Shown: positions 1 to 58,450 of the stretch, piece by piece
How the letters are laid out: every line of letters starts with the position of its first letter
How positions within the stretch are numbered: position 1 is the first letter of the stretch
Source: Deltaproteobacteria bacterium
GTDB lineage: Bacteria > Desulfobacterota > BSN033 > UBA1163
Direction of reading: 5' to 3'
NCBI GenBank assembly: GCA_016874935.1
Contig: VGSS01000002.1
Coordinates: 1 to 58,450, forward strand
Length of the DNA: 58,450 nucleotides
The notes under the pieces: generated by a model
What the model was told of the DNA's origin: nothing
The model's database searches: none
The model's input: the letters and a program-made list of their open reading frames with translations, nothing else
Program-made: the position numbers and the translations under genes

Positions 1-1
1 C

Positions 2-814
2 AATCCGGATATCGATGCAAAAACACATCCCTATATCACCACAGGGATGAAGCAAAATAAATTTGGGATCGACATTCTCAGGGCGCCCATGGCCTACCGT
101 CTTTCCTCCGAATTGCCGAACCTGAAGATTATGGGAATTGACTGTCACCTGGGTTCCCAACTGGTGGAGGTGGACCCCTTTGTGGAGGCACTGAAGAGGC
201 TGAAGAGCCTGGTTGATCAGTTAAGAATGGAAGGGATGGAGATTCGCTACCTCGACTTGGGGGGCGGGTTGGGCATCACCTACAACGATGAAGAACCTCC
301 TCATCCCTATGAATACGCCTCTAACATCCTTGAGGAGATTCGAAGTTTCAATTGCACCCTCATCCTGGAACCGGGCAGGGTGATCGTTGGAAATGCCGGC
401 ATTCTGGTCTCGAAAGTGCTTTATACAAAGGAGAATGAGGAGAAACGCTTTCTCATTGTGGATGCGGCGATGAACGATCTGGTTCGTCCCAGTTATTATG
501 GTTCCTTTCATCAAATCCTTCCGGTAAGAGAAGAAAAAAGGGAGGAGGTTGTTGTCGATGTGGTAGGCCCAGTTTGCGAGTCAGCGGACTTTTTGGCCAA
601 GGAGCGAAAGATCCCGAAGCTGAATCCGGGCGAATTGATCGCCGTGATGAGCGCAGGTGCCTATGGATTTTCCATGGCAACCAACTATAACTCCAGACCC
701 CGTGTGGCAGAAGTGATGGTCAGGGATGACGAGATCCATGTGATCCGAAAAAGAGAAGAGTATGAGGATCTGATACGGGGGGAAACTATTCCAGATTTTC
801 TGACTCAGTCGTAA
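2..814 (+). CDS. lysA: Diaminopimelate decarboxylase, C-terminal ~270 aa (5' end lies outside the window)
   Basis: ORF 47..814 stays open in the same frame back to base 2 (NPDIDAKTHPYITTGMKQNKFGI). Group IV PLP-decarboxylase motifs are present (GIDCHLGSQ, YLDLGGGLGI, EPGR, GPVCESADF). It is followed by dapF and dapB. Confidence 0.9.
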   Translation, partial: NPDIDAKTHPYITTGMKQNKFGIDILRAPMAYRLSSELPNLKIMGIDCHLGSQLVEVDPFVEALKRLKSLVDQLRMEGMEIRYLDLGGGLGITYNDEEPPHPYEYASNILEEIRSFNCTLILEPGRVIVGNAGILVSKVLYTKENEEKRFLIVDAAMNDLVRPSYYGSFHQILPVREEKREEVVVDVVGPVCESADFLAKERKIPKLNPGELIAVMSAGAYGFSMATNYNSRPRVAEVMVRDDEIHVIRKREEYEDLIRGETIPDFLTQS

Positions 815-835
815 TCATTGGGTTATAGATAATTT

Positions 836-906
836 CAAATGCCAAAGTTCAAATATCAAATCAAGCTCAAGTTTCAAAGTTAAGATAATTTGAGATTTGG
901 CATTTG
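836..906. repeat. AT-rich imperfect hairpin built from CAAAT/ATTTG pentamers in the lysA-dapF spacer
   Basis: Left arm CAAATGCCAAAGTTCAAAT (836..854) pairs with right arm ATTTGAGATTTGGCATTTG (888..906), leaving a 33-nt loop. Further ATTTG repeats run to ~940. Confidence 0.5.
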
Positions 907-962
907 TCATTCATTTGAAATTTGACATTTGGTATTTGGACTTGTTGTTAGCCGGAGGCGTA

Positions 963-1784
963 ATGAAGATTCCTTTCATGAAGATGAGTGGGAGTGGAAA
1001 TGACTTCATCCTCATCGACCATCGGAAGTCCCTTATTGAGCCTGATCGCATGAAGGAGTTTGCCCGGAAGGTCTGCCAGAGAAGGGTCTCTGTGGGAGCG
1101 GATGGGCTCATCTTCATTGAACCTTCAGAGAAAGCTGACTTCAAATGGCAGTTCTTCAACGCGGATGGGAGCGTGGCAGAGATGTGCGGCAACGGAGGAC
1201 GGTGTGCTGCCCGGTTCGCTCATTTAAAAGAGATCACTGGTCCTTCATTGACCTTTGAGACTCTGGCCGGAATTCTCTCTGCTCAGGTAGACGGGAAGAG
1301 GGTTAAGCTGGAGATGACCAAACCCCATAGCCTCAAACTCGACGAATCCCTTCTTATGGATGGGAAAAAGGAGACGCTCTCGAGCATCAACACCGGTGTT
1401 CCTCATGCCGTGACGTTTGTGGAAGACATCGAAACCGTGGACGTGGTTGGCTTAGGAAGATTAATTCGAAACCATCCCCATTTTGCACCGGCAGGCACCA
1501 ATGCAAACTTTGTACGGCTGGAGAAGAATTCTCGATTATCGGTGCGGACCTATGAGCGGGGTGTGGAGGATGAGACGTTAGCCTGCGGCACAGGGACAGT
1601 GGCTTCTGCTTTAATCTCTGCCTTTAAGGGATGGGTGAAATCCCCGGTGTCTGTTAAAACCGCAGGGGGTGAAGTCCTGACGGTTCATTTTGAGGTCGAG
1701 GGGGAAGAGGTCAAAAGGGTATTTTTTGAGGGGGATGTCCACATCATTTATGAAGCCGAGATGTGGGAGGAGGCTTACGAATGA
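963..1784 (+). CDS. dapF: Diaminopimelate epimerase
   Basis: Motifs KMSGSGNDFILID, MCGNGGRCAARF and LACGTGTVAS include the two catalytic Cys. The start was moved to ATG 963 (MKIPFMKMSG) because the 22-codon upstream extension runs through the AT-rich repeat. Confidence 0.88.
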   Translation: MKIPFMKMSGSGNDFILIDHRKSLIEPDRMKEFARKVCQRRVSVGADGLIFIEPSEKADFKWQFFNADGSVAEMCGNGGRCAARFAHLKEITGPSLTFETLAGILSAQVDGKRVKLEMTKPHSLKLDESLLMDGKKETLSSINTGVPHAVTFVEDIETVDVVGLGRLIRNHPHFAPAGTNANFVRLEKNSRLSVRTYERGVEDETLACGTGTVASALISAFKGWVKSPVSVKTAGGEVLTVHFEVEGEEVKRVFFEGDVHIIYEAEMWEEAYE

Positions 1785-2590
1785 AAGAAGGGTTAAAGGC
1801 AATTGTTGTTGGCGCGGCCGGCAAAATGGGGAACCGGATTATCCACATCATCAGGGAGACTCCATCGATTGAGCTTGCGCAAGCGATTGAGAGAGCAGAT
1901 CATCCCTCTCTTGGTATGGACATTGGAGAGGTGATTGGCCTGGGAAAGCTCGGCATCTCCCTGGAAGGAGGATTCAAAAAAGGGAATGGGGATGTGATTA
2001 TTAACTTCAGCAGCCCTGCCGCTTCCTTGGAGAGTCTGGAGTTTGCCAAGGAGAATGGTCTTGCCATTGTGATCGGGACGACAGGTTTTAATCCGGAACA
2101 GATGGAGAAGATCAAAGGACTTTCGAAGAGCACCCGTTGCGTCGTTGCTCCCAATATGAGCGTGGGAGTGAATCTCATGTTTCGAGTCGTTCAGGATATC
2201 GCAAAGGTATTGGGCCCGGAATATGATATTGAGATTCTCGAAGCCCATCATCGCCTGAAGAAGGACTCGCCCAGCGGGACAGCGGTCAAATTAGGAGAGC
2301 TCATTGCAAAGGCCATGGATAGGGATTTTGGGCAAGTGGGTGTCTACGGCCGAAAGGGGATGATCGGAGAGAGGACAAGAGAAGAGATCGGGATGCAGGT
2401 GATCCGGGCAGGAGATATCGTGGGGGAGCACACTGTCCTCTTCGGAGGGGTCGGAGAGCGATTGGAGATCATCCACCGTGCTCATAGCCGCGACAACTTC
2501 GCGAGGGGAGCCATCCGGGCCGCGCTCTGGATCGTCAACCAGCCCAATGGCCTGTATGACATGCAGGATGTGCTGGGGTTGAAGAAATAA
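1781..2590 (+). CDS. dapB: 4-hydroxy-tetrahydrodipicolinate reductase
   Basis: Motifs VVGAAGKMGNRII (NAD(P) binding) and EAHHRLKKDSPSGTA. ATG 1781 overlaps the dapF stop (ATGA), indicating translational coupling. Confidence 0.9.
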   Translation: MKEGLKAIVVGAAGKMGNRIIHIIRETPSIELAQAIERADHPSLGMDIGEVIGLGKLGISLEGGFKKGNGDVIINFSSPAASLESLEFAKENGLAIVIGTTGFNPEQMEKIKGLSKSTRCVVAPNMSVGVNLMFRVVQDIAKVLGPEYDIEILEAHHRLKKDSPSGTAVKLGELIAKAMDRDFGQVGVYGRKGMIGERTREEIGMQVIRAGDIVGEHTVLFGGVGERLEIIHRAHSRDNFARGAIRAALWIVNQPNGLYDMQDVLGLKK

Positions 2591-2688
2591 GATCATGATA
2601 GATGTTTGATTTCGTTTGAGATACATATAATGAGACAAAAGGAAACACAAATTGATTTCAAGGAGTATCTCCTTGACTCCAGTATCCC

Positions 2689-3591
2689 CTATATCTTGTG
2701 GTGCGACTTTTTTCTCCCTCGCACTTGTTTGACGATATCTTTGTACGCCACCGGCTCAACTTGTACGGCTTGCTGTACCAGCCGGTAGAAGAGCTTACCA
2801 CGAGAACGCGAGGTACGACGGTTGAACCGGAAAGTAAATTCATCGAGGTAGTAGTCCAGATGTTCATGACTTACCCATCCTTGATGGGTGGCTACCAACC
2901 ACCTTTTCAGGAGAGATACAATTTTGTGAACCCTTGGCAAAAACTCGGAAGCCAATCGCTTCTGCCCGCGAAGAAGGCCGACTTCATGAATGTACCCTTT
3001 GGTTTCAATATCGGTGTACCCGTTCCATCCATCTGTATGCACGACACTACCGGGTTCGATGGCGACCAGCACAAAGGGCTGCAAACTCGCCGCTGTAGCA
3101 TCCGGAACTCGGGCCATGCGTATCCTACCGATTCCTTTACCATCTTCCTCCGCCGCAACCACAATTACCGTCTTGGGACCCAAATACCGACCGCGAAATC
3201 TTTCTTCAGAAGTACCCCAATAACAATCATCCACCTCTACACGCCCACTCAGTCTATCTCGTCCCGGCCGAACCATCGCCCGACGCAATTTGTGCAACCA
3301 TGTCCATGCTGTCTCGTAGTTGCCAAATCTCAGAATCCGCTGAACCCCCAGGACACTGGCACCTGTCTTCTGGCTGGTCACCAGCCAGATCCCACGAAAC
3401 TACAACCCAAGCGGCTTGTTCGTGTCCTGGAAAATCGTCCCTGCGGTAATGGGTGTTTGAAATCCGCATACACCACAGGCTATCAGACCGCGCTTCGTAA
3501 GCCACCCCCTCTTATCGGCACATCGTGGGCAAGTAAAACCATAAGAATAGGTTCTAAATTTACAAGCACACGCAGTTACTCTTTTTCCCAA
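2689..3591 (-). pseudogene. IS1595-family (ISXO2-like) transposase remnant, with an in-frame TAG and a truncated 5' end
   Basis: ORF 3400..3591 carries the N-terminal Zn-ribbon (FTCPRC...CGVCG). ORF 2689..3381 carries the ISXO2-like DDE domain (DDCYWG, HTDGWNGY, LDYYLDEFTFRFNRR). The two are in the same frame, separated only by TAG at 3400..3402, reading KPLGL*FRGIWLVTSQ. The N-terminus looks short and no terminal inverted repeats were found. Confidence 0.8.
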
Positions 3592-3611
3592 GCCTATGGA
3601 GGTGCATCGAG

Positions 3612-4511
3612 ATGTCTCAGGAGCTATATTGTTACTTGAACGGAAAGATTGTTAGGGAAGGGGAGGCAGCCCTCTCCCCTTTTGACAGAGGTTTCCTGTG
3701 GGGAGATGGCGTCTACGAGATCACGCCCTGTTTCAACCGCCGGCTCTACCGGTTGAAGGACCATCTGGATCGTCTTTACCGATCTTTTCGCTACGTTCGA
3801 ATCGATTTAGGAATCGGGCAGGAAGAGGTTGAGAAATTGACCCTTGACCTGCTGCAGATGAACCTCCCCCTTCTTGCTGAAGAGAGCGTCTACCGCGTCG
3901 GCCACTGGGTCACGCGGGGCATGGATACTCCGAGCATGGTGGCCCGGGCTGCAGGACCTCCGACTTTATTCATCTTTTGGCGTCCAGTGGCAGTGGAGGC
4001 TGCCGCACGAAGCCTTGCAGAAGGGGTCAAGCTCGCGATCGTTCCCACTCGAAGGGTACCCCCACAGTGTCTTGAAACACGGGCCAAAGTGACGAGCAAG
4101 TTAAACCAGATCCTGGCAGAGCTCGAAGCAGACGCTGTGGATAGCCTTTCCCTTATGTTGGATATCCATGGAAACGTGTCGGAGAATTCGATCGCGAATT
4201 TCTTCATTGTTAAAAAGGGTGTACTCTGGACACCCCCAGCCCAAAATGTCCTCGAGGGGATCACCCGGAAGGTCGTATTTGAGTTATCCTCGCGGCTGAG
4301 GATATCTGTTGAAGAGCAACATTTCAGTCTTTATGACCTGGCCCAATCCGATGAATTTTTCCTCACATCGAGCGTAACGTGTGTCACCCCGGTTCGAGAA
4401 GTTCACGGGATTCGACCTTCTTCTCCTGTACCAGGGCCTGTGACGAAACGATTGATGGCGGCCTTTGTAGATGAAACGGGTTTTGATTTTCGAAAATATC
4501 TTTCAGATTAA
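3612..4511 (+). CDS. Class IV (branched-chain/D-amino-acid) aminotransferase family protein
   Basis: N-terminus YLNGKIVREGEAALSPFDRGFLWGDGVYE is typical of fold-type IV PLP enzymes. GGAGG lies 9 nt upstream of the ATG. Confidence 0.75.
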   Translation: MSQELYCYLNGKIVREGEAALSPFDRGFLWGDGVYEITPCFNRRLYRLKDHLDRLYRSFRYVRIDLGIGQEEVEKLTLDLLQMNLPLLAEESVYRVGHWVTRGMDTPSMVARAAGPPTLFIFWRPVAVEAAARSLAEGVKLAIVPTRRVPPQCLETRAKVTSKLNQILAELEADAVDSLSLMLDIHGNVSENSIANFFIVKKGVLWTPPAQNVLEGITRKVVFELSSRLRISVEEQHFSLYDLAQSDEFFLTSSVTCVTPVREVHGIRPSSPVPGPVTKRLMAAFVDETGFDFRKYLSD

Positions 4512-4632
4512 AACAAGCCAACAGATCAAGTTGTAGGACTCCATTCTTGTTCAGGAAAGGAGCACGTAACGAAGGTCACTCCCATCATTTGAAAAATCAC
4601 CCCAAGGGTCAATGACAATTCCTGCTATCTTC

Positions 4633-5955
4633 TTAGTAGGCCCCAGGCAATCCACAGGCGATCAGATCTTTTGTTGGAAACCGGTAGAAGACTTCGAACC
4701 CATCGTCAGTGATTACCCCACAATGCTCAATCTTCACACCGTCCTTAGCCCATCTGTCTCCATGCCACGTGAAACAGGCGGCTTCTACGGCAAAAGTCAT
4801 GTTCTTCTCGAGTTTTCCAGAGGGGAAATCACCCATAAACTGGCCGCTGGCCCCGGCAACGGTCGCCCCCGGATCGCCTGAGCGGAGGCCGATTGGATGG
4901 GCCGTCGTGCCGTAGAAGTACCGGCCCGGTTCAGGCCACTTTGGTATACGCCCCCAGAGGCCCGGTGCATCTCCTTTTTTCAACCAGTTCTGCTGCACAT
5001 CTGTAGTGGTGATACCGGGCTTAAAGGACTCTGTTAGGGTCATCAAAGCTTCGTAGGCAACGTGGTATATTTCCTTCTGGAATTCAGTTGGTTTGTCTCC
5101 TACGCAGTAGGTGCGGTAGAAACAAGTGCGATAGCCCTGGAAGCTTACGCCGTTGATATCTAAAACGACCAGGTCCCCAGGTCTAACCATTCTATCTGTG
5201 GGCATATTCGGTACGCCGTAACCCGATCTTTCACCGCTGCACACCACGAAGCTGGGGCCTTCCAATTCCTCTGCCCCGGCCTTATAGCAACCGTTGGCTG
5301 CAACCCCTGCAATCTCCAACTCGGTCATGCCCGGCCGCAGAGCCTTACACACCTCCCAATGGGCACTTTCAGCAATTGCACCGGCATTCCGGAGGCAATG
5401 GATCTCGTCCTGGGTCTTGATTTTGATGGCATCAACCATACAATTGTTGCCATCTACGATTTTTATCCCTGCCCGCTTGCATGCTTCCAACATGTTTACG
5501 CTGGCGATGTCGATCCCACAAGGCATATCGAGGACATCGTGCTTCTTTAATAGGGCTTTGATCTCTTCGCAGGTTTCGTCGAAATAACGAGGCATAAATT
5601 GAGGGGTATCGGGTAGGCCCTGGCAGAGTTGGTAAACCTTGGATGTCTTCAGTACCATTTTGCCTTCAAACCATGGCATACGGGGCCGTTCCCACTGGCC
5701 ATTTAAATGATCGATCGGAACGTAGGGCAAGCCTTGGTCTTGAATCAAGAGAACAAATGTGCCAAGTCTGCGCCTGGCGTATTGGTGGAAGGAGTAGTAG
5801 CCGACGTAGCGATGATAATCATAGTCGTATAAAATCATCGCGCCAAGGCCGTGCTTTTTAAGGGCTGCCTGAGCTCTTGCCACTCTCTCATTCCGCATGC
5901 GCTCCGGATTGTAGGGACGATACTCGTAATCGACTGCATATTTTCCATACTGCAT
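4633..5955 (-). CDS. M24-family (creatinase/prolidase 'pita-bread' fold) hydrolase, atypical metal site
   Basis: The C-terminal M24 pattern is GDLVVLDINGVSFQGYRTCFYRT ... TAHPIGL ... FAVEAA ... VKIEH. By eye, Cys occupies the position of the second canonical Asp ligand. Length is 440 aa. Confidence 0.7.
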   Translation of the reverse strand: MQYGKYAVDYEYRPYNPERMRNERVARAQAALKKHGLGAMILYDYDYHRYVGYYSFHQYARRRLGTFVLLIQDQGLPYVPIDHLNGQWERPRMPWFEGKMVLKTSKVYQLCQGLPDTPQFMPRYFDETCEEIKALLKKHDVLDMPCGIDIASVNMLEACKRAGIKIVDGNNCMVDAIKIKTQDEIHCLRNAGAIAESAHWEVCKALRPGMTELEIAGVAANGCYKAGAEELEGPSFVVCSGERSGYGVPNMPTDRMVRPGDLVVLDINGVSFQGYRTCFYRTYCVGDKPTEFQKEIYHVAYEALMTLTESFKPGITTTDVQQNWLKKGDAPGLWGRIPKWPEPGRYFYGTTAHPIGLRSGDPGATVAGASGQFMGDFPSGKLEKNMTFAVEAACFTWHGDRWAKDGVKIEHCGVITDDGFEVFYRFPTKDLIACGLPGAY

Positions 5956-6175
5956 AGGTTTATTCCTCCCTTCGTTGAGTTGTTTTTCCTAGCCCCATGT
6001 TGGTTAACTGAAGTTAACCTCTATTCTTTTGACAGTACGACCATTCTAATTCCAATGCTAAGTCATTGATTTGCATACAGTCTTGGCTGGGGCGCCAAAA
6101 TAGTCTTGGCTCTTGGCCGATATGCGGCTTATGATAAGAGGGATATGCTGGGCTTTAAGAAATACAGACCAATTG

Positions 6176-8746
6176 CTAATCCAAGGCTTCTCCTACCAGC
6201 TCAGTCAGATCCAAGACTTTTATCCTCCCCTTCTTCTCTTTACGAAGTCTTGCAGAAGCCTGCTGAAGGCTGGATTTGCAAGAGGGACAAGCGGAGACAA
6301 TGATTTCTGCACCGAGTTCAATGGCATCCAGCGCCCGACGATAGGCAATTTGTCCCGAGAGATTGTTATTATATGCTTTGAGCCCTCCTCCTCCTCCGCA
6401 ACATTTTGATAGGTTTCGGTTTTCCTTAAACTCAAGGAGCTCGACCCCTGGAATTGCTTGTAAGATTTTTCTTGGAGGTTCATAGATATTCATGTGCCTT
6501 CCGAGATCACAGGGGTCGTGGTAAACGACTTTCATGGAGTAGGGTTCCCGGAATTTCAGCTTTTCCTCTGTGATCAACTTCTCAAAATACTCAACAATGT
6601 GGAGGACTTCTAAATCAATTTGAGCGTGCTTCGGGTATAAGTCTTTAAAGGTTTTATAACAACCTGCACACGTGGTGATCATCCTTTTCGCTTTTAACCT
6701 GGACAGTCGCTCAACGTTACTTGAAATCAAGTCTTTAAATTGCTCCGACCCGATCAAATAAGCAAGATATCCACAGCAGTGTTCTTCGTTTCCCATAGTG
6801 GCGTAATCAATTCCTGCTCGAGCAAGAATCCTCATCGTATTTGGGACAATCTGTACATCCTGGTAACTTGTAACACATCCAAAAAAGAGTAGGTTTTCTG
6901 AGGCCTTATACCGATAGGTAGAGGGATAGACATCGGTTCTCTTCTCCTTGGGCTCCTGTAAGGGATTTCCCATCACCACCATGCTCTCCAGAAGTGCCTG
7001 ATGGATTTCTGGTAAATATCCTTCCACGGCTATCCTTTTCCGGGCTGATTCCACGATATCCGCAACACGGACTCCAGCCGGGCAGGCCACTTTACAGTTC
7101 ATGCACAGGGTGCATTCGTAAAACTTCTCTGCCAATTCTTTGGACGGGTTGATTCTTCCAGTCAGTAGATTATAGGCGAGGATAACTCTTCCCCTCGCAT
7201 TCTTCGATTCGATCAACGTCTCTTTGTAGACGGGGCACCCCGCCCTGCAGAAACCGCACATCAGGCAAGCCATAATTTCATTGTCGATCTCTTTGCCGAA
7301 ACTTATCACTCTGTCTAGGTTCTGGACAAGGTCCGCATAGGCCGAATGGTCTAGCACATCCATAATATTTCCGTCAAAACCCATCTTCCCCGGATTCAAG
7401 ATGTTATTCGGGTCCAAAGAATTCTTGATCGTTTTCATGACTTCATGGCTGCGGCCCAATTCCTGATGAATAAAGGAGGCCTTTGCGATCCCGAGCCCAT
7501 GTTCCGCACTCAGCGTTCCTTTGTGTTTGAGAGCAAGATCGATGAATTCCTTTCCGATCTCTTTTAGTTCCGCCCACTCTTCCTTCTTCATCGGATCCAT
7601 GATGACACAGGCATGGAGGTTTCCGTCTCCCACGTGGCCAAAAGTGGCTATCGGGAGGGGATGCTTTCTGGCGACTTTCTGGATTTCTTTAATAGTATCA
7701 GGAATCATCGACAAAGGGACTCCGAAATCTTCCAACATCGGCATATATCGGGATCCCCTCTGGTGCATGGAGAGGGCTGCTACGATTCCCTGTCGTCCTT
7801 TCCAGATCAGAACTTTCTTGGAGGGATCGTCATCCCAATTTGCATGGATCATTCCATGTTTCTTGCAAATTTCATTAACCCGTTCAATCTGTTCTTTTAC
7901 GACCTTTTGATGTCCATCTATCTCCAAAAAGAGCAAGCAACCCACAATATCAGAAATTCCAAGCCCCATTGCCTTGTTCACTACATCGATGGATACTTTG
8001 TCAAAGATCTCACAGGATGAAAGACCTAGGCCGGAAGTGAGAATTTCGGTAGCCGCCTCCCCTCCGTCCTCAATATGTTTAAAGCTGACTTGGGCAAAGG
8101 CGACATATTCTGGGGATGGCAGGATCTTTAAGGTGGCTTCAGTAATAATTCCGAGCGTTCCCTCTGCTCCGCATAAAAGATGCGTTAAGTCATATCCTGT
8201 TGAAAATTTTGGAGCCAGCGATCCAGTTCGAATCACCTCTCCGCTAGGCAGCACCACCTCAAGTGCTTTGAGATAATCTTTGGTCGTTCCGTATTTGATC
8301 GCCCGGTTTCCGCTGGCATTGGTAGAGATCATTCCCCCAATCGAACAGAGCGAAGCACTCGCAGGGTCAGGAGGGAAGAAGTGATTCGGGAGGAGTTGAT
8401 TGTTGAGTTCTTGACAGATTACGCCTGGTTCAACGATGGCATAATGATCTTTCCTGTTTATTTCTTTGATGCGATTCATTCGGCTGAGATCCAGAACGAT
8501 GCCTCCGAGACATGGAAGCACCGCTCCAGTCAAGCTGGTTCCCGAACCCCTGGGGACAACAGAAAACCTCTCTTGGTTGGCAAGGGTAAGGATTTTTCGG
8601 ACCTCTTCCGTGTCACAGGCTAAAACGACAGCATCGGGGACCCCTTCGTGAAGAGACATATCCCTGGAATAGCAGACCCGATCAACCTGGTCCAAGTAGA
8701 TATTGTTTTTCCCGACGATCTTTCCAAGGGCTTCGAGATAATCCAT
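6176..8746 (-). CDS. Fused FAD-linked oxidase (GlcD-like) and Fe-S/CCG-domain (GlcF-like) oxidoreductase
   Basis: The N-terminus has an FAD_binding_4 pattern (VVPRGSGTSLTG). The middle has two ferredoxin motifs (CLMCGFCRAGCP, CTLCMNCKVACP). The C-terminus has CCG-type Cys-rich repeats (CCGGGGG). Length is 856 aa. Confidence 0.8.
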   Translation of the reverse strand: MDYLEALGKIVGKNNIYLDQVDRVCYSRDMSLHEGVPDAVVLACDTEEVRKILTLANQERFSVVPRGSGTSLTGAVLPCLGGIVLDLSRMNRIKEINRKDHYAIVEPGVICQELNNQLLPNHFFPPDPASASLCSIGGMISTNASGNRAIKYGTTKDYLKALEVVLPSGEVIRTGSLAPKFSTGYDLTHLLCGAEGTLGIITEATLKILPSPEYVAFAQVSFKHIEDGGEAATEILTSGLGLSSCEIFDKVSIDVVNKAMGLGISDIVGCLLFLEIDGHQKVVKEQIERVNEICKKHGMIHANWDDDPSKKVLIWKGRQGIVAALSMHQRGSRYMPMLEDFGVPLSMIPDTIKEIQKVARKHPLPIATFGHVGDGNLHACVIMDPMKKEEWAELKEIGKEFIDLALKHKGTLSAEHGLGIAKASFIHQELGRSHEVMKTIKNSLDPNNILNPGKMGFDGNIMDVLDHSAYADLVQNLDRVISFGKEIDNEIMACLMCGFCRAGCPVYKETLIESKNARGRVILAYNLLTGRINPSKELAEKFYECTLCMNCKVACPAGVRVADIVESARKRIAVEGYLPEIHQALLESMVVMGNPLQEPKEKRTDVYPSTYRYKASENLLFFGCVTSYQDVQIVPNTMRILARAGIDYATMGNEEHCCGYLAYLIGSEQFKDLISSNVERLSRLKAKRMITTCAGCYKTFKDLYPKHAQIDLEVLHIVEYFEKLITEEKLKFREPYSMKVVYHDPCDLGRHMNIYEPPRKILQAIPGVELLEFKENRNLSKCCGGGGGLKAYNNNLSGQIAYRRALDAIELGAEIIVSACPSCKSSLQQASARLRKEKKGRIKVLDLTELVGEALD

Positions 8747-8758
8747 GCTCGAAATCTC

Positions 8759-9988
8759 TTATGTCCTATTCCCGGTTTTAATTTTTTTGACAATCGCTTT
8801 AAATTCGCTTTCGTTTAGAACTCTTTTGAGGTCATGGGATTTCAATTTGACCTCCTGCACGACAGCAAGGGTTTCAGTTTCATTAAGTTCAATCCCCAAC
8901 TTTTTACTCCAGATTTCAATATTGTCTGCGCCACTCTTCTTTCCCATAAAAATTTTCGGCGCCTCATGACCTACAAACTCAGGTTTTATAGGAAAAACCG
9001 TAGTAGGGTTATTTGCAAATGCATTCTTATACCATCCGGTAACAATTCCAGATTCAATCGTATAAGCTCCTTCACCAATAAAAGGGCGATTTGATGAAAC
9101 TTGCGTCCCTGATAGCGTTTGCACCAATTTTGAAAGTTCGTTCAGTTTGCTGTAATCTATGCCAACATCCATTCCGTACATCGTTAAAAGAGTTAAAACG
9201 GTCTCTTCCATAGGGGTGTTTCCTGCTCGTTCCCCGATACCGGTCACCGTGGAATGGATGACCTCTGCTCCTGATAGAACAGCCATAATCGTATTGGCTA
9301 CGCCCAGACCGAAATCCGAGTGAAAATGAATTTCAAGAGGTTTGGAGACTTTCTCTTTCACCTTCTTGGTAAAGTAACTTGCTCCATGGGGAGAAAGCAC
9401 CCCAAAAGTATCAACCAACGTGAAGGCATCCATATGGCCCTCTCTTGCTACACGGTCCACCAGATTCAGCAACCATTCCATATCCGTCCTTGTCCCATCG
9501 ATGGTAAAAAAAACTGTGTAAAGTCCCTGCTCCTTGGCGTAGGCCGTGGCCTTGATCGAAAGATCGATTGCTTTTTCGATGGGCCATTTGTAAGCTTGGT
9601 CTATGAGTTGAGCGCTGGCAGGAATTTCAATCACAATCCCCTTGACCCCACAGTCCACCGCGCGTTTCACATCATCTACCACACAACGGCAGAAACAGAA
9701 GATTTCCGGACCGAGGTCACGCTTGACAATCTCCTTGATTGCGGCTTCGTCAGGCGGTGAAACTGCAGGCATGCCTGCTTCGATGCGATGGATTCCTACC
9801 TCGGCCAGCTTTTCTGCAATGCGTATTTTATCGTCTTTGGTAAAAATGACTCCGGCCTGTTGTTCGCCATCCCTAAGGGTTATGTCATGGATTTTTATCC
9901 TCTTCGGAAGATGAAAGTCTTTAGTTACTTCTTTCTCGTAATTCCAGGGACTTACAAACCAGTTATCCGTTTTCCAGGGCGTGCTCAT
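8759..9988 (-). CDS. HMGL-like pyruvate carboxyltransferase-domain protein (homocitrate/isopropylmalate/citramalate synthase family, no regulatory domain)
   Basis: IHDITLRDGEQQAGV and EIHFHSDFGLGVANT are DRE-TIM metallolyase signatures. Length is 409 aa. Confidence 0.75.
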   Translation of the reverse strand: MSTPWKTDNWFVSPWNYEKEVTKDFHLPKRIKIHDITLRDGEQQAGVIFTKDDKIRIAEKLAEVGIHRIEAGMPAVSPPDEAAIKEIVKRDLGPEIFCFCRCVVDDVKRAVDCGVKGIVIEIPASAQLIDQAYKWPIEKAIDLSIKATAYAKEQGLYTVFFTIDGTRTDMEWLLNLVDRVAREGHMDAFTLVDTFGVLSPHGASYFTKKVKEKVSKPLEIHFHSDFGLGVANTIMAVLSGAEVIHSTVTGIGERAGNTPMEETVLTLLTMYGMDVGIDYSKLNELSKLVQTLSGTQVSSNRPFIGEGAYTIESGIVTGWYKNAFANNPTTVFPIKPEFVGHEAPKIFMGKKSGADNIEIWSKKLGIELNETETLAVVQEVKLKSHDLKRVLNESEFKAIVKKIKTGNRT

Positions 9989-10086
9989 GCTTCAACTCCT
10001 CCTCTTAACGTTATTTATCTTTAAATATAACTTAGGTTAGCTCATTTCTGCTACGAATCGATGGGGCGATCATCTTCTCCCCCATC

Positions 10087-10506
10087 CTATAATTGAATTT
10101 CCCGGGTAACAAATCTTCCCCAGCCGGGTTCTCCAATGATCTCTCCATCGATCATCACCACCTTTCCCCGGACCATCGTGAGAACGACATCTCCGTTCAC
10201 CTCCCGGCCGTGGTAGGGTGTCCATCCACATTTGGAGATAGTTTTTGAATTTTCGAATTTTCTTTTTTGATTCAGATCTACGAAGATGAGATCGGCATCG
10301 CAACCGACCCGAAGCGATCCTTTCTGTCCTGTCAATCCATAGATCATCGCCGGTCTTTCGCTTCTCACCTCAACCACATGGGGAAGCGTGATTCGTCCAC
10401 GGACAACTCCATCAAGCAGAATGGAGATGGCTGTTTCGACTCCTGGAATGCCAAACGGAGCTACCCAAATATCATTGATTACAGCCGTATCTGCTTTCAT
10501 CTTCAA
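10087..10506 (-). pseudogene. C-terminal ~135-aa fragment of a cyclic amidohydrolase (dihydroorotase/hydantoinase/allantoinase type)
   Basis: GIPGVETAISILL ... RPAMIYGL ... KGSLRVGCDADLIFVDL ... VLTMVRGKVV matches only the last third of ~430-aa enzymes. The N-terminal HxH metal-binding part is absent, and the upstream MBL gene ends 6 nt away. Confidence 0.65.
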
Positions 10507-10512
10507 CTCCCT

Positions 10513-11370
10513 CTAAAGCCCCTCTTTCTTGAGGTGGCTTGCTAATGAAGTCATGACCATGGGAAGGATCTTTTGAGCCTTTATCCCCAACCGCTCAAGA
10601 ACCCTGAGACCCCATTGCTCGCCATTTGCTTCTGGAGGCATGTTCTGGCCAAGGTCTTGAACAATTGCATCAATCGCCTCAATATAGCGGATGCCGTCTT
10701 CCATGATGCGATAGGCCCGATCTCCTGAAATAGGGTCATGCCAGGATGAAAAAAGACACTTTATGCCTTGGATGCTTTGTAATTTTCGGATTGATTCTAT
10801 GGAGGTTCCCGGATTGACGTAGATGGGAAGCGTTCCTGCCGCAGGAATCGCATCTCCCGAAAAGAGAGCGCCCTCTTCTTCAAGAAAGAAAGAGAGGGAA
10901 CCCCGGGAATGTCCCGGCGTCTCAAAAACCTTTAAATTCTTTCCTTTCTCTAAGGAAATCGTATCTCCTTCTCTTAAAACCCGTTTCACCGGAACTGGGC
11001 CCTCCACCAGTTCAAAGAAATTCAGGATGGGCCTTTCCTGAAACTGTTTCTCCACGTTTTCAATCCATGGTAGGTCCGCTGAGTGAGCGGCAAAAAGGGC
11101 GGCAGAGTTCTTCATTATCCCCAAGGCTCCACCAATATGGTCAGGATGAGCATGGGTGAGCAAAACAAAGGAGATTTCCCTCACAGATCGACTAAACTTC
11201 TTCAAACCTTCCTGAATTAATGGTTTTGTGTCCGCCACTCCTGTATCTATTAGACAGATATGCTTACCAAAGAGGATGTAGGAATAGACAAAACGGTCCA
11301 CATAGATTCCTTTATCCAAGGCTAACCGGAAAGGATGCCTGATTGCATGAATGGTTTCAATGCCCTTCAT
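10513..11370 (-). CDS. MBL-fold metallo-hydrolase
   Basis: The LLTHAHPDHIGG motif is followed by a downstream TPGHSRGS. It overlaps the upstream UPF0261 gene by 14 nt. Confidence 0.85.
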   Translation of the reverse strand: MKGIETIHAIRHPFRLALDKGIYVDRFVYSYILFGKHICLIDTGVADTKPLIQEGLKKFSRSVREISFVLLTHAHPDHIGGALGIMKNSAALFAAHSADLPWIENVEKQFQERPILNFFELVEGPVPVKRVLREGDTISLEKGKNLKVFETPGHSRGSLSFFLEEEGALFSGDAIPAAGTLPIYVNPGTSIESIRKLQSIQGIKCLFSSWHDPISGDRAYRIMEDGIRYIEAIDAIVQDLGQNMPPEANGEQWGLRVLERLGIKAQKILPMVMTSLASHLKKEGL

Positions 11371-12631
11371 TGTTTGAACTCCTCTTTTGCAACATTCCTT
11401 CCAAGGCTTCTATGGCCTTCTCAGCAAAAAGGGATTCATTGATATGCATTGGCAGTTCCTCATAGCCTACCCTTGAGAAATCGAGGTTCTCTTTAAGGAC
11501 TGTGCAGAAAGCCCTGTCAGCCTCCGGCCAGAACCAAGGAAGGGGCGATGGGCTTCCATCAAGCCGGATTGCCTTTGGTCCTTTTGGGCTATCATAGGCA
11601 GAGAACCCTCCAAGGGGAATAATCACCCGAGAAGGACCTTTTGCCTGATTGAGTTTATCTGCAAAAACCCGTCCGAGGAGCGTGTTCTCCTCCACATTCG
11701 TTCGCATCAATGTGATGTGAGGCGTATGTTGATAGAAGATCCGATTCCTCCACTTCTCCGGAACCGTATCGGGGGTTTTGAAATTGACAAGGTCAATCGC
11801 CCCTGGAATGATGACCTGCGGAATGCCCCTTGCTCCGGCTGCCTCAAGTCGGTGGGGCCCGGCTGTCAGAACACCTCCCACCACTTCATCAGTGATTTCC
11901 GTCGTGGAGATATCGAGAACCCCATCAATCATCCCTTGTTTTACCAGCTCTTCCATGGCCATTCCCCCCGTTCCTGAGGTATGAAACACGAGGACCTCAT
12001 ATCCCTTTTTTTCCAGAAGCGACTTTGCGCGCTCGGTACAGGGTTGAACCACTCCAAAAACGGTAAGTGCGATTTGAACCTTAGGGGCTTCCTCCGGATC
12101 CTTATCTTCTTTCAACATTCCGGCAATAGCCCGGACGGCATTTAAAAAGACTTTTCTCGTCATCCGGTTGAGGGAGATATCTCCCACCGGATGAAACATC
12201 ACAATGTCTTTCCATCCAACATATCCCCGGACATCGCCCGAGGCCATGGTGGAAACCATCAACTTGGGCATCCCCACGGGAAAGCGCTGCATCACCGCAC
12301 AGGCAATGGCCGTTCCGTTCGATCCTCCAAGGGCAAAGATACCCTGAAATTTCTCCTGTTGGAAAAGATCTTCTGCAAGCTTAATGGCTCCTTCCGTCAT
12401 TACTTTCTGAGCTGGAACGCGCTCTAGTTGACTGACCAAGTTGAATTCTGCTCCAACGGCCTGAGCCACTTCCTTGCAGGAGATATCAGAAAAAAGATCG
12501 GATCGAAATGTTTTACAGCTTACATCCATCAGGAGGATGCGAATATTCTCTCCACTAAGCATTTGCCGGATATACTGATATTCGCTGTCCTTAGTATCGA
12601 GAGTCCCGATGAGGAGTACGGTTTTCATCAT
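11357..12631 (-). CDS. UPF0261 / Tm-1-like ATP-binding domain protein (copy 1)
   Basis: The N-terminus KTVLLIGTLDTKDSEY and overall ~420-aa architecture are clearly paralogous to ORF 47554..48798. Function of the family is unknown. Confidence 0.75.
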   Translation of the reverse strand: MMKTVLLIGTLDTKDSEYQYIRQMLSGENIRILLMDVSCKTFRSDLFSDISCKEVAQAVGAEFNLVSQLERVPAQKVMTEGAIKLAEDLFQQEKFQGIFALGGSNGTAIACAVMQRFPVGMPKLMVSTMASGDVRGYVGWKDIVMFHPVGDISLNRMTRKVFLNAVRAIAGMLKEDKDPEEAPKVQIALTVFGVVQPCTERAKSLLEKKGYEVLVFHTSGTGGMAMEELVKQGMIDGVLDISTTEITDEVVGGVLTAGPHRLEAAGARGIPQVIIPGAIDLVNFKTPDTVPEKWRNRIFYQHTPHITLMRTNVEENTLLGRVFADKLNQAKGPSRVIIPLGGFSAYDSPKGPKAIRLDGSPSPLPWFWPEADRAFCTVLKENLDFSRVGYEELPMHINESLFAEKAIEALEGMLQKRSSNNEGH

Positions 12632-12656
12632 TCATAATCCATTGACAACCATTATT

Positions 12657-12708
12657 AAAAAAACCTTAATGGGCCTGGATAACATCCCAGGCCCATTAAG
12701 GTTTTTTA
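12657..12708 (-). terminator. Bidirectional rho-independent terminator downstream of the AOR-like gene
   Basis: A perfect 17-bp stem AACCTTAATGGGCCTGG (12662..12678) / CCAGGCCCATTAAGGTT (12687..12703) has an 8-nt loop and is flanked by an A-run and a T-run. Confidence 0.8.
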
Positions 12709-12717
12709 GCAGGTCTT

Positions 12718-14790
12718 TTATGCAGGCAGAAGTTTCATAGCGGCAAGTTTATCGGCAACGTCCTTCAGATCTAATTCCTCTAATTTCTTTCTGGTTGGGG
12801 CGCCGGTTTTCTCATCCCAGCCTCGTTGTTTATAGTAGTCCGTCTTCGCCGTCTCAAAATCCTTTCGGTCCAAGCCTCCTTCCGTCGCGCTTACGACAGT
12901 TGACACCGGGGTCGTTGGGGTTAAGCCCGTATAATACACCTCTGGAAGCCAGTCATGGCTTTCACGAAGGTTTGCGGTTTTCCAATCCCGGATGGTGACG
13001 GCCCTGTGGAGGTTCCAGCAGCGTTCGGCCGCTTTATCTAATTCTTGCTCGCTCCATTTCACCCCTGTTACAGCGGAAAAAAGTTTACTCTCAATAGACA
13101 TATCCCCCATGTATTTTCTCTCTGGATTAGGGCTTAAGACCACAGGAAAGACCCAGTCACAAGTAGGAAGGCTATCCTTGATGACACCGTGATGATCAAT
13201 CGATATGGCAAATCTTCCCTTGGAGGGATGGTAGGGCGTGATTTTACCGATAGGGTCTATCGCATTCTCCGAACCATAAAGCGCTTTCGCCACCTGCTTT
13301 ATGTCCTCAATTTTTGCTCCTGAGAACAGCACCATTCCGGGGTACTCATGGCGATTGGGGTCCCGGTTATCCATGACCCAAGTCAACCCTAAGACCTGTG
13401 AATAGGATCTCGGGTCATAATGATCCCACATTCCATGGGAGCAGAGCATCACGCGACCAGCCGCCTCTCCCCTTAATACGTCATCCAATACTCCCATTTT
13501 CATCGCCCCTCTCGGAAGGCCTTCTGCCATGATATCACCGAGGCCTTCCCTTCGGGCGATTTTATTGCATAGGGTGGTAATAAACCTCTCTCCCCCCTTT
13601 TTCTCATCCGAGAAAGGAATTCCTGCTTCTTTTTCCGTAATCCTGCCTGTCTCGTGCATCCATCGGAGGAGAAATACCCACATCACAAGGTCCCATGGAT
13701 TTAGCCCCAGTGTATCGATGAGCTGTTTGGCGGCGAAGGTAGCCTCATGCGTGGATGCTGGCGGGCTATACCATGTTGCTGACAAACAGACGAATTCGCC
13801 TGATTGAGGTATTCCAAAGCGGTTCATAGCAGGCACGGTCATATAACTCTTGCAGGCCACCGGACAAGAGAAACAGCCGATATTCTTCACATGATAGGCA
13901 GCCATCTTCCCTGCAAATCTTCTGTCAGCCTCATGAGGTCTTAAGGACATTCGGTTCATATCTTTTGGGTCCACCCTGCCGATCGAGATCTTTTTGGGTC
14001 CTCCAACCCACTGGAGGTTATCCCTGGCACGATAGCCCGATGCGGCGCTTCCCACGGGTGGGGGAATGATTCCATGAAGTGGGGCAGCAATCAAACTTTT
14101 TGTATACTCCACCAAGTCCAAAAGCTCCTTGGGAGAGCAGGCCATTTTCACTCTCCCCGTCCCTCGAACAACGATTCCCTTCAGATTTTTTGACCCCATA
14201 ACCGCCCCAAAACCACCCTGTCCAAGGGCGCTCTTGAGATCATGGATAATTACGGCAGTCCGGACAAGTTTCTCTCCGGCGACACCGATTACCATGGCTT
14301 TTGCCCTCGAATCCCTCATCTCTTTAATCATCTGGCGCTGCGCGTCATAAGTATCCAGCCCCCAGAGATGAATCGCATCCCGGATCGCAACCTTATCATC
14401 GTGGATGGCAACGTATACAGGTTTAGGGGCCTTTCCTTCAACAATAATCCCGTCATAACCGGCAAATCGAATCTCAGCTCCGATGTGTCCCCCCATGTTT
14501 CCCCTTGTTGTGTGTTCCACAGGCCATGTATGAGGAGACTTCGTCACTGCTGTCAACCGTCCGGAAGACGGGGATAGAGTTCCCGTAAGAGGACCAGCCA
14601 TTAATATTAGCTTATTCTCCGGATCGAGAGGCTTGACATCTCCAGACACTTCATCCCACATAATCTTCAAACCAATGCCCAGTCCACCGATGTATTTAGG
14701 AATATATCTTTCTGTGTCGACCTTTTCAATCTTGTTATTTGTTAGATTAATGCGTAGAATTTTTCCTGCCCAACCATTGAGTTCCCTCAT
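12718..14790 (-). CDS. Aldehyde:ferredoxin oxidoreductase (AOR) family pterin enzyme, long YdhV-like form (690 aa)
   Basis: The AOR N-terminal domain pattern is GWAGKILRINLTNNKIEKV...YIGGLGIG. It is ~85 aa longer than canonical ~605-aa AORs and is preceded by a Tat-signal ferredoxin gene. Confidence 0.8.
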   Translation of the reverse strand: MRELNGWAGKILRINLTNNKIEKVDTERYIPKYIGGLGIGLKIMWDEVSGDVKPLDPENKLILMAGPLTGTLSPSSGRLTAVTKSPHTWPVEHTTRGNMGGHIGAEIRFAGYDGIIVEGKAPKPVYVAIHDDKVAIRDAIHLWGLDTYDAQRQMIKEMRDSRAKAMVIGVAGEKLVRTAVIIHDLKSALGQGGFGAVMGSKNLKGIVVRGTGRVKMACSPKELLDLVEYTKSLIAAPLHGIIPPPVGSAASGYRARDNLQWVGGPKKISIGRVDPKDMNRMSLRPHEADRRFAGKMAAYHVKNIGCFSCPVACKSYMTVPAMNRFGIPQSGEFVCLSATWYSPPASTHEATFAAKQLIDTLGLNPWDLVMWVFLLRWMHETGRITEKEAGIPFSDEKKGGERFITTLCNKIARREGLGDIMAEGLPRGAMKMGVLDDVLRGEAAGRVMLCSHGMWDHYDPRSYSQVLGLTWVMDNRDPNRHEYPGMVLFSGAKIEDIKQVAKALYGSENAIDPIGKITPYHPSKGRFAISIDHHGVIKDSLPTCDWVFPVVLSPNPERKYMGDMSIESKLFSAVTGVKWSEQELDKAAERCWNLHRAVTIRDWKTANLRESHDWLPEVYYTGLTPTTPVSTVVSATEGGLDRKDFETAKTDYYKQRGWDEKTGAPTRKKLEELDLKDVADKLAAMKLLPA

Positions 14791-14886
14791 AATTTACACC
14801 TCCTTGTCTGATCATTAAAGCAAATGAAATCGATTCTTGTTTTCAATATCCAAACCTTCCTGAGACTTTATCCTTGAACCCATTTT

Positions 14887-15459
14887 CTAATCCAAATCAT
14901 CGTATCGGGGATCCCATTTCACATATCGTAAAGCAGTGGCAGGACATTGTTTCACACATTCCGGGGCACCCCCGCAGAGGTCGCATTTCCGAGCCTTTCT
15001 CTCATCTTCAAAATAGTTCACCATGTTGAATGGGCAGGCTCTCTGACAGTTTCCAAGACCATTACAAACCTTCAGATCGACATAGCGAGCCTTCGTTTTC
15101 TCGTCGACCTTGATGGCCTCAGCAGGGCAGGCACGAAGACAAGGAGCCTCCTCGCATTGACGGCAAGTTTCCCCTGTGAATTGCCCATCTGTCCAGATCG
15201 ATTCCTGATATCGTCGATCGATGAACACACGCGCCCGGCTGGGCTGAGATGCCCCTTCCCGCATGGTTGAGCAGGCGACCTCACATCTTCTACAACCAAT
15301 GCAGAGGGCAGAATTGTGCATCACCACCATTGTTGCATTTGGAATGGCCGGATAACCGAATGCCCCTGATGGGCCATTATACGGAAAGACCACCGATCCT
15401 CCAACCGCTACCACCCCAATCCCTATCATGCTTTGCCTTAAAAAACATCTTCTATTCAT
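14887..15459 (-). CDS. 4Fe-4S ferredoxin-type subunit with twin-arginine (Tat) signal, YdhX-like
   Basis: MNRRCFLRQSMIGIGVVAVGG is an RRxFL Tat motif followed by a hydrophobic stretch. Several CxxCxxCxxxC(P) clusters follow (CIGCRRCEVAC, CRQCEEAPCLRACP, CNGLGNCQRACP, CDLCGG..C). The start was set at the MNRR methionine. Confidence 0.75.
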   Translation of the reverse strand: MNRRCFLRQSMIGIGVVAVGGSVVFPYNGPSGAFGYPAIPNATMVVMHNSALCIGCRRCEVACSTMREGASQPSRARVFIDRRYQESIWTDGQFTGETCRQCEEAPCLRACPAEAIKVDEKTKARYVDLKVCNGLGNCQRACPFNMVNYFEDERKARKCDLCGGAPECVKQCPATALRYVKWDPRYDDLD

Positions 15460-15586
15460 TTCTTTTCTTTCTCTACTCTCCATAAGAACACCTCCTAAAA
15501 AACGTTTCTTTGATTAGAATAACTGTATCAATTTAGCTTTTTGAAAAAAAGAGATTTATGAGTCAATGGATCAAATGAATCATCAT

Positions 15587-15665
15587 AAAATCCCCCTTAA
15601 TCCCCCTTTTCCAAAGGGGGAATCCCTTTGCCTCCCTTTGGCAAAGGGAGGTTAGGAGGGATTTT
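15587..15665. repeat. Structured GC-rich intergenic repeat, family A copy 1
   Basis: The outer stem pairs AAAATCCCCCTTAA with TTAGGAGGGATTTT. It encloses two hairpins, CCCCCTTT-tcc-AAAGGGGG and CCTCCCTTT-ggc-AAAGGGAGG. The same architecture occurs at 24476..24549. Confidence 0.8.
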
Positions 15666-15723
15666 ATAAAGTTTTTTCAAACCGCTAAAGTGTTACGAAT
15701 AACTAATATTTCGCCATTAGAAA

Positions 15724-16425
15724 TCAGACACCCAAATAAAGTTTCTTCACCTCCTTATTTTCCCAGAGTTTTGTTGGTGTCGAGGAGTAGACAATTTTCC
15801 CCTTACTCATGACATGGGCATAGTCTGCAAATTTCTTAGCAAAGGAAAGGTTTTGTTCAACCAAGAAGATAGATAGCCCTCCTTCCTTGAGCTTGAGGAT
15901 GACATCCCCTACTTCCCGGACCAGCACCGGGGCTAACCCCTCTGTAGGCTCGTCCATAAGGAGCAGGAGGGGATTTGAAATCAGTGCCCTGGCAATGGCC
16001 AACATCTGTTGCTCCCCACCGCTCAATTGGTTTCCTCGATTCTGATCCCGTTCCTTCAGTCGTGGGAAGAGACTATAGATCTTTTCAAAATCCCACATCG
16101 AACTCTCGGAGCCACGGGCAGCAACGGCCAGATTTTCTCTCACCGTTAATGAGGGGAAAATCCGTCTGCCTTGAGGAACTAGACCGATCTGCATACGAAT
16201 GATTTTGTAAGCCGATATATGGGTGATGTCCTTATCATTGAACAAGATTTGTCCCTTACGAGCTGGAGTAAGTCCGACAATGGATCGGACCAAAGTGGTC
16301 TTTCCCACTCCATTTCGCCCCAGGAGAGCCACTACCGTTCCCTTAGCCACCTCGAGACTGATCCCTTGGAGGATATAGCTTTGGTCATAATAGGTATGAA
16401 TGTCCACCACCTTGAGCATAAACAT
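15724..16425 (-). CDS. livF: Branched-chain amino acid-type (HAAT family) ABC transporter ATP-binding protein
   Basis: Walker A GRNGVGKTT, signature LSGGEQQML, Walker B LLLMDEP. It follows livG with a 1-nt overlap. Confidence 0.85.
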   Translation of the reverse strand: MFMLKVVDIHTYYDQSYILQGISLEVAKGTVVALLGRNGVGKTTLVRSIVGLTPARKGQILFNDKDITHISAYKIIRMQIGLVPQGRRIFPSLTVRENLAVAARGSESSMWDFEKIYSLFPRLKERDQNRGNQLSGGEQQMLAIARALISNPLLLLMDEPTEGLAPVLVREVGDVILKLKEGGLSIFLVEQNLSFAKKFADYAHVMSKGKIVYSSTPTKLWENKEVKKLYLGV

Positions 16426-17228
16426 TACTCCGCACCCAAATAGATTTCTTGTACGGTAGAATTATTTTTGATCACTTCTTTCGTGCCCTCGATTAGACAT
16501 TCCCCATGATAAAGAACCGTTATCTTTTCGGCAAATTCAAAGGCGACATCCATATCGTGTTCAATCAGCAGGATGGTAATGTTTGGATCCAGTTTTTTGA
16601 GAAGTAGAGTTAAGGCCTGAGTTTCCGCTGAAGAGAGTCCTGCCGCCGGCTCATCCAGAAGCAGGAGGCGTGGCTCCTGGGCAAGGGCAAGGGCAACCTC
16701 AATCTGTCTCTGGACTCCATGGGAAAGGTTTTTGACGGGGGTATTACGTTTATCCCACAGGTCGAATTCTTTCAAAAGGCGATTACATCGGTCTATAAGA
16801 TTATGATGAGAAGAGATAGGCCTAAACATCACAAATTTCGTTAGGGTCAGGGCCTGGCAGGCCATTATAATATTTTCTGACACCGTCAGTTTTTGAAAAA
16901 GATTGGTGATTTGATATGTTCTTGCCATTCCCAGGGCTGCCCGACGGTAAGAAGGCAACCCGGTAACCTCTCTGCCAAAGAAGAGGATTTTTCCTTTACT
17001 GGCCGGATAGGTCCCGCTGAGCAGGTTAAAGATCGTCGTTTTTCCTGCACCATTCGGCCCCATGAGGACCCGTCTTTCACCCAACTCTATCGTCAGGCTG
17101 ACTGAATTAACCGCCCTAAGACCTCCAAAATCCTTTGTAAGATTTTCCACCACCAGACATGGGACAGGCGCCATACTCTTGGTCGTTTTTATTGAAGCCA
17201 TTGACTCTTTTTTTCCTTCCGTTAGCAC
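16425..17228 (-). CDS. livG: HAAT-family ABC transporter ATP-binding protein
   Basis: Walker A GPNGAGKTT, signature LSHGVQRQ, Walker B LLLLDEP. The true start may be an internal Met (MASIK or MAPVP). Confidence 0.85.
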   Translation of the reverse strand: MLTEGKKESMASIKTTKSMAPVPCLVVENLTKDFGGLRAVNSVSLTIELGERRVLMGPNGAGKTTIFNLLSGTYPASKGKILFFGREVTGLPSYRRAALGMARTYQITNLFQKLTVSENIIMACQALTLTKFVMFRPISSHHNLIDRCNRLLKEFDLWDKRNTPVKNLSHGVQRQIEVALALAQEPRLLLLDEPAAGLSSAETQALTLLLKKLDPNITILLIEHDMDVAFEFAEKITVLYHGECLIEGTKEVIKNNSTVQEIYLGAE

Positions 17229-17324
17229 ATGCGCAGAATCGACTTAAATCTGAACCTCTTCGAACCTTTTCAAACTTATCCTTTTTCTTACTCCAGGGGA
17301 GCCTCCCCCCCTGGAGCTTCAGGA

Positions 17325-18569
17325 TTATGGTTTGAGCGGGGGGAATTCCCGGCTATAAACAGGCTGCTTCAAGAATTCCTCTGGTTTGTATTTCCAGAAC
17401 TGAGAAACTTTGGGATATGTATGAATGATCGAATTCTGAAGCTCTCCACCGACTTTCTCCACCTTCCGGATATAAACATCTTGGATCGGATTTCCGTATT
17501 CATCCAACCTGAAATCTCCGCGAGGAACATCTCTAAGCTCCACCTTTTTGAGGGCATCCATAAACTTGTGCTTATTCTCTACATCTCCGCCAATAGCCTT
17601 GATGGCTTCTACAATCCATCTCGCTCCCGTGTAAGTGCCTTCTGAGTAGTAGGAAGCGGCCTTCTTCGCCTTTTCGCGAAAAGCCTTCACGAATCGCTTG
17701 TTTGCCGAGTTATCCAATGCCCCGCTATAATGCAGAGCGCTGATGATTCCCAGAGCCTCATCGCCCATGGAAGGAAGGGCATGTTCATCCGTGGTTGTTC
17801 CTCCGGCGACCACCTGGATTCTCCCCTTGAGACCAAACTCCTGATATTGCTTGACGAACTGAAGTGTTGAACGGCCTACGAATAGGGCATACACCACATC
17901 GGCCTCTCTCGAAATCTGGGCCAGGAAGGGGCTGAAATCGGTGACAGTCAGAGGGGTCCATATCTTCTGGATAATTTTTCCTCCTGCCTCCTCGAAGGTT
18001 TTTTGGAAACCTCCAGCGGACTCCCACCCAAAAGCATAATCGAGACCGATCACCACTCCCTTTCTCAGTTTGAGGACCTGGTAAGTGTACTCTCCAAGGG
18101 AGTGATTGGGCTGGCTGCTATTCCATCCTGTCCGAACGATCCATTTTGGTCTCTGTCGCTGAGTCAGATCATCAGGCGCCATGATGGGATAGGTTGTTGG
18201 AATCTCTTTGGAATCAATATAGGGGGCTAGTGCATAACCCGTGGAGGCTAAAAGGCCTCCTGTCATGACGTGAACCCCATCCTTTTCCACTAATTTTCTT
18301 GTCTTCGTTAGGCCTGCCGCTGGAGTTCCCTCGTCGTCCTCTACGATAAGTTCAATTTTTCGGCCGGCTGCGGTGTAACCAATCTCTTCCAAATAAAGCT
18401 GTATGCCCGATAGCATGTCCTTCCCTGTCGCGGCAAATGCACCTGATAAAGGAGCTATGAAGCCGATCTTGATCGGTCCCTTGGCCTGAGCCCATACGGT
18501 GGAAGTGTTGAAAAATATTAGGCTTACGATAGCTACCAACATCGCCAGAAAAAAAACTTTTTTCATCAT
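17325..18569 (-). CDS. ABC transporter periplasmic substrate-binding protein (Leu/Ile/Val-binding, PBP type 1 fold)
   Basis: The signal peptide is MMKKVFFLAMLVAIVSLIFFNTSTVWAQA, followed by IKIGFIAPLSGAFAATG, which is typical of LivK/LivJ-like proteins. Confidence 0.8.
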   Translation of the reverse strand: MMKKVFFLAMLVAIVSLIFFNTSTVWAQAKGPIKIGFIAPLSGAFAATGKDMLSGIQLYLEEIGYTAAGRKIELIVEDDEGTPAAGLTKTRKLVEKDGVHVMTGGLLASTGYALAPYIDSKEIPTTYPIMAPDDLTQRQRPKWIVRTGWNSSQPNHSLGEYTYQVLKLRKGVVIGLDYAFGWESAGGFQKTFEEAGGKIIQKIWTPLTVTDFSPFLAQISREADVVYALFVGRSTLQFVKQYQEFGLKGRIQVVAGGTTTDEHALPSMGDEALGIISALHYSGALDNSANKRFVKAFREKAKKAASYYSEGTYTGARWIVEAIKAIGGDVENKHKFMDALKKVELRDVPRGDFRLDEYGNPIQDVYIRKVEKVGGELQNSIIHTYPKVSQFWKYKPEEFLKQPVYSREFPPLKP

Positions 18570-18871
18570 CGTTTTCTCCTTTCTTTTTAATTGCTGTTAA
18601 TTAGAAAATAGAATCTCGTTTAACGTTGTCGAAGCTCGTATCGAGGCTCGCCCTGTACCATATTAGGTTCAGGGCTCGTCTTACGAAACTTGAAACTCGA
18701 GCATCCTGCGTCGAGCTTCGGGCTTCTATACGAGCATCGTCACCCATAACCGTTTGACTACCAATTTTCATGATTCGAGGGTGCCCTCCGGGAATGGGCC
18801 ATTAATTAAAAAATAATTTTAACTCCTTCGCTCTCCTCTCCCTCTATGGGAGCGGAGTCCATGAATGTGCC

Positions 18872-19729
18872 TCATTGCAAACGCGTGTTCGCTGGGAGCC
18901 GAATGGTTTTAAAACTCCGGATTGCCTCGGTGATTGATTTTTCCACCGGTATTCGTTCAGCGGTTGACCCTCCCACGTATCCGTCTAACCCCTTTACCCT
19001 CTCAAGAAGGTAGGTCACATCCTGAGGGGTTTCTGTAGCTCCCCCGTGACAGGTCACAACGACATCTGGCTTCTTTTTCTTGACCGTATCAATGATATTC
19101 TGGATAAGACCTATCATTGCTTCCAAAGAAGTCACCGTTTTGGAGCCAATTGACCCGCCACTGGTATTCCCTCCATGGGCGATGATGTTATCGCATCCGG
19201 CCTCGACCATCTTCAGGGCCTCTTCCGGTGAAGTGACAAAGGCTTTTGTGTAGAGGCCTTTCTGATGGGCAATCGCTATCATCTCCACTTCTTTGTCAAA
19301 CGTGATCCCTGTTTCCTCAAGGACTCTTCTAAAGTTCCCATCGATGAGGGCAAGGGTAGGGCAGTTCAATATTCCTGAAAAACCAGCGGTTAAGATTTCA
19401 TCTAAAAAAAATTCCATGTTCCGGGTGGGATCGGCTCCAAGAAGTCCTGCCATGACGGGGGTATGATTGATTACAGGGAGGATATCCCTTTTGCCTAATT
19501 CAAGGGTAACGGCGTTTGCATCGGCAATCGAAAGATAACCAGCCATGGAGGAAAGCCCTGCCATTCGAAACCTTGCCAAGATGTGGGTTGTAATCATGTC
19601 TGCGCCGCCTACCTCTGCAAATTTGGCGGAGATCCCTGTTCCAGCAAAAGCGTCAAAGAGAGCCTGCCCTTGCTGAATTTCTGCTTTGAATCTGTCTACA
19701 ATCTCCTGTCTCTTAAATCGCTTGACCAT
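18872..19729 (-). CDS. Phosphoenolpyruvate hydrolase-like TIM-barrel protein (PF09370 family, usual partner of UPF0261)
   Basis: Family-typical blocks are GTGISAKFAEVGGADMI, ARFRMAGLSSMAGYL, ANAV, GFSGILNCPTLALIDGNFRRVLEETG, EVEMIAIAH and TCHGG. The start was set at ATG 19729, with GGAGG 7 nt upstream. Confidence 0.8.
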   Translation of the reverse strand: MVKRFKRQEIVDRFKAEIQQGQALFDAFAGTGISAKFAEVGGADMITTHILARFRMAGLSSMAGYLSIADANAVTLELGKRDILPVINHTPVMAGLLGADPTRNMEFFLDEILTAGFSGILNCPTLALIDGNFRRVLEETGITFDKEVEMIAIAHQKGLYTKAFVTSPEEALKMVEAGCDNIIAHGGNTSGGSIGSKTVTSLEAMIGLIQNIIDTVKKKKPDVVVTCHGGATETPQDVTYLLERVKGLDGYVGGSTAERIPVEKSITEAIRSFKTIRLPANTRLQ

Positions 19730-19751
19730 CTTATTCCTCCCAATTCCTCCA

Positions 19752-20729
19752 TTATGTAACTCCTTCGGTCTCGGCCTTTTCCTCACCTCCTTTTAGCCAA
19801 TCATTGATAAGATTAATCAGTCCTTGGGGTGCGTAAAGAATAGTAAGAATGTAAATGGTTCCTACAATGAGGAGCCAACGATGGGTATAGGCACTGATAA
19901 AGTTTTTAAGGAATATTATGATTCCTGCGCCAAGAACCGGGCCGATCAAAGTCCCTGGGCCTCCCAGAATCACCATCAAAATAATTTCTATGGATGCAGT
20001 GAGTTCCATGTCATAAGGACTAACAAAGCCATTGTAATACGCCCAGAACACTCCTGCAGCGCCTCCAAAGAATGCCGCAATCACATAGCTAATGTACTTG
20101 TGAAGCCAGGTATGATATCCGAGAACCTTCATACGAGATTCGCTTTCCCGAATCCCTTTCAGGCTGTGACCGAAGGGTGAACGCACAAAGATAATGATCA
20201 GGGCAAGACAGATTATAAAAAAAACGAGTGTGAAATAATAAAAGGTAAGGGGGTCTTTCAGGGAGATGGGCAACCCGAGGTCAGGCCTTATGATGCCAGC
20301 GATGCCATTATCTCCACCAGTCATGCTGACCCAGCGAAATGCGAGGCCCCATAGGACCATACCAAGCGCCAGTGTAATGATCAGAAAATAGACCCCTGTT
20401 GCATGGGCCACCAAAAGGCCGAAGATGAGGCTAATCCCTGTGGCCAGAGCGACGCCGCTCACAAAACAGGTAAAAAAACCCATCTGGTAGCGAGTGGTAA
20501 GAATGGCAACCACATAGGCAGAGGCCCCGAAGAAACCGGCATGACCGAAAGATGAGAGGCCTGTAAATCCCATAAGGATATCGAGACTTCCGGCAAGGAC
20601 AGCATAAATAAGCATCTGGGTGACTAAGGTGATCCAATAAGAGCTGTAGAAGGGCGGCAGGAGCACGAGGACAACAAAGGCCATGCACAGACCAAAAATC
20701 TTGATGATTGGGACATAGCTTTTTTTCAT
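19752..20729 (-). CDS. livM: HAAT-family ABC transporter permease
   Basis: It is a multi-span hydrophobic protein. The start was set at MKKSYVPII (ATG 20729), 2 nt after the livH stop, because the 41-codon extension overlaps livH. Confidence 0.8.
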   Translation of the reverse strand: MKKSYVPIIKIFGLCMAFVVLVLLPPFYSSYWITLVTQMLIYAVLAGSLDILMGFTGLSSFGHAGFFGASAYVVAILTTRYQMGFFTCFVSGVALATGISLIFGLLVAHATGVYFLIITLALGMVLWGLAFRWVSMTGGDNGIAGIIRPDLGLPISLKDPLTFYYFTLVFFIICLALIIIFVRSPFGHSLKGIRESESRMKVLGYHTWLHKYISYVIAAFFGGAAGVFWAYYNGFVSPYDMELTASIEIILMVILGGPGTLIGPVLGAGIIIFLKNFISAYTHRWLLIVGTIYILTILYAPQGLINLINDWLKGGEEKAETEGVT

Positions 20730-20733
20730 CGTT

Positions 20734-21591
20734 CTATTCTCTTCCGAAAAGCCCGGTGGGCTTAACGGCAACCACAATGGCCATTGGAGCAAAAAGCGTG
20801 AAATAAGAGAGTTCGGGGAACAATGCCTTTCCGAAGTTGTCGACCAAGCCAACCAGAATAGCCCCGACAGCCGACCCTTTTAGGCTTCCACGCCCCCCTA
20901 CAATTACGACAACAAAACCGAGCGCGAGGAGCTCAAAATCGAGGCCGGGGTAGACGCCAAAGATAGGACCGCCCATAACCCCCCCAAAGGCAGCCAAAGC
21001 TGCTCCTAAACCAAACATACACCCCGATATGAGGGGAACATTGAGACCTACCCCGCCGGCCATTTCATGATCATCCACCGACGCCCTCAATTTCGCTCCA
21101 ACGAGAGTTTTTTCGTTGAATAACCATAGGCAAAGGGCAACGAGAGCGGCCATCCCAATGACAAATAGACGGTAGATCGGAAACACTACGTCGAAGATTT
21201 TTGTAGACCCTTTTAAAAATTCCGGGCAAGGAAGGCTATAAGGATCTCCTCCCCAGATAAGGAAGGCGAGGTCCCGAAAAACAAGGGCAAATCCAAGGGT
21301 AATCATCATTTGTGGAAGAGCCTGCAAAGGAAACTTTCTTAAAAATCCACGTTCCATGATAAGTCCAAGAAAACCGATGGAAAGGCCTGCGGCGATAGCG
21401 CCAAGAAAGAAGTTCTTAGTCCATAAGATGACCGAAAGCCCGATATAGGCGCCTAACATGAAATATGACCCATGAGCGATGTTCACAATCTTCATCACTC
21501 CATAGATCAATGATAGCCCGCTGGCCAATAAGAAAAGAAGAGCCGCAAAAGAGAGGCCATTCAGTGTTTGAACCAATATGAATTGGCTCAA
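20734..21591 (-). CDS. livH: HAAT-family ABC transporter permease
   Basis: N-terminus MSQFILVQTLNGLSFAALLFLLASGLSLIYGVMKIVNIAHGS is typical of LivH. Confidence 0.85.
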   Translation of the reverse strand: MSQFILVQTLNGLSFAALLFLLASGLSLIYGVMKIVNIAHGSYFMLGAYIGLSVILWTKNFFLGAIAAGLSIGFLGLIMERGFLRKFPLQALPQMMITLGFALVFRDLAFLIWGGDPYSLPCPEFLKGSTKIFDVVFPIYRLFVIGMAALVALCLWLFNEKTLVGAKLRASVDDHEMAGGVGLNVPLISGCMFGLGAALAAFGGVMGGPIFGVYPGLDFELLALGFVVVIVGGRGSLKGSAVGAILVGLVDNFGKALFPELSYFTLFAPMAIVVAVKPTGLFGRE

Positions 21592-21713
21592 GATGTATAC
21601 CCCCTTTTTTCAGAAATTTATCAACTTATACTCTATCAAGTACTTTTCCAAGGGGTGCTTCCTGTAAACTTCAAACCCTTTTCTTCAGTACCGATCCCAT
21701 GAGAGCTCAAGGA

Positions 21714-22274
21714 TCACGATCCTTTTACAAACCTCTGAAGGGATGTTGGCATCCTGCATTCGGGCACGAGCTCAGGGGCAGAAAGGACCACCTCAACAGC
21801 CAACTCAGCTCCCTTCTGGTAGATGAATCGGCACGAATTTTCCCGATCCATCTTTTGATAAAACGGCCTGAGCATGGCACAACACTTTCCTCCCAATTCC
21901 TCATAAAACCGCTTGTGTAAATTAGCTGACAGCTGACTAATGCACCCATACTTTGGACCTACAGGTGCTGTCCTTCCATAAAATACACCCAATATTAGAA
22001 CTCCTGCAGCCAGAGCGCCGCACATACATCCTGTCGGAGTTCCTTCCATTCCTTTTTCGTCTGTTTTGACCGCTCCACCCCCCCCATGGAATCCAGAGGC
22101 TATTTGGGGAGGGTTGGGTTTGACTTTCAGCTCAAGAACCTCTGCGACCGCAGCGAAAACCGATTCGCTTCAATGGAAGCCCTTCTTACGGTTATAGTTA
22201 GCTAATCGCCCCGCTTTCTTTGCAATCGCGGATATATTATGGTTGGCGATCAATCGATTTCGTGTTGAGGCCAT
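21714..22274 (-). CDS. C_GCAxxG_C_C family putative redox protein with one in-frame TGA (22170..22172): selenocysteine candidate or pseudogene
   Basis: Listed ORF 21714..22049 (CMCGALAAG...C...C) extends in frame through a single TGA to ATG 22274. The translation reads ...NYNRKKGFH[TGA]SESVFAAVAEVL...ASGFHGGGG...CGALAAG. The TGA sits where the family has its first invariant Cys. Confidence 0.5.
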
Positions 22275-22288
22275 TGTTTTAAACCGAT

Positions 22289-23545
22289 TCACTTCAGCAT
22301 CTCTTCTTCAAAGGGAAAGAGGGTAAAAAACTCATGCCCTTTGTCCGTAATCAATAAGTCGGTTTCCAGGCGAACCGTTTGTTCAAGGTTGGGGTGACCC
22401 GCAAACGTTTCTACGGCAAAGTACATATTTGGTTTGATCTCGGCGGGGTATTTCAGGGAGTAAGCCCTTGAAATCCACATGCCCTCATATAGGGTTAACC
22501 CGATGGAATGGGCAAACTGCTGAAGGGTTACGGTCCCGTACTTGTCGTCATCATAGACTGGAAATTTTTCAGCAACGTCCTTGCTTGTGTTGCCAGGCTT
22601 CATCATTTCAATGGCTGCCATAAGGGAATCGTAACATTCCTTATAAAGGTCTTTCTCTTTGGGGGTAGGTTTTCCCTCCACCTTCCAGCAGCGCACATAG
22701 TCCACGAAATATCCAGAAGGTCCCACTGTGTTATTATCGATGATGATCAAATCTCCCTGGCGGATGATCTTGTCAGTCGGCCAGCGCCTGTAGGGGCTTG
22801 TATTTCCACCGGAAGCGACAATAATTTCGTAAACGATTTCACATCCCCTCTCGTACATGTACTCGATCATTTTTCCAGAGAGCTCCCTCTCCGTGATCCC
22901 GGGCTTCGCCCATTCATAGCGTGCCTTGTACATACAGGCATCCGCAATGGCAGCGGACTGCTTTAAGAGCTCGATCTCATCTCGGGTCTTAACCACTCGA
23001 GCAGCGGACAATGCTGGCATTGCATTGACCACATTGACTCCCTTTTTCTGGAAAGCCGCCAGGGATGCCATATCGAGGGAATCAATCCCGATCTTTTCCT
23101 TTTCGACCTTGTGCTCGCGAAGGACTTCCATGACACTATCCACCATTCGATCCACCATGTATTCCACCGCGCCTTCCGACCATCTCCAGGTGATCGCCGG
23201 GCGTATCCTTCCCTCCATCCATGGAAGGTCCATTCTGGCGCAGATGAGGTCAGAACCAGCGGTTTCAAAAAGGATGGGCTCTCCTCCCCGGGGAAGGACG
23301 GCATAACGGATGAAGATGTTATACTTCCAGTTTCCTTGGAAAGAACTGGTCAGATAGCGGACGTTCGCTCCATCATAAACCACCAGCGCCCCAAGGTCAT
23401 GGATTTCCATCTGTTCCTTGGCCCGAGCCAATCGTTCTTTCCGGAGACGCTCAAAATTAACCCTCTCCTGCCAATCCACACCGGTAAGAGAGAATACTCT
23501 CCTGGCATCATACTCATGTGGTTTGCCAATAAAAGAGATATCCAT
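22289..23545 (-). CDS. M24-family metallopeptidase-fold hydrolase (Xaa-Pro peptidase/creatinase-like), canonical ligands retained
   Basis: The pattern is GDLIIIDNNTVGPSGYFVDYVRC ... FAHSIGL ... YFAVET ... VRLET, and an N-terminal creatinase/prolidase-type domain is present. The start was set at ATG 23545 with AAGGAGGA upstream. Confidence 0.75.
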   Translation of the reverse strand: MDISFIGKPHEYDARRVFSLTGVDWQERVNFERLRKERLARAKEQMEIHDLGALVVYDGANVRYLTSSFQGNWKYNIFIRYAVLPRGGEPILFETAGSDLICARMDLPWMEGRIRPAITWRWSEGAVEYMVDRMVDSVMEVLREHKVEKEKIGIDSLDMASLAAFQKKGVNVVNAMPALSAARVVKTRDEIELLKQSAAIADACMYKARYEWAKPGITERELSGKMIEYMYERGCEIVYEIIVASGGNTSPYRRWPTDKIIRQGDLIIIDNNTVGPSGYFVDYVRCWKVEGKPTPKEKDLYKECYDSLMAAIEMMKPGNTSKDVAEKFPVYDDDKYGTVTLQQFAHSIGLTLYEGMWISRAYSLKYPAEIKPNMYFAVETFAGHPNLEQTVRLETDLLITDKGHEFFTLFPFEEEMLK

Positions 23546-23642
23546 TGTTCTTCCTCCTTTTAATTTCAATTTGGCCCTTTAGCCATTTCGTTGTTCAATC
23601 TAAACGTTGATAGAGTATGATCTCACGATACCGTGGCACTTG

Positions 23643-24359
23643 TCACTTAACTAAAGCTAAAGCCGTCAAGAGGGCCTGCTCCTCTTCGGTCATGTGTTTT
23701 CTCATCGCTTCCACCGCTTTCTGAATCTCTCTTTTCTTCAGTGCAACATAGATCCTTTTGTGGGCGAGAAGAGATCGTTTAGGCGATCTGGCGATACGGT
23801 ATATCTTGTCATGACTTTTACGGATAAGGTCTATCAAGGTATCCCAGAGGAAAATCAAAATTTCATTCTGGCCTGCTTCGGCAATGAGACGGTGAAACCG
23901 AATTCCTGAGGAGATGAATAAGTCTTGATTGTCAATATTTTTTTTCATCTCTTCGATGCAGTTCCAGAGGTTCTTCAATAAGAATTCTGTAACCTTTCTT
24001 TCCAAGAGCTCCACCATGGCCACTTCAAGAATCTTCCGCACCTGCCAGAGTTTAATAAAATTGTCCCGCTCCATCTGAAGCATGGAACTGATAGATAGAT
24101 TCACTGATTCTACATAGGGAAGAAAACTCACTTCTTTGACATAAATTCCGTCCCCCATGTTAATCTCGATAAAACCCATGACTGAAAGGATCCGGAGAGC
24201 CTCTCGAAGGGAAGGCCGGCTGATGTTGAGTTGTTCTGAGAGGTTACGTTCCGAGGGGAGCCGGTCTCCAGGTTTGTAGCGGTTTCTCAAAATCAGGGAT
24301 TGGATCTGCTTCACCGCATTCTCATAGAGTCTTACCTTTTGGATCGGCTTTAGTAACAT
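23643..24359 (-). CDS. GntR-family transcriptional regulator (FadR/FCD subfamily)
   Basis: The winged-helix N-terminus is PGDRLPSERNLSEQLNISRPSLREALRIL, and the all-helical C-terminal domain is ~150 aa. Confidence 0.85.
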   Translation of the reverse strand: MLLKPIQKVRLYENAVKQIQSLILRNRYKPGDRLPSERNLSEQLNISRPSLREALRILSVMGFIEINMGDGIYVKEVSFLPYVESVNLSISSMLQMERDNFIKLWQVRKILEVAMVELLERKVTEFLLKNLWNCIEEMKKNIDNQDLFISSGIRFHRLIAEAGQNEILIFLWDTLIDLIRKSHDKIYRIARSPKRSLLAHKRIYVALKKREIQKAVEAMRKHMTEEEQALLTALALVK

Positions 24360-24475
24360 TTCGTTTCTCTGTTTACCCCCTTCAATTTTTAAGGGATATG
24401 AAGGTGATTAAGTAGCTCTTACGACTTTCCGATCGTATATTAACAGTCTCATAATTGAATTGACATAAGTATTAG

Positions 24476-24549
24476 AAAATCTCCCCTTGCCCCTCTTTTC
24501 CAAAGAGGGGTAATCCCTCCCTTTAACAAAGGGAGGTTAGGTGGGATTT
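24476..24549. repeat. Structured GC-rich intergenic repeat, family A copy 2
   Basis: The sequence reads AAAATCTCCCC...CCCCTCTTT-tcc-AAAGAGGGG...CCTCCCTTT-aac-AAAGGGAGG TTAGGTGGGATTT. It has the same two-hairpin core as 15587..15665 and sits inside a longer palindrome, 24436..24589. Confidence 0.8.
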
Positions 24550-24795
24550 ACAAATTTATGTCGTTACTATTTTAAGACTGTTAATAATATAGGGTCTCAT
24601 CGTTTTTCTCGAACTGCCAATAATATTCTGACAGCCGTCCCCTCTCCTGGTATCAACTTATAAAGAGGTAAAGTGATTTGACCAATTTCCTACCATCTTT
24701 CTATCCCCTTGTCAAGAAAAAAATTTTTTCTGAAAAAAATGTTTTCCTGTCATTTAAGAATTAAAAGTGCACCGTTTTTCGCTACTGTCCCAACG

Positions 24796-25135
24796 TTAAG
24801 AGAATAAATTCAACTGGTTAGAAGTAGCATCCTTTATTTCTTGAGGTTTAATAGCTCCCAACGCCTCTAAAATGGGGCTTTTTTAGAAAAGAGTAACGCT
24901 CAAAATCTGTAGAATTGTGTAGAGGTTCTTTTCGAGTTTGAGTTGTTTTTTGACGATGGCCACCAGCACATAAACCGTGATGGCGATCCAGATTTGGGTT
25001 TTGACGGTATTTTCGCTTGTGCCATAAAAGGCTTTGATTCGAAGATGCTGTTTGATCCATTTGAAGAACAATTCGATCTGCCATCGGGCTTGATAAAGCT
25101 GAGCGATGGTCAAAGCGGGCAGTGCGGCTTGTAAA
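24796..25135 (-). pseudogene. IS4-family transposase remnant (C-terminal ~110 codons, in-frame TAA)
   Basis: The translation is LPALTIAQLYQARWQIELFFKWIKQHLRIKAFYGTSENTVKTQIWIAITVYVL...SVTLF*KSPILEALGAIKPQE...NLFS. It carries the YxxRWxIExxFKxxK DDE-C motif, TAA replaces the expected Glu, and the catalytic N-terminal two-thirds are missing. Confidence 0.75.
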
Positions 25136-25630
25136 GAGTCACCTCTCGCTGGAGGTATTGGTTAAAGCGCGGCAGCGAATTATGGAGATCGGCGATGCGG
25201 CATCCGGGTGACCATAGATGGCTTGCTCAATACCCGGAAAGAAACGGCTGTGGAAGAAGCAGTAAGGAAGGAGTTTATCAAAAAATTGCCCTGAAAAAAG
25301 AATTCAGACAAGACCTGCGTGACAAAACTCACCGAAGCTCTCTTTTGATAACTTTTTTGCCCTAGTTTCCGCCCGAGTCCGTGCATTTGAGACTTCGGAT
25401 TGGAACTAAGCAACGAGTGGCGGTGGATTTAGGTCTCTTTTTCCCCTTGTTTTATGCCCTTTTTTGATTATGCTGATTCTTGGACTTAACCATTTGAGTT
25501 ACCTCCTTGTTCGTTCTTGGGTTTTTGCCTATTCTTGCTCACCCAAGAATATAGAGGGGCCCAGATGGTCAGTCCACTATTTTTCACCAATATCCCATTC
25601 CGCTGACGCAATATTCAGGTAGAAGCAATA

Positions 25631-26020
25631 TCAATCAATAACTGCAATAACTTCGATTTCGACCAACCAATCAGGATGCACCAGTCTTGGAATCTGCACA
25701 GTAGTACTAGCAACAGGCTCTTTAGGAAAATATTCCTGTCTGATTCTTGCTATGTATGGCAGGTGGGCCTCCAAATCCGTTGAATAGACATTCACCTTCA
25801 CCACTTGATCGAAACTAGCTCCAGCGGCTTTTAGACACCTTGCTATATTTTCAAAAACTTGCCGTGTCTGAATCTCAATGTCGCCCTTTCCCACCAGATT
25901 CCCATCGGCATCCATGGACGTCTGACCAGCAACATAGACCTGATTTCCGATCTTTGTGACGTGGGCAAATTTAGGGCGAGGGTCCAGAAGACCTTCTGGT
26001 TGTATGCTTTTTTTGGGCAT
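25631..26020 (-). CDS. RidA/YjgF/UK114-family reactive-intermediate deaminase
   Basis: It is 129 aa, with ...VYVAGQTSMDADGNLVGKGDIEIQTRQVFENI...KVNVY...VQIPRL...LVEIEVIAV, the family-typical pattern. Confidence 0.8.
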   Translation of the reverse strand: MPKKSIQPEGLLDPRPKFAHVTKIGNQVYVAGQTSMDADGNLVGKGDIEIQTRQVFENIARCLKAAGASFDQVVKVNVYSTDLEAHLPYIARIRQEYFPKEPVASTTVQIPRLVHPDWLVEIEVIAVID

Positions 26021-26303
26021 TCTTTTCCTCCTTTCGTGTGACTAGATAACCTCCTCCATTAACAAATTAAGGTATATCGGACCGCAATCGCAGAAGCTAA
26101 CCTGCTGTCCTACTGCCAAATCCACAAAAAGGCGTCGCTAGTGTAATGTTACAGTAACGGCTTTACAACGAGCGACCTTTTCCAAGATCGTGCCCACAAT
26201 TGACATCAGGGGTCAACGCTTTATCTGTCTTTATTATCTGTTTCCCTTTGGTTCGTTCCTTTGTCATATTCCCTACTTTATACTCGTTATCATCCCTCAA
26301 TAA

Positions 26304-26963
26304 TCAATCTTTAGTAGTAGATTTAAGTGTCATAAGTATTTCTTTCGCTTTGCGTAGCCCATCAGCGGCATCTTTACAGTAGGCATCGCCGCCAATTTTT
26401 TCCACTAAACCACTGCTAACCGCAACTCCACCAATAAGAATTTTTACTTTATCTCTTACTCCTGCTTTTTTAATTGCGCTAATAATATTCTCAATATTGT
26501 GGAGTACAGTCGTAAGAATCGCTGAAACACCCAATAGTTGAATATCATTATTGGAAAGAACCTCCACAAACTTTTCTGGTGGTACATCAACACCCAGGTC
26601 GATCATTTCTATACCTCCGCCCTCCATCACAGAAATAACTATATTCTTTCCAATATCATGTAGATCATCTTTTACTGTACCAATGGCCATGCGACCCAAT
26701 CGTCTAACTTCACCCCTGACGATGTAAGGCCTTAACTTATTTAAGGCCATATGCATAACCTTAGCCGAAACCATCATCTCTGGTAAAAAAATTTGAGAGG
26801 CAGAGAAAAGATGCCCAACCTCATCCATTCCGGGAATAAGAGCTCGATCAAGGATGTCTTGAGCAGACATTCCCAGGTCCAAACTAACCTGTACTAAGGA
26901 ATCTATATGGGCAATATCTCCTTTTATTACTGCTTGGGTCAACTGTTCCATAATGTTCAACAT
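26304..26963 (-). CDS. Corrinoid (cobalamin)-binding protein of a methyltransferase system
   Basis: An N-terminal helical B12-binding_2 cap is followed by a Rossmann-type B12 domain with DLHDIGKN (DxHxxG), GVSAILTT (SxL) and ILIGG. Confidence 0.85.
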   Translation of the reverse strand: MLNIMEQLTQAVIKGDIAHIDSLVQVSLDLGMSAQDILDRALIPGMDEVGHLFSASQIFLPEMMVSAKVMHMALNKLRPYIVRGEVRRLGRMAIGTVKDDLHDIGKNIVISVMEGGGIEMIDLGVDVPPEKFVEVLSNNDIQLLGVSAILTTVLHNIENIISAIKKAGVRDKVKILIGGVAVSSGLVEKIGGDAYCKDAADGLRKAKEILMTLKSTTKD

Positions 26964-27000
26964 ATGGGTCCCTTCTTCTTTAACCTTTGCTTTTAGGAAA

Positions 27001-28047
27001 TTAGTATTTACCGTATTTCTCGGCTGCCTCGATCATGGTATCAATATTTTCAGCAGGTGTTCCTTCATCAATATACCCGCCAGCAGCCAATATGAATCCA
27101 CCTCCTGCGGCACCCTTGTCAATAATCATACGACAAGCTTCCATCACTTCCCTTGGGGTTCCATTACGCAAAACTGTAAGGGGAGCAACATTCCCCATGA
27201 GGCAGACCCGATCACCAATTCGACGCTTTGCATCGCTCAAATTCACCTCATAGCCAAGATGGAAGCATTCGATACCTGCATCGGCAAGCGCCTCGAGGAT
27301 AGAAGTAGCATTCGCATCGTTATGATACCAGCGTTCTGTTTCAGGAAATGAACCGAAAACCTTTTGGTAGATGGGCAGAATAAATTCTCGAAAGTGCTTG
27401 GGACCTACAAATGAAGAAAGATCATCCCAGACTAGTATCCTTTGGAAAGTTCCTTGCGGGACCTCAGATTTGATCTTATGGAGCCAATGAATAATCGTAT
27501 CTGTTGTTTTTTCCACAAGCCTTTTCACCAAACTGGGTTGAAGGATTAAGTCTTCCATAATTTGACTGGTCCCTCGCATAAGAGCTGCTACCCCCCAAGG
27601 AGAATGAACATTGTTAAAGCTTACTGGGACTCCCTCACCTGCTGCTTTACGCATGTATCGATATGTATGAATGGCACGCGCCATATAACCTGCAGCCTCT
27701 GGATTAGGAATTTCAAGTTGCTCAACATCTTCAAGGGTCTTGATATGAGGGATAATCCAAACAGTCCCGTCAGCAGTCCATTTCAATTTAGCGCCTAAAG
27801 CCGAGGGCTCCACCGCCATGGACAAGTCTGGAAAAACGCCAGTTAAATTGTAAAAGCGTTCACGGACTTTAAGCTGGCATTCCACCATCAAAGCCGGGTC
27901 ATGGTAATATTGATATGGGTCGATTCCATTATATTTTGTAATGAAAGGACCATTGACATGCAGAAAAACTGGGACTTGATCAGGTTCTTCGTGGCGGATT
28001 GTTTTATTAATCCTTTCCCAGTTTTTTATAGCAAATTCCTTATCCAT
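27001..28047 (-). CDS. Uroporphyrinogen-decarboxylase (URO-D) fold methyltransferase, MtaA/CmuA-like
   Basis: It is ~350 aa with URO-D-family-like sequence and lies immediately upstream of the corrinoid protein. Start is ATG 28047 (MDKEFAIKNWE). Confidence 0.65.
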   Translation of the reverse strand: MDKEFAIKNWERINKTIRHEEPDQVPVFLHVNGPFITKYNGIDPYQYYHDPALMVECQLKVRERFYNLTGVFPDLSMAVEPSALGAKLKWTADGTVWIIPHIKTLEDVEQLEIPNPEAAGYMARAIHTYRYMRKAAGEGVPVSFNNVHSPWGVAALMRGTSQIMEDLILQPSLVKRLVEKTTDTIIHWLHKIKSEVPQGTFQRILVWDDLSSFVGPKHFREFILPIYQKVFGSFPETERWYHNDANATSILEALADAGIECFHLGYEVNLSDAKRRIGDRVCLMGNVAPLTVLRNGTPREVMEACRMIIDKGAAGGGFILAAGGYIDEGTPAENIDTMIEAAEKYGKY

Positions 28048-28609
28048 AACCGTAGTCCCTTTTAGCACCTTTCCTAATATTTCTGCTATCTAAACTCTTG
28101 CCCTTTTTCTTGAGTGCATAAAAAAGGCTGTTATCCTAAAATAGACTAAAGAAAGCGCCAACTTATCTTAGCCCAGAAAAGAGAACAGCCCAGGAGAATC
28201 CAAAATGCCCTTCTCCTGGTGTGCGGTCGTCTCATGGTACGTGCCTCCTTGGTTTGAATGATTTGACCAGATGATTCGATAAAAGACCCGATATTTGAAT
28301 TTCTCCAAAACCTTTTCAGGGTTCCTAAATGGGATGGCCGCCTGCGAGGGCGGGGACCTTTACTTCTCGGTCAAAGAGAGCGGTTAAGAGCCGAACCCAT
28401 TCAGCACGTCCATGAACGAAAGGAAGGGTGAGCTGAGAAGATTTCAAGCAGAACCCTTCGTTATTGAACGACCCCCGCGTCCCTCTGTCTGAACAGATAA
28501 CATTGAAGGCCGTCTCCATAACACCGATATTCCCTATTTGAAAGCCTTGAGACCCGGCCGTCCTCAAAGCCTTACAGGCAAAGAGTGTTTTTATTCGCAC
28601 TTACCCAGT

Positions 28610-29968
28610 CTACTGGACACGCTTAATCCGGGTCACCTCACCCACGCCCATGCCCGGAAGGATGCCAAACCGCGTGACAAACCCTCCAGCGCCATAACCC
28701 TTTTTTATGATCCGGCCCTCAAAGGCAACCATCTCTCCGTTCACGAAAGTATAGACGACCTCCCTTTCCAGAGGGTTTATGACTGCGATATCCGCCCTCG
28801 ATCCCTCTGCAAGGCTTCCCAACTCTTTCAGCCACCATTCCTGCCCGGTCACCTTGGACATCAAGCGAGCTGGGTTCGTACTCATCATGGCGAAGGCGTT
28901 GATAGGATCAAACACCCCCAACTCGATCAGATCCAGGATCGCCGGAACGCTATCTTTCACATCCCCAAACCCTTTCACAGAGTGGGAAGGGGCATCGGAA
29001 ACCAGAATGTTAATCACCCCTTCTTTTAAGATGCTCAGGGAGAGTTCTCTGCATGCCTCTGAAATCACAATTCCGTCTCGATCTCCTCTTGATCGTCTCA
29101 AGAGGGTGGTCGTCAATTCGCCGGTGACGTGATCATTATTCCGGATCAGGTCCAGGACAGCCCTATAGGCTTTCTCGCCGGCTGTTCCGGTGGCATCCGC
29201 GTGACCCAGGTGGACGGGACGGCCCTCGGCCCACTTCACAATTTCTTCAGCGTAGGAAGAACACTGGGTATGGGACATGAAGAGCAGTTTGCTTTCGGCG
29301 GCGATGGTCGCCGCTCTTTTCATGTTCTCTTCGGAAAGGATAAAATGGGCGGCATGATCCTTGATACCGACAGCCAGGGGAGCCGTCTTGAGTGTAAATC
29401 GGCTCCGCGAGATCTTCTGCAGTCCTACATTCTCGTCCAGTTCCCCTCTCATGAACGCGATCAGCTCTCGGTCGCTGGCATTTTGGCCTAATACGCCTAA
29501 GGCCCCGAGATAGACTCCCATGTTCATCAAGCTCCCGCGGTCCAGTTCGGACCCAAGGAAGGAGGGGGCCCTCAGGGAATTGGCGGCACCGGGCGTAAGC
29601 CCCGTCGTCACCCCATGGACAACCGCCTCTTCCATAATCGGGATATGGAATGTCAGGAGATCGTAGAGGTGAAGGTGAATATCGAAAAGGCCGGGAACGA
29701 CCATCAATCCTTCCGCATCGATTATGGCGTCCCCTCGGGCAGCCTCGATCGACTCTCTCACGGATAGGATCTTCCCACCCCAAATGGATAGATCCATCAC
29801 CTTGTCCATGTTCGAAAAAGGATCGATGACGCGGCCTCTCTTGATAACGAGTTTTGTATTCTCCGGGATATCTTTAAATGGATTGACCAACTCCATGTTT
29901 CTCACATGGGCGATGACATTCGGTAACTCAGCAATGGGCTGTTTAAATCTCACGGTATGTGCCTCCAT
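28610..29968 (-). CDS. Metal-dependent amidohydrolase superfamily protein (dihydroorotase/deacylase-like)
   Basis: VVPGLFDIHLHLYD is the HxH motif. It also has internal H ligands, a late VSDAPSH, and a C-terminal GSRADIAVINP composite-domain pattern. Length is 452 aa. Confidence 0.7.
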   Translation of the reverse strand: MEAHTVRFKQPIAELPNVIAHVRNMELVNPFKDIPENTKLVIKRGRVIDPFSNMDKVMDLSIWGGKILSVRESIEAARGDAIIDAEGLMVVPGLFDIHLHLYDLLTFHIPIMEEAVVHGVTTGLTPGAANSLRAPSFLGSELDRGSLMNMGVYLGALGVLGQNASDRELIAFMRGELDENVGLQKISRSRFTLKTAPLAVGIKDHAAHFILSEENMKRAATIAAESKLLFMSHTQCSSYAEEIVKWAEGRPVHLGHADATGTAGEKAYRAVLDLIRNNDHVTGELTTTLLRRSRGDRDGIVISEACRELSLSILKEGVINILVSDAPSHSVKGFGDVKDSVPAILDLIELGVFDPINAFAMMSTNPARLMSKVTGQEWWLKELGSLAEGSRADIAVINPLEREVVYTFVNGEMVAFEGRIIKKGYGAGGFVTRFGILPGMGVGEVTRIKRVQ

Positions 29969-30015
29969 TTCTATTGTCCCCTAAGTTCTCCATGGAGATC
30001 CCAGGGGACGAAAAA

Positions 30016-30921
30016 CTACTGGCCTGGCTCGGCATATTGAGCCTTCGCCACAACATGATCGTACCAATCGAGGATCTCTTCGCCCGTCATAAATAAGACG
30101 CCTTCATGTCGTTTCATGTATTCGAGGAGCATCTCTATAAATTTGATCCTGTGGGTCGCTCCCGAGACATAGGGATGTAATGCGATACCCATGATCCTTG
30201 AGCTTTCAAAACCTTCTTCGTAAAGTGTGTCAAAGGCCAGACGACCCCTATCGTATATCTCCGGAGAACTGTGTTGCTGAACGATGTATATCACAATATC
30301 GTTCAACTCCACCGTGTATGGAACTGCAATAAGCCTTCCCTTTATCACTTTCAGGGGATAGGGTTGGTCGTCATTGACCCAATCGGCTACATACTCAAGC
30401 CCCTCTTCGGCGAGAATATCGGGAGTCTCAAAAGTCTCGTGCAGACCAGGGCCCATCCATCCCCGAGGACTCTTGCCTGTGAAGTTACGAATCGTCTCCA
30501 TGGTCTTCCGAATGACCGCACGCTGGTCCTTCTCAAGAAAGATGGCTCTCTGTTCATAACCATGAGCGAGGATTTCCCATTTACTCTCCAGCATGGCTTG
30601 GACCAATTCTGGATAGACATTGCACACAGGCGCATTTAAACTGACCGTGGCCCTTATCCCATGTTTGTCAAGAACCCTTTTGATACGCCAGAAGCCCACT
30701 CTCAGGCCGTATTCAAACCAGCTGTAATTGGGGATGTCAGGAGCCGGTGTCTGAGCACCCTGTGGCGCCGGCATATAGGATCTGGCCATAACGGCATTGA
30801 TATCCCATTTTTCGACGTTCAGGATGAACCAAACGCCGAGTCTGGCATTGTTGGGAAGTTTCACAGAGGGACGACGAAAAGGGGAAGAATACTTCGCCCG
30901 GCTTTTACTCTCTTCATTCAT
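30016..30921 (-). CDS. Polysaccharide deacetylase (NodB-homology) family hydrolase, PuuE-allantoinase-like
   Basis: The pattern is ...FEYGLRVGFWRIKRVLDKHGIRATVSLN...WEILAHGY...MGPGLHET...IALHPY. Length is 301 aa. The family assignment is by eye. Confidence 0.6.
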   Translation of the reverse strand: MNEESKSRAKYSSPFRRPSVKLPNNARLGVWFILNVEKWDINAVMARSYMPAPQGAQTPAPDIPNYSWFEYGLRVGFWRIKRVLDKHGIRATVSLNAPVCNVYPELVQAMLESKWEILAHGYEQRAIFLEKDQRAVIRKTMETIRNFTGKSPRGWMGPGLHETFETPDILAEEGLEYVADWVNDDQPYPLKVIKGRLIAVPYTVELNDIVIYIVQQHSSPEIYDRGRLAFDTLYEEGFESSRIMGIALHPYVSGATHRIKFIEMLLEYMKRHEGVLFMTGEEILDWYDHVVAKAQYAEPGQ

Positions 30922-30978
30922 GGATGATCCTCCTTTCTCATAGTGGTGTTTAGTCGGGATCGATCAGGGTCCTCACCT

Positions 30979-31746
30979 TTACCATGCTGTCCAGCCCCCA
31001 TCCACCGGCAGAGTGATGCCTGTTACCATGTCGGAGGCGTCACTGGCTAAAAAGACGGTCGCTCCCACCAGATCCACTGGCTGGCAGAACCTCTTGACCG
31101 GAAGCCGCTCTAACATAAATTTCTGCCATGCCTCATTGACAAAGAGCTCCTCGTTGAGCGTGGTCCGGGTGGCCGTGGGGGCGATGGCATTCACATTCAC
31201 ATTGTAAGGACCCCATTCGATGGCAAGGACTTTGGTCAACTGGCCTACACCTCCCTTGCTCGAGGCATAGGCTGATCTTTTTTCAAACCCGACCAGGCCG
31301 AAGGTCGAGCTGACGTTGATGATCTTTCCCTTCCGTCGCGGGACCATGTGACGGCCCGCTGTTTGACTGGCGAGGAAGTAACTTTTGAGATTCGTGTCGA
31401 GGACGAGATCCCATTCCTGCTCGGTCATATCGAGGGTAGGCTTGTTGACGTTGACACCGGCGTTGTTGACGAGGATGTCAATTTGGCCGAACGTTGCCAG
31501 CGAGGCATCAACCATGGCCTGGATATCGCTTGCTTTCGTCACGTCTACCCGCTGGACAAGGGCTTCTCGACCCATGGCGCGGATTTCTTTGGCCAATCCT
31601 TCGAGTTCATCTACCGAACGACTGCAGATCGCAACGTCTGCCCCCGCATTTGCAAGGCCCAGCGCCAACGTGCGACCAATTCCACGGCTGGCGCCGGTTA
31701 TAACCGCAACTTTTTCTGTTAGAGCGAAACTTGGAAATTCCATCAC
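30979..31746 (-). CDS. Short-chain dehydrogenase/reductase (classical SDR)
   Basis: Motifs are TGASRGIG, NNAG and S...YASSK (YxxxK). Length is 255 aa. Confidence 0.85.
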   Translation of the reverse strand: MMEFPSFALTEKVAVITGASRGIGRTLALGLANAGADVAICSRSVDELEGLAKEIRAMGREALVQRVDVTKASDIQAMVDASLATFGQIDILVNNAGVNVNKPTLDMTEQEWDLVLDTNLKSYFLASQTAGRHMVPRRKGKIINVSSTFGLVGFEKRSAYASSKGGVGQLTKVLAIEWGPYNVNVNAIAPTATRTTLNEELFVNEAWQKFMLERLPVKRFCQPVDLVGATVFLASDASDMVTGITLPVDGGWTAW

Positions 31747-31840
31747 AATCCCTCCGTGTGTGCTGAGTTTTGGGGTTAACCTGTTTCTTTCTTACCAAAG
31801 ATGTGAGGAAGAGTCAACAAGGCCGAGTCGATCTGTCAGC

Positions 31841-31985
31841 TTAGGACAGGTTTGCCCTCACCATGGAGATGAATTCTTCGACGACCGGATCACTGAACTC
31901 CTTCCGATTCGATGTATTCTTTGAGGAAAAAGGCCTCTTCTTCTTTTGTATCGAGCGTGGCGATCAAGAGTACGGTCTTTCCCAT
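31841..31985 (-). pseudogene. UPF0261/Tm-1-like gene remnant (N-terminal 31 codons, possibly fused to a C-terminal tail)
   Basis: MGKTVLLIATLDTKEEEAFFLKEYIESEGVQ* has GGGAGA upstream and aligns with MKKTVLLIATFDTKEEEALYLKKRIEVRGV of ORF 47554..48798. The +1 frame continues SDPVVEEFISMVRANLS*, resembling that paralogue's C-terminal DPEFIDPVTNAFLSMM. Confidence 0.6.
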
Positions 31986-32014
31986 CTGTTGTCTCCCTAT
32001 GACTTTGGAGTTTC

Positions 32015-32800
32015 TCACTCTTCGGTGAAGGATTGAAGTTTCCTGACGGAGTTCTTACTGATCTCCAGAATCAGCTTGATGTCTGTAGAGAAGCCGATGA
32101 TCTGCATCCCTTCTCTCATCCAATATTCTGCGGCCTTGAGGGAATCGGTATGGATACCCGGAATGAGGCCGTATTCCTTTGAGATCTCGATCACTCGATG
32201 CACGGCATGGAGGAATCTGGGATCTTCTGCCTGCCCTGTGATTCCCAGCGATGCGCAAAGATCCGAGGGCCCGACAAAGGCACCATCGATGCCCGGCACC
32301 GACAAAAGATCGGGGAGCCGTTCAATCGCATCACGGTGTTCGATCTGGAGGAGGATGAGAACTTCTTCATTGAGCTGCCTCATGGTCTCTGCGGGTCGGT
32401 CTCCTTCAAAGAAGGTGTGCTGGCGGGAGAGGGCTATACCACGCTCACCGAGCGGCGAATAGCGAGACCACTTCACAATATTCAAGACGTCGTCTTGCGT
32501 CTGAACCTGAGGAACCAAGAGACCCTCCGCGCCCGCGTCGAGAGGCCGGGAAAGATTTTCGGACAGTGCACGACTGGGAGGTCTCACGATGGGAGAAATC
32601 CCCGAGGCCCGACCGGCAAGGATCATATCGCTCATCGTTTCTGTGGTGAAAGGGGAATGTTCCATATCGATGAAAAAGAAGTCAAACCCTGCCTGTGCGA
32701 AGAGAATCGCAATTCCCGGTGTCCGGATCTCCGAGACCATGGGACCGAAAACAATCTTGCCTTCCTTCAGCCTCTGTTTTACCCGATTTCTAAAAACCAT
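32015..32800 (-). CDS. HpcH/HpaI-family 2-keto-3-deoxy-acid aldolase
   Basis: GFDFFFIDMEHSPF, LVPQVQT and the overall 261-aa TIM-barrel pattern resemble HpaI/GarL-like aldolases. Confidence 0.8.
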   Translation of the reverse strand: MVFRNRVKQRLKEGKIVFGPMVSEIRTPGIAILFAQAGFDFFFIDMEHSPFTTETMSDMILAGRASGISPIVRPPSRALSENLSRPLDAGAEGLLVPQVQTQDDVLNIVKWSRYSPLGERGIALSRQHTFFEGDRPAETMRQLNEEVLILLQIEHRDAIERLPDLLSVPGIDGAFVGPSDLCASLGITGQAEDPRFLHAVHRVIEISKEYGLIPGIHTDSLKAAEYWMREGMQIIGFSTDIKLILEISKNSVRKLQSFTEE

Positions 32801-32892
32801 GATGGCCTCGTTTCTTCTGAGTGCCTAACTGAAGAACTTTCCACCGTTGATATACAATAGAGGAGAGACGTTCACGATCCAGCCTCTTCCTC

Positions 32893-33192
32893 TTATTTGC
32901 CAAATTGCTTGACCGAGGCTTGGGAACGGAGGAAGGATCCATTGAGATTGAAATCCACGACCTTAAAGATAATGGCCTCGATCAACTCATTCTGCCGGAC
33001 ATCCCCTAAGAGTGCAAGCACTGATCCGGGAGGCGAAAGTTGAACGTTGGCTTGATCGATGGATTCCTCGTAAATGTTGTTAAGCCCCACCTTGGCGCCT
33101 TCCCTTAAAAAGGCCTTGCAGAAATGGAAACCCAATCCGGACGCGGCGCCGGTGATGGAGCCCCCTTCTCTTTGAGCCTCATCGCTATTTCC
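32893..33192 (-). pseudogene. Truncated SDR remnant
   Basis: The frame reads ...GGSITGAASGLGFHFCKAFLREGAKV...DFNLNGSFL...*. The TGxxxGxG N-terminus is present, but there is no ATG, no YxxxK half, and it is only ~100 codons. Confidence 0.6.
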
Positions 33193-33217
33193 TCAGAGAG
33201 GATGCGTATTTCGACAG

Positions 33218-34066
33218 TCACCAGGCCCTGAAGTCATAGTCCCGAGACTTGATCTCTACCTTGATCTTCCTCACCTCTTCGATGAAATCGGTCAAATTCT
33301 GCCCTGCCTTTTCAAAGATCCGCTTCCCTTTCTCTTTGGTTCCTAAGAAAGGATCCCCAATGGTTGCCTCCTCGGCATATTCATGATGTTCCATCGGGAT
33401 CGTGATATTTTCCGATCCCTGGAAGATCACGGTAGGAACGCCGTCCGTCTTTGCAAAGGCTGATCCCAGCCACTCAGGGGCATGGGCCTTATGCTTCTTC
33501 GCCCTTTCCATATGAACGATCGATTCGTCATAAGCCATGCACTGGGCCGTTTCCATCTCTCCGGAGTGCCATGCGATCTTCTCTTCGAGGATGTCATTGA
33601 TGATCTGAGTTTTCCGCTCGGTGGGGGTCAGATACCAGGCCACGAAGCATCCTGTTTCATACCGAAGGCGCCGGAGCACCTCATCCACCACTTTTGAATT
33701 CGAGGCATGCTGGCTGACATAGATCAGTTTATTAAACCCATGGTAAATGAGGCTTCTTCCTATTTCATAAACAATGCGTCGGAGGGTCTCCCCTGTGAAG
33801 GTGAGCGTTCCAATCCCATCATTCACCCTGCCCATATGGTGTGGGGAATAACCCACAGGGATCATCGGTGTGTAGGGAACCTTCGCCTTCTCGGCAGCTA
33901 ACTTCGTTGTCATAATGGTAGCAATAGCGTCGGTCGATAGAGGGATGTGAGGGCCGTGTTTTTCCTGGCTCCCGATAGGGATCAAGACGATATCGGTCGT
34001 CTTTAAAATGGCCTGAACATCAGGGTACGACATCTCTTCCATTGCATAAGTAGGCTTTTTGACCAT
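33218..34066 (-). CDS. Creatininase-family (creatinine amidohydrolase fold) hydrolase, copy 1
   Basis: Blocks PIGSQEKHGPHIPLSTD, GYSPHHM, YVSQHASN and HSGEMETA are present. It is clearly paralogous to 50004..50861. The start was set at ATG 34066 with AGGAGG upstream. Confidence 0.8.
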   Translation of the reverse strand: MVKKPTYAMEEMSYPDVQAILKTTDIVLIPIGSQEKHGPHIPLSTDAIATIMTTKLAAEKAKVPYTPMIPVGYSPHHMGRVNDGIGTLTFTGETLRRIVYEIGRSLIYHGFNKLIYVSQHASNSKVVDEVLRRLRYETGCFVAWYLTPTERKTQIINDILEEKIAWHSGEMETAQCMAYDESIVHMERAKKHKAHAPEWLGSAFAKTDGVPTVIFQGSENITIPMEHHEYAEEATIGDPFLGTKEKGKRIFEKAGQNLTDFIEEVRKIKVEIKSRDYDFRAW

Positions 34067-34347
34067 GTGATCTCCTCCTTCTGATAGGGTTTTTCCTTTT
34101 GTTAAGCATGTATCTCCTTTAACCCATCGCCTTATTTCTTTCCACATCCTCCCAGTTGACACTGTACATGGCTTTTGTCCTTCCAGAACATCGATCGTGT
34201 TTTGTGGTGCTCCATCAGCAAGCTGGGTCACTGCATCCTTTGTCAACCCTGTTGTTGCAATAAAAACAAATAACGCCATTGGATAAACATTGTCATTGTT
34301 AATCTGAAGAATATTTAAAAACGATAACGGGACCCCACATTCAGTTT

Positions 34348-34443
34348 ACCCCGTTAGAGTACCTTAGGCACTACAATAGGTTGGTTTACCCCTTAAGACC
34401 TTCGGCCTCTTAAGGGGCAAGTGGCTGGCCTTTCTAACGGGGT
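34348..34443. repeat. Nested inverted-repeat element / possible structured RNA
   Basis: Outer 11-bp stem ACCCCGTTAGA (34348..34358) / TCTAACGGGGT (34433..34443) encloses a 10-bp hairpin CCCCTTAAGA (34389..34398) / TCTTAAGGGG (34408..34417). Both 5' arms are preceded by GTTT. Confidence 0.5.
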
Positions 34444-34539
34444 GAAGATCCAAAGTAAGCATGAAATACGGGTTCATTGTCCACCAGGACAAGGCTTTGC
34501 GTTATTCCTGACTGCGAGCGGCCTCGCTCAGGCAGGTCA

Positions 34540-34950
34540 TCACTGCCATTTTTGCAACAATAGGGTCAACGCACCCGTGTGCGGTGTTAGGATGACATTT
34601 TCCATCTGGAAGAATGGATAATGAATATCGGGAGGCTCTTGCGAAAAGTCATCGAGGCCTACTCCTGCGATTTTAACCTGCCCCAGGGCTTCGATCAGTG
34701 CAAGCTCGTCGATGATCTCGCCTCGAGAGGTGTTGTTGAGAAAGGCTGTAAGTTTGATCAAGCTCAATTCTCTCCTTCCGACGAGCCTCAGGGTTTCCGT
34801 AGCCAAAGGGTCATGAAGAGAGAGAAAATCGGATGTCTTCACCATTTCGTCCCTGTCTTTCGTGAAGACAAGGCGGGGAAGGTTCAGGTCTTCAGGGTTG
34901 ACGTATGGATCATAACCCCAGATCATAAAAAAAGTTATGGCCCTCATCAC
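34540..34950 (-). pseudogene. D-isomer-specific 2-hydroxyacid dehydrogenase fragment
   Basis: It contains only the distal NAD-domain and catalytic region (SLHDPLATETLRL, LNNTSRGEIID, ILTPHTG). The substrate domain, the GxGxxG motif and the C-terminal tail are missing. Confidence 0.65.
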
Positions 34951-35111
34951 TTTCTGTTCAGATTATTGTCCTGATCATAACGATCAAATCGATTATTTCA
35001 TAGATATCATGGAATTACCTTCATGCTTTGAGTTGCACACCCAGAGAAAATCTGTTAAATCGAAAATATTCGCATAATCGGAAAGGATGAGGGGTTTCTG
35101 AAAGTGACAGG

Positions 35112-36329
35112 ATGAATTGGGACATCGTGGAAGAGGCGTTGCGACCGTATGAGATCAAACTTCAGGCCCAAGAGAGGCTGAGGAGACGTCTTGGCGTCAA
35201 AGAGGTGGACCAACCCACGTATGAGAGATACATTATCGGGCCCATCGAACGATTCGACCGCCGGAAAAACGCCTTCCTGACTCTAAAACCAGACAACCCT
35301 TTTGGTGAGAAATTTCGGGAACGATTTAAAGCGCGTACCGGGCAGGTAGATTGGACCACTCCTTTGCCCTATAACGAGTTGGAACCTGAAGACCGGCTCG
35401 GGCGAGTATTAGCCACAGCCGTTCGCCGCCCCTGTTTTGAATACCATCCTGAGCCTTTCTCTGCGACCCCTCCCGAGGGCCGTCTAGAGGCCAGAGATCC
35501 TGCGTGGATGAGTCGGTTGATTAAAAAAGTGGGCCTTTTTCTTGGCGCAGAAATGGTTCGTATCACGAAAGTCGACCCACGCTGGGTTTATAAGGACATC
35601 GAAATTTCCCATCCTTATGCGATTATCATTGTGGTGTCTCATGTTCGAAGCATGCTTGATACCGCCCCTTCCTATTATTCTTGGCTTTCTAGTGCCGAGG
35701 CCTATGCCCGTCTCAAATTCATTACAACCCAGTTGACTGATTTTATTCGCGGGCTTGGGTATGATGCCATGTACCGGGAGACGCTTGGACATGATCCGGA
35801 GATGCTTATGGTTCCAATAGCGATCGATGCAGGGGTAGGGGAGTTTTCCCGTAACGGACGGGTCTTGTCTCCTGAATTCGGAACCAATATGCGACTGAAG
35901 GCGGTAACCACGGACCTCCCCCTTCAGATCGATAAACCCATTTCTTTCAATACGCACGAGTATTGCATGGCTTGTGAGAATTGCGCCATTTATTGTCCGG
36001 CGAGAGCGAATCCCTTCGGCCCTCCTACGGATCAACCCATCACCATCAACAATAATCCTGGGTACCGTAAGTGGTATGTCAATGCAGAACGGTGCTTACT
36101 CTTCTGGGGGGTCAACCGGAAAAAGTGGATGAGTTGCGGAGGGCGTTGTATTGCCGTGTGCCCATGGAATAAAGAGATAGGTTTTTTTCATAATATCATT
36201 CGCTGGATCGCTATCCATGGGTCTGGGTCCATTAAAAAAATACTTGCCTGGACCGATCGAAAAGTTTATCAACGAAGGAAAAGCATTGTGAAAAAAGGGG
36301 AAAGTGGTATAGATGTCGAAGGATTGTAA
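35112..36329 (+). CDS. Reductive dehalogenase (RdhA)-family corrinoid/Fe-S protein homologue without Tat signal
   Basis: The pattern is PIAIDAGVGEFSRNGRVLSPEFGTNMRLKAVTTDLPL..DKPI, followed by CMACENCAIYCP and W.VNAERCLLFW......CGGRCIAVCPWNK. The N-terminus MNWDIVEEALRP has no RR motif. Confidence 0.65.
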   Translation: MNWDIVEEALRPYEIKLQAQERLRRRLGVKEVDQPTYERYIIGPIERFDRRKNAFLTLKPDNPFGEKFRERFKARTGQVDWTTPLPYNELEPEDRLGRVLATAVRRPCFEYHPEPFSATPPEGRLEARDPAWMSRLIKKVGLFLGAEMVRITKVDPRWVYKDIEISHPYAIIIVVSHVRSMLDTAPSYYSWLSSAEAYARLKFITTQLTDFIRGLGYDAMYRETLGHDPEMLMVPIAIDAGVGEFSRNGRVLSPEFGTNMRLKAVTTDLPLQIDKPISFNTHEYCMACENCAIYCPARANPFGPPTDQPITINNNPGYRKWYVNAERCLLFWGVNRKKWMSCGGRCIAVCPWNKEIGFFHNIIRWIAIHGSGSIKKILAWTDRKVYQRRKSIVKKGESGIDVEGL

Positions 36330-36402
36330 GAAGGTTGCCAAGGGTCTTGAACGAGGATCCTAATGCCCTGTAATCAATAATAAGGCAAAGGAGGTGTGCG
36401 AC

Positions 36403-36768
36403 ATGAAAATTTTCAAATTGGAAGATTATATCCAGATGGAAAATCCCACACCAGGTAAACCCTACCGGCCAGAGATTCTAACCCAGGATCATCAGGCAAA
36501 GAATCTCGGAGGAATGTTTGGCCTTCTTGTTCCGGGAAGCCAGGTGCCTTACCATTATCACAACAACCGGGAATCCATTATTATTGCCATCAGTGGAGAA
36601 GCAATCGAAGTAATCGAAGGGAAGGAGTTCCCGATAAAAGCGGGGGATGTGCTTTATATCCCTCCTGGAGAGAAACATACGACCATCAATCGGTCGGATA
36701 GAGATTTCCGTTATCTCGAGTACTTTACCTTCCCGCCAGTTGGCGCCGACTTTGTTGAGGTCAAATAG
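36403..36768 (+). CDS. Cupin-domain protein
   Basis: The cupin_2 pattern is QVPYHYHNNRESIIIAISGEAIEV...GDVLYIPPGEKHTTIN. The AGGAGG-to-ATG spacing favours a start at 36403. Confidence 0.75.
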   Translation: MKIFKLEDYIQMENPTPGKPYRPEILTQDHQAKNLGGMFGLLVPGSQVPYHYHNNRESIIIAISGEAIEVIEGKEFPIKAGDVLYIPPGEKHTTINRSDRDFRYLEYFTFPPVGADFVEVK

Positions 36769-36804
36769 GGAATATCAAATTGCTAAAAATATTTCTTTAT
36801 GGCC

Positions 36805-37848
36805 TCAAATCACTAATGCAGCCCTTCCCGTTATTTTGTTTTCCAAGATCATCTGATGGGCGGTCTCGGCCTCGTCAAGAGGGAAGGTTCTGGTTACGAT
36901 GGGTTTGATTTTGCCCTGCTCAACAATCTTGACAGCATCGATCAGCTCTGCCATGGAGACGTATCGAGATCCGTGTATTTCAAGCCCTTTGGATAAGACT
37001 ACCAGAGGGTCTATCCGAAAAGTTGGCTCCACCTTAAAAACGCTGGGAGGCCGAAATCCAAGTATGATGAGCCGTCCTGAAGTGGCCAGGCTTGCAAAGC
37101 CTGCTTCCAATGTTTGAGAAGAGGCTACAAAATCGAGAACGGCGTCTACCCCCTTCTCATCCGTTAATCGTTTGGCTTCTTGTAATAGATTTTTTTCTGC
37201 TACATCGATGATTTCATCCGCTCCTAAGGCTCTTACCATCTCAAGCTTCTCCCTCGAAATATCGGCTGCGAGTACGCGGCCTCCACAGAGCTTCGCCATC
37301 TGGACGGCATGAATCCCGACACCTCCTCCGGCGCCAATGACGAGGACAGTATCTCCTGGCCCTACTTTTGCCTCCTCTCTGCAGGCATGGAGCGGCGTAG
37401 CAATGGCGTCGGAGATGACAGAGGCTTCAGGGAAAGGAATCCTCTCAGGTAGGTGACAGAGATTGAGGCTGGGGACAGACAGATATTCAGCATAACCGCC
37501 ATCGCAGGCCATTCCCACATACCCCCCCCAGTTCTCGCAAAGTGTCTCTCTTCCGCTTCGGCAGAACTTGCAGGCTTTGCAGGTCAGGTAAAAGTGGCAA
37601 ATCACCCGATCCCCAATCTTGACGTTTCTCACTTCGCTGCCGATTTCAACGACCTCTCCTGCGACCTCATGGCCTAAAATCCTTGGATAATCGGTAACAA
37701 GCCCCGGAGTGCTTTTCATGATGAGAATCGTCAATCCCACTCCTGCAGCCCTGACCCGAACCTTTGCATCGCACGGCCCCACCCGGGGTTCATCAACCTC
37801 CTTGAATGTTACTGGACCTCCCAACTCATGAAGAAGCATTGCTTTCAT
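36805..37848 (-). CDS. Zinc-dependent alcohol dehydrogenase (MDR family)
   Basis: Motifs are GHEVAGEV, the structural-Zn CKACKFCRSGRETLC and the NAD-binding VIGAGGVG. Start is ATG 37848 with AGGAGG upstream. Confidence 0.85.
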   Translation of the reverse strand: MKAMLLHELGGPVTFKEVDEPRVGPCDAKVRVRAAGVGLTILIMKSTPGLVTDYPRILGHEVAGEVVEIGSEVRNVKIGDRVICHFYLTCKACKFCRSGRETLCENWGGYVGMACDGGYAEYLSVPSLNLCHLPERIPFPEASVISDAIATPLHACREEAKVGPGDTVLVIGAGGGVGIHAVQMAKLCGGRVLAADISREKLEMVRALGADEIIDVAEKNLLQEAKRLTDEKGVDAVLDFVASSQTLEAGFASLATSGRLIILGFRPPSVFKVEPTFRIDPLVVLSKGLEIHGSRYVSMAELIDAVKIVEQGKIKPIVTRTFPLDEAETAHQMILENKITGRAALVI

Positions 37849-37984
37849 CGGTCCTCCTCCTTTCATAAAAGCGTCCCCTTAGTTGTCACCCTCTCCCGGA
37901 AACTGTGTCATCATATGAATAAAATGGCTTTTTGAATATGTGAGAAACATTCAGTATGTGCTGAACTCAAGACGCTTTTCAAGC

Positions 37985-38257
37985 TTATCCCCCGGCTACG
38001 AGCACCGTGAAAGTGATTTCATCGCCGTCATGAATAACTGTATCAAGCTTTTCAAGAGAAGCAATGCTTCTCCCATTGACGAGGACAATGCAACCTTCAT
38101 GAAGGGAGAGATCCTTTTTTAGGAATCGGTTCCAAGGGCCCTCATGATCCATTTGGAGGGTGACGAATACATCCCGCAGGGTAGGGGATTCGAGATCCAA
38201 GGTGATCGGGCGCTTCGAGACAAATTCTTTTCCAAATACGTTGAGAATGATCGTCAT
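37985..38257 (-). CDS. MoaD/ThiS-family ubiquitin-like beta-grasp protein (C-terminal GG)
   Basis: It is 90 aa, ends in ...DEITFTVLVAGG, and lies directly downstream of the AOR gene. Confidence 0.7.
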   Translation of the reverse strand: MTIILNVFGKEFVSKRPITLDLESPTLRDVFVTLQMDHEGPWNRFLKKDLSLHEGCIVLVNGRSIASLEKLDTVIHDGDEITFTVLVAGG

Positions 38258-38300
38258 ATACTTATCGTTCCATCAGAACAGGGATCGTTGCAAGGTGTCA

Positions 38301-40139
38301 CTACTGGATTTCGTTTTCCCCTAACAATCCGTATCTCCTTCTCGTTTCTTCCGTCGGAATACCAGAAGCATCCCATCCTCTCAGGGCATAATATTCATCG
38401 ATCATCTTGTTGAGGTTTTCTTCACCAATACATTGCCCTTTGGCCGGACCGTCCGGTAAGGGTTCATGAAGCGTCCGATAGGGCAGGAAATCATCCTTTC
38501 TTGTAAACCCCTCTCGGTTGTTGAACATCCGGATGAGCGTTTCAATTCTTTCGGATATCTTCAAAAAGTCTTCTTTTGAAACCGATTCTCCGCTGACAGC
38601 ATGCCAATACTGGGAATAATCGTCAAGGGACATGGGAATGAATTTAGCAGGCATGTCACAGACTAGTAAAGAATGGAGGATACCGTTTTCATTGTATAAT
38701 GCTTTGATCATTTCGGCTTTGCCCTCGATGGTATATGGAGGATAACCACCGAGGATCTCTTTCGCAGGAGGCCAAGCCCTCCGGTGGCAAGCCCCTCTTG
38801 GGCTCACAGCATAGGAGAGCCCTGAACCAAAGGCGCCTCTCGGTTCATAGGCAGGAAATTCCATGCCCTTGACGTGCATGGCAAACCGATTCGAGTCATT
38901 CCCTATATAATTGGCTAAAACCTTTACTCCATTTGCCATGATCTCTCCGAAGCCCTCTCGATGGGCCATCATCCTTAGGGCTGCCAGGCTCGCTTCGCTT
39001 TCACCGAAACGGATTTCCAGCCCCCCTGTCTGTTTTGAAGAAAGCAATTCTTTTTCAAAACATTCCATAATAAAACCAATAATATTCCCCGCTGAAATGG
39101 TATCCATGCCCAATTGATCGCAGAGAATATTCGCTTGGATGATAGTAGGAAGAGAATCGATGAGCTGGTTGGAGCCAAACATGCCCAGGGTCTCATATTC
39201 AGGGCCCTCAAGGACTCCTCCTGCATACTTTCCTTCGTTGATCCTGGTTTCAAAACTACAATGGGTGAAACAGAAGAGACAGGCCTTATAGGCTGTTATG
39301 CTTTTATGAACCCCGATGGAGTCAATCTTTTCCAGGGCTTTTTCCCAGGTTCCATACTGGAAGTTCATCGTGGGTAAGATTCCACCCGTATGAGTGATAT
39401 TCAGGGTGAGAGGTGTTCCGTATTTCATTCTAGCCTGAGCCACTTGGCTCTGTTTAGCCCGCTTATGATTCAACCTGTTCAATGCCACAACCTCTTTTCG
39501 ATCATGGATTTCAATCCTCTGAGACCCTTTGACCAGGATGGCCTTGAGGTTCTTCGAACCCATGACCGCTCCTACACCTCCCCGGCCTGCCTGCCGGTAA
39601 AGATCGCTATTAATACAGGCGAATCGAACCAACTTTTCACCGGCAGGTCCAATGGAAGAGATACCAACAGGAGCATTGCCTTCGGACTCTCTGAGGATTC
39701 TCTCGGTTTCGAAGCTATCCTTCCGCCAGATGAGGTTCGCCTCTCGGATCTGCACGCCTTTTTCATCGATTCTAAGATAACAGGGGTGATTTGATCTTCC
39801 ATGGATGACAAGGCCATCGTAACCTGCCTTTTTTAATTCTAAAGAAATCCTGCCGCTGGAATAACTGTCGCACCATCCACCAGTCAAAGGCGATTTGGTG
39901 ACGACTACGAATTTGGAAGAACCAGGGACCATGGTCCCCGTAAGAGGTCCTGTCAAGAAAATTAGTACGTTTTTAGGTGATAATGGCTCGGTTTTGGCCG
40001 GAAGCATATCAAACAGCAATCTTGCCCCCAGCCCTCTTCCTCCAAGGTAAGTTTTCACCATTTCTTCCGATATGAGAATGTTCTTCGCTTTCCCAGAGGT
40101 TAGGTCAACCTCAAGCATTTTTCCGCAAAAGGACTTCAT
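38301..40139 (-). CDS. Aldehyde:ferredoxin oxidoreductase (AOR family, canonical ~610-aa form)
   Basis: The N-terminus is GKMLEVDLTSGKAKN...YLGGRGLGARLL. Internal AOR pterin/4Fe-4S-region patterns are present. Length is 612 aa. Confidence 0.85.
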   Translation of the reverse strand: MKSFCGKMLEVDLTSGKAKNILISEEMVKTYLGGRGLGARLLFDMLPAKTEPLSPKNVLIFLTGPLTGTMVPGSSKFVVVTKSPLTGGWCDSYSSGRISLELKKAGYDGLVIHGRSNHPCYLRIDEKGVQIREANLIWRKDSFETERILRESEGNAPVGISSIGPAGEKLVRFACINSDLYRQAGRGGVGAVMGSKNLKAILVKGSQRIEIHDRKEVVALNRLNHKRAKQSQVAQARMKYGTPLTLNITHTGGILPTMNFQYGTWEKALEKIDSIGVHKSITAYKACLFCFTHCSFETRINEGKYAGGVLEGPEYETLGMFGSNQLIDSLPTIIQANILCDQLGMDTISAGNIIGFIMECFEKELLSSKQTGGLEIRFGESEASLAALRMMAHREGFGEIMANGVKVLANYIGNDSNRFAMHVKGMEFPAYEPRGAFGSGLSYAVSPRGACHRRAWPPAKEILGGYPPYTIEGKAEMIKALYNENGILHSLLVCDMPAKFIPMSLDDYSQYWHAVSGESVSKEDFLKISERIETLIRMFNNREGFTRKDDFLPYRTLHEPLPDGPAKGQCIGEENLNKMIDEYYALRGWDASGIPTEETRRRYGLLGENEIQ

Positions 40140-40162
40140 TTCCTTTTCCTCTTCGGGACCAG

Positions 40163-41068
40163 CTATTTGGGCCCGTTCGTTTTTTCAGAGAGCTGTTGAT
40201 AGAGTTTAAAAACAATTGTGGCATCCTGCCCTTCCCATCCATTAAATAGTGTTTTTAGCAAGAGTTGAAAATAGAGAGCTCCGATGGGTAACATCACCCC
40301 CAGTTTTTTGGCACTCTCGAGAGATAACCCTAAATCCTTAATAGCCAATCCAACTGGGCCTTTCGGCTCAAAATTGCCAGCCAACATGTCTTTTCCCCTC
40401 GCCATGATTAGATCACTTGATGCCGCTCCGGAAGTGATCACATCTAACATAATATTTGGGTCCAGCCCGGCTTTGAGTCCCAGCGTCATTCCTTCAATGG
40501 CAGCAGCCTGATTAAGGAAAAGGACATGGTTGACTACCAGCTTCAGCATGGCGGCTTCACCATGTTTTCCAACATAGACTGTCTTCTTCCCAATTCGATC
40601 CAAGACAGGTTTAATTCGCCGGAAAACGGCCTTTTTTCCCCCTGCCATAAAGACCATGTTTCCCACACGGGCTTGAGCAGAAGACCCTGAAATGGGAACA
40701 TCCATCCACTCAATTCCTTTTTGCGCAAGCCTCTTGGCCATTGTTTTAGTCTCCCAGGGCGGAGAGGTACTCGTGTCGAGAACAACCAGTCCCCTCTGAG
40801 CTCCTGCTATAATGCCTTCTTTTCCCTCTACTGTTTCCAGCACCGCTTGCCAGTTGGGTAAGGATAAGAGGATGAGGTCTGCTCCCTTCGCTGCCGTTTC
40901 AGCAGACTTTGCCTGCTTTAAACCGAGAGGGACTAAATTGGCTACCCGTTTCTTGACAATATCAAAACCACTCACCTCATACCCGGCCTTCATTAACAAA
41001 GTGGATATGGGCCTCCCCATCAATCCAAGACCAATGACTGAAATCTTCTTTATTTCTGGATTCAACAT
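40163..41068 (-). CDS. NAD(P)-dependent 3-hydroxyisobutyrate/tartronate-semialdehyde reductase family (HIBADH) oxidoreductase
   Basis: ISVIGLGLMGRPIS is the GxGxxG motif, followed by a 6PGDH-like NAD-binding domain and an all-helical C-terminal domain. Confidence 0.8.
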   Translation of the reverse strand: MLNPEIKKISVIGLGLMGRPISTLLMKAGYEVSGFDIVKKRVANLVPLGLKQAKSAETAAKGADLILLSLPNWQAVLETVEGKEGIIAGAQRGLVVLDTSTSPPWETKTMAKRLAQKGIEWMDVPISGSSAQARVGNMVFMAGGKKAVFRRIKPVLDRIGKKTVYVGKHGEAAMLKLVVNHVLFLNQAAAIEGMTLGLKAGLDPNIMLDVITSGAASSDLIMARGKDMLAGNFEPKGPVGLAIKDLGLSLESAKKLGVMLPIGALYFQLLLKTLFNGWEGQDATIVFKLYQQLSEKTNGPK

Positions 41069-41114
41069 TTCTTCTCCTTTATATCGTTTTAATCTCTTTT
41101 TCCGAAGGACCGTC

Positions 41115-42173
41115 TTATAAATCTGCTAATCTTATTTGTTTTCCTGTCTGAGCCGATTCGATTGATGCTCGAATCAAAGATAAGGCAACCAGGGATCCCT
41201 TTCCATCCGTCTCCGGTTTCGCTCCTGTTCGGATACAGTCCGCAAACTCATCAATCTCTTCCAGGATTGGATCGCCAATCGGGAAAGGGATCTCTTCAGG
41301 TTTGTCTTTTCCTTTTCCAGAAATGTGCAAGGTCGTATAACGGTCCACCACTGTCCAGACCTTCAGATATTCATCAAAAGTTAAATTGGGCAGAGATACA
41401 GTGCAAAGGAGTTTGGCCTCGGTTCCGTAAACCTGAACCCAGTTGGTTCTGGGAATTGTATAGGAAGATCCAAGATAACCTAAAACCCCTGATTCGAATT
41501 GAAAGATGGTCATGGACACATCTTCCACCTCTGCCGGAATGTGGAGCTTGTTGAAATAAGCATAAACCTTTTCAATAGGTCCCAAAAAATGGTTAAGAGT
41601 GTCTGCATGATGGACACCCATGGTCATGAGGGCCCCTGCAGGACATCCGGAATCGTCTCCATACCATCGCCAATTAGCAGGGGTCAGCTCATGTCCTAAA
41701 TTGGCCGAGAAATTGGATTCAACCATCACGGGTTTGCCAATGGCGCCCCCGTCAATCAGTTCTTTCATTTTCCGGAACCCCGATAATCGCCGCATATCAT
41801 GGCCAACAAGGAGTGTCACCCCTGCTTTTTCACAGGCATCAATCATCCTACGTCCATCGGCCAGAGTATTGGCGATTGGTTTATCTACGAAAACGTGTTT
41901 TCCATATTGAGCTGCGAGCAGGGTTTGCTCTGCGTGGACGGCATTCGGACTTGTTAAAAGGACGCCATCCACATCCTTTCGTTTCAGGAGGTCCTCATAA
42001 CTTTTCTCCTGATCACATCCATAGGTCTTACTGTAGATGGCTCTTTTCTCAGGTGTCCTCGAAAAACAAGTGACCAGTTTTGCCTTCTTGCTTCTCGCCA
42101 CAGCGCTGGCAATGATCCCTGACCAGCTTCCAATCCCAACCAGACCAACCATCACAACATCCTTCGGACTCAT
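41115..42173 (-). CDS. Gfo/Idh/MocA-family oxidoreductase
   Basis: The N-terminal Rossmann pattern is VGLVGIGSWSG...EKRAIYSKTYGC...VDGVLLTSPNAVHAEQ. Length is 352 aa. Confidence 0.8.
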   Translation of the reverse strand: MSPKDVVMVGLVGIGSWSGIIASAVARSKKAKLVTCFSRTPEKRAIYSKTYGCDQEKSYEDLLKRKDVDGVLLTSPNAVHAEQTLLAAQYGKHVFVDKPIANTLADGRRMIDACEKAGVTLLVGHDMRRLSGFRKMKELIDGGAIGKPVMVESNFSANLGHELTPANWRWYGDDSGCPAGALMTMGVHHADTLNHFLGPIEKVYAYFNKLHIPAEVEDVSMTIFQFESGVLGYLGSSYTIPRTNWVQVYGTEAKLLCTVSLPNLTFDEYLKVWTVVDRYTTLHISGKGKDKPEEIPFPIGDPILEEIDEFADCIRTGAKPETDGKGSLVALSLIRASIESAQTGKQIRLADL

Positions 42174-42429
42174 CTACCCCTCCAACGTTTTTGAATGTTC
42201 TTTACCATAAAAATATTTCTTGTGATGAAGACATTAATCAGAATGGCTTCTTACCCTGCTACTCTCCATACGCAATCATCTCTGAGCCTCTCTCTATGAC
42301 GGAAAGAAAGTCATTAATAATTTAATTTTATTGAGAAGATTGCCTTTGTCAAGTCTCCACGGCTTAGTGCAAACCTATTTTAAATTGGCATTGAAGTTAT
42401 ATCTGCTTAATATTACTCAATATTAAACC

Positions 42430-42481
42430 TTGACATTGCTTTTAACAAATTGTATGAAATTGGCGAAAGTATTTACTTTCG
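42430..42481 (+). promoter_or_regulatory. Putative sigma70-type promoter plus perfect palindromic operator
   Basis: TTGACA (42430..42435), a 17-nt spacer and TATGAA (42453..42458) are followed by the perfect palindrome CGAAAGTA-TT-TACTTTCG (42464..42481). This lies upstream of the plus-strand nitrilase-remnant/cupin/amidohydrolase unit. Confidence 0.4.
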
Positions 42482-42535
42482 TTATCATTAAACCACAGGG
42501 AGAACAAAAGAAACCCAATTCCTTGAGTAAAGAAA

Positions 42536-42858
42536 ACGAAAATCAAAGTAACTGTCACCTAAATTGAGCGATTCTTTTGAAAGGAACCTGTAGCCGCTCC
42601 GTGTGAGACGGAGCGTTTTCCTCTCACTGTTGAGTGAGAGATCATTTCTAATAAAATCACGCAACCTAAAGGTTGCGGCTACATTTAGGACAAAAAATCG
42701 CTCAATTTAGCTGTCATTCAGACGAAAACATTTCCAGATTCAGACAAGCAGACGAAGAATATCGAAAGAGCGAAAGAATATTTGGCAGAGGCTGCAAACC
42801 GAGGGGCAAAATTCATATGTTTTCCTGAAACCTATCATGGTCCAGGGAACCGCTTTTG
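42536..42858 (+). pseudogene. Carbon-nitrogen hydrolase (nitrilase superfamily) N-terminal remnant, split by a MITE and truncated
   Basis: Removing 42558..42716 restores the frame (T)KIKVTVIQTKTFPDSDKQTKNIERAKEYLAEAANRGAKFICFPETYHGPGNRF*. This is the typical beta1-alpha1-beta2 start of CN hydrolases, including the catalytic Glu in FPE. There is no ATG (ACG at the expected start) and a stop falls after ~55 codons. Confidence 0.7.
42558..42710 (+). mobile_element. MITE copy 1 (153 bp) with terminal inverted repeats and a 6-bp target-site duplication
   Basis: The TIRs are CCTAAATTGAGCGATT... and ...AATCGCTCAATTTAG. The flanking direct repeats are CTGTCA (42552..42557 and 42711..42716). Internal hairpins are GCTCCGTGTGAGACGGAGC, CTCTCACTgttgAGTGAGAG and CGCAACCTAAAGGTTGCG. 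Confidence 0.85.
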
Positions 42859-43121
42859 AGCCATTTCCTGTTGGCCTGCTTCATCCTCATGAAACAGAAC
42901 CGATCATCCTTGTTCTTAAAGGGCTGGTCTGGGCTGTGACGTGTAAGGAATCGCTCGAACTACTTGGTCCCTGTGGCATTTGGAGTATCAATGCGAATCC
43001 AACCCACCGTGTTGAGTACGTGGAGGATACGGAAGCCATTGAAGTGGTGAGCCCCATTCGATTGGATAATCCTGTCGGGCACACGATCTCACATACCTTT
43101 TTCGATCAAGCAGATTCATGA
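42837..43121 (+). CDS. Small cupin-domain protein (possibly N-terminally truncated)
   Basis: LHPHETEPIILVLKG...LGPCGIWSINANPTHRVEYV is an HxHxxxE...G...PxxxH pattern. It overlaps the end of the nitrilase remnant and is followed by AGGAGGA plus the next gene. Confidence 0.5.
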   Translation: MVQGTAFEPFPVGLLHPHETEPIILVLKGLVWAVTCKESLELLGPCGIWSINANPTHRVEYVEDTEAIEVVSPIRLDNPVGHTISHTFFDQADS

Positions 43122-43130
43122 GGAGGACTT

Positions 43131-44144
43131 ATGAAACCCATCGCCATTGACATTCATACCCATGTAGAGTTTGCGGATACTGCAACGATTCTGAAAAAAA
43201 AATATACCGAAGAAGAAAGCTTCTCCAGGTTCATTGTACCGGCCACGGGGACCCGTTCCGCAGAAATCAACAAAGGTATTGCTTCCAGCCTTCGCGAACC
43301 CTTGAGAGATCCCCAGAGAAAAATCCGAGATATGGAAGAGAGAAAGGTTGGTTTCTCCATCCTCTCCTCGACACCGTTTGCCTTTTTCTATGAGGTTGAA
43401 GAAGGGCTCGCCGTTGAGTTAGCCCAGTTTCAGAACAACCAGTTGGCGGAGATGGTTAGAAGCCACCCTAGCTCATTTGCAGCGATAGCTACACTTCCCC
43501 TTCAGGTTCCGGGAGCCGCTATGAGAGAGCTGGATCGAGCGATCAACAAGCTGGGCCTTCGGGGAATAGAGATTGGCTCCCATGTGGGTAAGCGAGAGTT
43601 GGGGGACCGTGCCTTCTGGCCTATTTACGAGGTTCTGGAAAAAGAGGGATTGCCTATGTTCATCCACCCCCATCATGTCGCAGGAATGGATCGCCTCCAG
43701 AACTTCTATTTAACCAACCTTATTGGGAACCCCTTAGATACAACGATTGCCGCAGCCTATTTGATCTTCAATGGCGTGTTGGAAAAATATCCCAATCTAA
43801 AAGTGGTTCTGGCTCACGGAGGAGGACAACTTCCCTACATCTTTGGAAGGCTTGAACACGGCTACAAGGTCCGGCCCGAATGTAAGGAGACCCTTCGTCA
43901 CTCTCCCCGCCAATTCTTGAAGTATTTTTATTTTGATATCATTACCCACAGCCAGGAGGCCCTCCGCTACCTGGTTTCCCTTGTCGGGAGCGATCATGTC
44001 CTTCTTGGAACCGATTATCCCTATGACATGGGTGATCATCAGCCGGTGGAAACGGTGTCCCGTCTTTCTGATATGACGGATTCTGATCGGCAAAAGATCT
44101 TGCGGGACAATGCGGTTGCTCTCTTTGGCTTGACGCCTGCCTGA
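43131..44144 (+). CDS. Amidohydrolase_2 (ACMSD/LigW-like) family hydrolase or decarboxylase
   Basis: It has an N-terminal IDIHTHV, then MFIHPHH, VLAHGGG and LLGTDYPYD. Length is 337 aa. Confidence 0.8.
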   Translation: MKPIAIDIHTHVEFADTATILKKKYTEEESFSRFIVPATGTRSAEINKGIASSLREPLRDPQRKIRDMEERKVGFSILSSTPFAFFYEVEEGLAVELAQFQNNQLAEMVRSHPSSFAAIATLPLQVPGAAMRELDRAINKLGLRGIEIGSHVGKRELGDRAFWPIYEVLEKEGLPMFIHPHHVAGMDRLQNFYLTNLIGNPLDTTIAAAYLIFNGVLEKYPNLKVVLAHGGGQLPYIFGRLEHGYKVRPECKETLRHSPRQFLKYFYFDIITHSQEALRYLVSLVGSDHVLLGTDYPYDMGDHQPVETVSRLSDMTDSDRQKILRDNAVALFGLTPA

Positions 44145-44155
44145 TGGGAAGTTTC

Positions 44156-45460
44156 TTAGGCTCTGGGCTTGAAAAAGACATGCTCGCAGAAAAGGGCAAA
44201 GAAGATGCCTACAACCAGGCCATTGCTCACGAGAGAGGCGATGGCGCTGGGGAAAAAATGGAAAAATGGTTTGGCGATAATCGAAACTGTTGCCCCCATT
44301 AGGAGAGGAAGACCAACCGTAAAATAGTCTCTTCGATCCATCCTGCCCTTTCCGGACATGATTGCGCTTATGCCGGCTATGAGCTGTGAGGCGAAAACAA
44401 CAAAGAGGGTGGAGGCGACGACAGAAGGCGGGATGACTGTCAAAAGGGCCCATAACTTGGGAATAAAGGCACAGACGATCATGATTACCCCGCTCATGGT
44501 GAGCGAGTATCGGCTGGCGACCCGGGTCACCAATACAACCCCGGGACTGATGGAGAAGCTAACCAGGCCGACCACTCCGAGAAAGGCTGCAACAAGTCCT
44601 CCGGCACCGTTCATTCCAATTCCACGATGGATCCGGTCCTCGAGTCCTTCTTTCCCAACGATCTCGGAAATTCCTTGAATGCTTCCAACAGTATTGATCA
44701 TGACCGCCATATAGGTGAAGACCATTGCAATGATGGGTGCCACAGAGAAAGTGGGCCGTCCTCCCCAGATCGGGGAGGGGAGGGCAAACCAGCTTGACTC
44801 TTTGATCACCGTCAATGAAATTTCCCCTTTGATCAAAAAAAGGATTAACCCCAATAGGATTCCAGCCAGCATCGAGGTCGTCTGGAAAAAACCTCGCAAC
44901 CAATAAGAGAAAAGAGAGACGAAAAGGATGATCAGTAAAGAAGATCCGGCGATGCCCAGCTCTCCATTAGGATGGGTTTTATCCATGCCGATCAGCAGGG
45001 GATAGAGGAACGGGAGAAGAGAGAGAACCACCAGCACAAGGATTACCCCTACCACATTGGGGGTAAAAAAAGAGGAAAGTTTTTTAAATAATTTCAGTTT
45101 GCAGACCAACATAAGGAAGAATCCGCCGAAAATCATTCCTCCCCCGATGGCGGGAAAGCCTTCAGGGGCTAACACAATGAAGCTCAGCAGAAGCGCCGAG
45201 GAAGGGCCCTCCAGAATTGGATATTGATGTCCCTTCAAACTCTGAAAAAGAGTCATCAGGCCTGTGACGATGAGAAGGCGCTGAGAAAAACTGATTTGAG
45301 CAGAAGGATCGAGTCCCAAAGCGGTTCCACAGAGGGCCGAAAAGACAGCTACGTTCGGAATTGCAATCATGGCCCATTGAAAACCATAGGCCAGATTTTT
45401 AAAAAAAGGAGGGCGTTGATTAAGCTGAAAATGAAAGGTCTGGTCTTCCATAGTGCCCAC
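44156..45460 (-). CDS. NCS2 (nucleobase:cation symporter-2 / xanthine-uracil permease) family transporter
   Basis: It is a ~13-span hydrophobic protein with NCS2-like blocks (AYGFQW, LPSPIWGGRPTFS..AII, GMNGAGGLVAAFLG). The canonical ESxG motif is divergent. Confidence 0.65.
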   Translation of the reverse strand: MGTMEDQTFHFQLNQRPPFFKNLAYGFQWAMIAIPNVAVFSALCGTALGLDPSAQISFSQRLLIVTGLMTLFQSLKGHQYPILEGPSSALLLSFIVLAPEGFPAIGGGMIFGGFFLMLVCKLKLFKKLSSFFTPNVVGVILVLVVLSLLPFLYPLLIGMDKTHPNGELGIAGSSLLIILFVSLFSYWLRGFFQTTSMLAGILLGLILFLIKGEISLTVIKESSWFALPSPIWGGRPTFSVAPIIAMVFTYMAVMINTVGSIQGISEIVGKEGLEDRIHRGIGMNGAGGLVAAFLGVVGLVSFSISPGVVLVTRVASRYSLTMSGVIMIVCAFIPKLWALLTVIPPSVVASTLFVVFASQLIAGISAIMSGKGRMDRRDYFTVGLPLLMGATVSIIAKPFFHFFPSAIASLVSNGLVVGIFFALFCEHVFFKPRA

Positions 45461-45761
45461 CGAATAAGGATCTTACCGTAAATACCATAGCCCGAGAGGA
45501 TCACTAACCATCCTTAGGAACAAAATCGCAATGATTATTGGCCAAGGTTTTTCAGAGGATGGAGTTGTCCTATGAGTTGGTTTTCTCCCTAACCATTTAT
45601 TCATACCCCCTCTCAAAAGACCGTCCCGGTGACTTCTTGGCTTGGGCAGTTTCCATAGTTGAAAATGAGTTTCGCCATCTTCGCTTTTCTCCGGCCTTCT
45701 TTTAGCTGTTGTCTTTGTTATTCTCTCCTTGGTCTTTTCTGACTTCCCGAAGGTCGTAAAG

Positions 45762-46772
45762 TTAAAAAAGTCCTTGCCAGCGAGGCTTTTTTAAAACTTC
45801 AGGATTTACTATCATTTTATGATCAGGTTTTTTCCCTTGGAGAACATGGACGGTCGTTTTGGCTGCTTCTGTGGCCAATCGCAACACGCATTCTTTTGTG
45901 AGAGCAGCGGTGTGAGGGGTTAAGATCACATGATCCATTGTTTTGAGAGGGTGCTCCTTCTCCAAAGGTTCTTGGGAGAAGACATCGAGTCCCGCTCCTG
46001 CAATCCTCTTCTCCTTTAGACATTGAACAAGGGCTTCCTCATCGAGTACCCCGCCCCTTGAGGTGTTCACCAGAAAGGCATCCGGCTTCATCCAGATGAA
46101 TTCTTTTGCACTGATTATTTTTTGTGTTTTTGGTAAAAGCGGAAGGTGGAGGGAAATGACGTCTGATTCGCGGAAAAGACTTTCCAAATCATAAAATTGA
46201 ACCCAACCTTGAAAGGCCGCTTGAGCTGCGGGGGAAAGATAGGGATCGTGTGCAAGGATGGTCATCTCAAATGCGTGATGGCAAATCCGGGCCAATTCAG
46301 ATCCAATCCTTCCAAATCCAACCACGCCTAAGATTTTTTGGTTGAGGTCACGAGGGATATTCTGAAAACGGATATCAAAGTGGTCCTGCCGAACCTCCCG
46401 ATCCATGAATGGAATCTGTTTCAACAAAGCCAGGATAAGGGCCAGAGTATGTTCCACTACTGTTTTCGTATGAGCATCAGGCACACAGGTAACCAGAATT
46501 TCCAGATCGGTGGCGGCTGCCACATCCACATTGTCCACTCCAGCGCCTGTTCTTGAAATCACCCGAAGGTTATTCCCATGGCTCATTAATTCTCGGGTCA
46601 TTTTTATTCCCGTCCTGAGAATGATCCCCTGTATCCCCTTCATCAGAGAAAAAACGGTCTCTGGTTTGGGATCGGGTGACAGAACAACTTCAAACCCAGC
46701 ACTGGCTATCAGTTCCATTGCCTCTGTCTCAATCGGTTGCGGAAGCAATACACGGAGCGAACTTCTATTCAT
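45762..46772 (-). CDS. D-isomer-specific 2-hydroxyacid dehydrogenase (PGDH-like)
   Basis: Motifs are VVGFGRIGSELA, SLHLPL, VNTSRGGVLDE, GAGLDVF..EP and ILTPHTAA. It overlaps the SDR gene upstream by 4 nt. Confidence 0.85.
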   Translation of the reverse strand: MNRSSLRVLLPQPIETEAMELIASAGFEVVLSPDPKPETVFSLMKGIQGIILRTGIKMTRELMSHGNNLRVISRTGAGVDNVDVAAATDLEILVTCVPDAHTKTVVEHTLALILALLKQIPFMDREVRQDHFDIRFQNIPRDLNQKILGVVGFGRIGSELARICHHAFEMTILAHDPYLSPAAQAAFQGWVQFYDLESLFRESDVISLHLPLLPKTQKIISAKEFIWMKPDAFLVNTSRGGVLDEEALVQCLKEKRIAGAGLDVFSQEPLEKEHPLKTMDHVILTPHTAALTKECVLRLATEAAKTTVHVLQGKKPDHKMIVNPEVLKKPRWQGLF

Positions 46773-47542
46773 CGAAGATACCGCCCCCCACTGACATCGA
46801 TCGTGATTCCTGTTATATAGCTCGATTCCTCCGAAGCAAGAAAGACAACCACCGATGCCACCTCTTCAGGGGTTCCCAGTCGGCCCAGGGGTATATCGGA
46901 GAGCATCTTTTTCTTCTCCTCTTCATTTTTTCTATCCCAAAGCGATTGAACTCTTTCTCCAGTCAGGGTCACTGTGGGGGCCACAGCATTGACTCTTATT
47001 CCATATTTTCCCCAATCATAGGCGAGCTGACGGGTCAATCCTTCGACGCCAGCCTTGGATGCGGTGTATTGTATTCCTGCCAAGGATGCCCTCCAGTGGG
47101 CTGCCAGCGCAGAAATATTGATGATGGATCCCTTTCCCTGTTTCACCATTTCTGGAATCACAGCTTGGCAAAACAAAAAAGTTCCTTTCAGATTAACGTC
47201 AACCACAAGATCCCAGTCCTGCTCTTGAATCGCTTCAAGTAGATAAGGGGTATTGAGAGCTCCCCCCGCATTATTGACCAAGATGTCAATGCTTCCCCAT
47301 AGGGTTTTCATCTCTTTGACCAGATCATTCACTTCACGTTTATTAGTGACATCCACTTTTTTCCCAACAACTCGGCTGTTGCTTCTGTCTAAATTTTGTG
47401 CAGTTTCTGTCACGCCTTTCTCATCAATATCAATGATTGCCACCCTTGCCCCTTCCTGAAACAGTGCCTTTGTAATGGCAAACCCCATCCCCCGGGCTCC
47501 TCCAGTCACAATAGCAATTTTATTTAAAAGACGTTGACACAT
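46769..47542 (-). CDS. Short-chain dehydrogenase/reductase (classical SDR)
   Basis: Motifs are TGGARGMG, NNAG and YTASK. Length is 257 aa. Confidence 0.85.
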   Translation of the reverse strand: MCQRLLNKIAIVTGGARGMGFAITKALFQEGARVAIIDIDEKGVTETAQNLDRSNSRVVGKKVDVTNKREVNDLVKEMKTLWGSIDILVNNAGGALNTPYLLEAIQEQDWDLVVDVNLKGTFLFCQAVIPEMVKQGKGSIINISALAAHWRASLAGIQYTASKAGVEGLTRQLAYDWGKYGIRVNAVAPTVTLTGERVQSLWDRKNEEEKKKMLSDIPLGRLGTPEEVASVVVFLASEESSYITGITIDVSGGRYLR

Positions 47543-47553
47543 ATTATTCTCCT

Positions 47554-48798
47554 TTAGAAAGACGAACGAATGTTTCTGTTTTTCATCATTGATAGAAAGG
47601 CATTGGTCACAGGATCGATGAATTCAGGATCGTTGATGTGAGCATCCAATTCGGTCACAGGAATGGAAGGATTCAGATTCGATTTTAATGAATCGATAAA
47701 AATTTGATTTCCATCAGGTTCCCAATGGGGTAGATGCTCCCTGTCCGGATAAGAGAAGCCTTTAAGGGGGATAAAGACTTGAGTTGGTCCCTTGGCACAA
47801 TTGAGCTTTTGAGCCACCAATTTTCCAACGCTGAAGAGCTCCTCCGGGCTCAGCCGAACCAGAGTCAAATTTGGATTATGGATGATGTATTTTCGAGACC
47901 TTAATTCATTGGAAAGGCTATTCAATGGACCCCAAACAGCATAATTAATACTTCCCGGAACCACCATTTGCGGAATGCCAACCTCTCCTGCGGCTTCTAA
48001 ACGGTTTGGACGAATCGCTCCATGAAGCCCACCTACAAACTCATCTCCAATTTCATGGAGGTTCAAATCCATCACTCCCTGGAAAGCGCCATCCCGGATC
48101 ATATCCTCCATGGCCATTCCTCCGGTTCCATTCTGATGAAAAGTGACGACCTCAAACCCATGTCTTTCGAGAATCTGTTTGCAATATAGAGCTCCTGGCG
48201 TGGTGGTTCCCAGCATAGACATGGCTACCGGAATCCCTTCGGGTTTAATTTGGGTTTTTTTATATCGCGCTATCATCCCGCAAATGGCTCCTGCTGCGTT
48301 GTCCAGGATTTGCTTGGTCAAGAAATTCAACCCTTGCAGGTCTGCAACCGAATGGATCATGGCAATGTCTTTTGTGCCTACATAAGGTCCAAAGGTGGCC
48401 CGGCCTGAAGCCACCGTTGAAACCATGAGTCGTGGGACACCGACAGGCAGGGAACGCATTGCCGAGCAGCCGATGTCTGTTCCCTGAGCTCCTCCCAAAG
48501 CAATGATTCCCTGGAAACGTTCTTGCGCATAAAGTTCTTTACAAACGACTTCTGCCCCGCGCATCATATTGGTGATGCATTCCCCTTTATTTCCAGATGT
48601 AACGAGCGTCTGAAGGGGTATCCCCCCGCGAAGAGAAACATATTGTTGATCAATATCCACTGGAATACGAGGGGGGGCAAGAATTCCTGCATCCATCGTC
48701 ATCACAGAAACCCCACGGACCTCGATTCTCTTTTTCAGGTAGAGGGCCTCTTCTTCTTTGGTGTCAAATGTCGCAATGAGCAGTACAGTCTTTTTCAC
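47554..48798 (-). CDS. UPF0261 / Tm-1-like ATP-binding domain protein (copy 2)
   Basis: It is paralogous to 11357..12631 along its full length (KTVLLIATFDTKEEE, GGAQGT, FHQNGTGGMAMEDMI, IPQMVVPGSI). Confidence 0.75.
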   Translation of the reverse strand: MKKTVLLIATFDTKEEEALYLKKRIEVRGVSVMTMDAGILAPPRIPVDIDQQYVSLRGGIPLQTLVTSGNKGECITNMMRGAEVVCKELYAQERFQGIIALGGAQGTDIGCSAMRSLPVGVPRLMVSTVASGRATFGPYVGTKDIAMIHSVADLQGLNFLTKQILDNAAGAICGMIARYKKTQIKPEGIPVAMSMLGTTTPGALYCKQILERHGFEVVTFHQNGTGGMAMEDMIRDGAFQGVMDLNLHEIGDEFVGGLHGAIRPNRLEAAGEVGIPQMVVPGSINYAVWGPLNSLSNELRSRKYIIHNPNLTLVRLSPEELFSVGKLVAQKLNCAKGPTQVFIPLKGFSYPDREHLPHWEPDGNQIFIDSLKSNLNPSIPVTELDAHINDPEFIDPVTNAFLSMMKNRNIRSSF

Positions 48799-48816
48799 TA
48801 CTCCTTCAACTCCCGG

Positions 48817-49884
48817 CTAAGGCATGATCAGAACCTTGATCGCTCCTCCCTCCCGTTCATTGAAAACCCGGAACCCTTCCGTAATTTCGGAGAGAGAGAA
48901 GCTATGCGTAATCAGGGGACGGGCACGGATTTTCCCCTGCTTCATTAGCGAGATGGCGCGCCTACAATTGGCACGGCCTTCTCCACGGACACTATAAAGA
49001 TGGATATTATTGAGGCCCATGAAACCAAAATCGGCCGGGACAGGCCTGTGCGGGAAACCAATCAGCAAGACCTTTCCCATTCTTTTGCATAAGTGCAGGG
49101 CAAGGTCAGGGCCTTCTTCTGACCCCGATGTTTCTATCACAAGGTCTGCCCCTTTCCCTTTCGTACGGTCCTTGACAAAAGCAATGGGGTCCGTCTCGCG
49201 GACATTGACTAAATGATCCGCCCCGGCTTCCAGCCCGATCTTTAAGCGTTCAGGTCTTGTTCCAAGAAGGAAGACCTGGTCAGCCCCAAGGGCATTGGCA
49301 ACCTGAACTGACATCAGCCCTAAAGGGCCGGGCCCCATCACGACTACAGAATCGCCTGCCACGAGCCCTCCCAATGACTCAAAGCCATAGAGTACACATC
49401 CGGCATTGGTCACCAGAGAAGCCTCCTCTAAAGAGATGTTGTCAGGCACAAGGTAAACCGTATTAATATGATTGACCACATACTCCGCGTAGCCTCCATT
49501 AGTGGTAAATCCATTCGCCCGATGGCCCTTGGATAGGTCCCCATAGTTGAGGCAAGAGGTGTAATCCCCCCTGCGGCAGTTGAGACAACGGCCGCATCCA
49601 TAATGGGCTTCCACTGCCACCCGGTCTCCCAGTCGAAACTCATCCACGGTCTCACCCAGTGCCACCACCACTCCCGAATACTCATGACCTGGAATAAATG
49701 AACCAAAGGGGGGTTGCCCTGGCCAGGGACGGGCCATCAGGCTTACGTCACTGCCGCAAATGGCACAAGAATTGACTTTAATTAAAACATCTGCCGGACC
49801 AGGCTGAGGCGTGATAATCTCTTTAATTTCTAATGTTCCTGGAGCCATTAGTACTGCGGCTTTCATTTTTTCAGGAATATTCAA
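48817..49884 (-). CDS. Zinc-dependent alcohol/polyol dehydrogenase (MDR family, threonine/sorbitol dehydrogenase-like)
   Basis: Motifs are CAICGSD, GHEYSGVV, the structural-Zn CGRCLNCRRGDYTSC and VMGPGPLG. Confidence 0.85.
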   Translation of the reverse strand: MNIPEKMKAAVLMAPGTLEIKEIITPQPGPADVLIKVNSCAICGSDVSLMARPWPGQPPFGSFIPGHEYSGVVVALGETVDEFRLGDRVAVEAHYGCGRCLNCRRGDYTSCLNYGDLSKGHRANGFTTNGGYAEYVVNHINTVYLVPDNISLEEASLVTNAGCVLYGFESLGGLVAGDSVVVMGPGPLGLMSVQVANALGADQVFLLGTRPERLKIGLEAGADHLVNVRETDPIAFVKDRTKGKGADLVIETSGSEEGPDLALHLCKRMGKVLLIGFPHRPVPADFGFMGLNNIHLYSVRGEGRANCRRAISLMKQGKIRARPLITHSFSLSEITEGFRVFNEREGGAIKVLIMP

Positions 49885-50003
49885 TAGTTTTCCTCCTCCA
49901 ATAAAAATCTATTGTGAACGACAGAAACAGATTCCCGTGCTGATCATGTATCCTTGCCAATTTTGCCCTGCAGGATGGAACAACCACATTGGAAGGAATC
50001 GCT

Positions 50004-50861
50004 TCAAGCCCGACCGTTAAACTCCCTATTTGTCGCTTGAACAGGGAATTTCTTGACTTCTTCTAAAAATTCAGCCAGATGATGGGCGCTGTGTTCAAAA
50101 TACTTGAATCCCTTCTCTTTGGTTCCACGAAAAGGATTGCCAATCGTGGATGTGTCGGAATACTCCTGATGTTCCATGGGAACCCACGCCTGTTCTGTCC
50201 CCATAAATTCCACCATTCCAGAACCATCTCGTTTTGAAAAGGAGGGCCCCATCCATTCGGGGGCGTGAGTTCGATCCTGGACAGCCTGTGACATATCAAC
50301 ACAAGTCTCATCGTAAGCCAAACATGTAGATGTTTCAATTTCCCCAGAATGCCACCCAGGCGTCTCTTCTGGAGGTCCTTCGATGATTCCTTGAAGCGCA
50401 TTATACTCTCTCTCCGTGGGGGTCTTATACCAACAAGTGAAAGCTCCGGTCTCGTAGCGAATACGTCGGAGAACCTCATCAACCACTTTCGAATTAGAGC
50501 CGTGATGGGTGACATAGACCACCTTGTTGAATCCGTGATAAATAAGGGATTTGCCGATATCATACACCACGCGTCGGTAGGTATCCCCGGAAAGGGTGAT
50601 TGTTCCTGTCCCCGCCCCCATTTGATGCATATGGTGAGGAGAATAACCGTATGGAATGATTGGAGTGTAGATCACGGAGGCCTTTCCCGAAGCCCGTTTT
50701 ACCACCTCCCATGTTGTTAAGGCATCACAGCCCAAGGGAATGTGGGCCCCATGTCGTTCCAAACTTCCCATGGCTACCATTACCACATCGCACTCTTTTA
50801 GGTATTCCGCTACGTCCACATAAGTCATATCATGAAGATAGAATGTTTTTTGTTTTGTCAT
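50004..50861 (-). CDS. Creatininase-family hydrolase, copy 2
   Basis: Motifs are MGSLERHGAHIPLGCD, GYSPHHM, YVTHHGSN and HSGEIETS. By eye it is ~50% identical to 33218..34066. Confidence 0.8.
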   Translation of the reverse strand: MTKQKTFYLHDMTYVDVAEYLKECDVVMVAMGSLERHGAHIPLGCDALTTWEVVKRASGKASVIYTPIIPYGYSPHHMHQMGAGTGTITLSGDTYRRVVYDIGKSLIYHGFNKVVYVTHHGSNSKVVDEVLRRIRYETGAFTCWYKTPTEREYNALQGIIEGPPEETPGWHSGEIETSTCLAYDETCVDMSQAVQDRTHAPEWMGPSFSKRDGSGMVEFMGTEQAWVPMEHQEYSDTSTIGNPFRGTKEKGFKYFEHSAHHLAEFLEEVKKFPVQATNREFNGRA

Positions 50862-51013
50862 TGTTAATCTCCTTTCTTTTTTCTGGTCAAACTCCTAACC
50901 TGGCAAACAAGAATCAAACAGGGAATGTCAAAATTCAAAAAGTTGATATTTTTAAAACGCTCTGGAATGCCCATAAATGGGGGCTCAAATGATGATGCTA
51001 AAAATACTATGAC

Positions 51014-51167
51014 CTAAATTGAGCGATTTTTAATTTCCATTGTAGGCGCAACCTTTAGGTTGCGGGTTTTTCTTGGAGTTCGTGTTTCACCCAATGGGTG
51101 ATTCCAAAACGCTCCGTCTCACACGGAGCGGCTACAGGTCGATGTTAAAAGAATCGCTCAATTTAGG
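51014..51167 (-). mobile_element. MITE copy 2 (154 bp), inverted relative to copy 1, with its own 6-bp target-site duplication
   Basis: The TIRs are CTAAATTGAGCGATT... and ...AATCGCTCAATTTAGG. It is flanked by TATGAC (51008..51013 and 51168..51173). Blocks of ~21, ~33 and 18 nt are identical to the reverse complement of copy 1. Confidence 0.85.
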
Positions 51168-51195
51168 TATGACATTTACGCGCACAATATTATTG

Positions 51196-52089
51196 TTAAG
51201 AATCTAAAAATCCCGAAGCGACGAGATCTTCCTGCAGTTTCTTTTTCTCCTCCGCGGTCAGCGGCAAAAGTGGAGCCCGGGGAGGACCTCCGTAAAAGCC
51301 TTTAAGGTCCATAGCTGCCTTTACCCCTGCCACACCCAATTTCCCGGAGACCTTTTGATTAAGTTCCATGAGCTTGAACTGAAGCTCCCGCCCTTCTTCC
51401 AATTGACCGGTCACTCCCAAATCATAAAGTTTGCAACAGGGTTCTGGAAAGGCATTGGCAAGCGAGAGAACACCGCCCACGGCCCCCATCAGTAAACCGG
51501 TAAAAAAGAAATTAGCCGATCCAGCTAATAGATTAAATCCTGATCGGGCATGAAGGATATAGGCACTTAAGTTTCCAGGAGAACTGTCCTTCATCCCTAC
51601 AATCTTTGGATGGGAAGAAACTTCTTTAACCACAGCGGTTGACATAGTAATGCCAGTCACAAAGGGATTATTGTAGAGAAGGACGTGAATGGGTGATTTT
51701 TCAGCCACTTGGGTAAAGTGATGGATTAATGCCTTGTCTGACATCTGCTTCGCAAAAAAGAAGGGAGTAATCAAGCTCCCGAAATGGGCACCCTTCTCTG
51801 CTGCCTGCTGACAGAGTTCTATCGATATATGAGTGGATTCCGCACCCACCCCAGCCATAATGACCTTATCGGGCGAGGCCGATTTAACAACAGTTTCAAT
51901 CACCTTCATCTGCTCAGAAGCTGAGAGACTGCGAAATTCCCCGTTTGTCCCCAAGACCAAGTATCCCCGGAGTCTACTTTGATTGAGTCTTTTTATGTTG
52001 GAAGAAAGTTCTTCGAAAAGAAGATCGCCATTGTCATTAAAAGGGGTTGTTACGGGAGCAAATACTCCGGAAAGCCTTTCTTGATGCAT
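51196..52089 (-). CDS. Dihydrodipicolinate synthase/N-acetylneuraminate lyase family class I aldolase
   Basis: Motifs are GVFAPVTTPF, GTNGEF, YNNP and GMKDSS (Schiff-base Lys). It lies far from the dap cluster, so it is more likely a 2-keto-3-deoxy-acid aldolase than DapA. Confidence 0.8.
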   Translation of the reverse strand: MHQERLSGVFAPVTTPFNDNGDLLFEELSSNIKRLNQSRLRGYLVLGTNGEFRSLSASEQMKVIETVVKSASPDKVIMAGVGAESTHISIELCQQAAEKGAHFGSLITPFFFAKQMSDKALIHHFTQVAEKSPIHVLLYNNPFVTGITMSTAVVKEVSSHPKIVGMKDSSPGNLSAYILHARSGFNLLAGSANFFFTGLLMGAVGGVLSLANAFPEPCCKLYDLGVTGQLEEGRELQFKLMELNQKVSGKLGVAGVKAAMDLKGFYGGPPRAPLLPLTAEEKKKLQEDLVASGFLDS

Positions 52090-52490
52090 GGTTTAATTTC
52101 CTCCCATAAATATCACGCCTGCCGCGGGCCGGTTTAAAAACTAAAGCCATATGAATGATTGTCTATTTTACAATCAATTTAATTCAAACCCTTTTACCTT
52201 GTCAATGGGTAGAAAGCCATCCCACCTTCGCTTTTCAATGGGTAAATCGGGATCGACAAAGCGTATTTGTGAGGGAAAGAGTTTCGGATCAAAAAAGAAA
52301 GTGTTTTAGGAGAGTCAGGTCCTTCAATAGCCGGTTTTTGATCTAACGGTGGCACAGGTTAAGGGCATCAATTTTATAATTGGTTGTATTTCTCTTCTTT
52401 TTAACCAAACCACTTCTTTCATTAAATTATTTTTTTCTTTTGATTCCTTTGAACAAAATCAAAGGGAATTACGCTCTTTGGAAGGGAGAT

Positions 52491-52928
52491 TCAGCGGATC
52501 TTAAGAAGGGATAATCCCGTTCTCCCATCGATTTCACGATTGGCCTCCACATCCAGAATTTCGAAGATAAAGATCTCTTCTACAAGGAATGCCTTTGATT
52601 TTTCCCTGAGACATCCCAGAAGGACCTCATTCCCTCTTGCGACAGCGGCGTGAAGATGGATTTTGGGTTTACCCGCTGCCTGGAAAATGTTTCCGATGCC
52701 CAATATTTCATGATTCTTTCTGATACGTTGCCAAAGGGGGATCACAGGTGGCCTGTCTGTTTTAGCCCCACTGACTAGGCTACCCTCTTTGAGGCTGCCG
52801 ATGACAAAGAAAATTCCGCTCTCGATATTTTCTTTCGAAGCGAGGGACACGATTGATTCCAAAACATCTTCATCCTCCATCAATCGGAGCACGATGACCC
52901 TGCCAGTATGGCCAATACTATATTCCAT
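52491..52928 (-). CDS. PPC (DUF296) domain protein
   Basis: It is ~145 aa and resembles the PPC/DUF296 fold (GRVIVLRL..ED.L..I......I.SG...IGSL......HLHA.V). Start is ATG 52928, 5 nt after the upstream stop. Confidence 0.6.
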   Translation of the reverse strand: MEYSIGHTGRVIVLRLMEDEDVLESIVSLASKENIESGIFFVIGSLKEGSLVSGAKTDRPPVIPLWQRIRKNHEILGIGNIFQAAGKPKIHLHAAVARGNEVLLGCLREKSKAFLVEEIFIFEILDVEANREIDGRTGLSLLKIR

Positions 52929-52933
52929 GTCCG

Positions 52934-54532
52934 TCAATCCTTCGTTTGTTTTTGAAGAACATCTTCTTTTCTCCCTTGACTCAACACTTTTCCTTTTTGG
53001 AGCCGCATTACATAGGTGATGCAATCTGGAACCTCTTCTTTATGATTTGTAACGTAAAGCAGGTGCGTTCTTGTTTGACCGATCCGTTCCAGGATTTCCA
53101 GGATCCTTTTGCGGTTTGGGATGTCTAATCCATGGCAAGGTTCGTCCACAATCAGGAGGACCGGTGATTTCACCATGGCCCGAGCGAGGAGGATCATCCG
53201 TTTTTGTCCATAGGAAAGATGATGAAAGGATTCGCGGGCAATATCTTCGATACCTAGATGCTGAATCCATTGATCGATGATCTTCTTCTGGTCCGGGGTT
53301 GGGTATTGATACAACCCGATGGAATCATAAAATCCCGAGCCGATGACGTCGTATGCACTCATTTTCTTACGATACTGGATCTGCAACTCCGATGAAACCG
53401 CCCCAATCCTTTTCTTGATCTCCCAAAGCGATTCCCCGGTACCCTTTTGCCTTCCAAAAAGGATCACCTGATTGGCATATCCTTGAAGATTTTCGCCTAT
53501 GATCAATCTCAGAATGGTCGATTTTCCAGAGCCGTTGGGCCCCCAAATTGCCCAATTTTCTCCGCGTCTCATAACCCAATTCAATTTATCGAGGACGATA
53601 CGGCCATCATATTGAACCGTTGTTTCCTTCATCTCGATCATTACCTCTGGGACGTCTTGTGGTTTTTCCTTATAAGCAAGAACCGGATGGATTGGCTCGG
53701 GTTTCCCGACCTCATAGGTCACCCGATATCTCCAGTTGACCCTCTCCAGGCTGAGCTGGCATCCATAAAGGTTACTTATATGGTCAGATGTCAAGACCTC
53801 TTCTTTAGGACCCTGCCTAAAAAGTTGACCATCCTTGATAAACAGCACGTGGGTGATATGAGGCAAAATTTCCTCTATGCGATGGACTACGAGAATGACC
53901 CGAACAGAGGCTGTCATCAAGTCATTGATTGATTCTGCCAAAGATTGACGAGAGGTTTCATCCAGACCGTCAAAAGGTTCATCAAGAATCAACAGCTTCG
54001 GAGACTTCAGCAGGGCCCTGGCAATCAGAGCTTTCCTCATCTCTCCCGTAGAAAGGGAAGTGATGGATTGGGATAGAAGTGATTGAATACCTAGAAGGGT
54101 TACGATTGAAGCGCATCTTTCCTCATCAGCTGGTGTCATCTTTCGATTTGCTAAAATCCCAGAGAAGATGACTTCTCTGGTAGTCGTCATTTCATCCATC
54201 TTACCCGCAAATGCCCTATGGTATTCTTGCAACTCCTCCTGTTCCATGAGGGTATGATGCATTTCAAATGAAACATAACCAATGCTATCCCGTTGGGGAT
54301 TTCCCTGTGCTTCTGTCTGGGATTCGGAAGCATTAAATAGAATCCGTCCGCTCTGAAGAGGAACGCCGCCCCAGAGAGAACGGACAAAAGTAGATTTCCC
54401 GGATCCGTTTGGACCCAAGATGGCCCAGTGCTCTTCTGTATGAATCTGCCAAAAGCTGTTTTTGAAATATAACCTGTCTTGAAGGCGAAGGGTTACATTC
54501 TCAGCAGTCAGGAAGGGCTGTTTTCTCAACAT
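52934..54532 (-). CDS. Tandem-domain ABC ATPase without membrane domain, ModF-like
   Basis: It has two Walker A motifs (GPNGSGKST twice), degenerate signatures LSTGEMRK and LSYGQKRM, and two Walker B motifs (LLILDEP, LLIVDEP). Length is 532 aa. Confidence 0.75.
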   Translation of the reverse strand: MLRKQPFLTAENVTLRLQDRLYFKNSFWQIHTEEHWAILGPNGSGKSTFVRSLWGGVPLQSGRILFNASESQTEAQGNPQRDSIGYVSFEMHHTLMEQEELQEYHRAFAGKMDEMTTTREVIFSGILANRKMTPADEERCASIVTLLGIQSLLSQSITSLSTGEMRKALIARALLKSPKLLILDEPFDGLDETSRQSLAESINDLMTASVRVILVVHRIEEILPHITHVLFIKDGQLFRQGPKEEVLTSDHISNLYGCQLSLERVNWRYRVTYEVGKPEPIHPVLAYKEKPQDVPEVMIEMKETTVQYDGRIVLDKLNWVMRRGENWAIWGPNGSGKSTILRLIIGENLQGYANQVILFGRQKGTGESLWEIKKRIGAVSSELQIQYRKKMSAYDVIGSGFYDSIGLYQYPTPDQKKIIDQWIQHLGIEDIARESFHHLSYGQKRMILLARAMVKSPVLLIVDEPCHGLDIPNRKRILEILERIGQTRTHLLYVTNHKEEVPDCITYVMRLQKGKVLSQGRKEDVLQKQTKD

Positions 54533-54592
54533 GAACCAACCAACAATTTTTCACCGAAACGGGATGGGAAAGAGGGAGAATGCTCATCGAGT

Positions 54593-55651
54593 TTATGGTT
54601 CTCGGTTCCAGTTTTCAGGACGGAGCTGTCTTACCATTTCACCAACCCGCCACATTTCCAGATTTGCCATTTCCGCCAATTCGGCATTCAGTTTTTCACG
54701 ATAGTCTGGCTGACTATTTTTTTCCAAGACGATTCTGGCTTCTGAACCATTGGCAACCCGTTCATATAGCTCGGAGAAGACGGGAGCAACCGCATCACGA
54801 AATCTTCCTTTCCAATCCAGAGCGCCCCGCTGGGCCGTTGTGCTGCAGTTGGCATATAGCCAATCCATCCCTTTTTCCGCAGCCAATTTAATCAGGCTCT
54901 GTGTGAACTCCTCCACAGTTTCATTAAAGGCTTCGCTTGGACTATGGCCATGCTTGCGCAGTTCGTTGTATTGCGCTTCCATGATTCCGGCAATGGCTCC
55001 CATCAAAACGCCTCGCTCCCCGGTCAAATCACTATAGACCTCTTTTTCAAAGGTGGTTTCGAAGAGATATCCTGATCCTATGGCAACCCCCAGTGCAAGA
55101 GCCTTCTCTTCCGCTTTTTTTGTATAATCCTGATAGATAGCGTAACTGCTGTTAATCCCGCTTCCTTCGAGGAAGTTTCGCCGGACAGAAAGGCCAGAAC
55201 CTTTTGGAGCCACCAGGATGACATCTATGTTACCTGGGGGGACCACTCCGGTCAGATGCTTATAGGTGATCGAAAAACCATGAGAGAAGAAGAGTGTTTT
55301 TCCCTCCGTCAAATAGGTTTTCAAGGTGGGCCAGAATTCTTTTTGGCCTGCATCCGAAAGGAGATATTCGATCACCGTTCCTTTTGAAGAGGCTTCCTCC
55401 AAGGTAAAGAGAGTGACCCCTGGGACCCAACCATCTTTTAATGCTTTGTCCCAGGAGGGAGTTCTATCTCTTTGTCCAATGATGATCCGGAATCCATTAT
55501 CACGCATATTCAGACTTTGTCCTTGTCCTTGCACCCCATAACCAAGAACCGAAATCGTTTCATGTCTAAGGATTTCCTGCGCTTTTAAAAGAGAGAATTC
55601 CTCTCGGGTGATAACTTTTTCTTTCACTCCACCAAAGTCTATCAAAGCCAT
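54593..55651 (-). CDS. ilvC: Ketol-acid reductoisomerase (class I)
   Basis: Motifs include ISVLGYGVQGQGQSLNMRDNG, SHGF, VAPKGSG and the knotted C-terminal domain. Length is 352 aa. Confidence 0.88.
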   Translation of the reverse strand: MALIDFGGVKEKVITREEFSLLKAQEILRHETISVLGYGVQGQGQSLNMRDNGFRIIIGQRDRTPSWDKALKDGWVPGVTLFTLEEASSKGTVIEYLLSDAGQKEFWPTLKTYLTEGKTLFFSHGFSITYKHLTGVVPPGNIDVILVAPKGSGLSVRRNFLEGSGINSSYAIYQDYTKKAEEKALALGVAIGSGYLFETTFEKEVYSDLTGERGVLMGAIAGIMEAQYNELRKHGHSPSEAFNETVEEFTQSLIKLAAEKGMDWLYANCSTTAQRGALDWKGRFRDAVAPVFSELYERVANGSEARIVLEKNSQPDYREKLNAELAEMANLEMWRVGEMVRQLRPENWNREP

Positions 55652-55820
55652 GTTTGGTCCTCTTTAAATGGGAGAAATTTTTAATATCATCTTCAGACAA
55701 ACCTGCCCACAAAACCCATCACCTATTATTGTTCAGGATTCAGGTTGCAATTTCAAGACAAAAATACTATTAAAATATTGCATAAGTAAAAACCTTACCC
55801 TTTTATAAAAATGTGCCAGA

Positions 55821-55990
55821 ATACCCCCCAGCTCTGCTGGGGGGATGAATGGCCTTCCCTCTCCCCTGGGGGGAGAGGGGTAGGGTGAGGGGGGAATGAT
55901 CTTGCTCATCACCCCCACCTTAATCCTCCCCCATCAAGGGGAGGAAGGTTTTTTGAGGAATTGGATACCCCGCAGCTCTGCTGCGGGGTA
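55821..55990. repeat. Cluster of GC-rich hairpin repeats (family C) in the ilvC-hemL divergent spacer
   Basis: Two related hairpins, ATACCCCCCAGC-TCT-GCTGGGGGGAT (55821..) and ATACCCCGCAGC-TCT-GCTGCGGGGTA (55965..), flank CCCTCTCCCC-TGG-GGGGAGAGGG and CCTCCCC-catcaa-GGGGAGG. Confidence 0.8.
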
Positions 55991-56054
55991 CTTCATTAAA
56001 AATATTTAATTAAAACACCCTTTAAGGATAAAATCAATATGAGGAGGAAGGGCG

Positions 56055-57338
56055 ATGAATCGGAAGAGATCGATTGCGCTTTATCGGAGAGCGCTTGGAC
56101 TGATACCAGGGGGAGTCAATAGCCCGGTGAGGGCTTTTAAAGCCATCGGGATTCCTCCGGTCTTCATCGAGAGAGCCAAAGGGTCAAAGATCTGGGATGT
56201 TGATGGAAATGAATATATTGACTATGTGGGGTCATGGGGGCCGATGATCATGGGACACGCCCATCCGAGAATCGTGTCCGCCCTGAAAAAGACAGCCCCT
56301 AAGGGGACGAGCTTTGGCGCGCCCACTCCTCTGGAAATCGATTTGGCGAATGAGATCAGAAAAGCTTTTCCCTCGATGGAAATGGTGAGAATGGTTAGTT
56401 CCGGAACAGAGGCGGTGATGAGCGCCATTCGGGTGGCAAGGGGATATACCGGAAGAAACAAGATTCTAAAATTCGAAGGATGTTATCATGGCCATGGAGA
56501 CAGCCTGCTCGTGAAGGCGGGATCCGGGGCCATCACCTTCGGCGTTCCCGATAGTCTTGGAGTTCCGGAGGATGTGGCGAAACATACTCTGACCGCTCCG
56601 TATAACGATTTAGATAGAGTTAAGGCTCTGGTCAATCAATATCCGGACCAGATCGCCTGCATTATCGTCGAACCAATTGCCGGCAATATGGGAGCGGTAC
56701 CCCCTGCAAGAGGATTTCTGGAAGGATTGAGACAGATTTGCGACGAAAAAGGAATTCTTCTCCTCTTCGATGAAGTGATTTCAGGATTCCGGGTTGCATT
56801 TGGAGGCGCCCAGGAGCTCTATGGGATCAAGGCGGACATGACCTGCCTCGGAAAGATTATCGGGGGAGGCCTTCCCGTGGGCGCTTATGGTGGAAAAGAA
56901 AAAATTATGGAAGGGGTTGCTCCCCTGGGGGGTATCTATCAGGCTGGAACGCTCTCTGGAAACCCTATGGCCATGACTGCTGGCCTTGCAACTCTGGAGA
57001 TCTTGAAGACGAAAAAAGTTTATAAGGATTTGGAGAAGAAGACGGTCTATCTCGCAGAGAAAATTTCCGAATGCGCTGAAGAAAGGGGAGTTCCCGTCAC
57101 GATCAATCACGCGACTGGATTGTTAACCGTTTTCTTCACCGAAGTTCCCGTCAAAGACTACGCCACAGCGAAGACGAGCAACACGAAACGGTTTGCCCAG
57201 TTCTTTATTGAAATGATGGAGCAAGGGATTTATCTTCCCCCCTCTCAATTTGAAGCGTGGTTTATCTCGCTGGCCCATACACAGAAGGATCTGGATCGAA
57301 CGATCGAATCTTGCGAACAGGCTTTCAAGAAGATTTAA
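56055..57338 (+). CDS. hemL: Glutamate-1-semialdehyde 2,1-aminomutase
   Basis: Motifs include [36 protein letters not shown] and [15 protein letters not shown]. Length is 427 aa. Confidence 0.92.
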
Positions 57339-57459
57339 GGGAAACAAGCCAGCCTATCGATGTTGGGTATGTGCCAGTCCTATCACCTCTCATCTTTTAG
57401 GTGAATAAAATAGAACCATCCCTTTTTTTCAAATGTCCTTTCATCCATTAAAGGCTTCG

Positions 57460-58450
57460 ATGAATGATGAACGGTTTAACATCCTCAAGGAGAAGTTTCA
57501 TTTCTCTGGTTTTCGAAAGTGGCAGGCGGAGATCATCGATACGCTCCTCAGCCGGCGCGATGCAGTTGTGATCATGCCCACCGGAAGCGGCAAATCGCTC
57601 TGTTATCAGTTGCCGGCGATGCTCCTCGACGGAGTGACCCTGGTGATCTCTCCCCTAATTGCGTTGATGAAAGACCAGGTGGATGGACTGGTCCAGCATC
57701 AAATCCCTGCCACTTTCATCAATAGCGCACTGACGCCTTCTGAACAGTGGCAGAGATTGAGGGAGATTCAACAGGGCAAATATAAACTGGTCTACATTGC
57801 TCCCGAACGGTTCCGAAATCCGGGGTTTATGGAAGGAATCCAAGCCTGCCGGATTTCACTCTTTGCTGTTGATGAGGCCCATTGCGTTTCCGAATGGGGA
57901 CATGATTTCCGTCCGGATTATCTTCGCCTCAAAAGGGTTGCTGAAACATTAGGTCATCCGCCTGTTGCCGCTCTTACAGCGACCGCCACTCCTGATGTCC
58001 GCCGTGATATCATCACCCAGTTGGGTCTCAGGAAACCGGTGACCTTTGTTGCCGGGTTCGACCGCCCCAATCTTCGTTTTCGCGTCAAACAGGTGGAAGG
58101 CGAGGAGGATAAGATTCAAACCATTCTTGCTTTCCTCAAAAGCGTCCCTCCAAGAGGAATTATCTATGGTGCCACCCGAAAGAATGTAGAAGCCGTTACG
58201 AAGACATTACAGCTCAAAGGCTACAAAGCAGGGGGGTATCACGCCGGCATGGAGATGGAGTCCCGCAGGTCTGTGCAGGAGGGTTTCATGGAGGGGACTC
58301 TGCCGATCGTGGTAGCGACCAATGCCTTTGGCATGGGCATTGATAAGGCGGACCTCCGTTTTGTCATTCATCATGACATTCCAGGCTCTATCGAGGCCTA
58401 TTACCAGGAGGTCGGCCGTGGCGGGCGTGACGGAAAGCCTGCGACCTGCC
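57460..58450 (+). CDS. recQ: ATP-dependent DNA helicase RecQ, N-terminal ~330 aa (3' end outside the window)
   Basis: This frame stays open to the window edge, so it has no stop and is absent from the ORF track. Motifs are FRKWQAEII, MPTGSGKSLCYQLPA, SPLIALMKDQVD, DEAHCVSEWGHDFRPDY, ALTATAT and VATNAFGMGIDK. An alternative in-frame ATG lies at 57433. Confidence 0.88.
   Translation, partial: MNDERFNILKEKFHFSGFRKWQAEIIDTLLSRRDAVVIMPTGSGKSLCYQLPAMLLDGVTLVISPLIALMKDQVDGLVQHQIPATFINSALTPSEQWQRLREIQQGKYKLVYIAPERFRNPGFMEGIQACRISLFAVDEAHCVSEWGHDFRPDYLRLKRVAETLGHPPVAALTATATPDVRRDIITQLGLRKPVTFVAGFDRPNLRFRVKQVEGEEDKIQTILAFLKSVPPRGIIYGATRKNVEAVTKTLQLKGYKAGGYHAGMEMESRRSVQEGFMEGTLPIVVATNAFGMGIDKADLRFVIHHDIPGSIEAYYQEVGRGGRDGKPATC

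Follow-up and report, generated by a model that had tools for sequence, protein, structure and literature searches.

The question raised by this locus is whether a single TGA inside the reading frame of a C_GCAxxG_C_C family gene is decoded as selenocysteine (Sec). The gene is located on the minus strand of a 58,450-nt stretch of DNA from a Deltaproteobacteria bacterium (contig VGSS01000002.1), and this whole stretch is called the window below. Judging from the sequence comparisons, we consider it very probable that this is a functional selenoprotein gene in which UGA encodes Sec at the first conserved Cys. The gene and its two TGA codons are as follows.

21714..22292, minus strand: full selenoprotein gene (predicted), 192 aa, C_GCAxxG_C_C family, Sec at residue 41
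22170..22172, minus strand: in-frame UGA, predicted Sec codon, aligned to the first conserved Cys of the family
21716..21714, minus strand: TGA, stop codon of the selenoprotein gene

A preliminary description of this DNA had given a translation of the minus strand from 22274 to 21714 with a single TGA. It was reproduced exactly: this frame contains one internal stop, TGA 22172..22170, and the ORF 21714..22049 listed for the window is present. The predicted residues around Sec are ...KKGFH-U-SESVFAAVAEVLELK.

When U was read as C, the protein matched PF09719 with 57.1 bits (cutoff 27; residues 33-161, profile positions 1-117 of 118) and TIGR01909 with 55.0 bits (cutoff 47.4; profile positions 2-118 of 120). 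TIGR01909 bears the NCBIfam name 'C-GCAxxG-C-C family (seleno)protein'. Both alignments begin 1-2 residues ahead of UGA. Full-length homologues with 57% identity have Cys at the UGA column (GYHCSESVF), and since even a 28%-identical family member from Coriobacteriales has Cys there (GSNCAQTV), the UGA column is that of the first conserved Cys, exactly where the preliminary description had placed it. The Cys pattern of the family (first C, GC..CGAL motif, later C and C) was found with U at the first-Cys column, and residues C83, C85, C111, C131, C132, C148 and C173, numbered from ATG 22274, are invariant. A sequence search of the PDB with the protein gave no match. The AlphaFold2 model of a homologue with Cys at this column (P0034; pLDDT 80, pTM 0.79) had no structural analogue in a Foldseek search against the PDB, where the best TM was 0.21, so the fold gives no hint of the function.

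The protein search returned 304 homologues. It turned out that TGA stands at this column in 75 loci, the window and 74 others. The loci were taken from Thermodesulfobacteriota/Syntrophaceae-like MAGs and metagenomes, and a metagenome scan contributed 80 loci. Six species-representative MAGs, labelled Thermodesulfobacteriota, Syntrophaceae or "delta proteobacterium", carry TGA at 69-80% identity, and TGA-bearing loci reach down to about 56% protein identity to the window protein. TGC or TGT was found in 9 more distant homologues (the Cys forms, loci L007, L072 and L092-L098), and the Methylomirabilis homologue has TGC. A search for Cys or in-frame TGA at this column, which had been proposed as a check, brought up both forms. 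In codons -20 to -1 upstream of UGA, the entropies of the first, second and third positions are 0.43, 0.30 and 1.17; the downstream values are 0.46, 0.42 and 1.38. The ratio of third-position entropy to that of the first and second positions is 3.2 upstream and 3.1 downstream of UGA, and no in-frame stop was found upstream of UGA in 68 unique sequences. By this signature, the sequence upstream of UGA evolves as a coding sequence in the same frame as the downstream part.

These data bear on the idea that a nonsense mutation from TGC to TGA inactivated a Cys-containing C_GCAxxG_C_C gene, an alternative raised in the preliminary description. The window does hold decayed genes, such as the truncated 2-hydroxyacid dehydrogenase at 34540..34950, and the stretch 24360..25630 has no convincing ORF. 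However, the TGA is common to the 74 other loci over the whole range of identity, purifying selection acts on both sides of it in one frame with no further stops or frameshifts, and the related loci are too divergent for one recent clone (68 unique 75-nt sequences). The TGA in the other loci and the two-sided coding conservation refute the pseudogene, which we regard as extremely unlikely. The chance that the TGA was made by a sequencing or assembly error is smaller still and practically nil. Metagenome assemblies can be faulty, and the G8 run noticed earlier at 22078..22085 is real and lies 85 nt downstream of the TGA. However, this run encodes the conserved FHGGGG motif in frame, so there is no frameshift at it; the exact 561-nt gene including TGA was found again in the independently made assemblies of runs SRR7990334 and SRR10608999, and the relatives with TGA come from many unrelated projects.

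The locus could also give two products, a 40-aa peptide ending at UGA and a truncated C_GCAxxG_C_C protein made by re-initiation. This would agree with the public gene calls: for close homologues (65-85% identical), all of them are fragments of 104-152 aa starting past the UGA position (for example, NWF93855.1, 139 aa). Against it, no downstream start is conserved, and the gene callers choose differing ATG, GTG and TTG codons. Met at codon +23 occurs in only 54% of sequences and is replaced by Ile in the window. The window's own call, with its start at M76, leaves out the invariant SGFHGGGG motif. A fragment of this kind would be left without the first conserved Cys of the family and without the helix, and the frame is kept across UGA in all loci. 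We therefore judge two products to be a slim prospect beside a single protein read through UGA.

The start of this single protein was considered together with the end of the upstream gene.

22289..23569, minus strand: M24 metallohydrolase (Creatinase_N + Peptidase_M24, distantly DddP-like; family and PDB matches)
22292..22290, minus strand: proposed start GTG, overlapping the M24 stop as GTGA
22274..22272, minus strand: alternative start ATG

The preliminary description had put the start at ATG 22274, 15 nt after the M24 gene. The position of this ATG is correct, and the distance to the M24 stop (22289..22291) is 14 nt. GTG 22292 is a likelier start: of 71 loci, 70 have an in-frame start of the type [AGT]TGA that overlaps the M24 stop, and it usually lies 39 codons ahead of UGA. 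It is often the sole in-frame start and is mostly preceded by GAGGAGGAG. Translation probably begins at GTG 22292 and would be coupled to the termination of the M24 gene, to judge by this overlap. The conserved GTGA is the reason to draw the gene as 22292..21714 with Sec at position 41, and a start at GTG 22292 would explain why no SD precedes ATG 22274. The window's own SD before GTG is degenerate (GAAGAAGAG), so ATG 22274 still deserves consideration as an alternative start.

The RNA after UGA reads AGCGAAUCGGUUUUCGCUGCGGUCGCAGAGGUUC. It contains a candidate SECIS element with the following parts.

22139..22156, minus strand: SECIS apical stem-loop, 5'-UCG CUGC [GGUC] GCAG AGG-3'
22153..22150 pairing with 22145..22142, minus strand: SECIS core stem
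22149..22146, minus strand: SECIS GGUC loop
Flanking the core: SECIS stem extension, U-G and C-G pairs past one G.A mismatch

The loop starts 20 nt past UGA, as described before. To test structure models, 68 unique sequences (75 nt) were aligned without gaps. The core stem CUGC/GCAG is paired in 99.3% of cases, the loop is GGUC in 68 of 68 sequences, and no relative has an indel between UGA and the loop. Synonymous variation falls off sharply between codons +4 and +10, and third-position entropy drops to 0.58 in codons +1 to +10. Among the 36 conserved four-fold columns of the gene, only +7 (GCG, 63/63) and +8 (GTC, 63/63) are invariant, and their third bases take up positions 1 and 4 of the GGUC loop; codons +9 and +4 are also within the five four-fold columns with the lowest variation. 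The sole core-stem pair free of protein constraint, 33-42, covaries from U-A to C-G (UA 60, CG 5, UG 1, CA 2; Fisher p = 1.2e-5 with sequences treated without phylogenetic correction). Its C-G state occurs in two sequence types, GCC (L036, L044, L048) and TCC (L061, L082). The U29-G/A46 pair forms in 68 of 68 sequences, and pair 31-44 is U-A in 12, G-C in 11 and a G.A mismatch in 45. With these pairs the stem can be extended to 6-7 bp, and the extended stem beats all shuffles on cells paired. Loop invariance and the covarying stem pair support the earlier proposal that an fdhF-like GGUC hairpin serves here as SECIS.

The nine Cys-form genes were used as a control. In them the first base of the loop is G in six, A in two and C in one, against G in 68 of 68 sequences with TGA (Fisher exact p ~0.001, hand calculation), and the residues vary too. 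The constraint on the loop relaxes in the Cys forms. The published criteria for a bacterial SECIS are an apical loop of 3-9 nt with G at one of the first two loop positions and then G or U, an upper stem of 4-16 bp, a distance of 16-37 nt from UGA to the loop and an energy of -7.5 kcal/mol or lower (PMC13188914). In the window the loop has 4 nt and begins with GG, the 4-bp core has the minimum allowed length, the distance is 20 nt, and the energy with the hairpin enforced is -10.7 kcal/mol, which is no more stable than shuffles. The hairpin-enforced energy is at or below -8.3 kcal/mol in all 64 unique sequences.

The fold of a single sequence is less telling. The z-score against shuffles was +1.1 for 22120..22175 and +0.9 for 22100..22190. 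Stability of this order is nothing unusual, and it takes the comparative data to make the hairpin convincing. The hairpin by itself has a core of 4 bp and -4.8 kcal/mol, and it appears in the MFE fold of only 55% of sequences. The peptide A-A-V-A-(D/E) fixes three of the four pairs in the core stem, and a CCGC-GGUC-GUGG hairpin is kept in several genes of the Cys form. Because of these peptide-forced pairs and the similar hairpins in Cys forms, structure alone is weak evidence, and the case for the function of the hairpin is built on the invariance of free sites and on covariation, not on the existence of the hairpin. The lower stem GAAUC/GGUUC suggested previously did not hold up: it is 80% paired, one of its five pairs is broken in 25 and another in 32 of 68 sequences, and no covariation was found in it. 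The competing hairpin AGCGAA/UUCGCU right after UGA, mentioned in the same description, is real and 93% paired, with no covariation. The RNAalifold consensus contains one more helix.

22155..22171, minus strand: possible proximal helix (GAAGC ... G.CUUC), which includes GA of UGA

This helix overlaps the AGCGAA/UUCGCU hairpin, and its pairs are largely set by the conserved peptide SESVF. Rfam gave nothing at the gathering threshold in the whole window, and one chance miRNA match at a permissive E-value.

The same conservation could in principle be read at the DNA level. The invariant CTGCGGTCGCAG may be a palindrome bound by a protein, for example the GntR regulator, or it may reflect an antisense constraint, with no role for RNA. 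Its arms form an inverted repeat around a 4-nt spacer, the first gene of the operon encodes a GntR regulator, and a 43-aa antisense ORF at 22066..22197 overlaps the repeat. However, the repeat lies 20 nt past a conserved UGA and has a G-first loop and a U-A to C-G covariation, as in the bSECIS model, and the constraint on it is relaxed in Cys forms. A U-G wobble variant is tolerated, which favours RNA pairing over DNA symmetry. We consider a DNA-level or antisense cause a minor chance, and an RNA hairpin acting as SECIS is the preferred reading.

The genes around the selenoprotein gene form a cluster, of which the following parts accompany the M24 gene.

23643..24359, minus strand: GntR/FadR-type regulator, head of the conserved cluster (family match, conserved position)
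15724..21591, minus strand: downstream cluster genes (family matches)
20734..21591 and 19752..20852, minus strand: ABC permeases
18872..19786, minus strand: PEP-hydrolase-like protein
17325..18569, minus strand: substrate-binding protein
16425..17228 and 15724..16425, minus strand: ATPases

In relatives, the cluster consists of GntR, M24 and the selenoprotein, followed by the substrate-binding protein and ABC permeases, and the downstream order is variable. The M24 gene is directly upstream in nearly every locus that is long enough, with 89-97% amino acid identity (best HSP), and the identity of the GntR regulator among relatives is 59-87%. Among solved structures, DddP DMSP lyases come closest to the M24 enzyme (E ~1e-26), and its score against the DddP profile is 120 bits at a cutoff of 600. 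The neighbours of the Cys-form homologues are a Tct transporter, PrpD and RraA, with no M24 gene adjacent. A window-wide scan for other genes split by TGA gave 25139..25141 and 43119..43121, which are situated in ORF gaps and are implausible as coding read-through. At 10513..10515, where the MBL and amidohydrolase genes meet in the same frame, there is no recoding: a normal TAG stop stands there and a new ATG comes after it.

Neither selA, selB and selD nor other selenium genes were found in the Pfam/NCBIfam annotation of about 55 ORFs of the window, and the window and fetched flanks contain no selA, selB, selD or tRNA-Sec. ARAGORN, run on the window and on 38 related loci, found no tRNA of any kind. 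In the literature, Thermodesulfobacteriota count among the bacteria richest in selenoproteins (PMC13188914). With the Sec machinery not seen directly in the window and fetched flanks, the UGA might be read as something other than Sec, through reassignment (code 4 or 25) or as near-cognate Trp, Cys or Gly. However, of 45 ordinary genes in the window, 17 end with TGA, among them this gene and its M24 neighbour. The position of UGA at the Cys column is what is expected of a Sec/Cys pair, and the SECIS-like element with published hallmarks is conserved in UGA forms only. A non-Sec reading is thus very improbable. The conserved TGA, the two-sided coding signature, the independent assemblies and the use of TGA as an ordinary stop together exclude, in our assessment, a pseudogene, a sequencing error and codon reassignment.

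The core of the original proposal, a Sec-encoding UGA with SECIS in a C_GCAxxG_C_C gene, is supported by the Cys column, the 75 TGA loci, the constraint on the loop and the covariation. By the known bacterial mechanism, when a ribosome reaches UGA 22172..22170, SelB with Sec-tRNA(Sec) would bind the CUGC-GGUC-GCAG hairpin. The SelB-bound hairpin, with its loop 20 nt downstream, would then direct the insertion of Sec in place of termination. In the protein, Sec may act with the invariant CxC, CC and C motifs, either in redox chemistry or in metal binding. One may speculate that the protein serves the co-translated M24 enzyme in a GntR-regulated operon of uptake and catabolism.

The locus does not change the understanding of selenocysteine decoding. 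It is of value for annotation: the public records for the subfamily are fragments without Sec and without the first helix, and the correct length is about 192 aa. It also offers a clean minimal example of a bacterial SECIS, with about 70 sequences and no indels, in which an RNA signal is layered upon a peptide-encoded hairpin and the Cys-form relatives provide a natural control. The strict coupling to the highly conserved M24 hydrolase is a testable lead on the function of C_GCAxxG_C_C proteins.

This locus adds a further member, mis-called by gene callers, to a family that catalogues of selenoproteins already include. Two forms of C-GCAxxG-C-C selenoproteins have been described. Form 1 was described from the delta-1 symbiont of Olavius algarvensis as a 'putative redox protein' (Zhang & Gladyshev 2007, PMC1976440), and the example of form 2, WP_012158890.1, comes from the GOS study (2008, PMC2398784). 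Reviews of 2022 and 2026 (PMC9312934, PMC13188914) list both, and the 2026 review distinguishes them by the position of Sec (PMC13188914). As in these proteins, the window protein belongs to the family by HMM, has Sec in place of a conserved Cys and has a hairpin after UGA. The host group of form 1, Deltaproteobacteria (now Thermodesulfobacteriota), is broadly the same as here. In contrast to the catalogued forms, the window subfamily has about 35 aa more at the N-terminus, forming an additional helix, and its gene is invariably coupled to an M24 hydrolase gene. The M24-coupled clade may, as a tentative suggestion that we hold to be rather doubtful, represent an uncatalogued third form, with the selenoprotein as the dedicated redox or metal partner of the hydrolase. 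The traits of such a form would be Sec at the first Cys, the extra N-terminal helix and a start overlapping the stop of a DddP/creatinase-like M24 gene; its SECIS would be a minimal 4-bp GGUC hairpin upon peptide-encoded A-A-V-A-D/E. If a third form were accepted, the Cys forms that keep the hairpin would show a SECIS arising from, or decaying into, a coding sequence by two synonymous changes.

The Cys-form homologues (P0034, P0039, P0041, P0046, P0048, P0052 and P0111, for example from Candidatus Methylomirabilis sp.) have an identity of 53-57% along their whole length, the N-terminal extension included, and seven of them have 203-215 aa. Their GYHCSESVFAAV aligns with GFH[U]SESVFAAV of the window. 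They differ in having TGC or TGT instead of TGA, variable loop bases and residues, and another genomic context.

Finally, the element was compared with the SECIS of E. coli fdhF, which the preliminary description had given correctly: UGA at codon 140 is followed by CACGGCCCAUCGGUUGCAGGUCUGCACC, with a GGUC loop 18 nt on. The loop is identical in the two elements, its distance from UGA is 18 nt in fdhF and 20 nt here, and both elements lie within the coding sequence directly 3' of UGA. The fdhF hairpin is longer and more stable (-14.9 kcal/mol for 51 nt). Its upper stem has a bulged U that contributes to SelB binding. The window SECIS is without this bulged U and has a G.A mismatch below the 4-bp core, replaced in relatives by a U-A or G-C pair; the lower stem of elements of the window type also differs between relatives. 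Thus, the element in the window is predicted from this comparison to act like the fdhF SECIS, yet it is not a copy of it.

The gene calls for the selenoprotein subfamily in public records are all truncated, as in NWF93855.1 and the other homologous protein records that we compared (P0001-P0120). These truncated calls begin at varied downstream ATG, GTG or TTG codons, and 54-aa pieces are also present in some clusters. The truncation is systematic, and hundreds of entries are mis-annotated in this way.

Upstream of the UGA, the four-fold sites of codons -13 (GGC, 94%) and -10 (GCC, 89%) are unusually invariant, and both codons belong to a self-complementary stretch (GGCC...GGCC).

22202-22213, minus strand: GGC CGG CTG GCC, spanning codons -13 to -10 as counted from the UGA

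This stretch could be a second RNA element, or it could reflect mere codon bias. At the position of the SECIS, a CCGC-GGUC-GUGG hairpin is kept in several of the Cys-form genes (among L007, L072 and L092-L098), because the peptide A-A-V-(A/V)-(D/E) dictates three of the four stem pairs. The hairpin of the Cys forms may represent either the remnant of a SECIS or a pre-adaptation for one. Cys-form genes adjoin Tct transporter, PrpD and RraA genes, with no M24 gene alongside.

Upstream of the selenoprotein cluster, at a distance of 4 kb, lie genes for a corrinoid protein and a methyltransferase; the window shows no MttB-superfamily substrate methyltransferase. It also contains many paralogous pairs.

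26304-28068, minus strand: methyltransferase-cognate corrinoid protein (nearest the MtgC/MtbC type) and MtaA/CmuA-like methyltransferase
4633-5955, 11357-12631, 12718-14790, 33218-34279, 38301-40139, 47554-48798 and 50004-50861: loci of the paralogous pairs

M24 peptidases, UPF0261 proteins (one of the genes adjoining a PEP-hydrolase-like gene), aldehyde:ferredoxin oxidoreductases and creatininase-family genes are each represented by two members. As a group, the pairs suggest an island for the catabolism of small nitrogen-containing compounds.

Other reading frames of the window are as follows.

34540-34950, minus strand: 136-aa ORF whose match to the D-2-hydroxyacid dehydrogenase NAD-binding domain is limited to the C-terminal part (profile positions 62-178)
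10513-11370, minus strand: metallo-beta-lactamase-fold gene terminating in TAG, within the region 10087-11370

The first is likely a gene remnant: its N-terminal half is absent, and stops occur throughout the upstream frame. The adjoining 405-aa ORF (35112-36329, plus strand) has no family match. After the TAG of the second comes, in the same frame, a 139-aa ORF whose match to the Amidohydro_1 profile is confined to the final 70 positions. Because there is a new ATG after the TAG, recoding is disfavoured at this junction, which looks like an ordinary stop with a short or truncated amidohydrolase gene behind it. Between the GntR gene and the Rid-family gene, 1.3 kb (24360-25630) contain no convincing ORF on either strand, and a TGA-bridged frame considered there was rejected, its translation being low-quality sequence. 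This segment may be decayed or non-coding DNA.

The gene upstream of the selenoprotein has a counterpart in the homologous loci L001-L085.

22289-23569, minus strand: M24 gene (Creatinase_N and Peptidase_M24)

Across about 70 divergent loci, amino acid identity of the M24 protein is 89–97%, and its cluster neighbours are much more variable (GntR regulator, 59–87%; selenoprotein, 56–84%). The closest solved structures to the M24 protein are the DddP DMSP lyases, but with an E-value of only about 1e-26.
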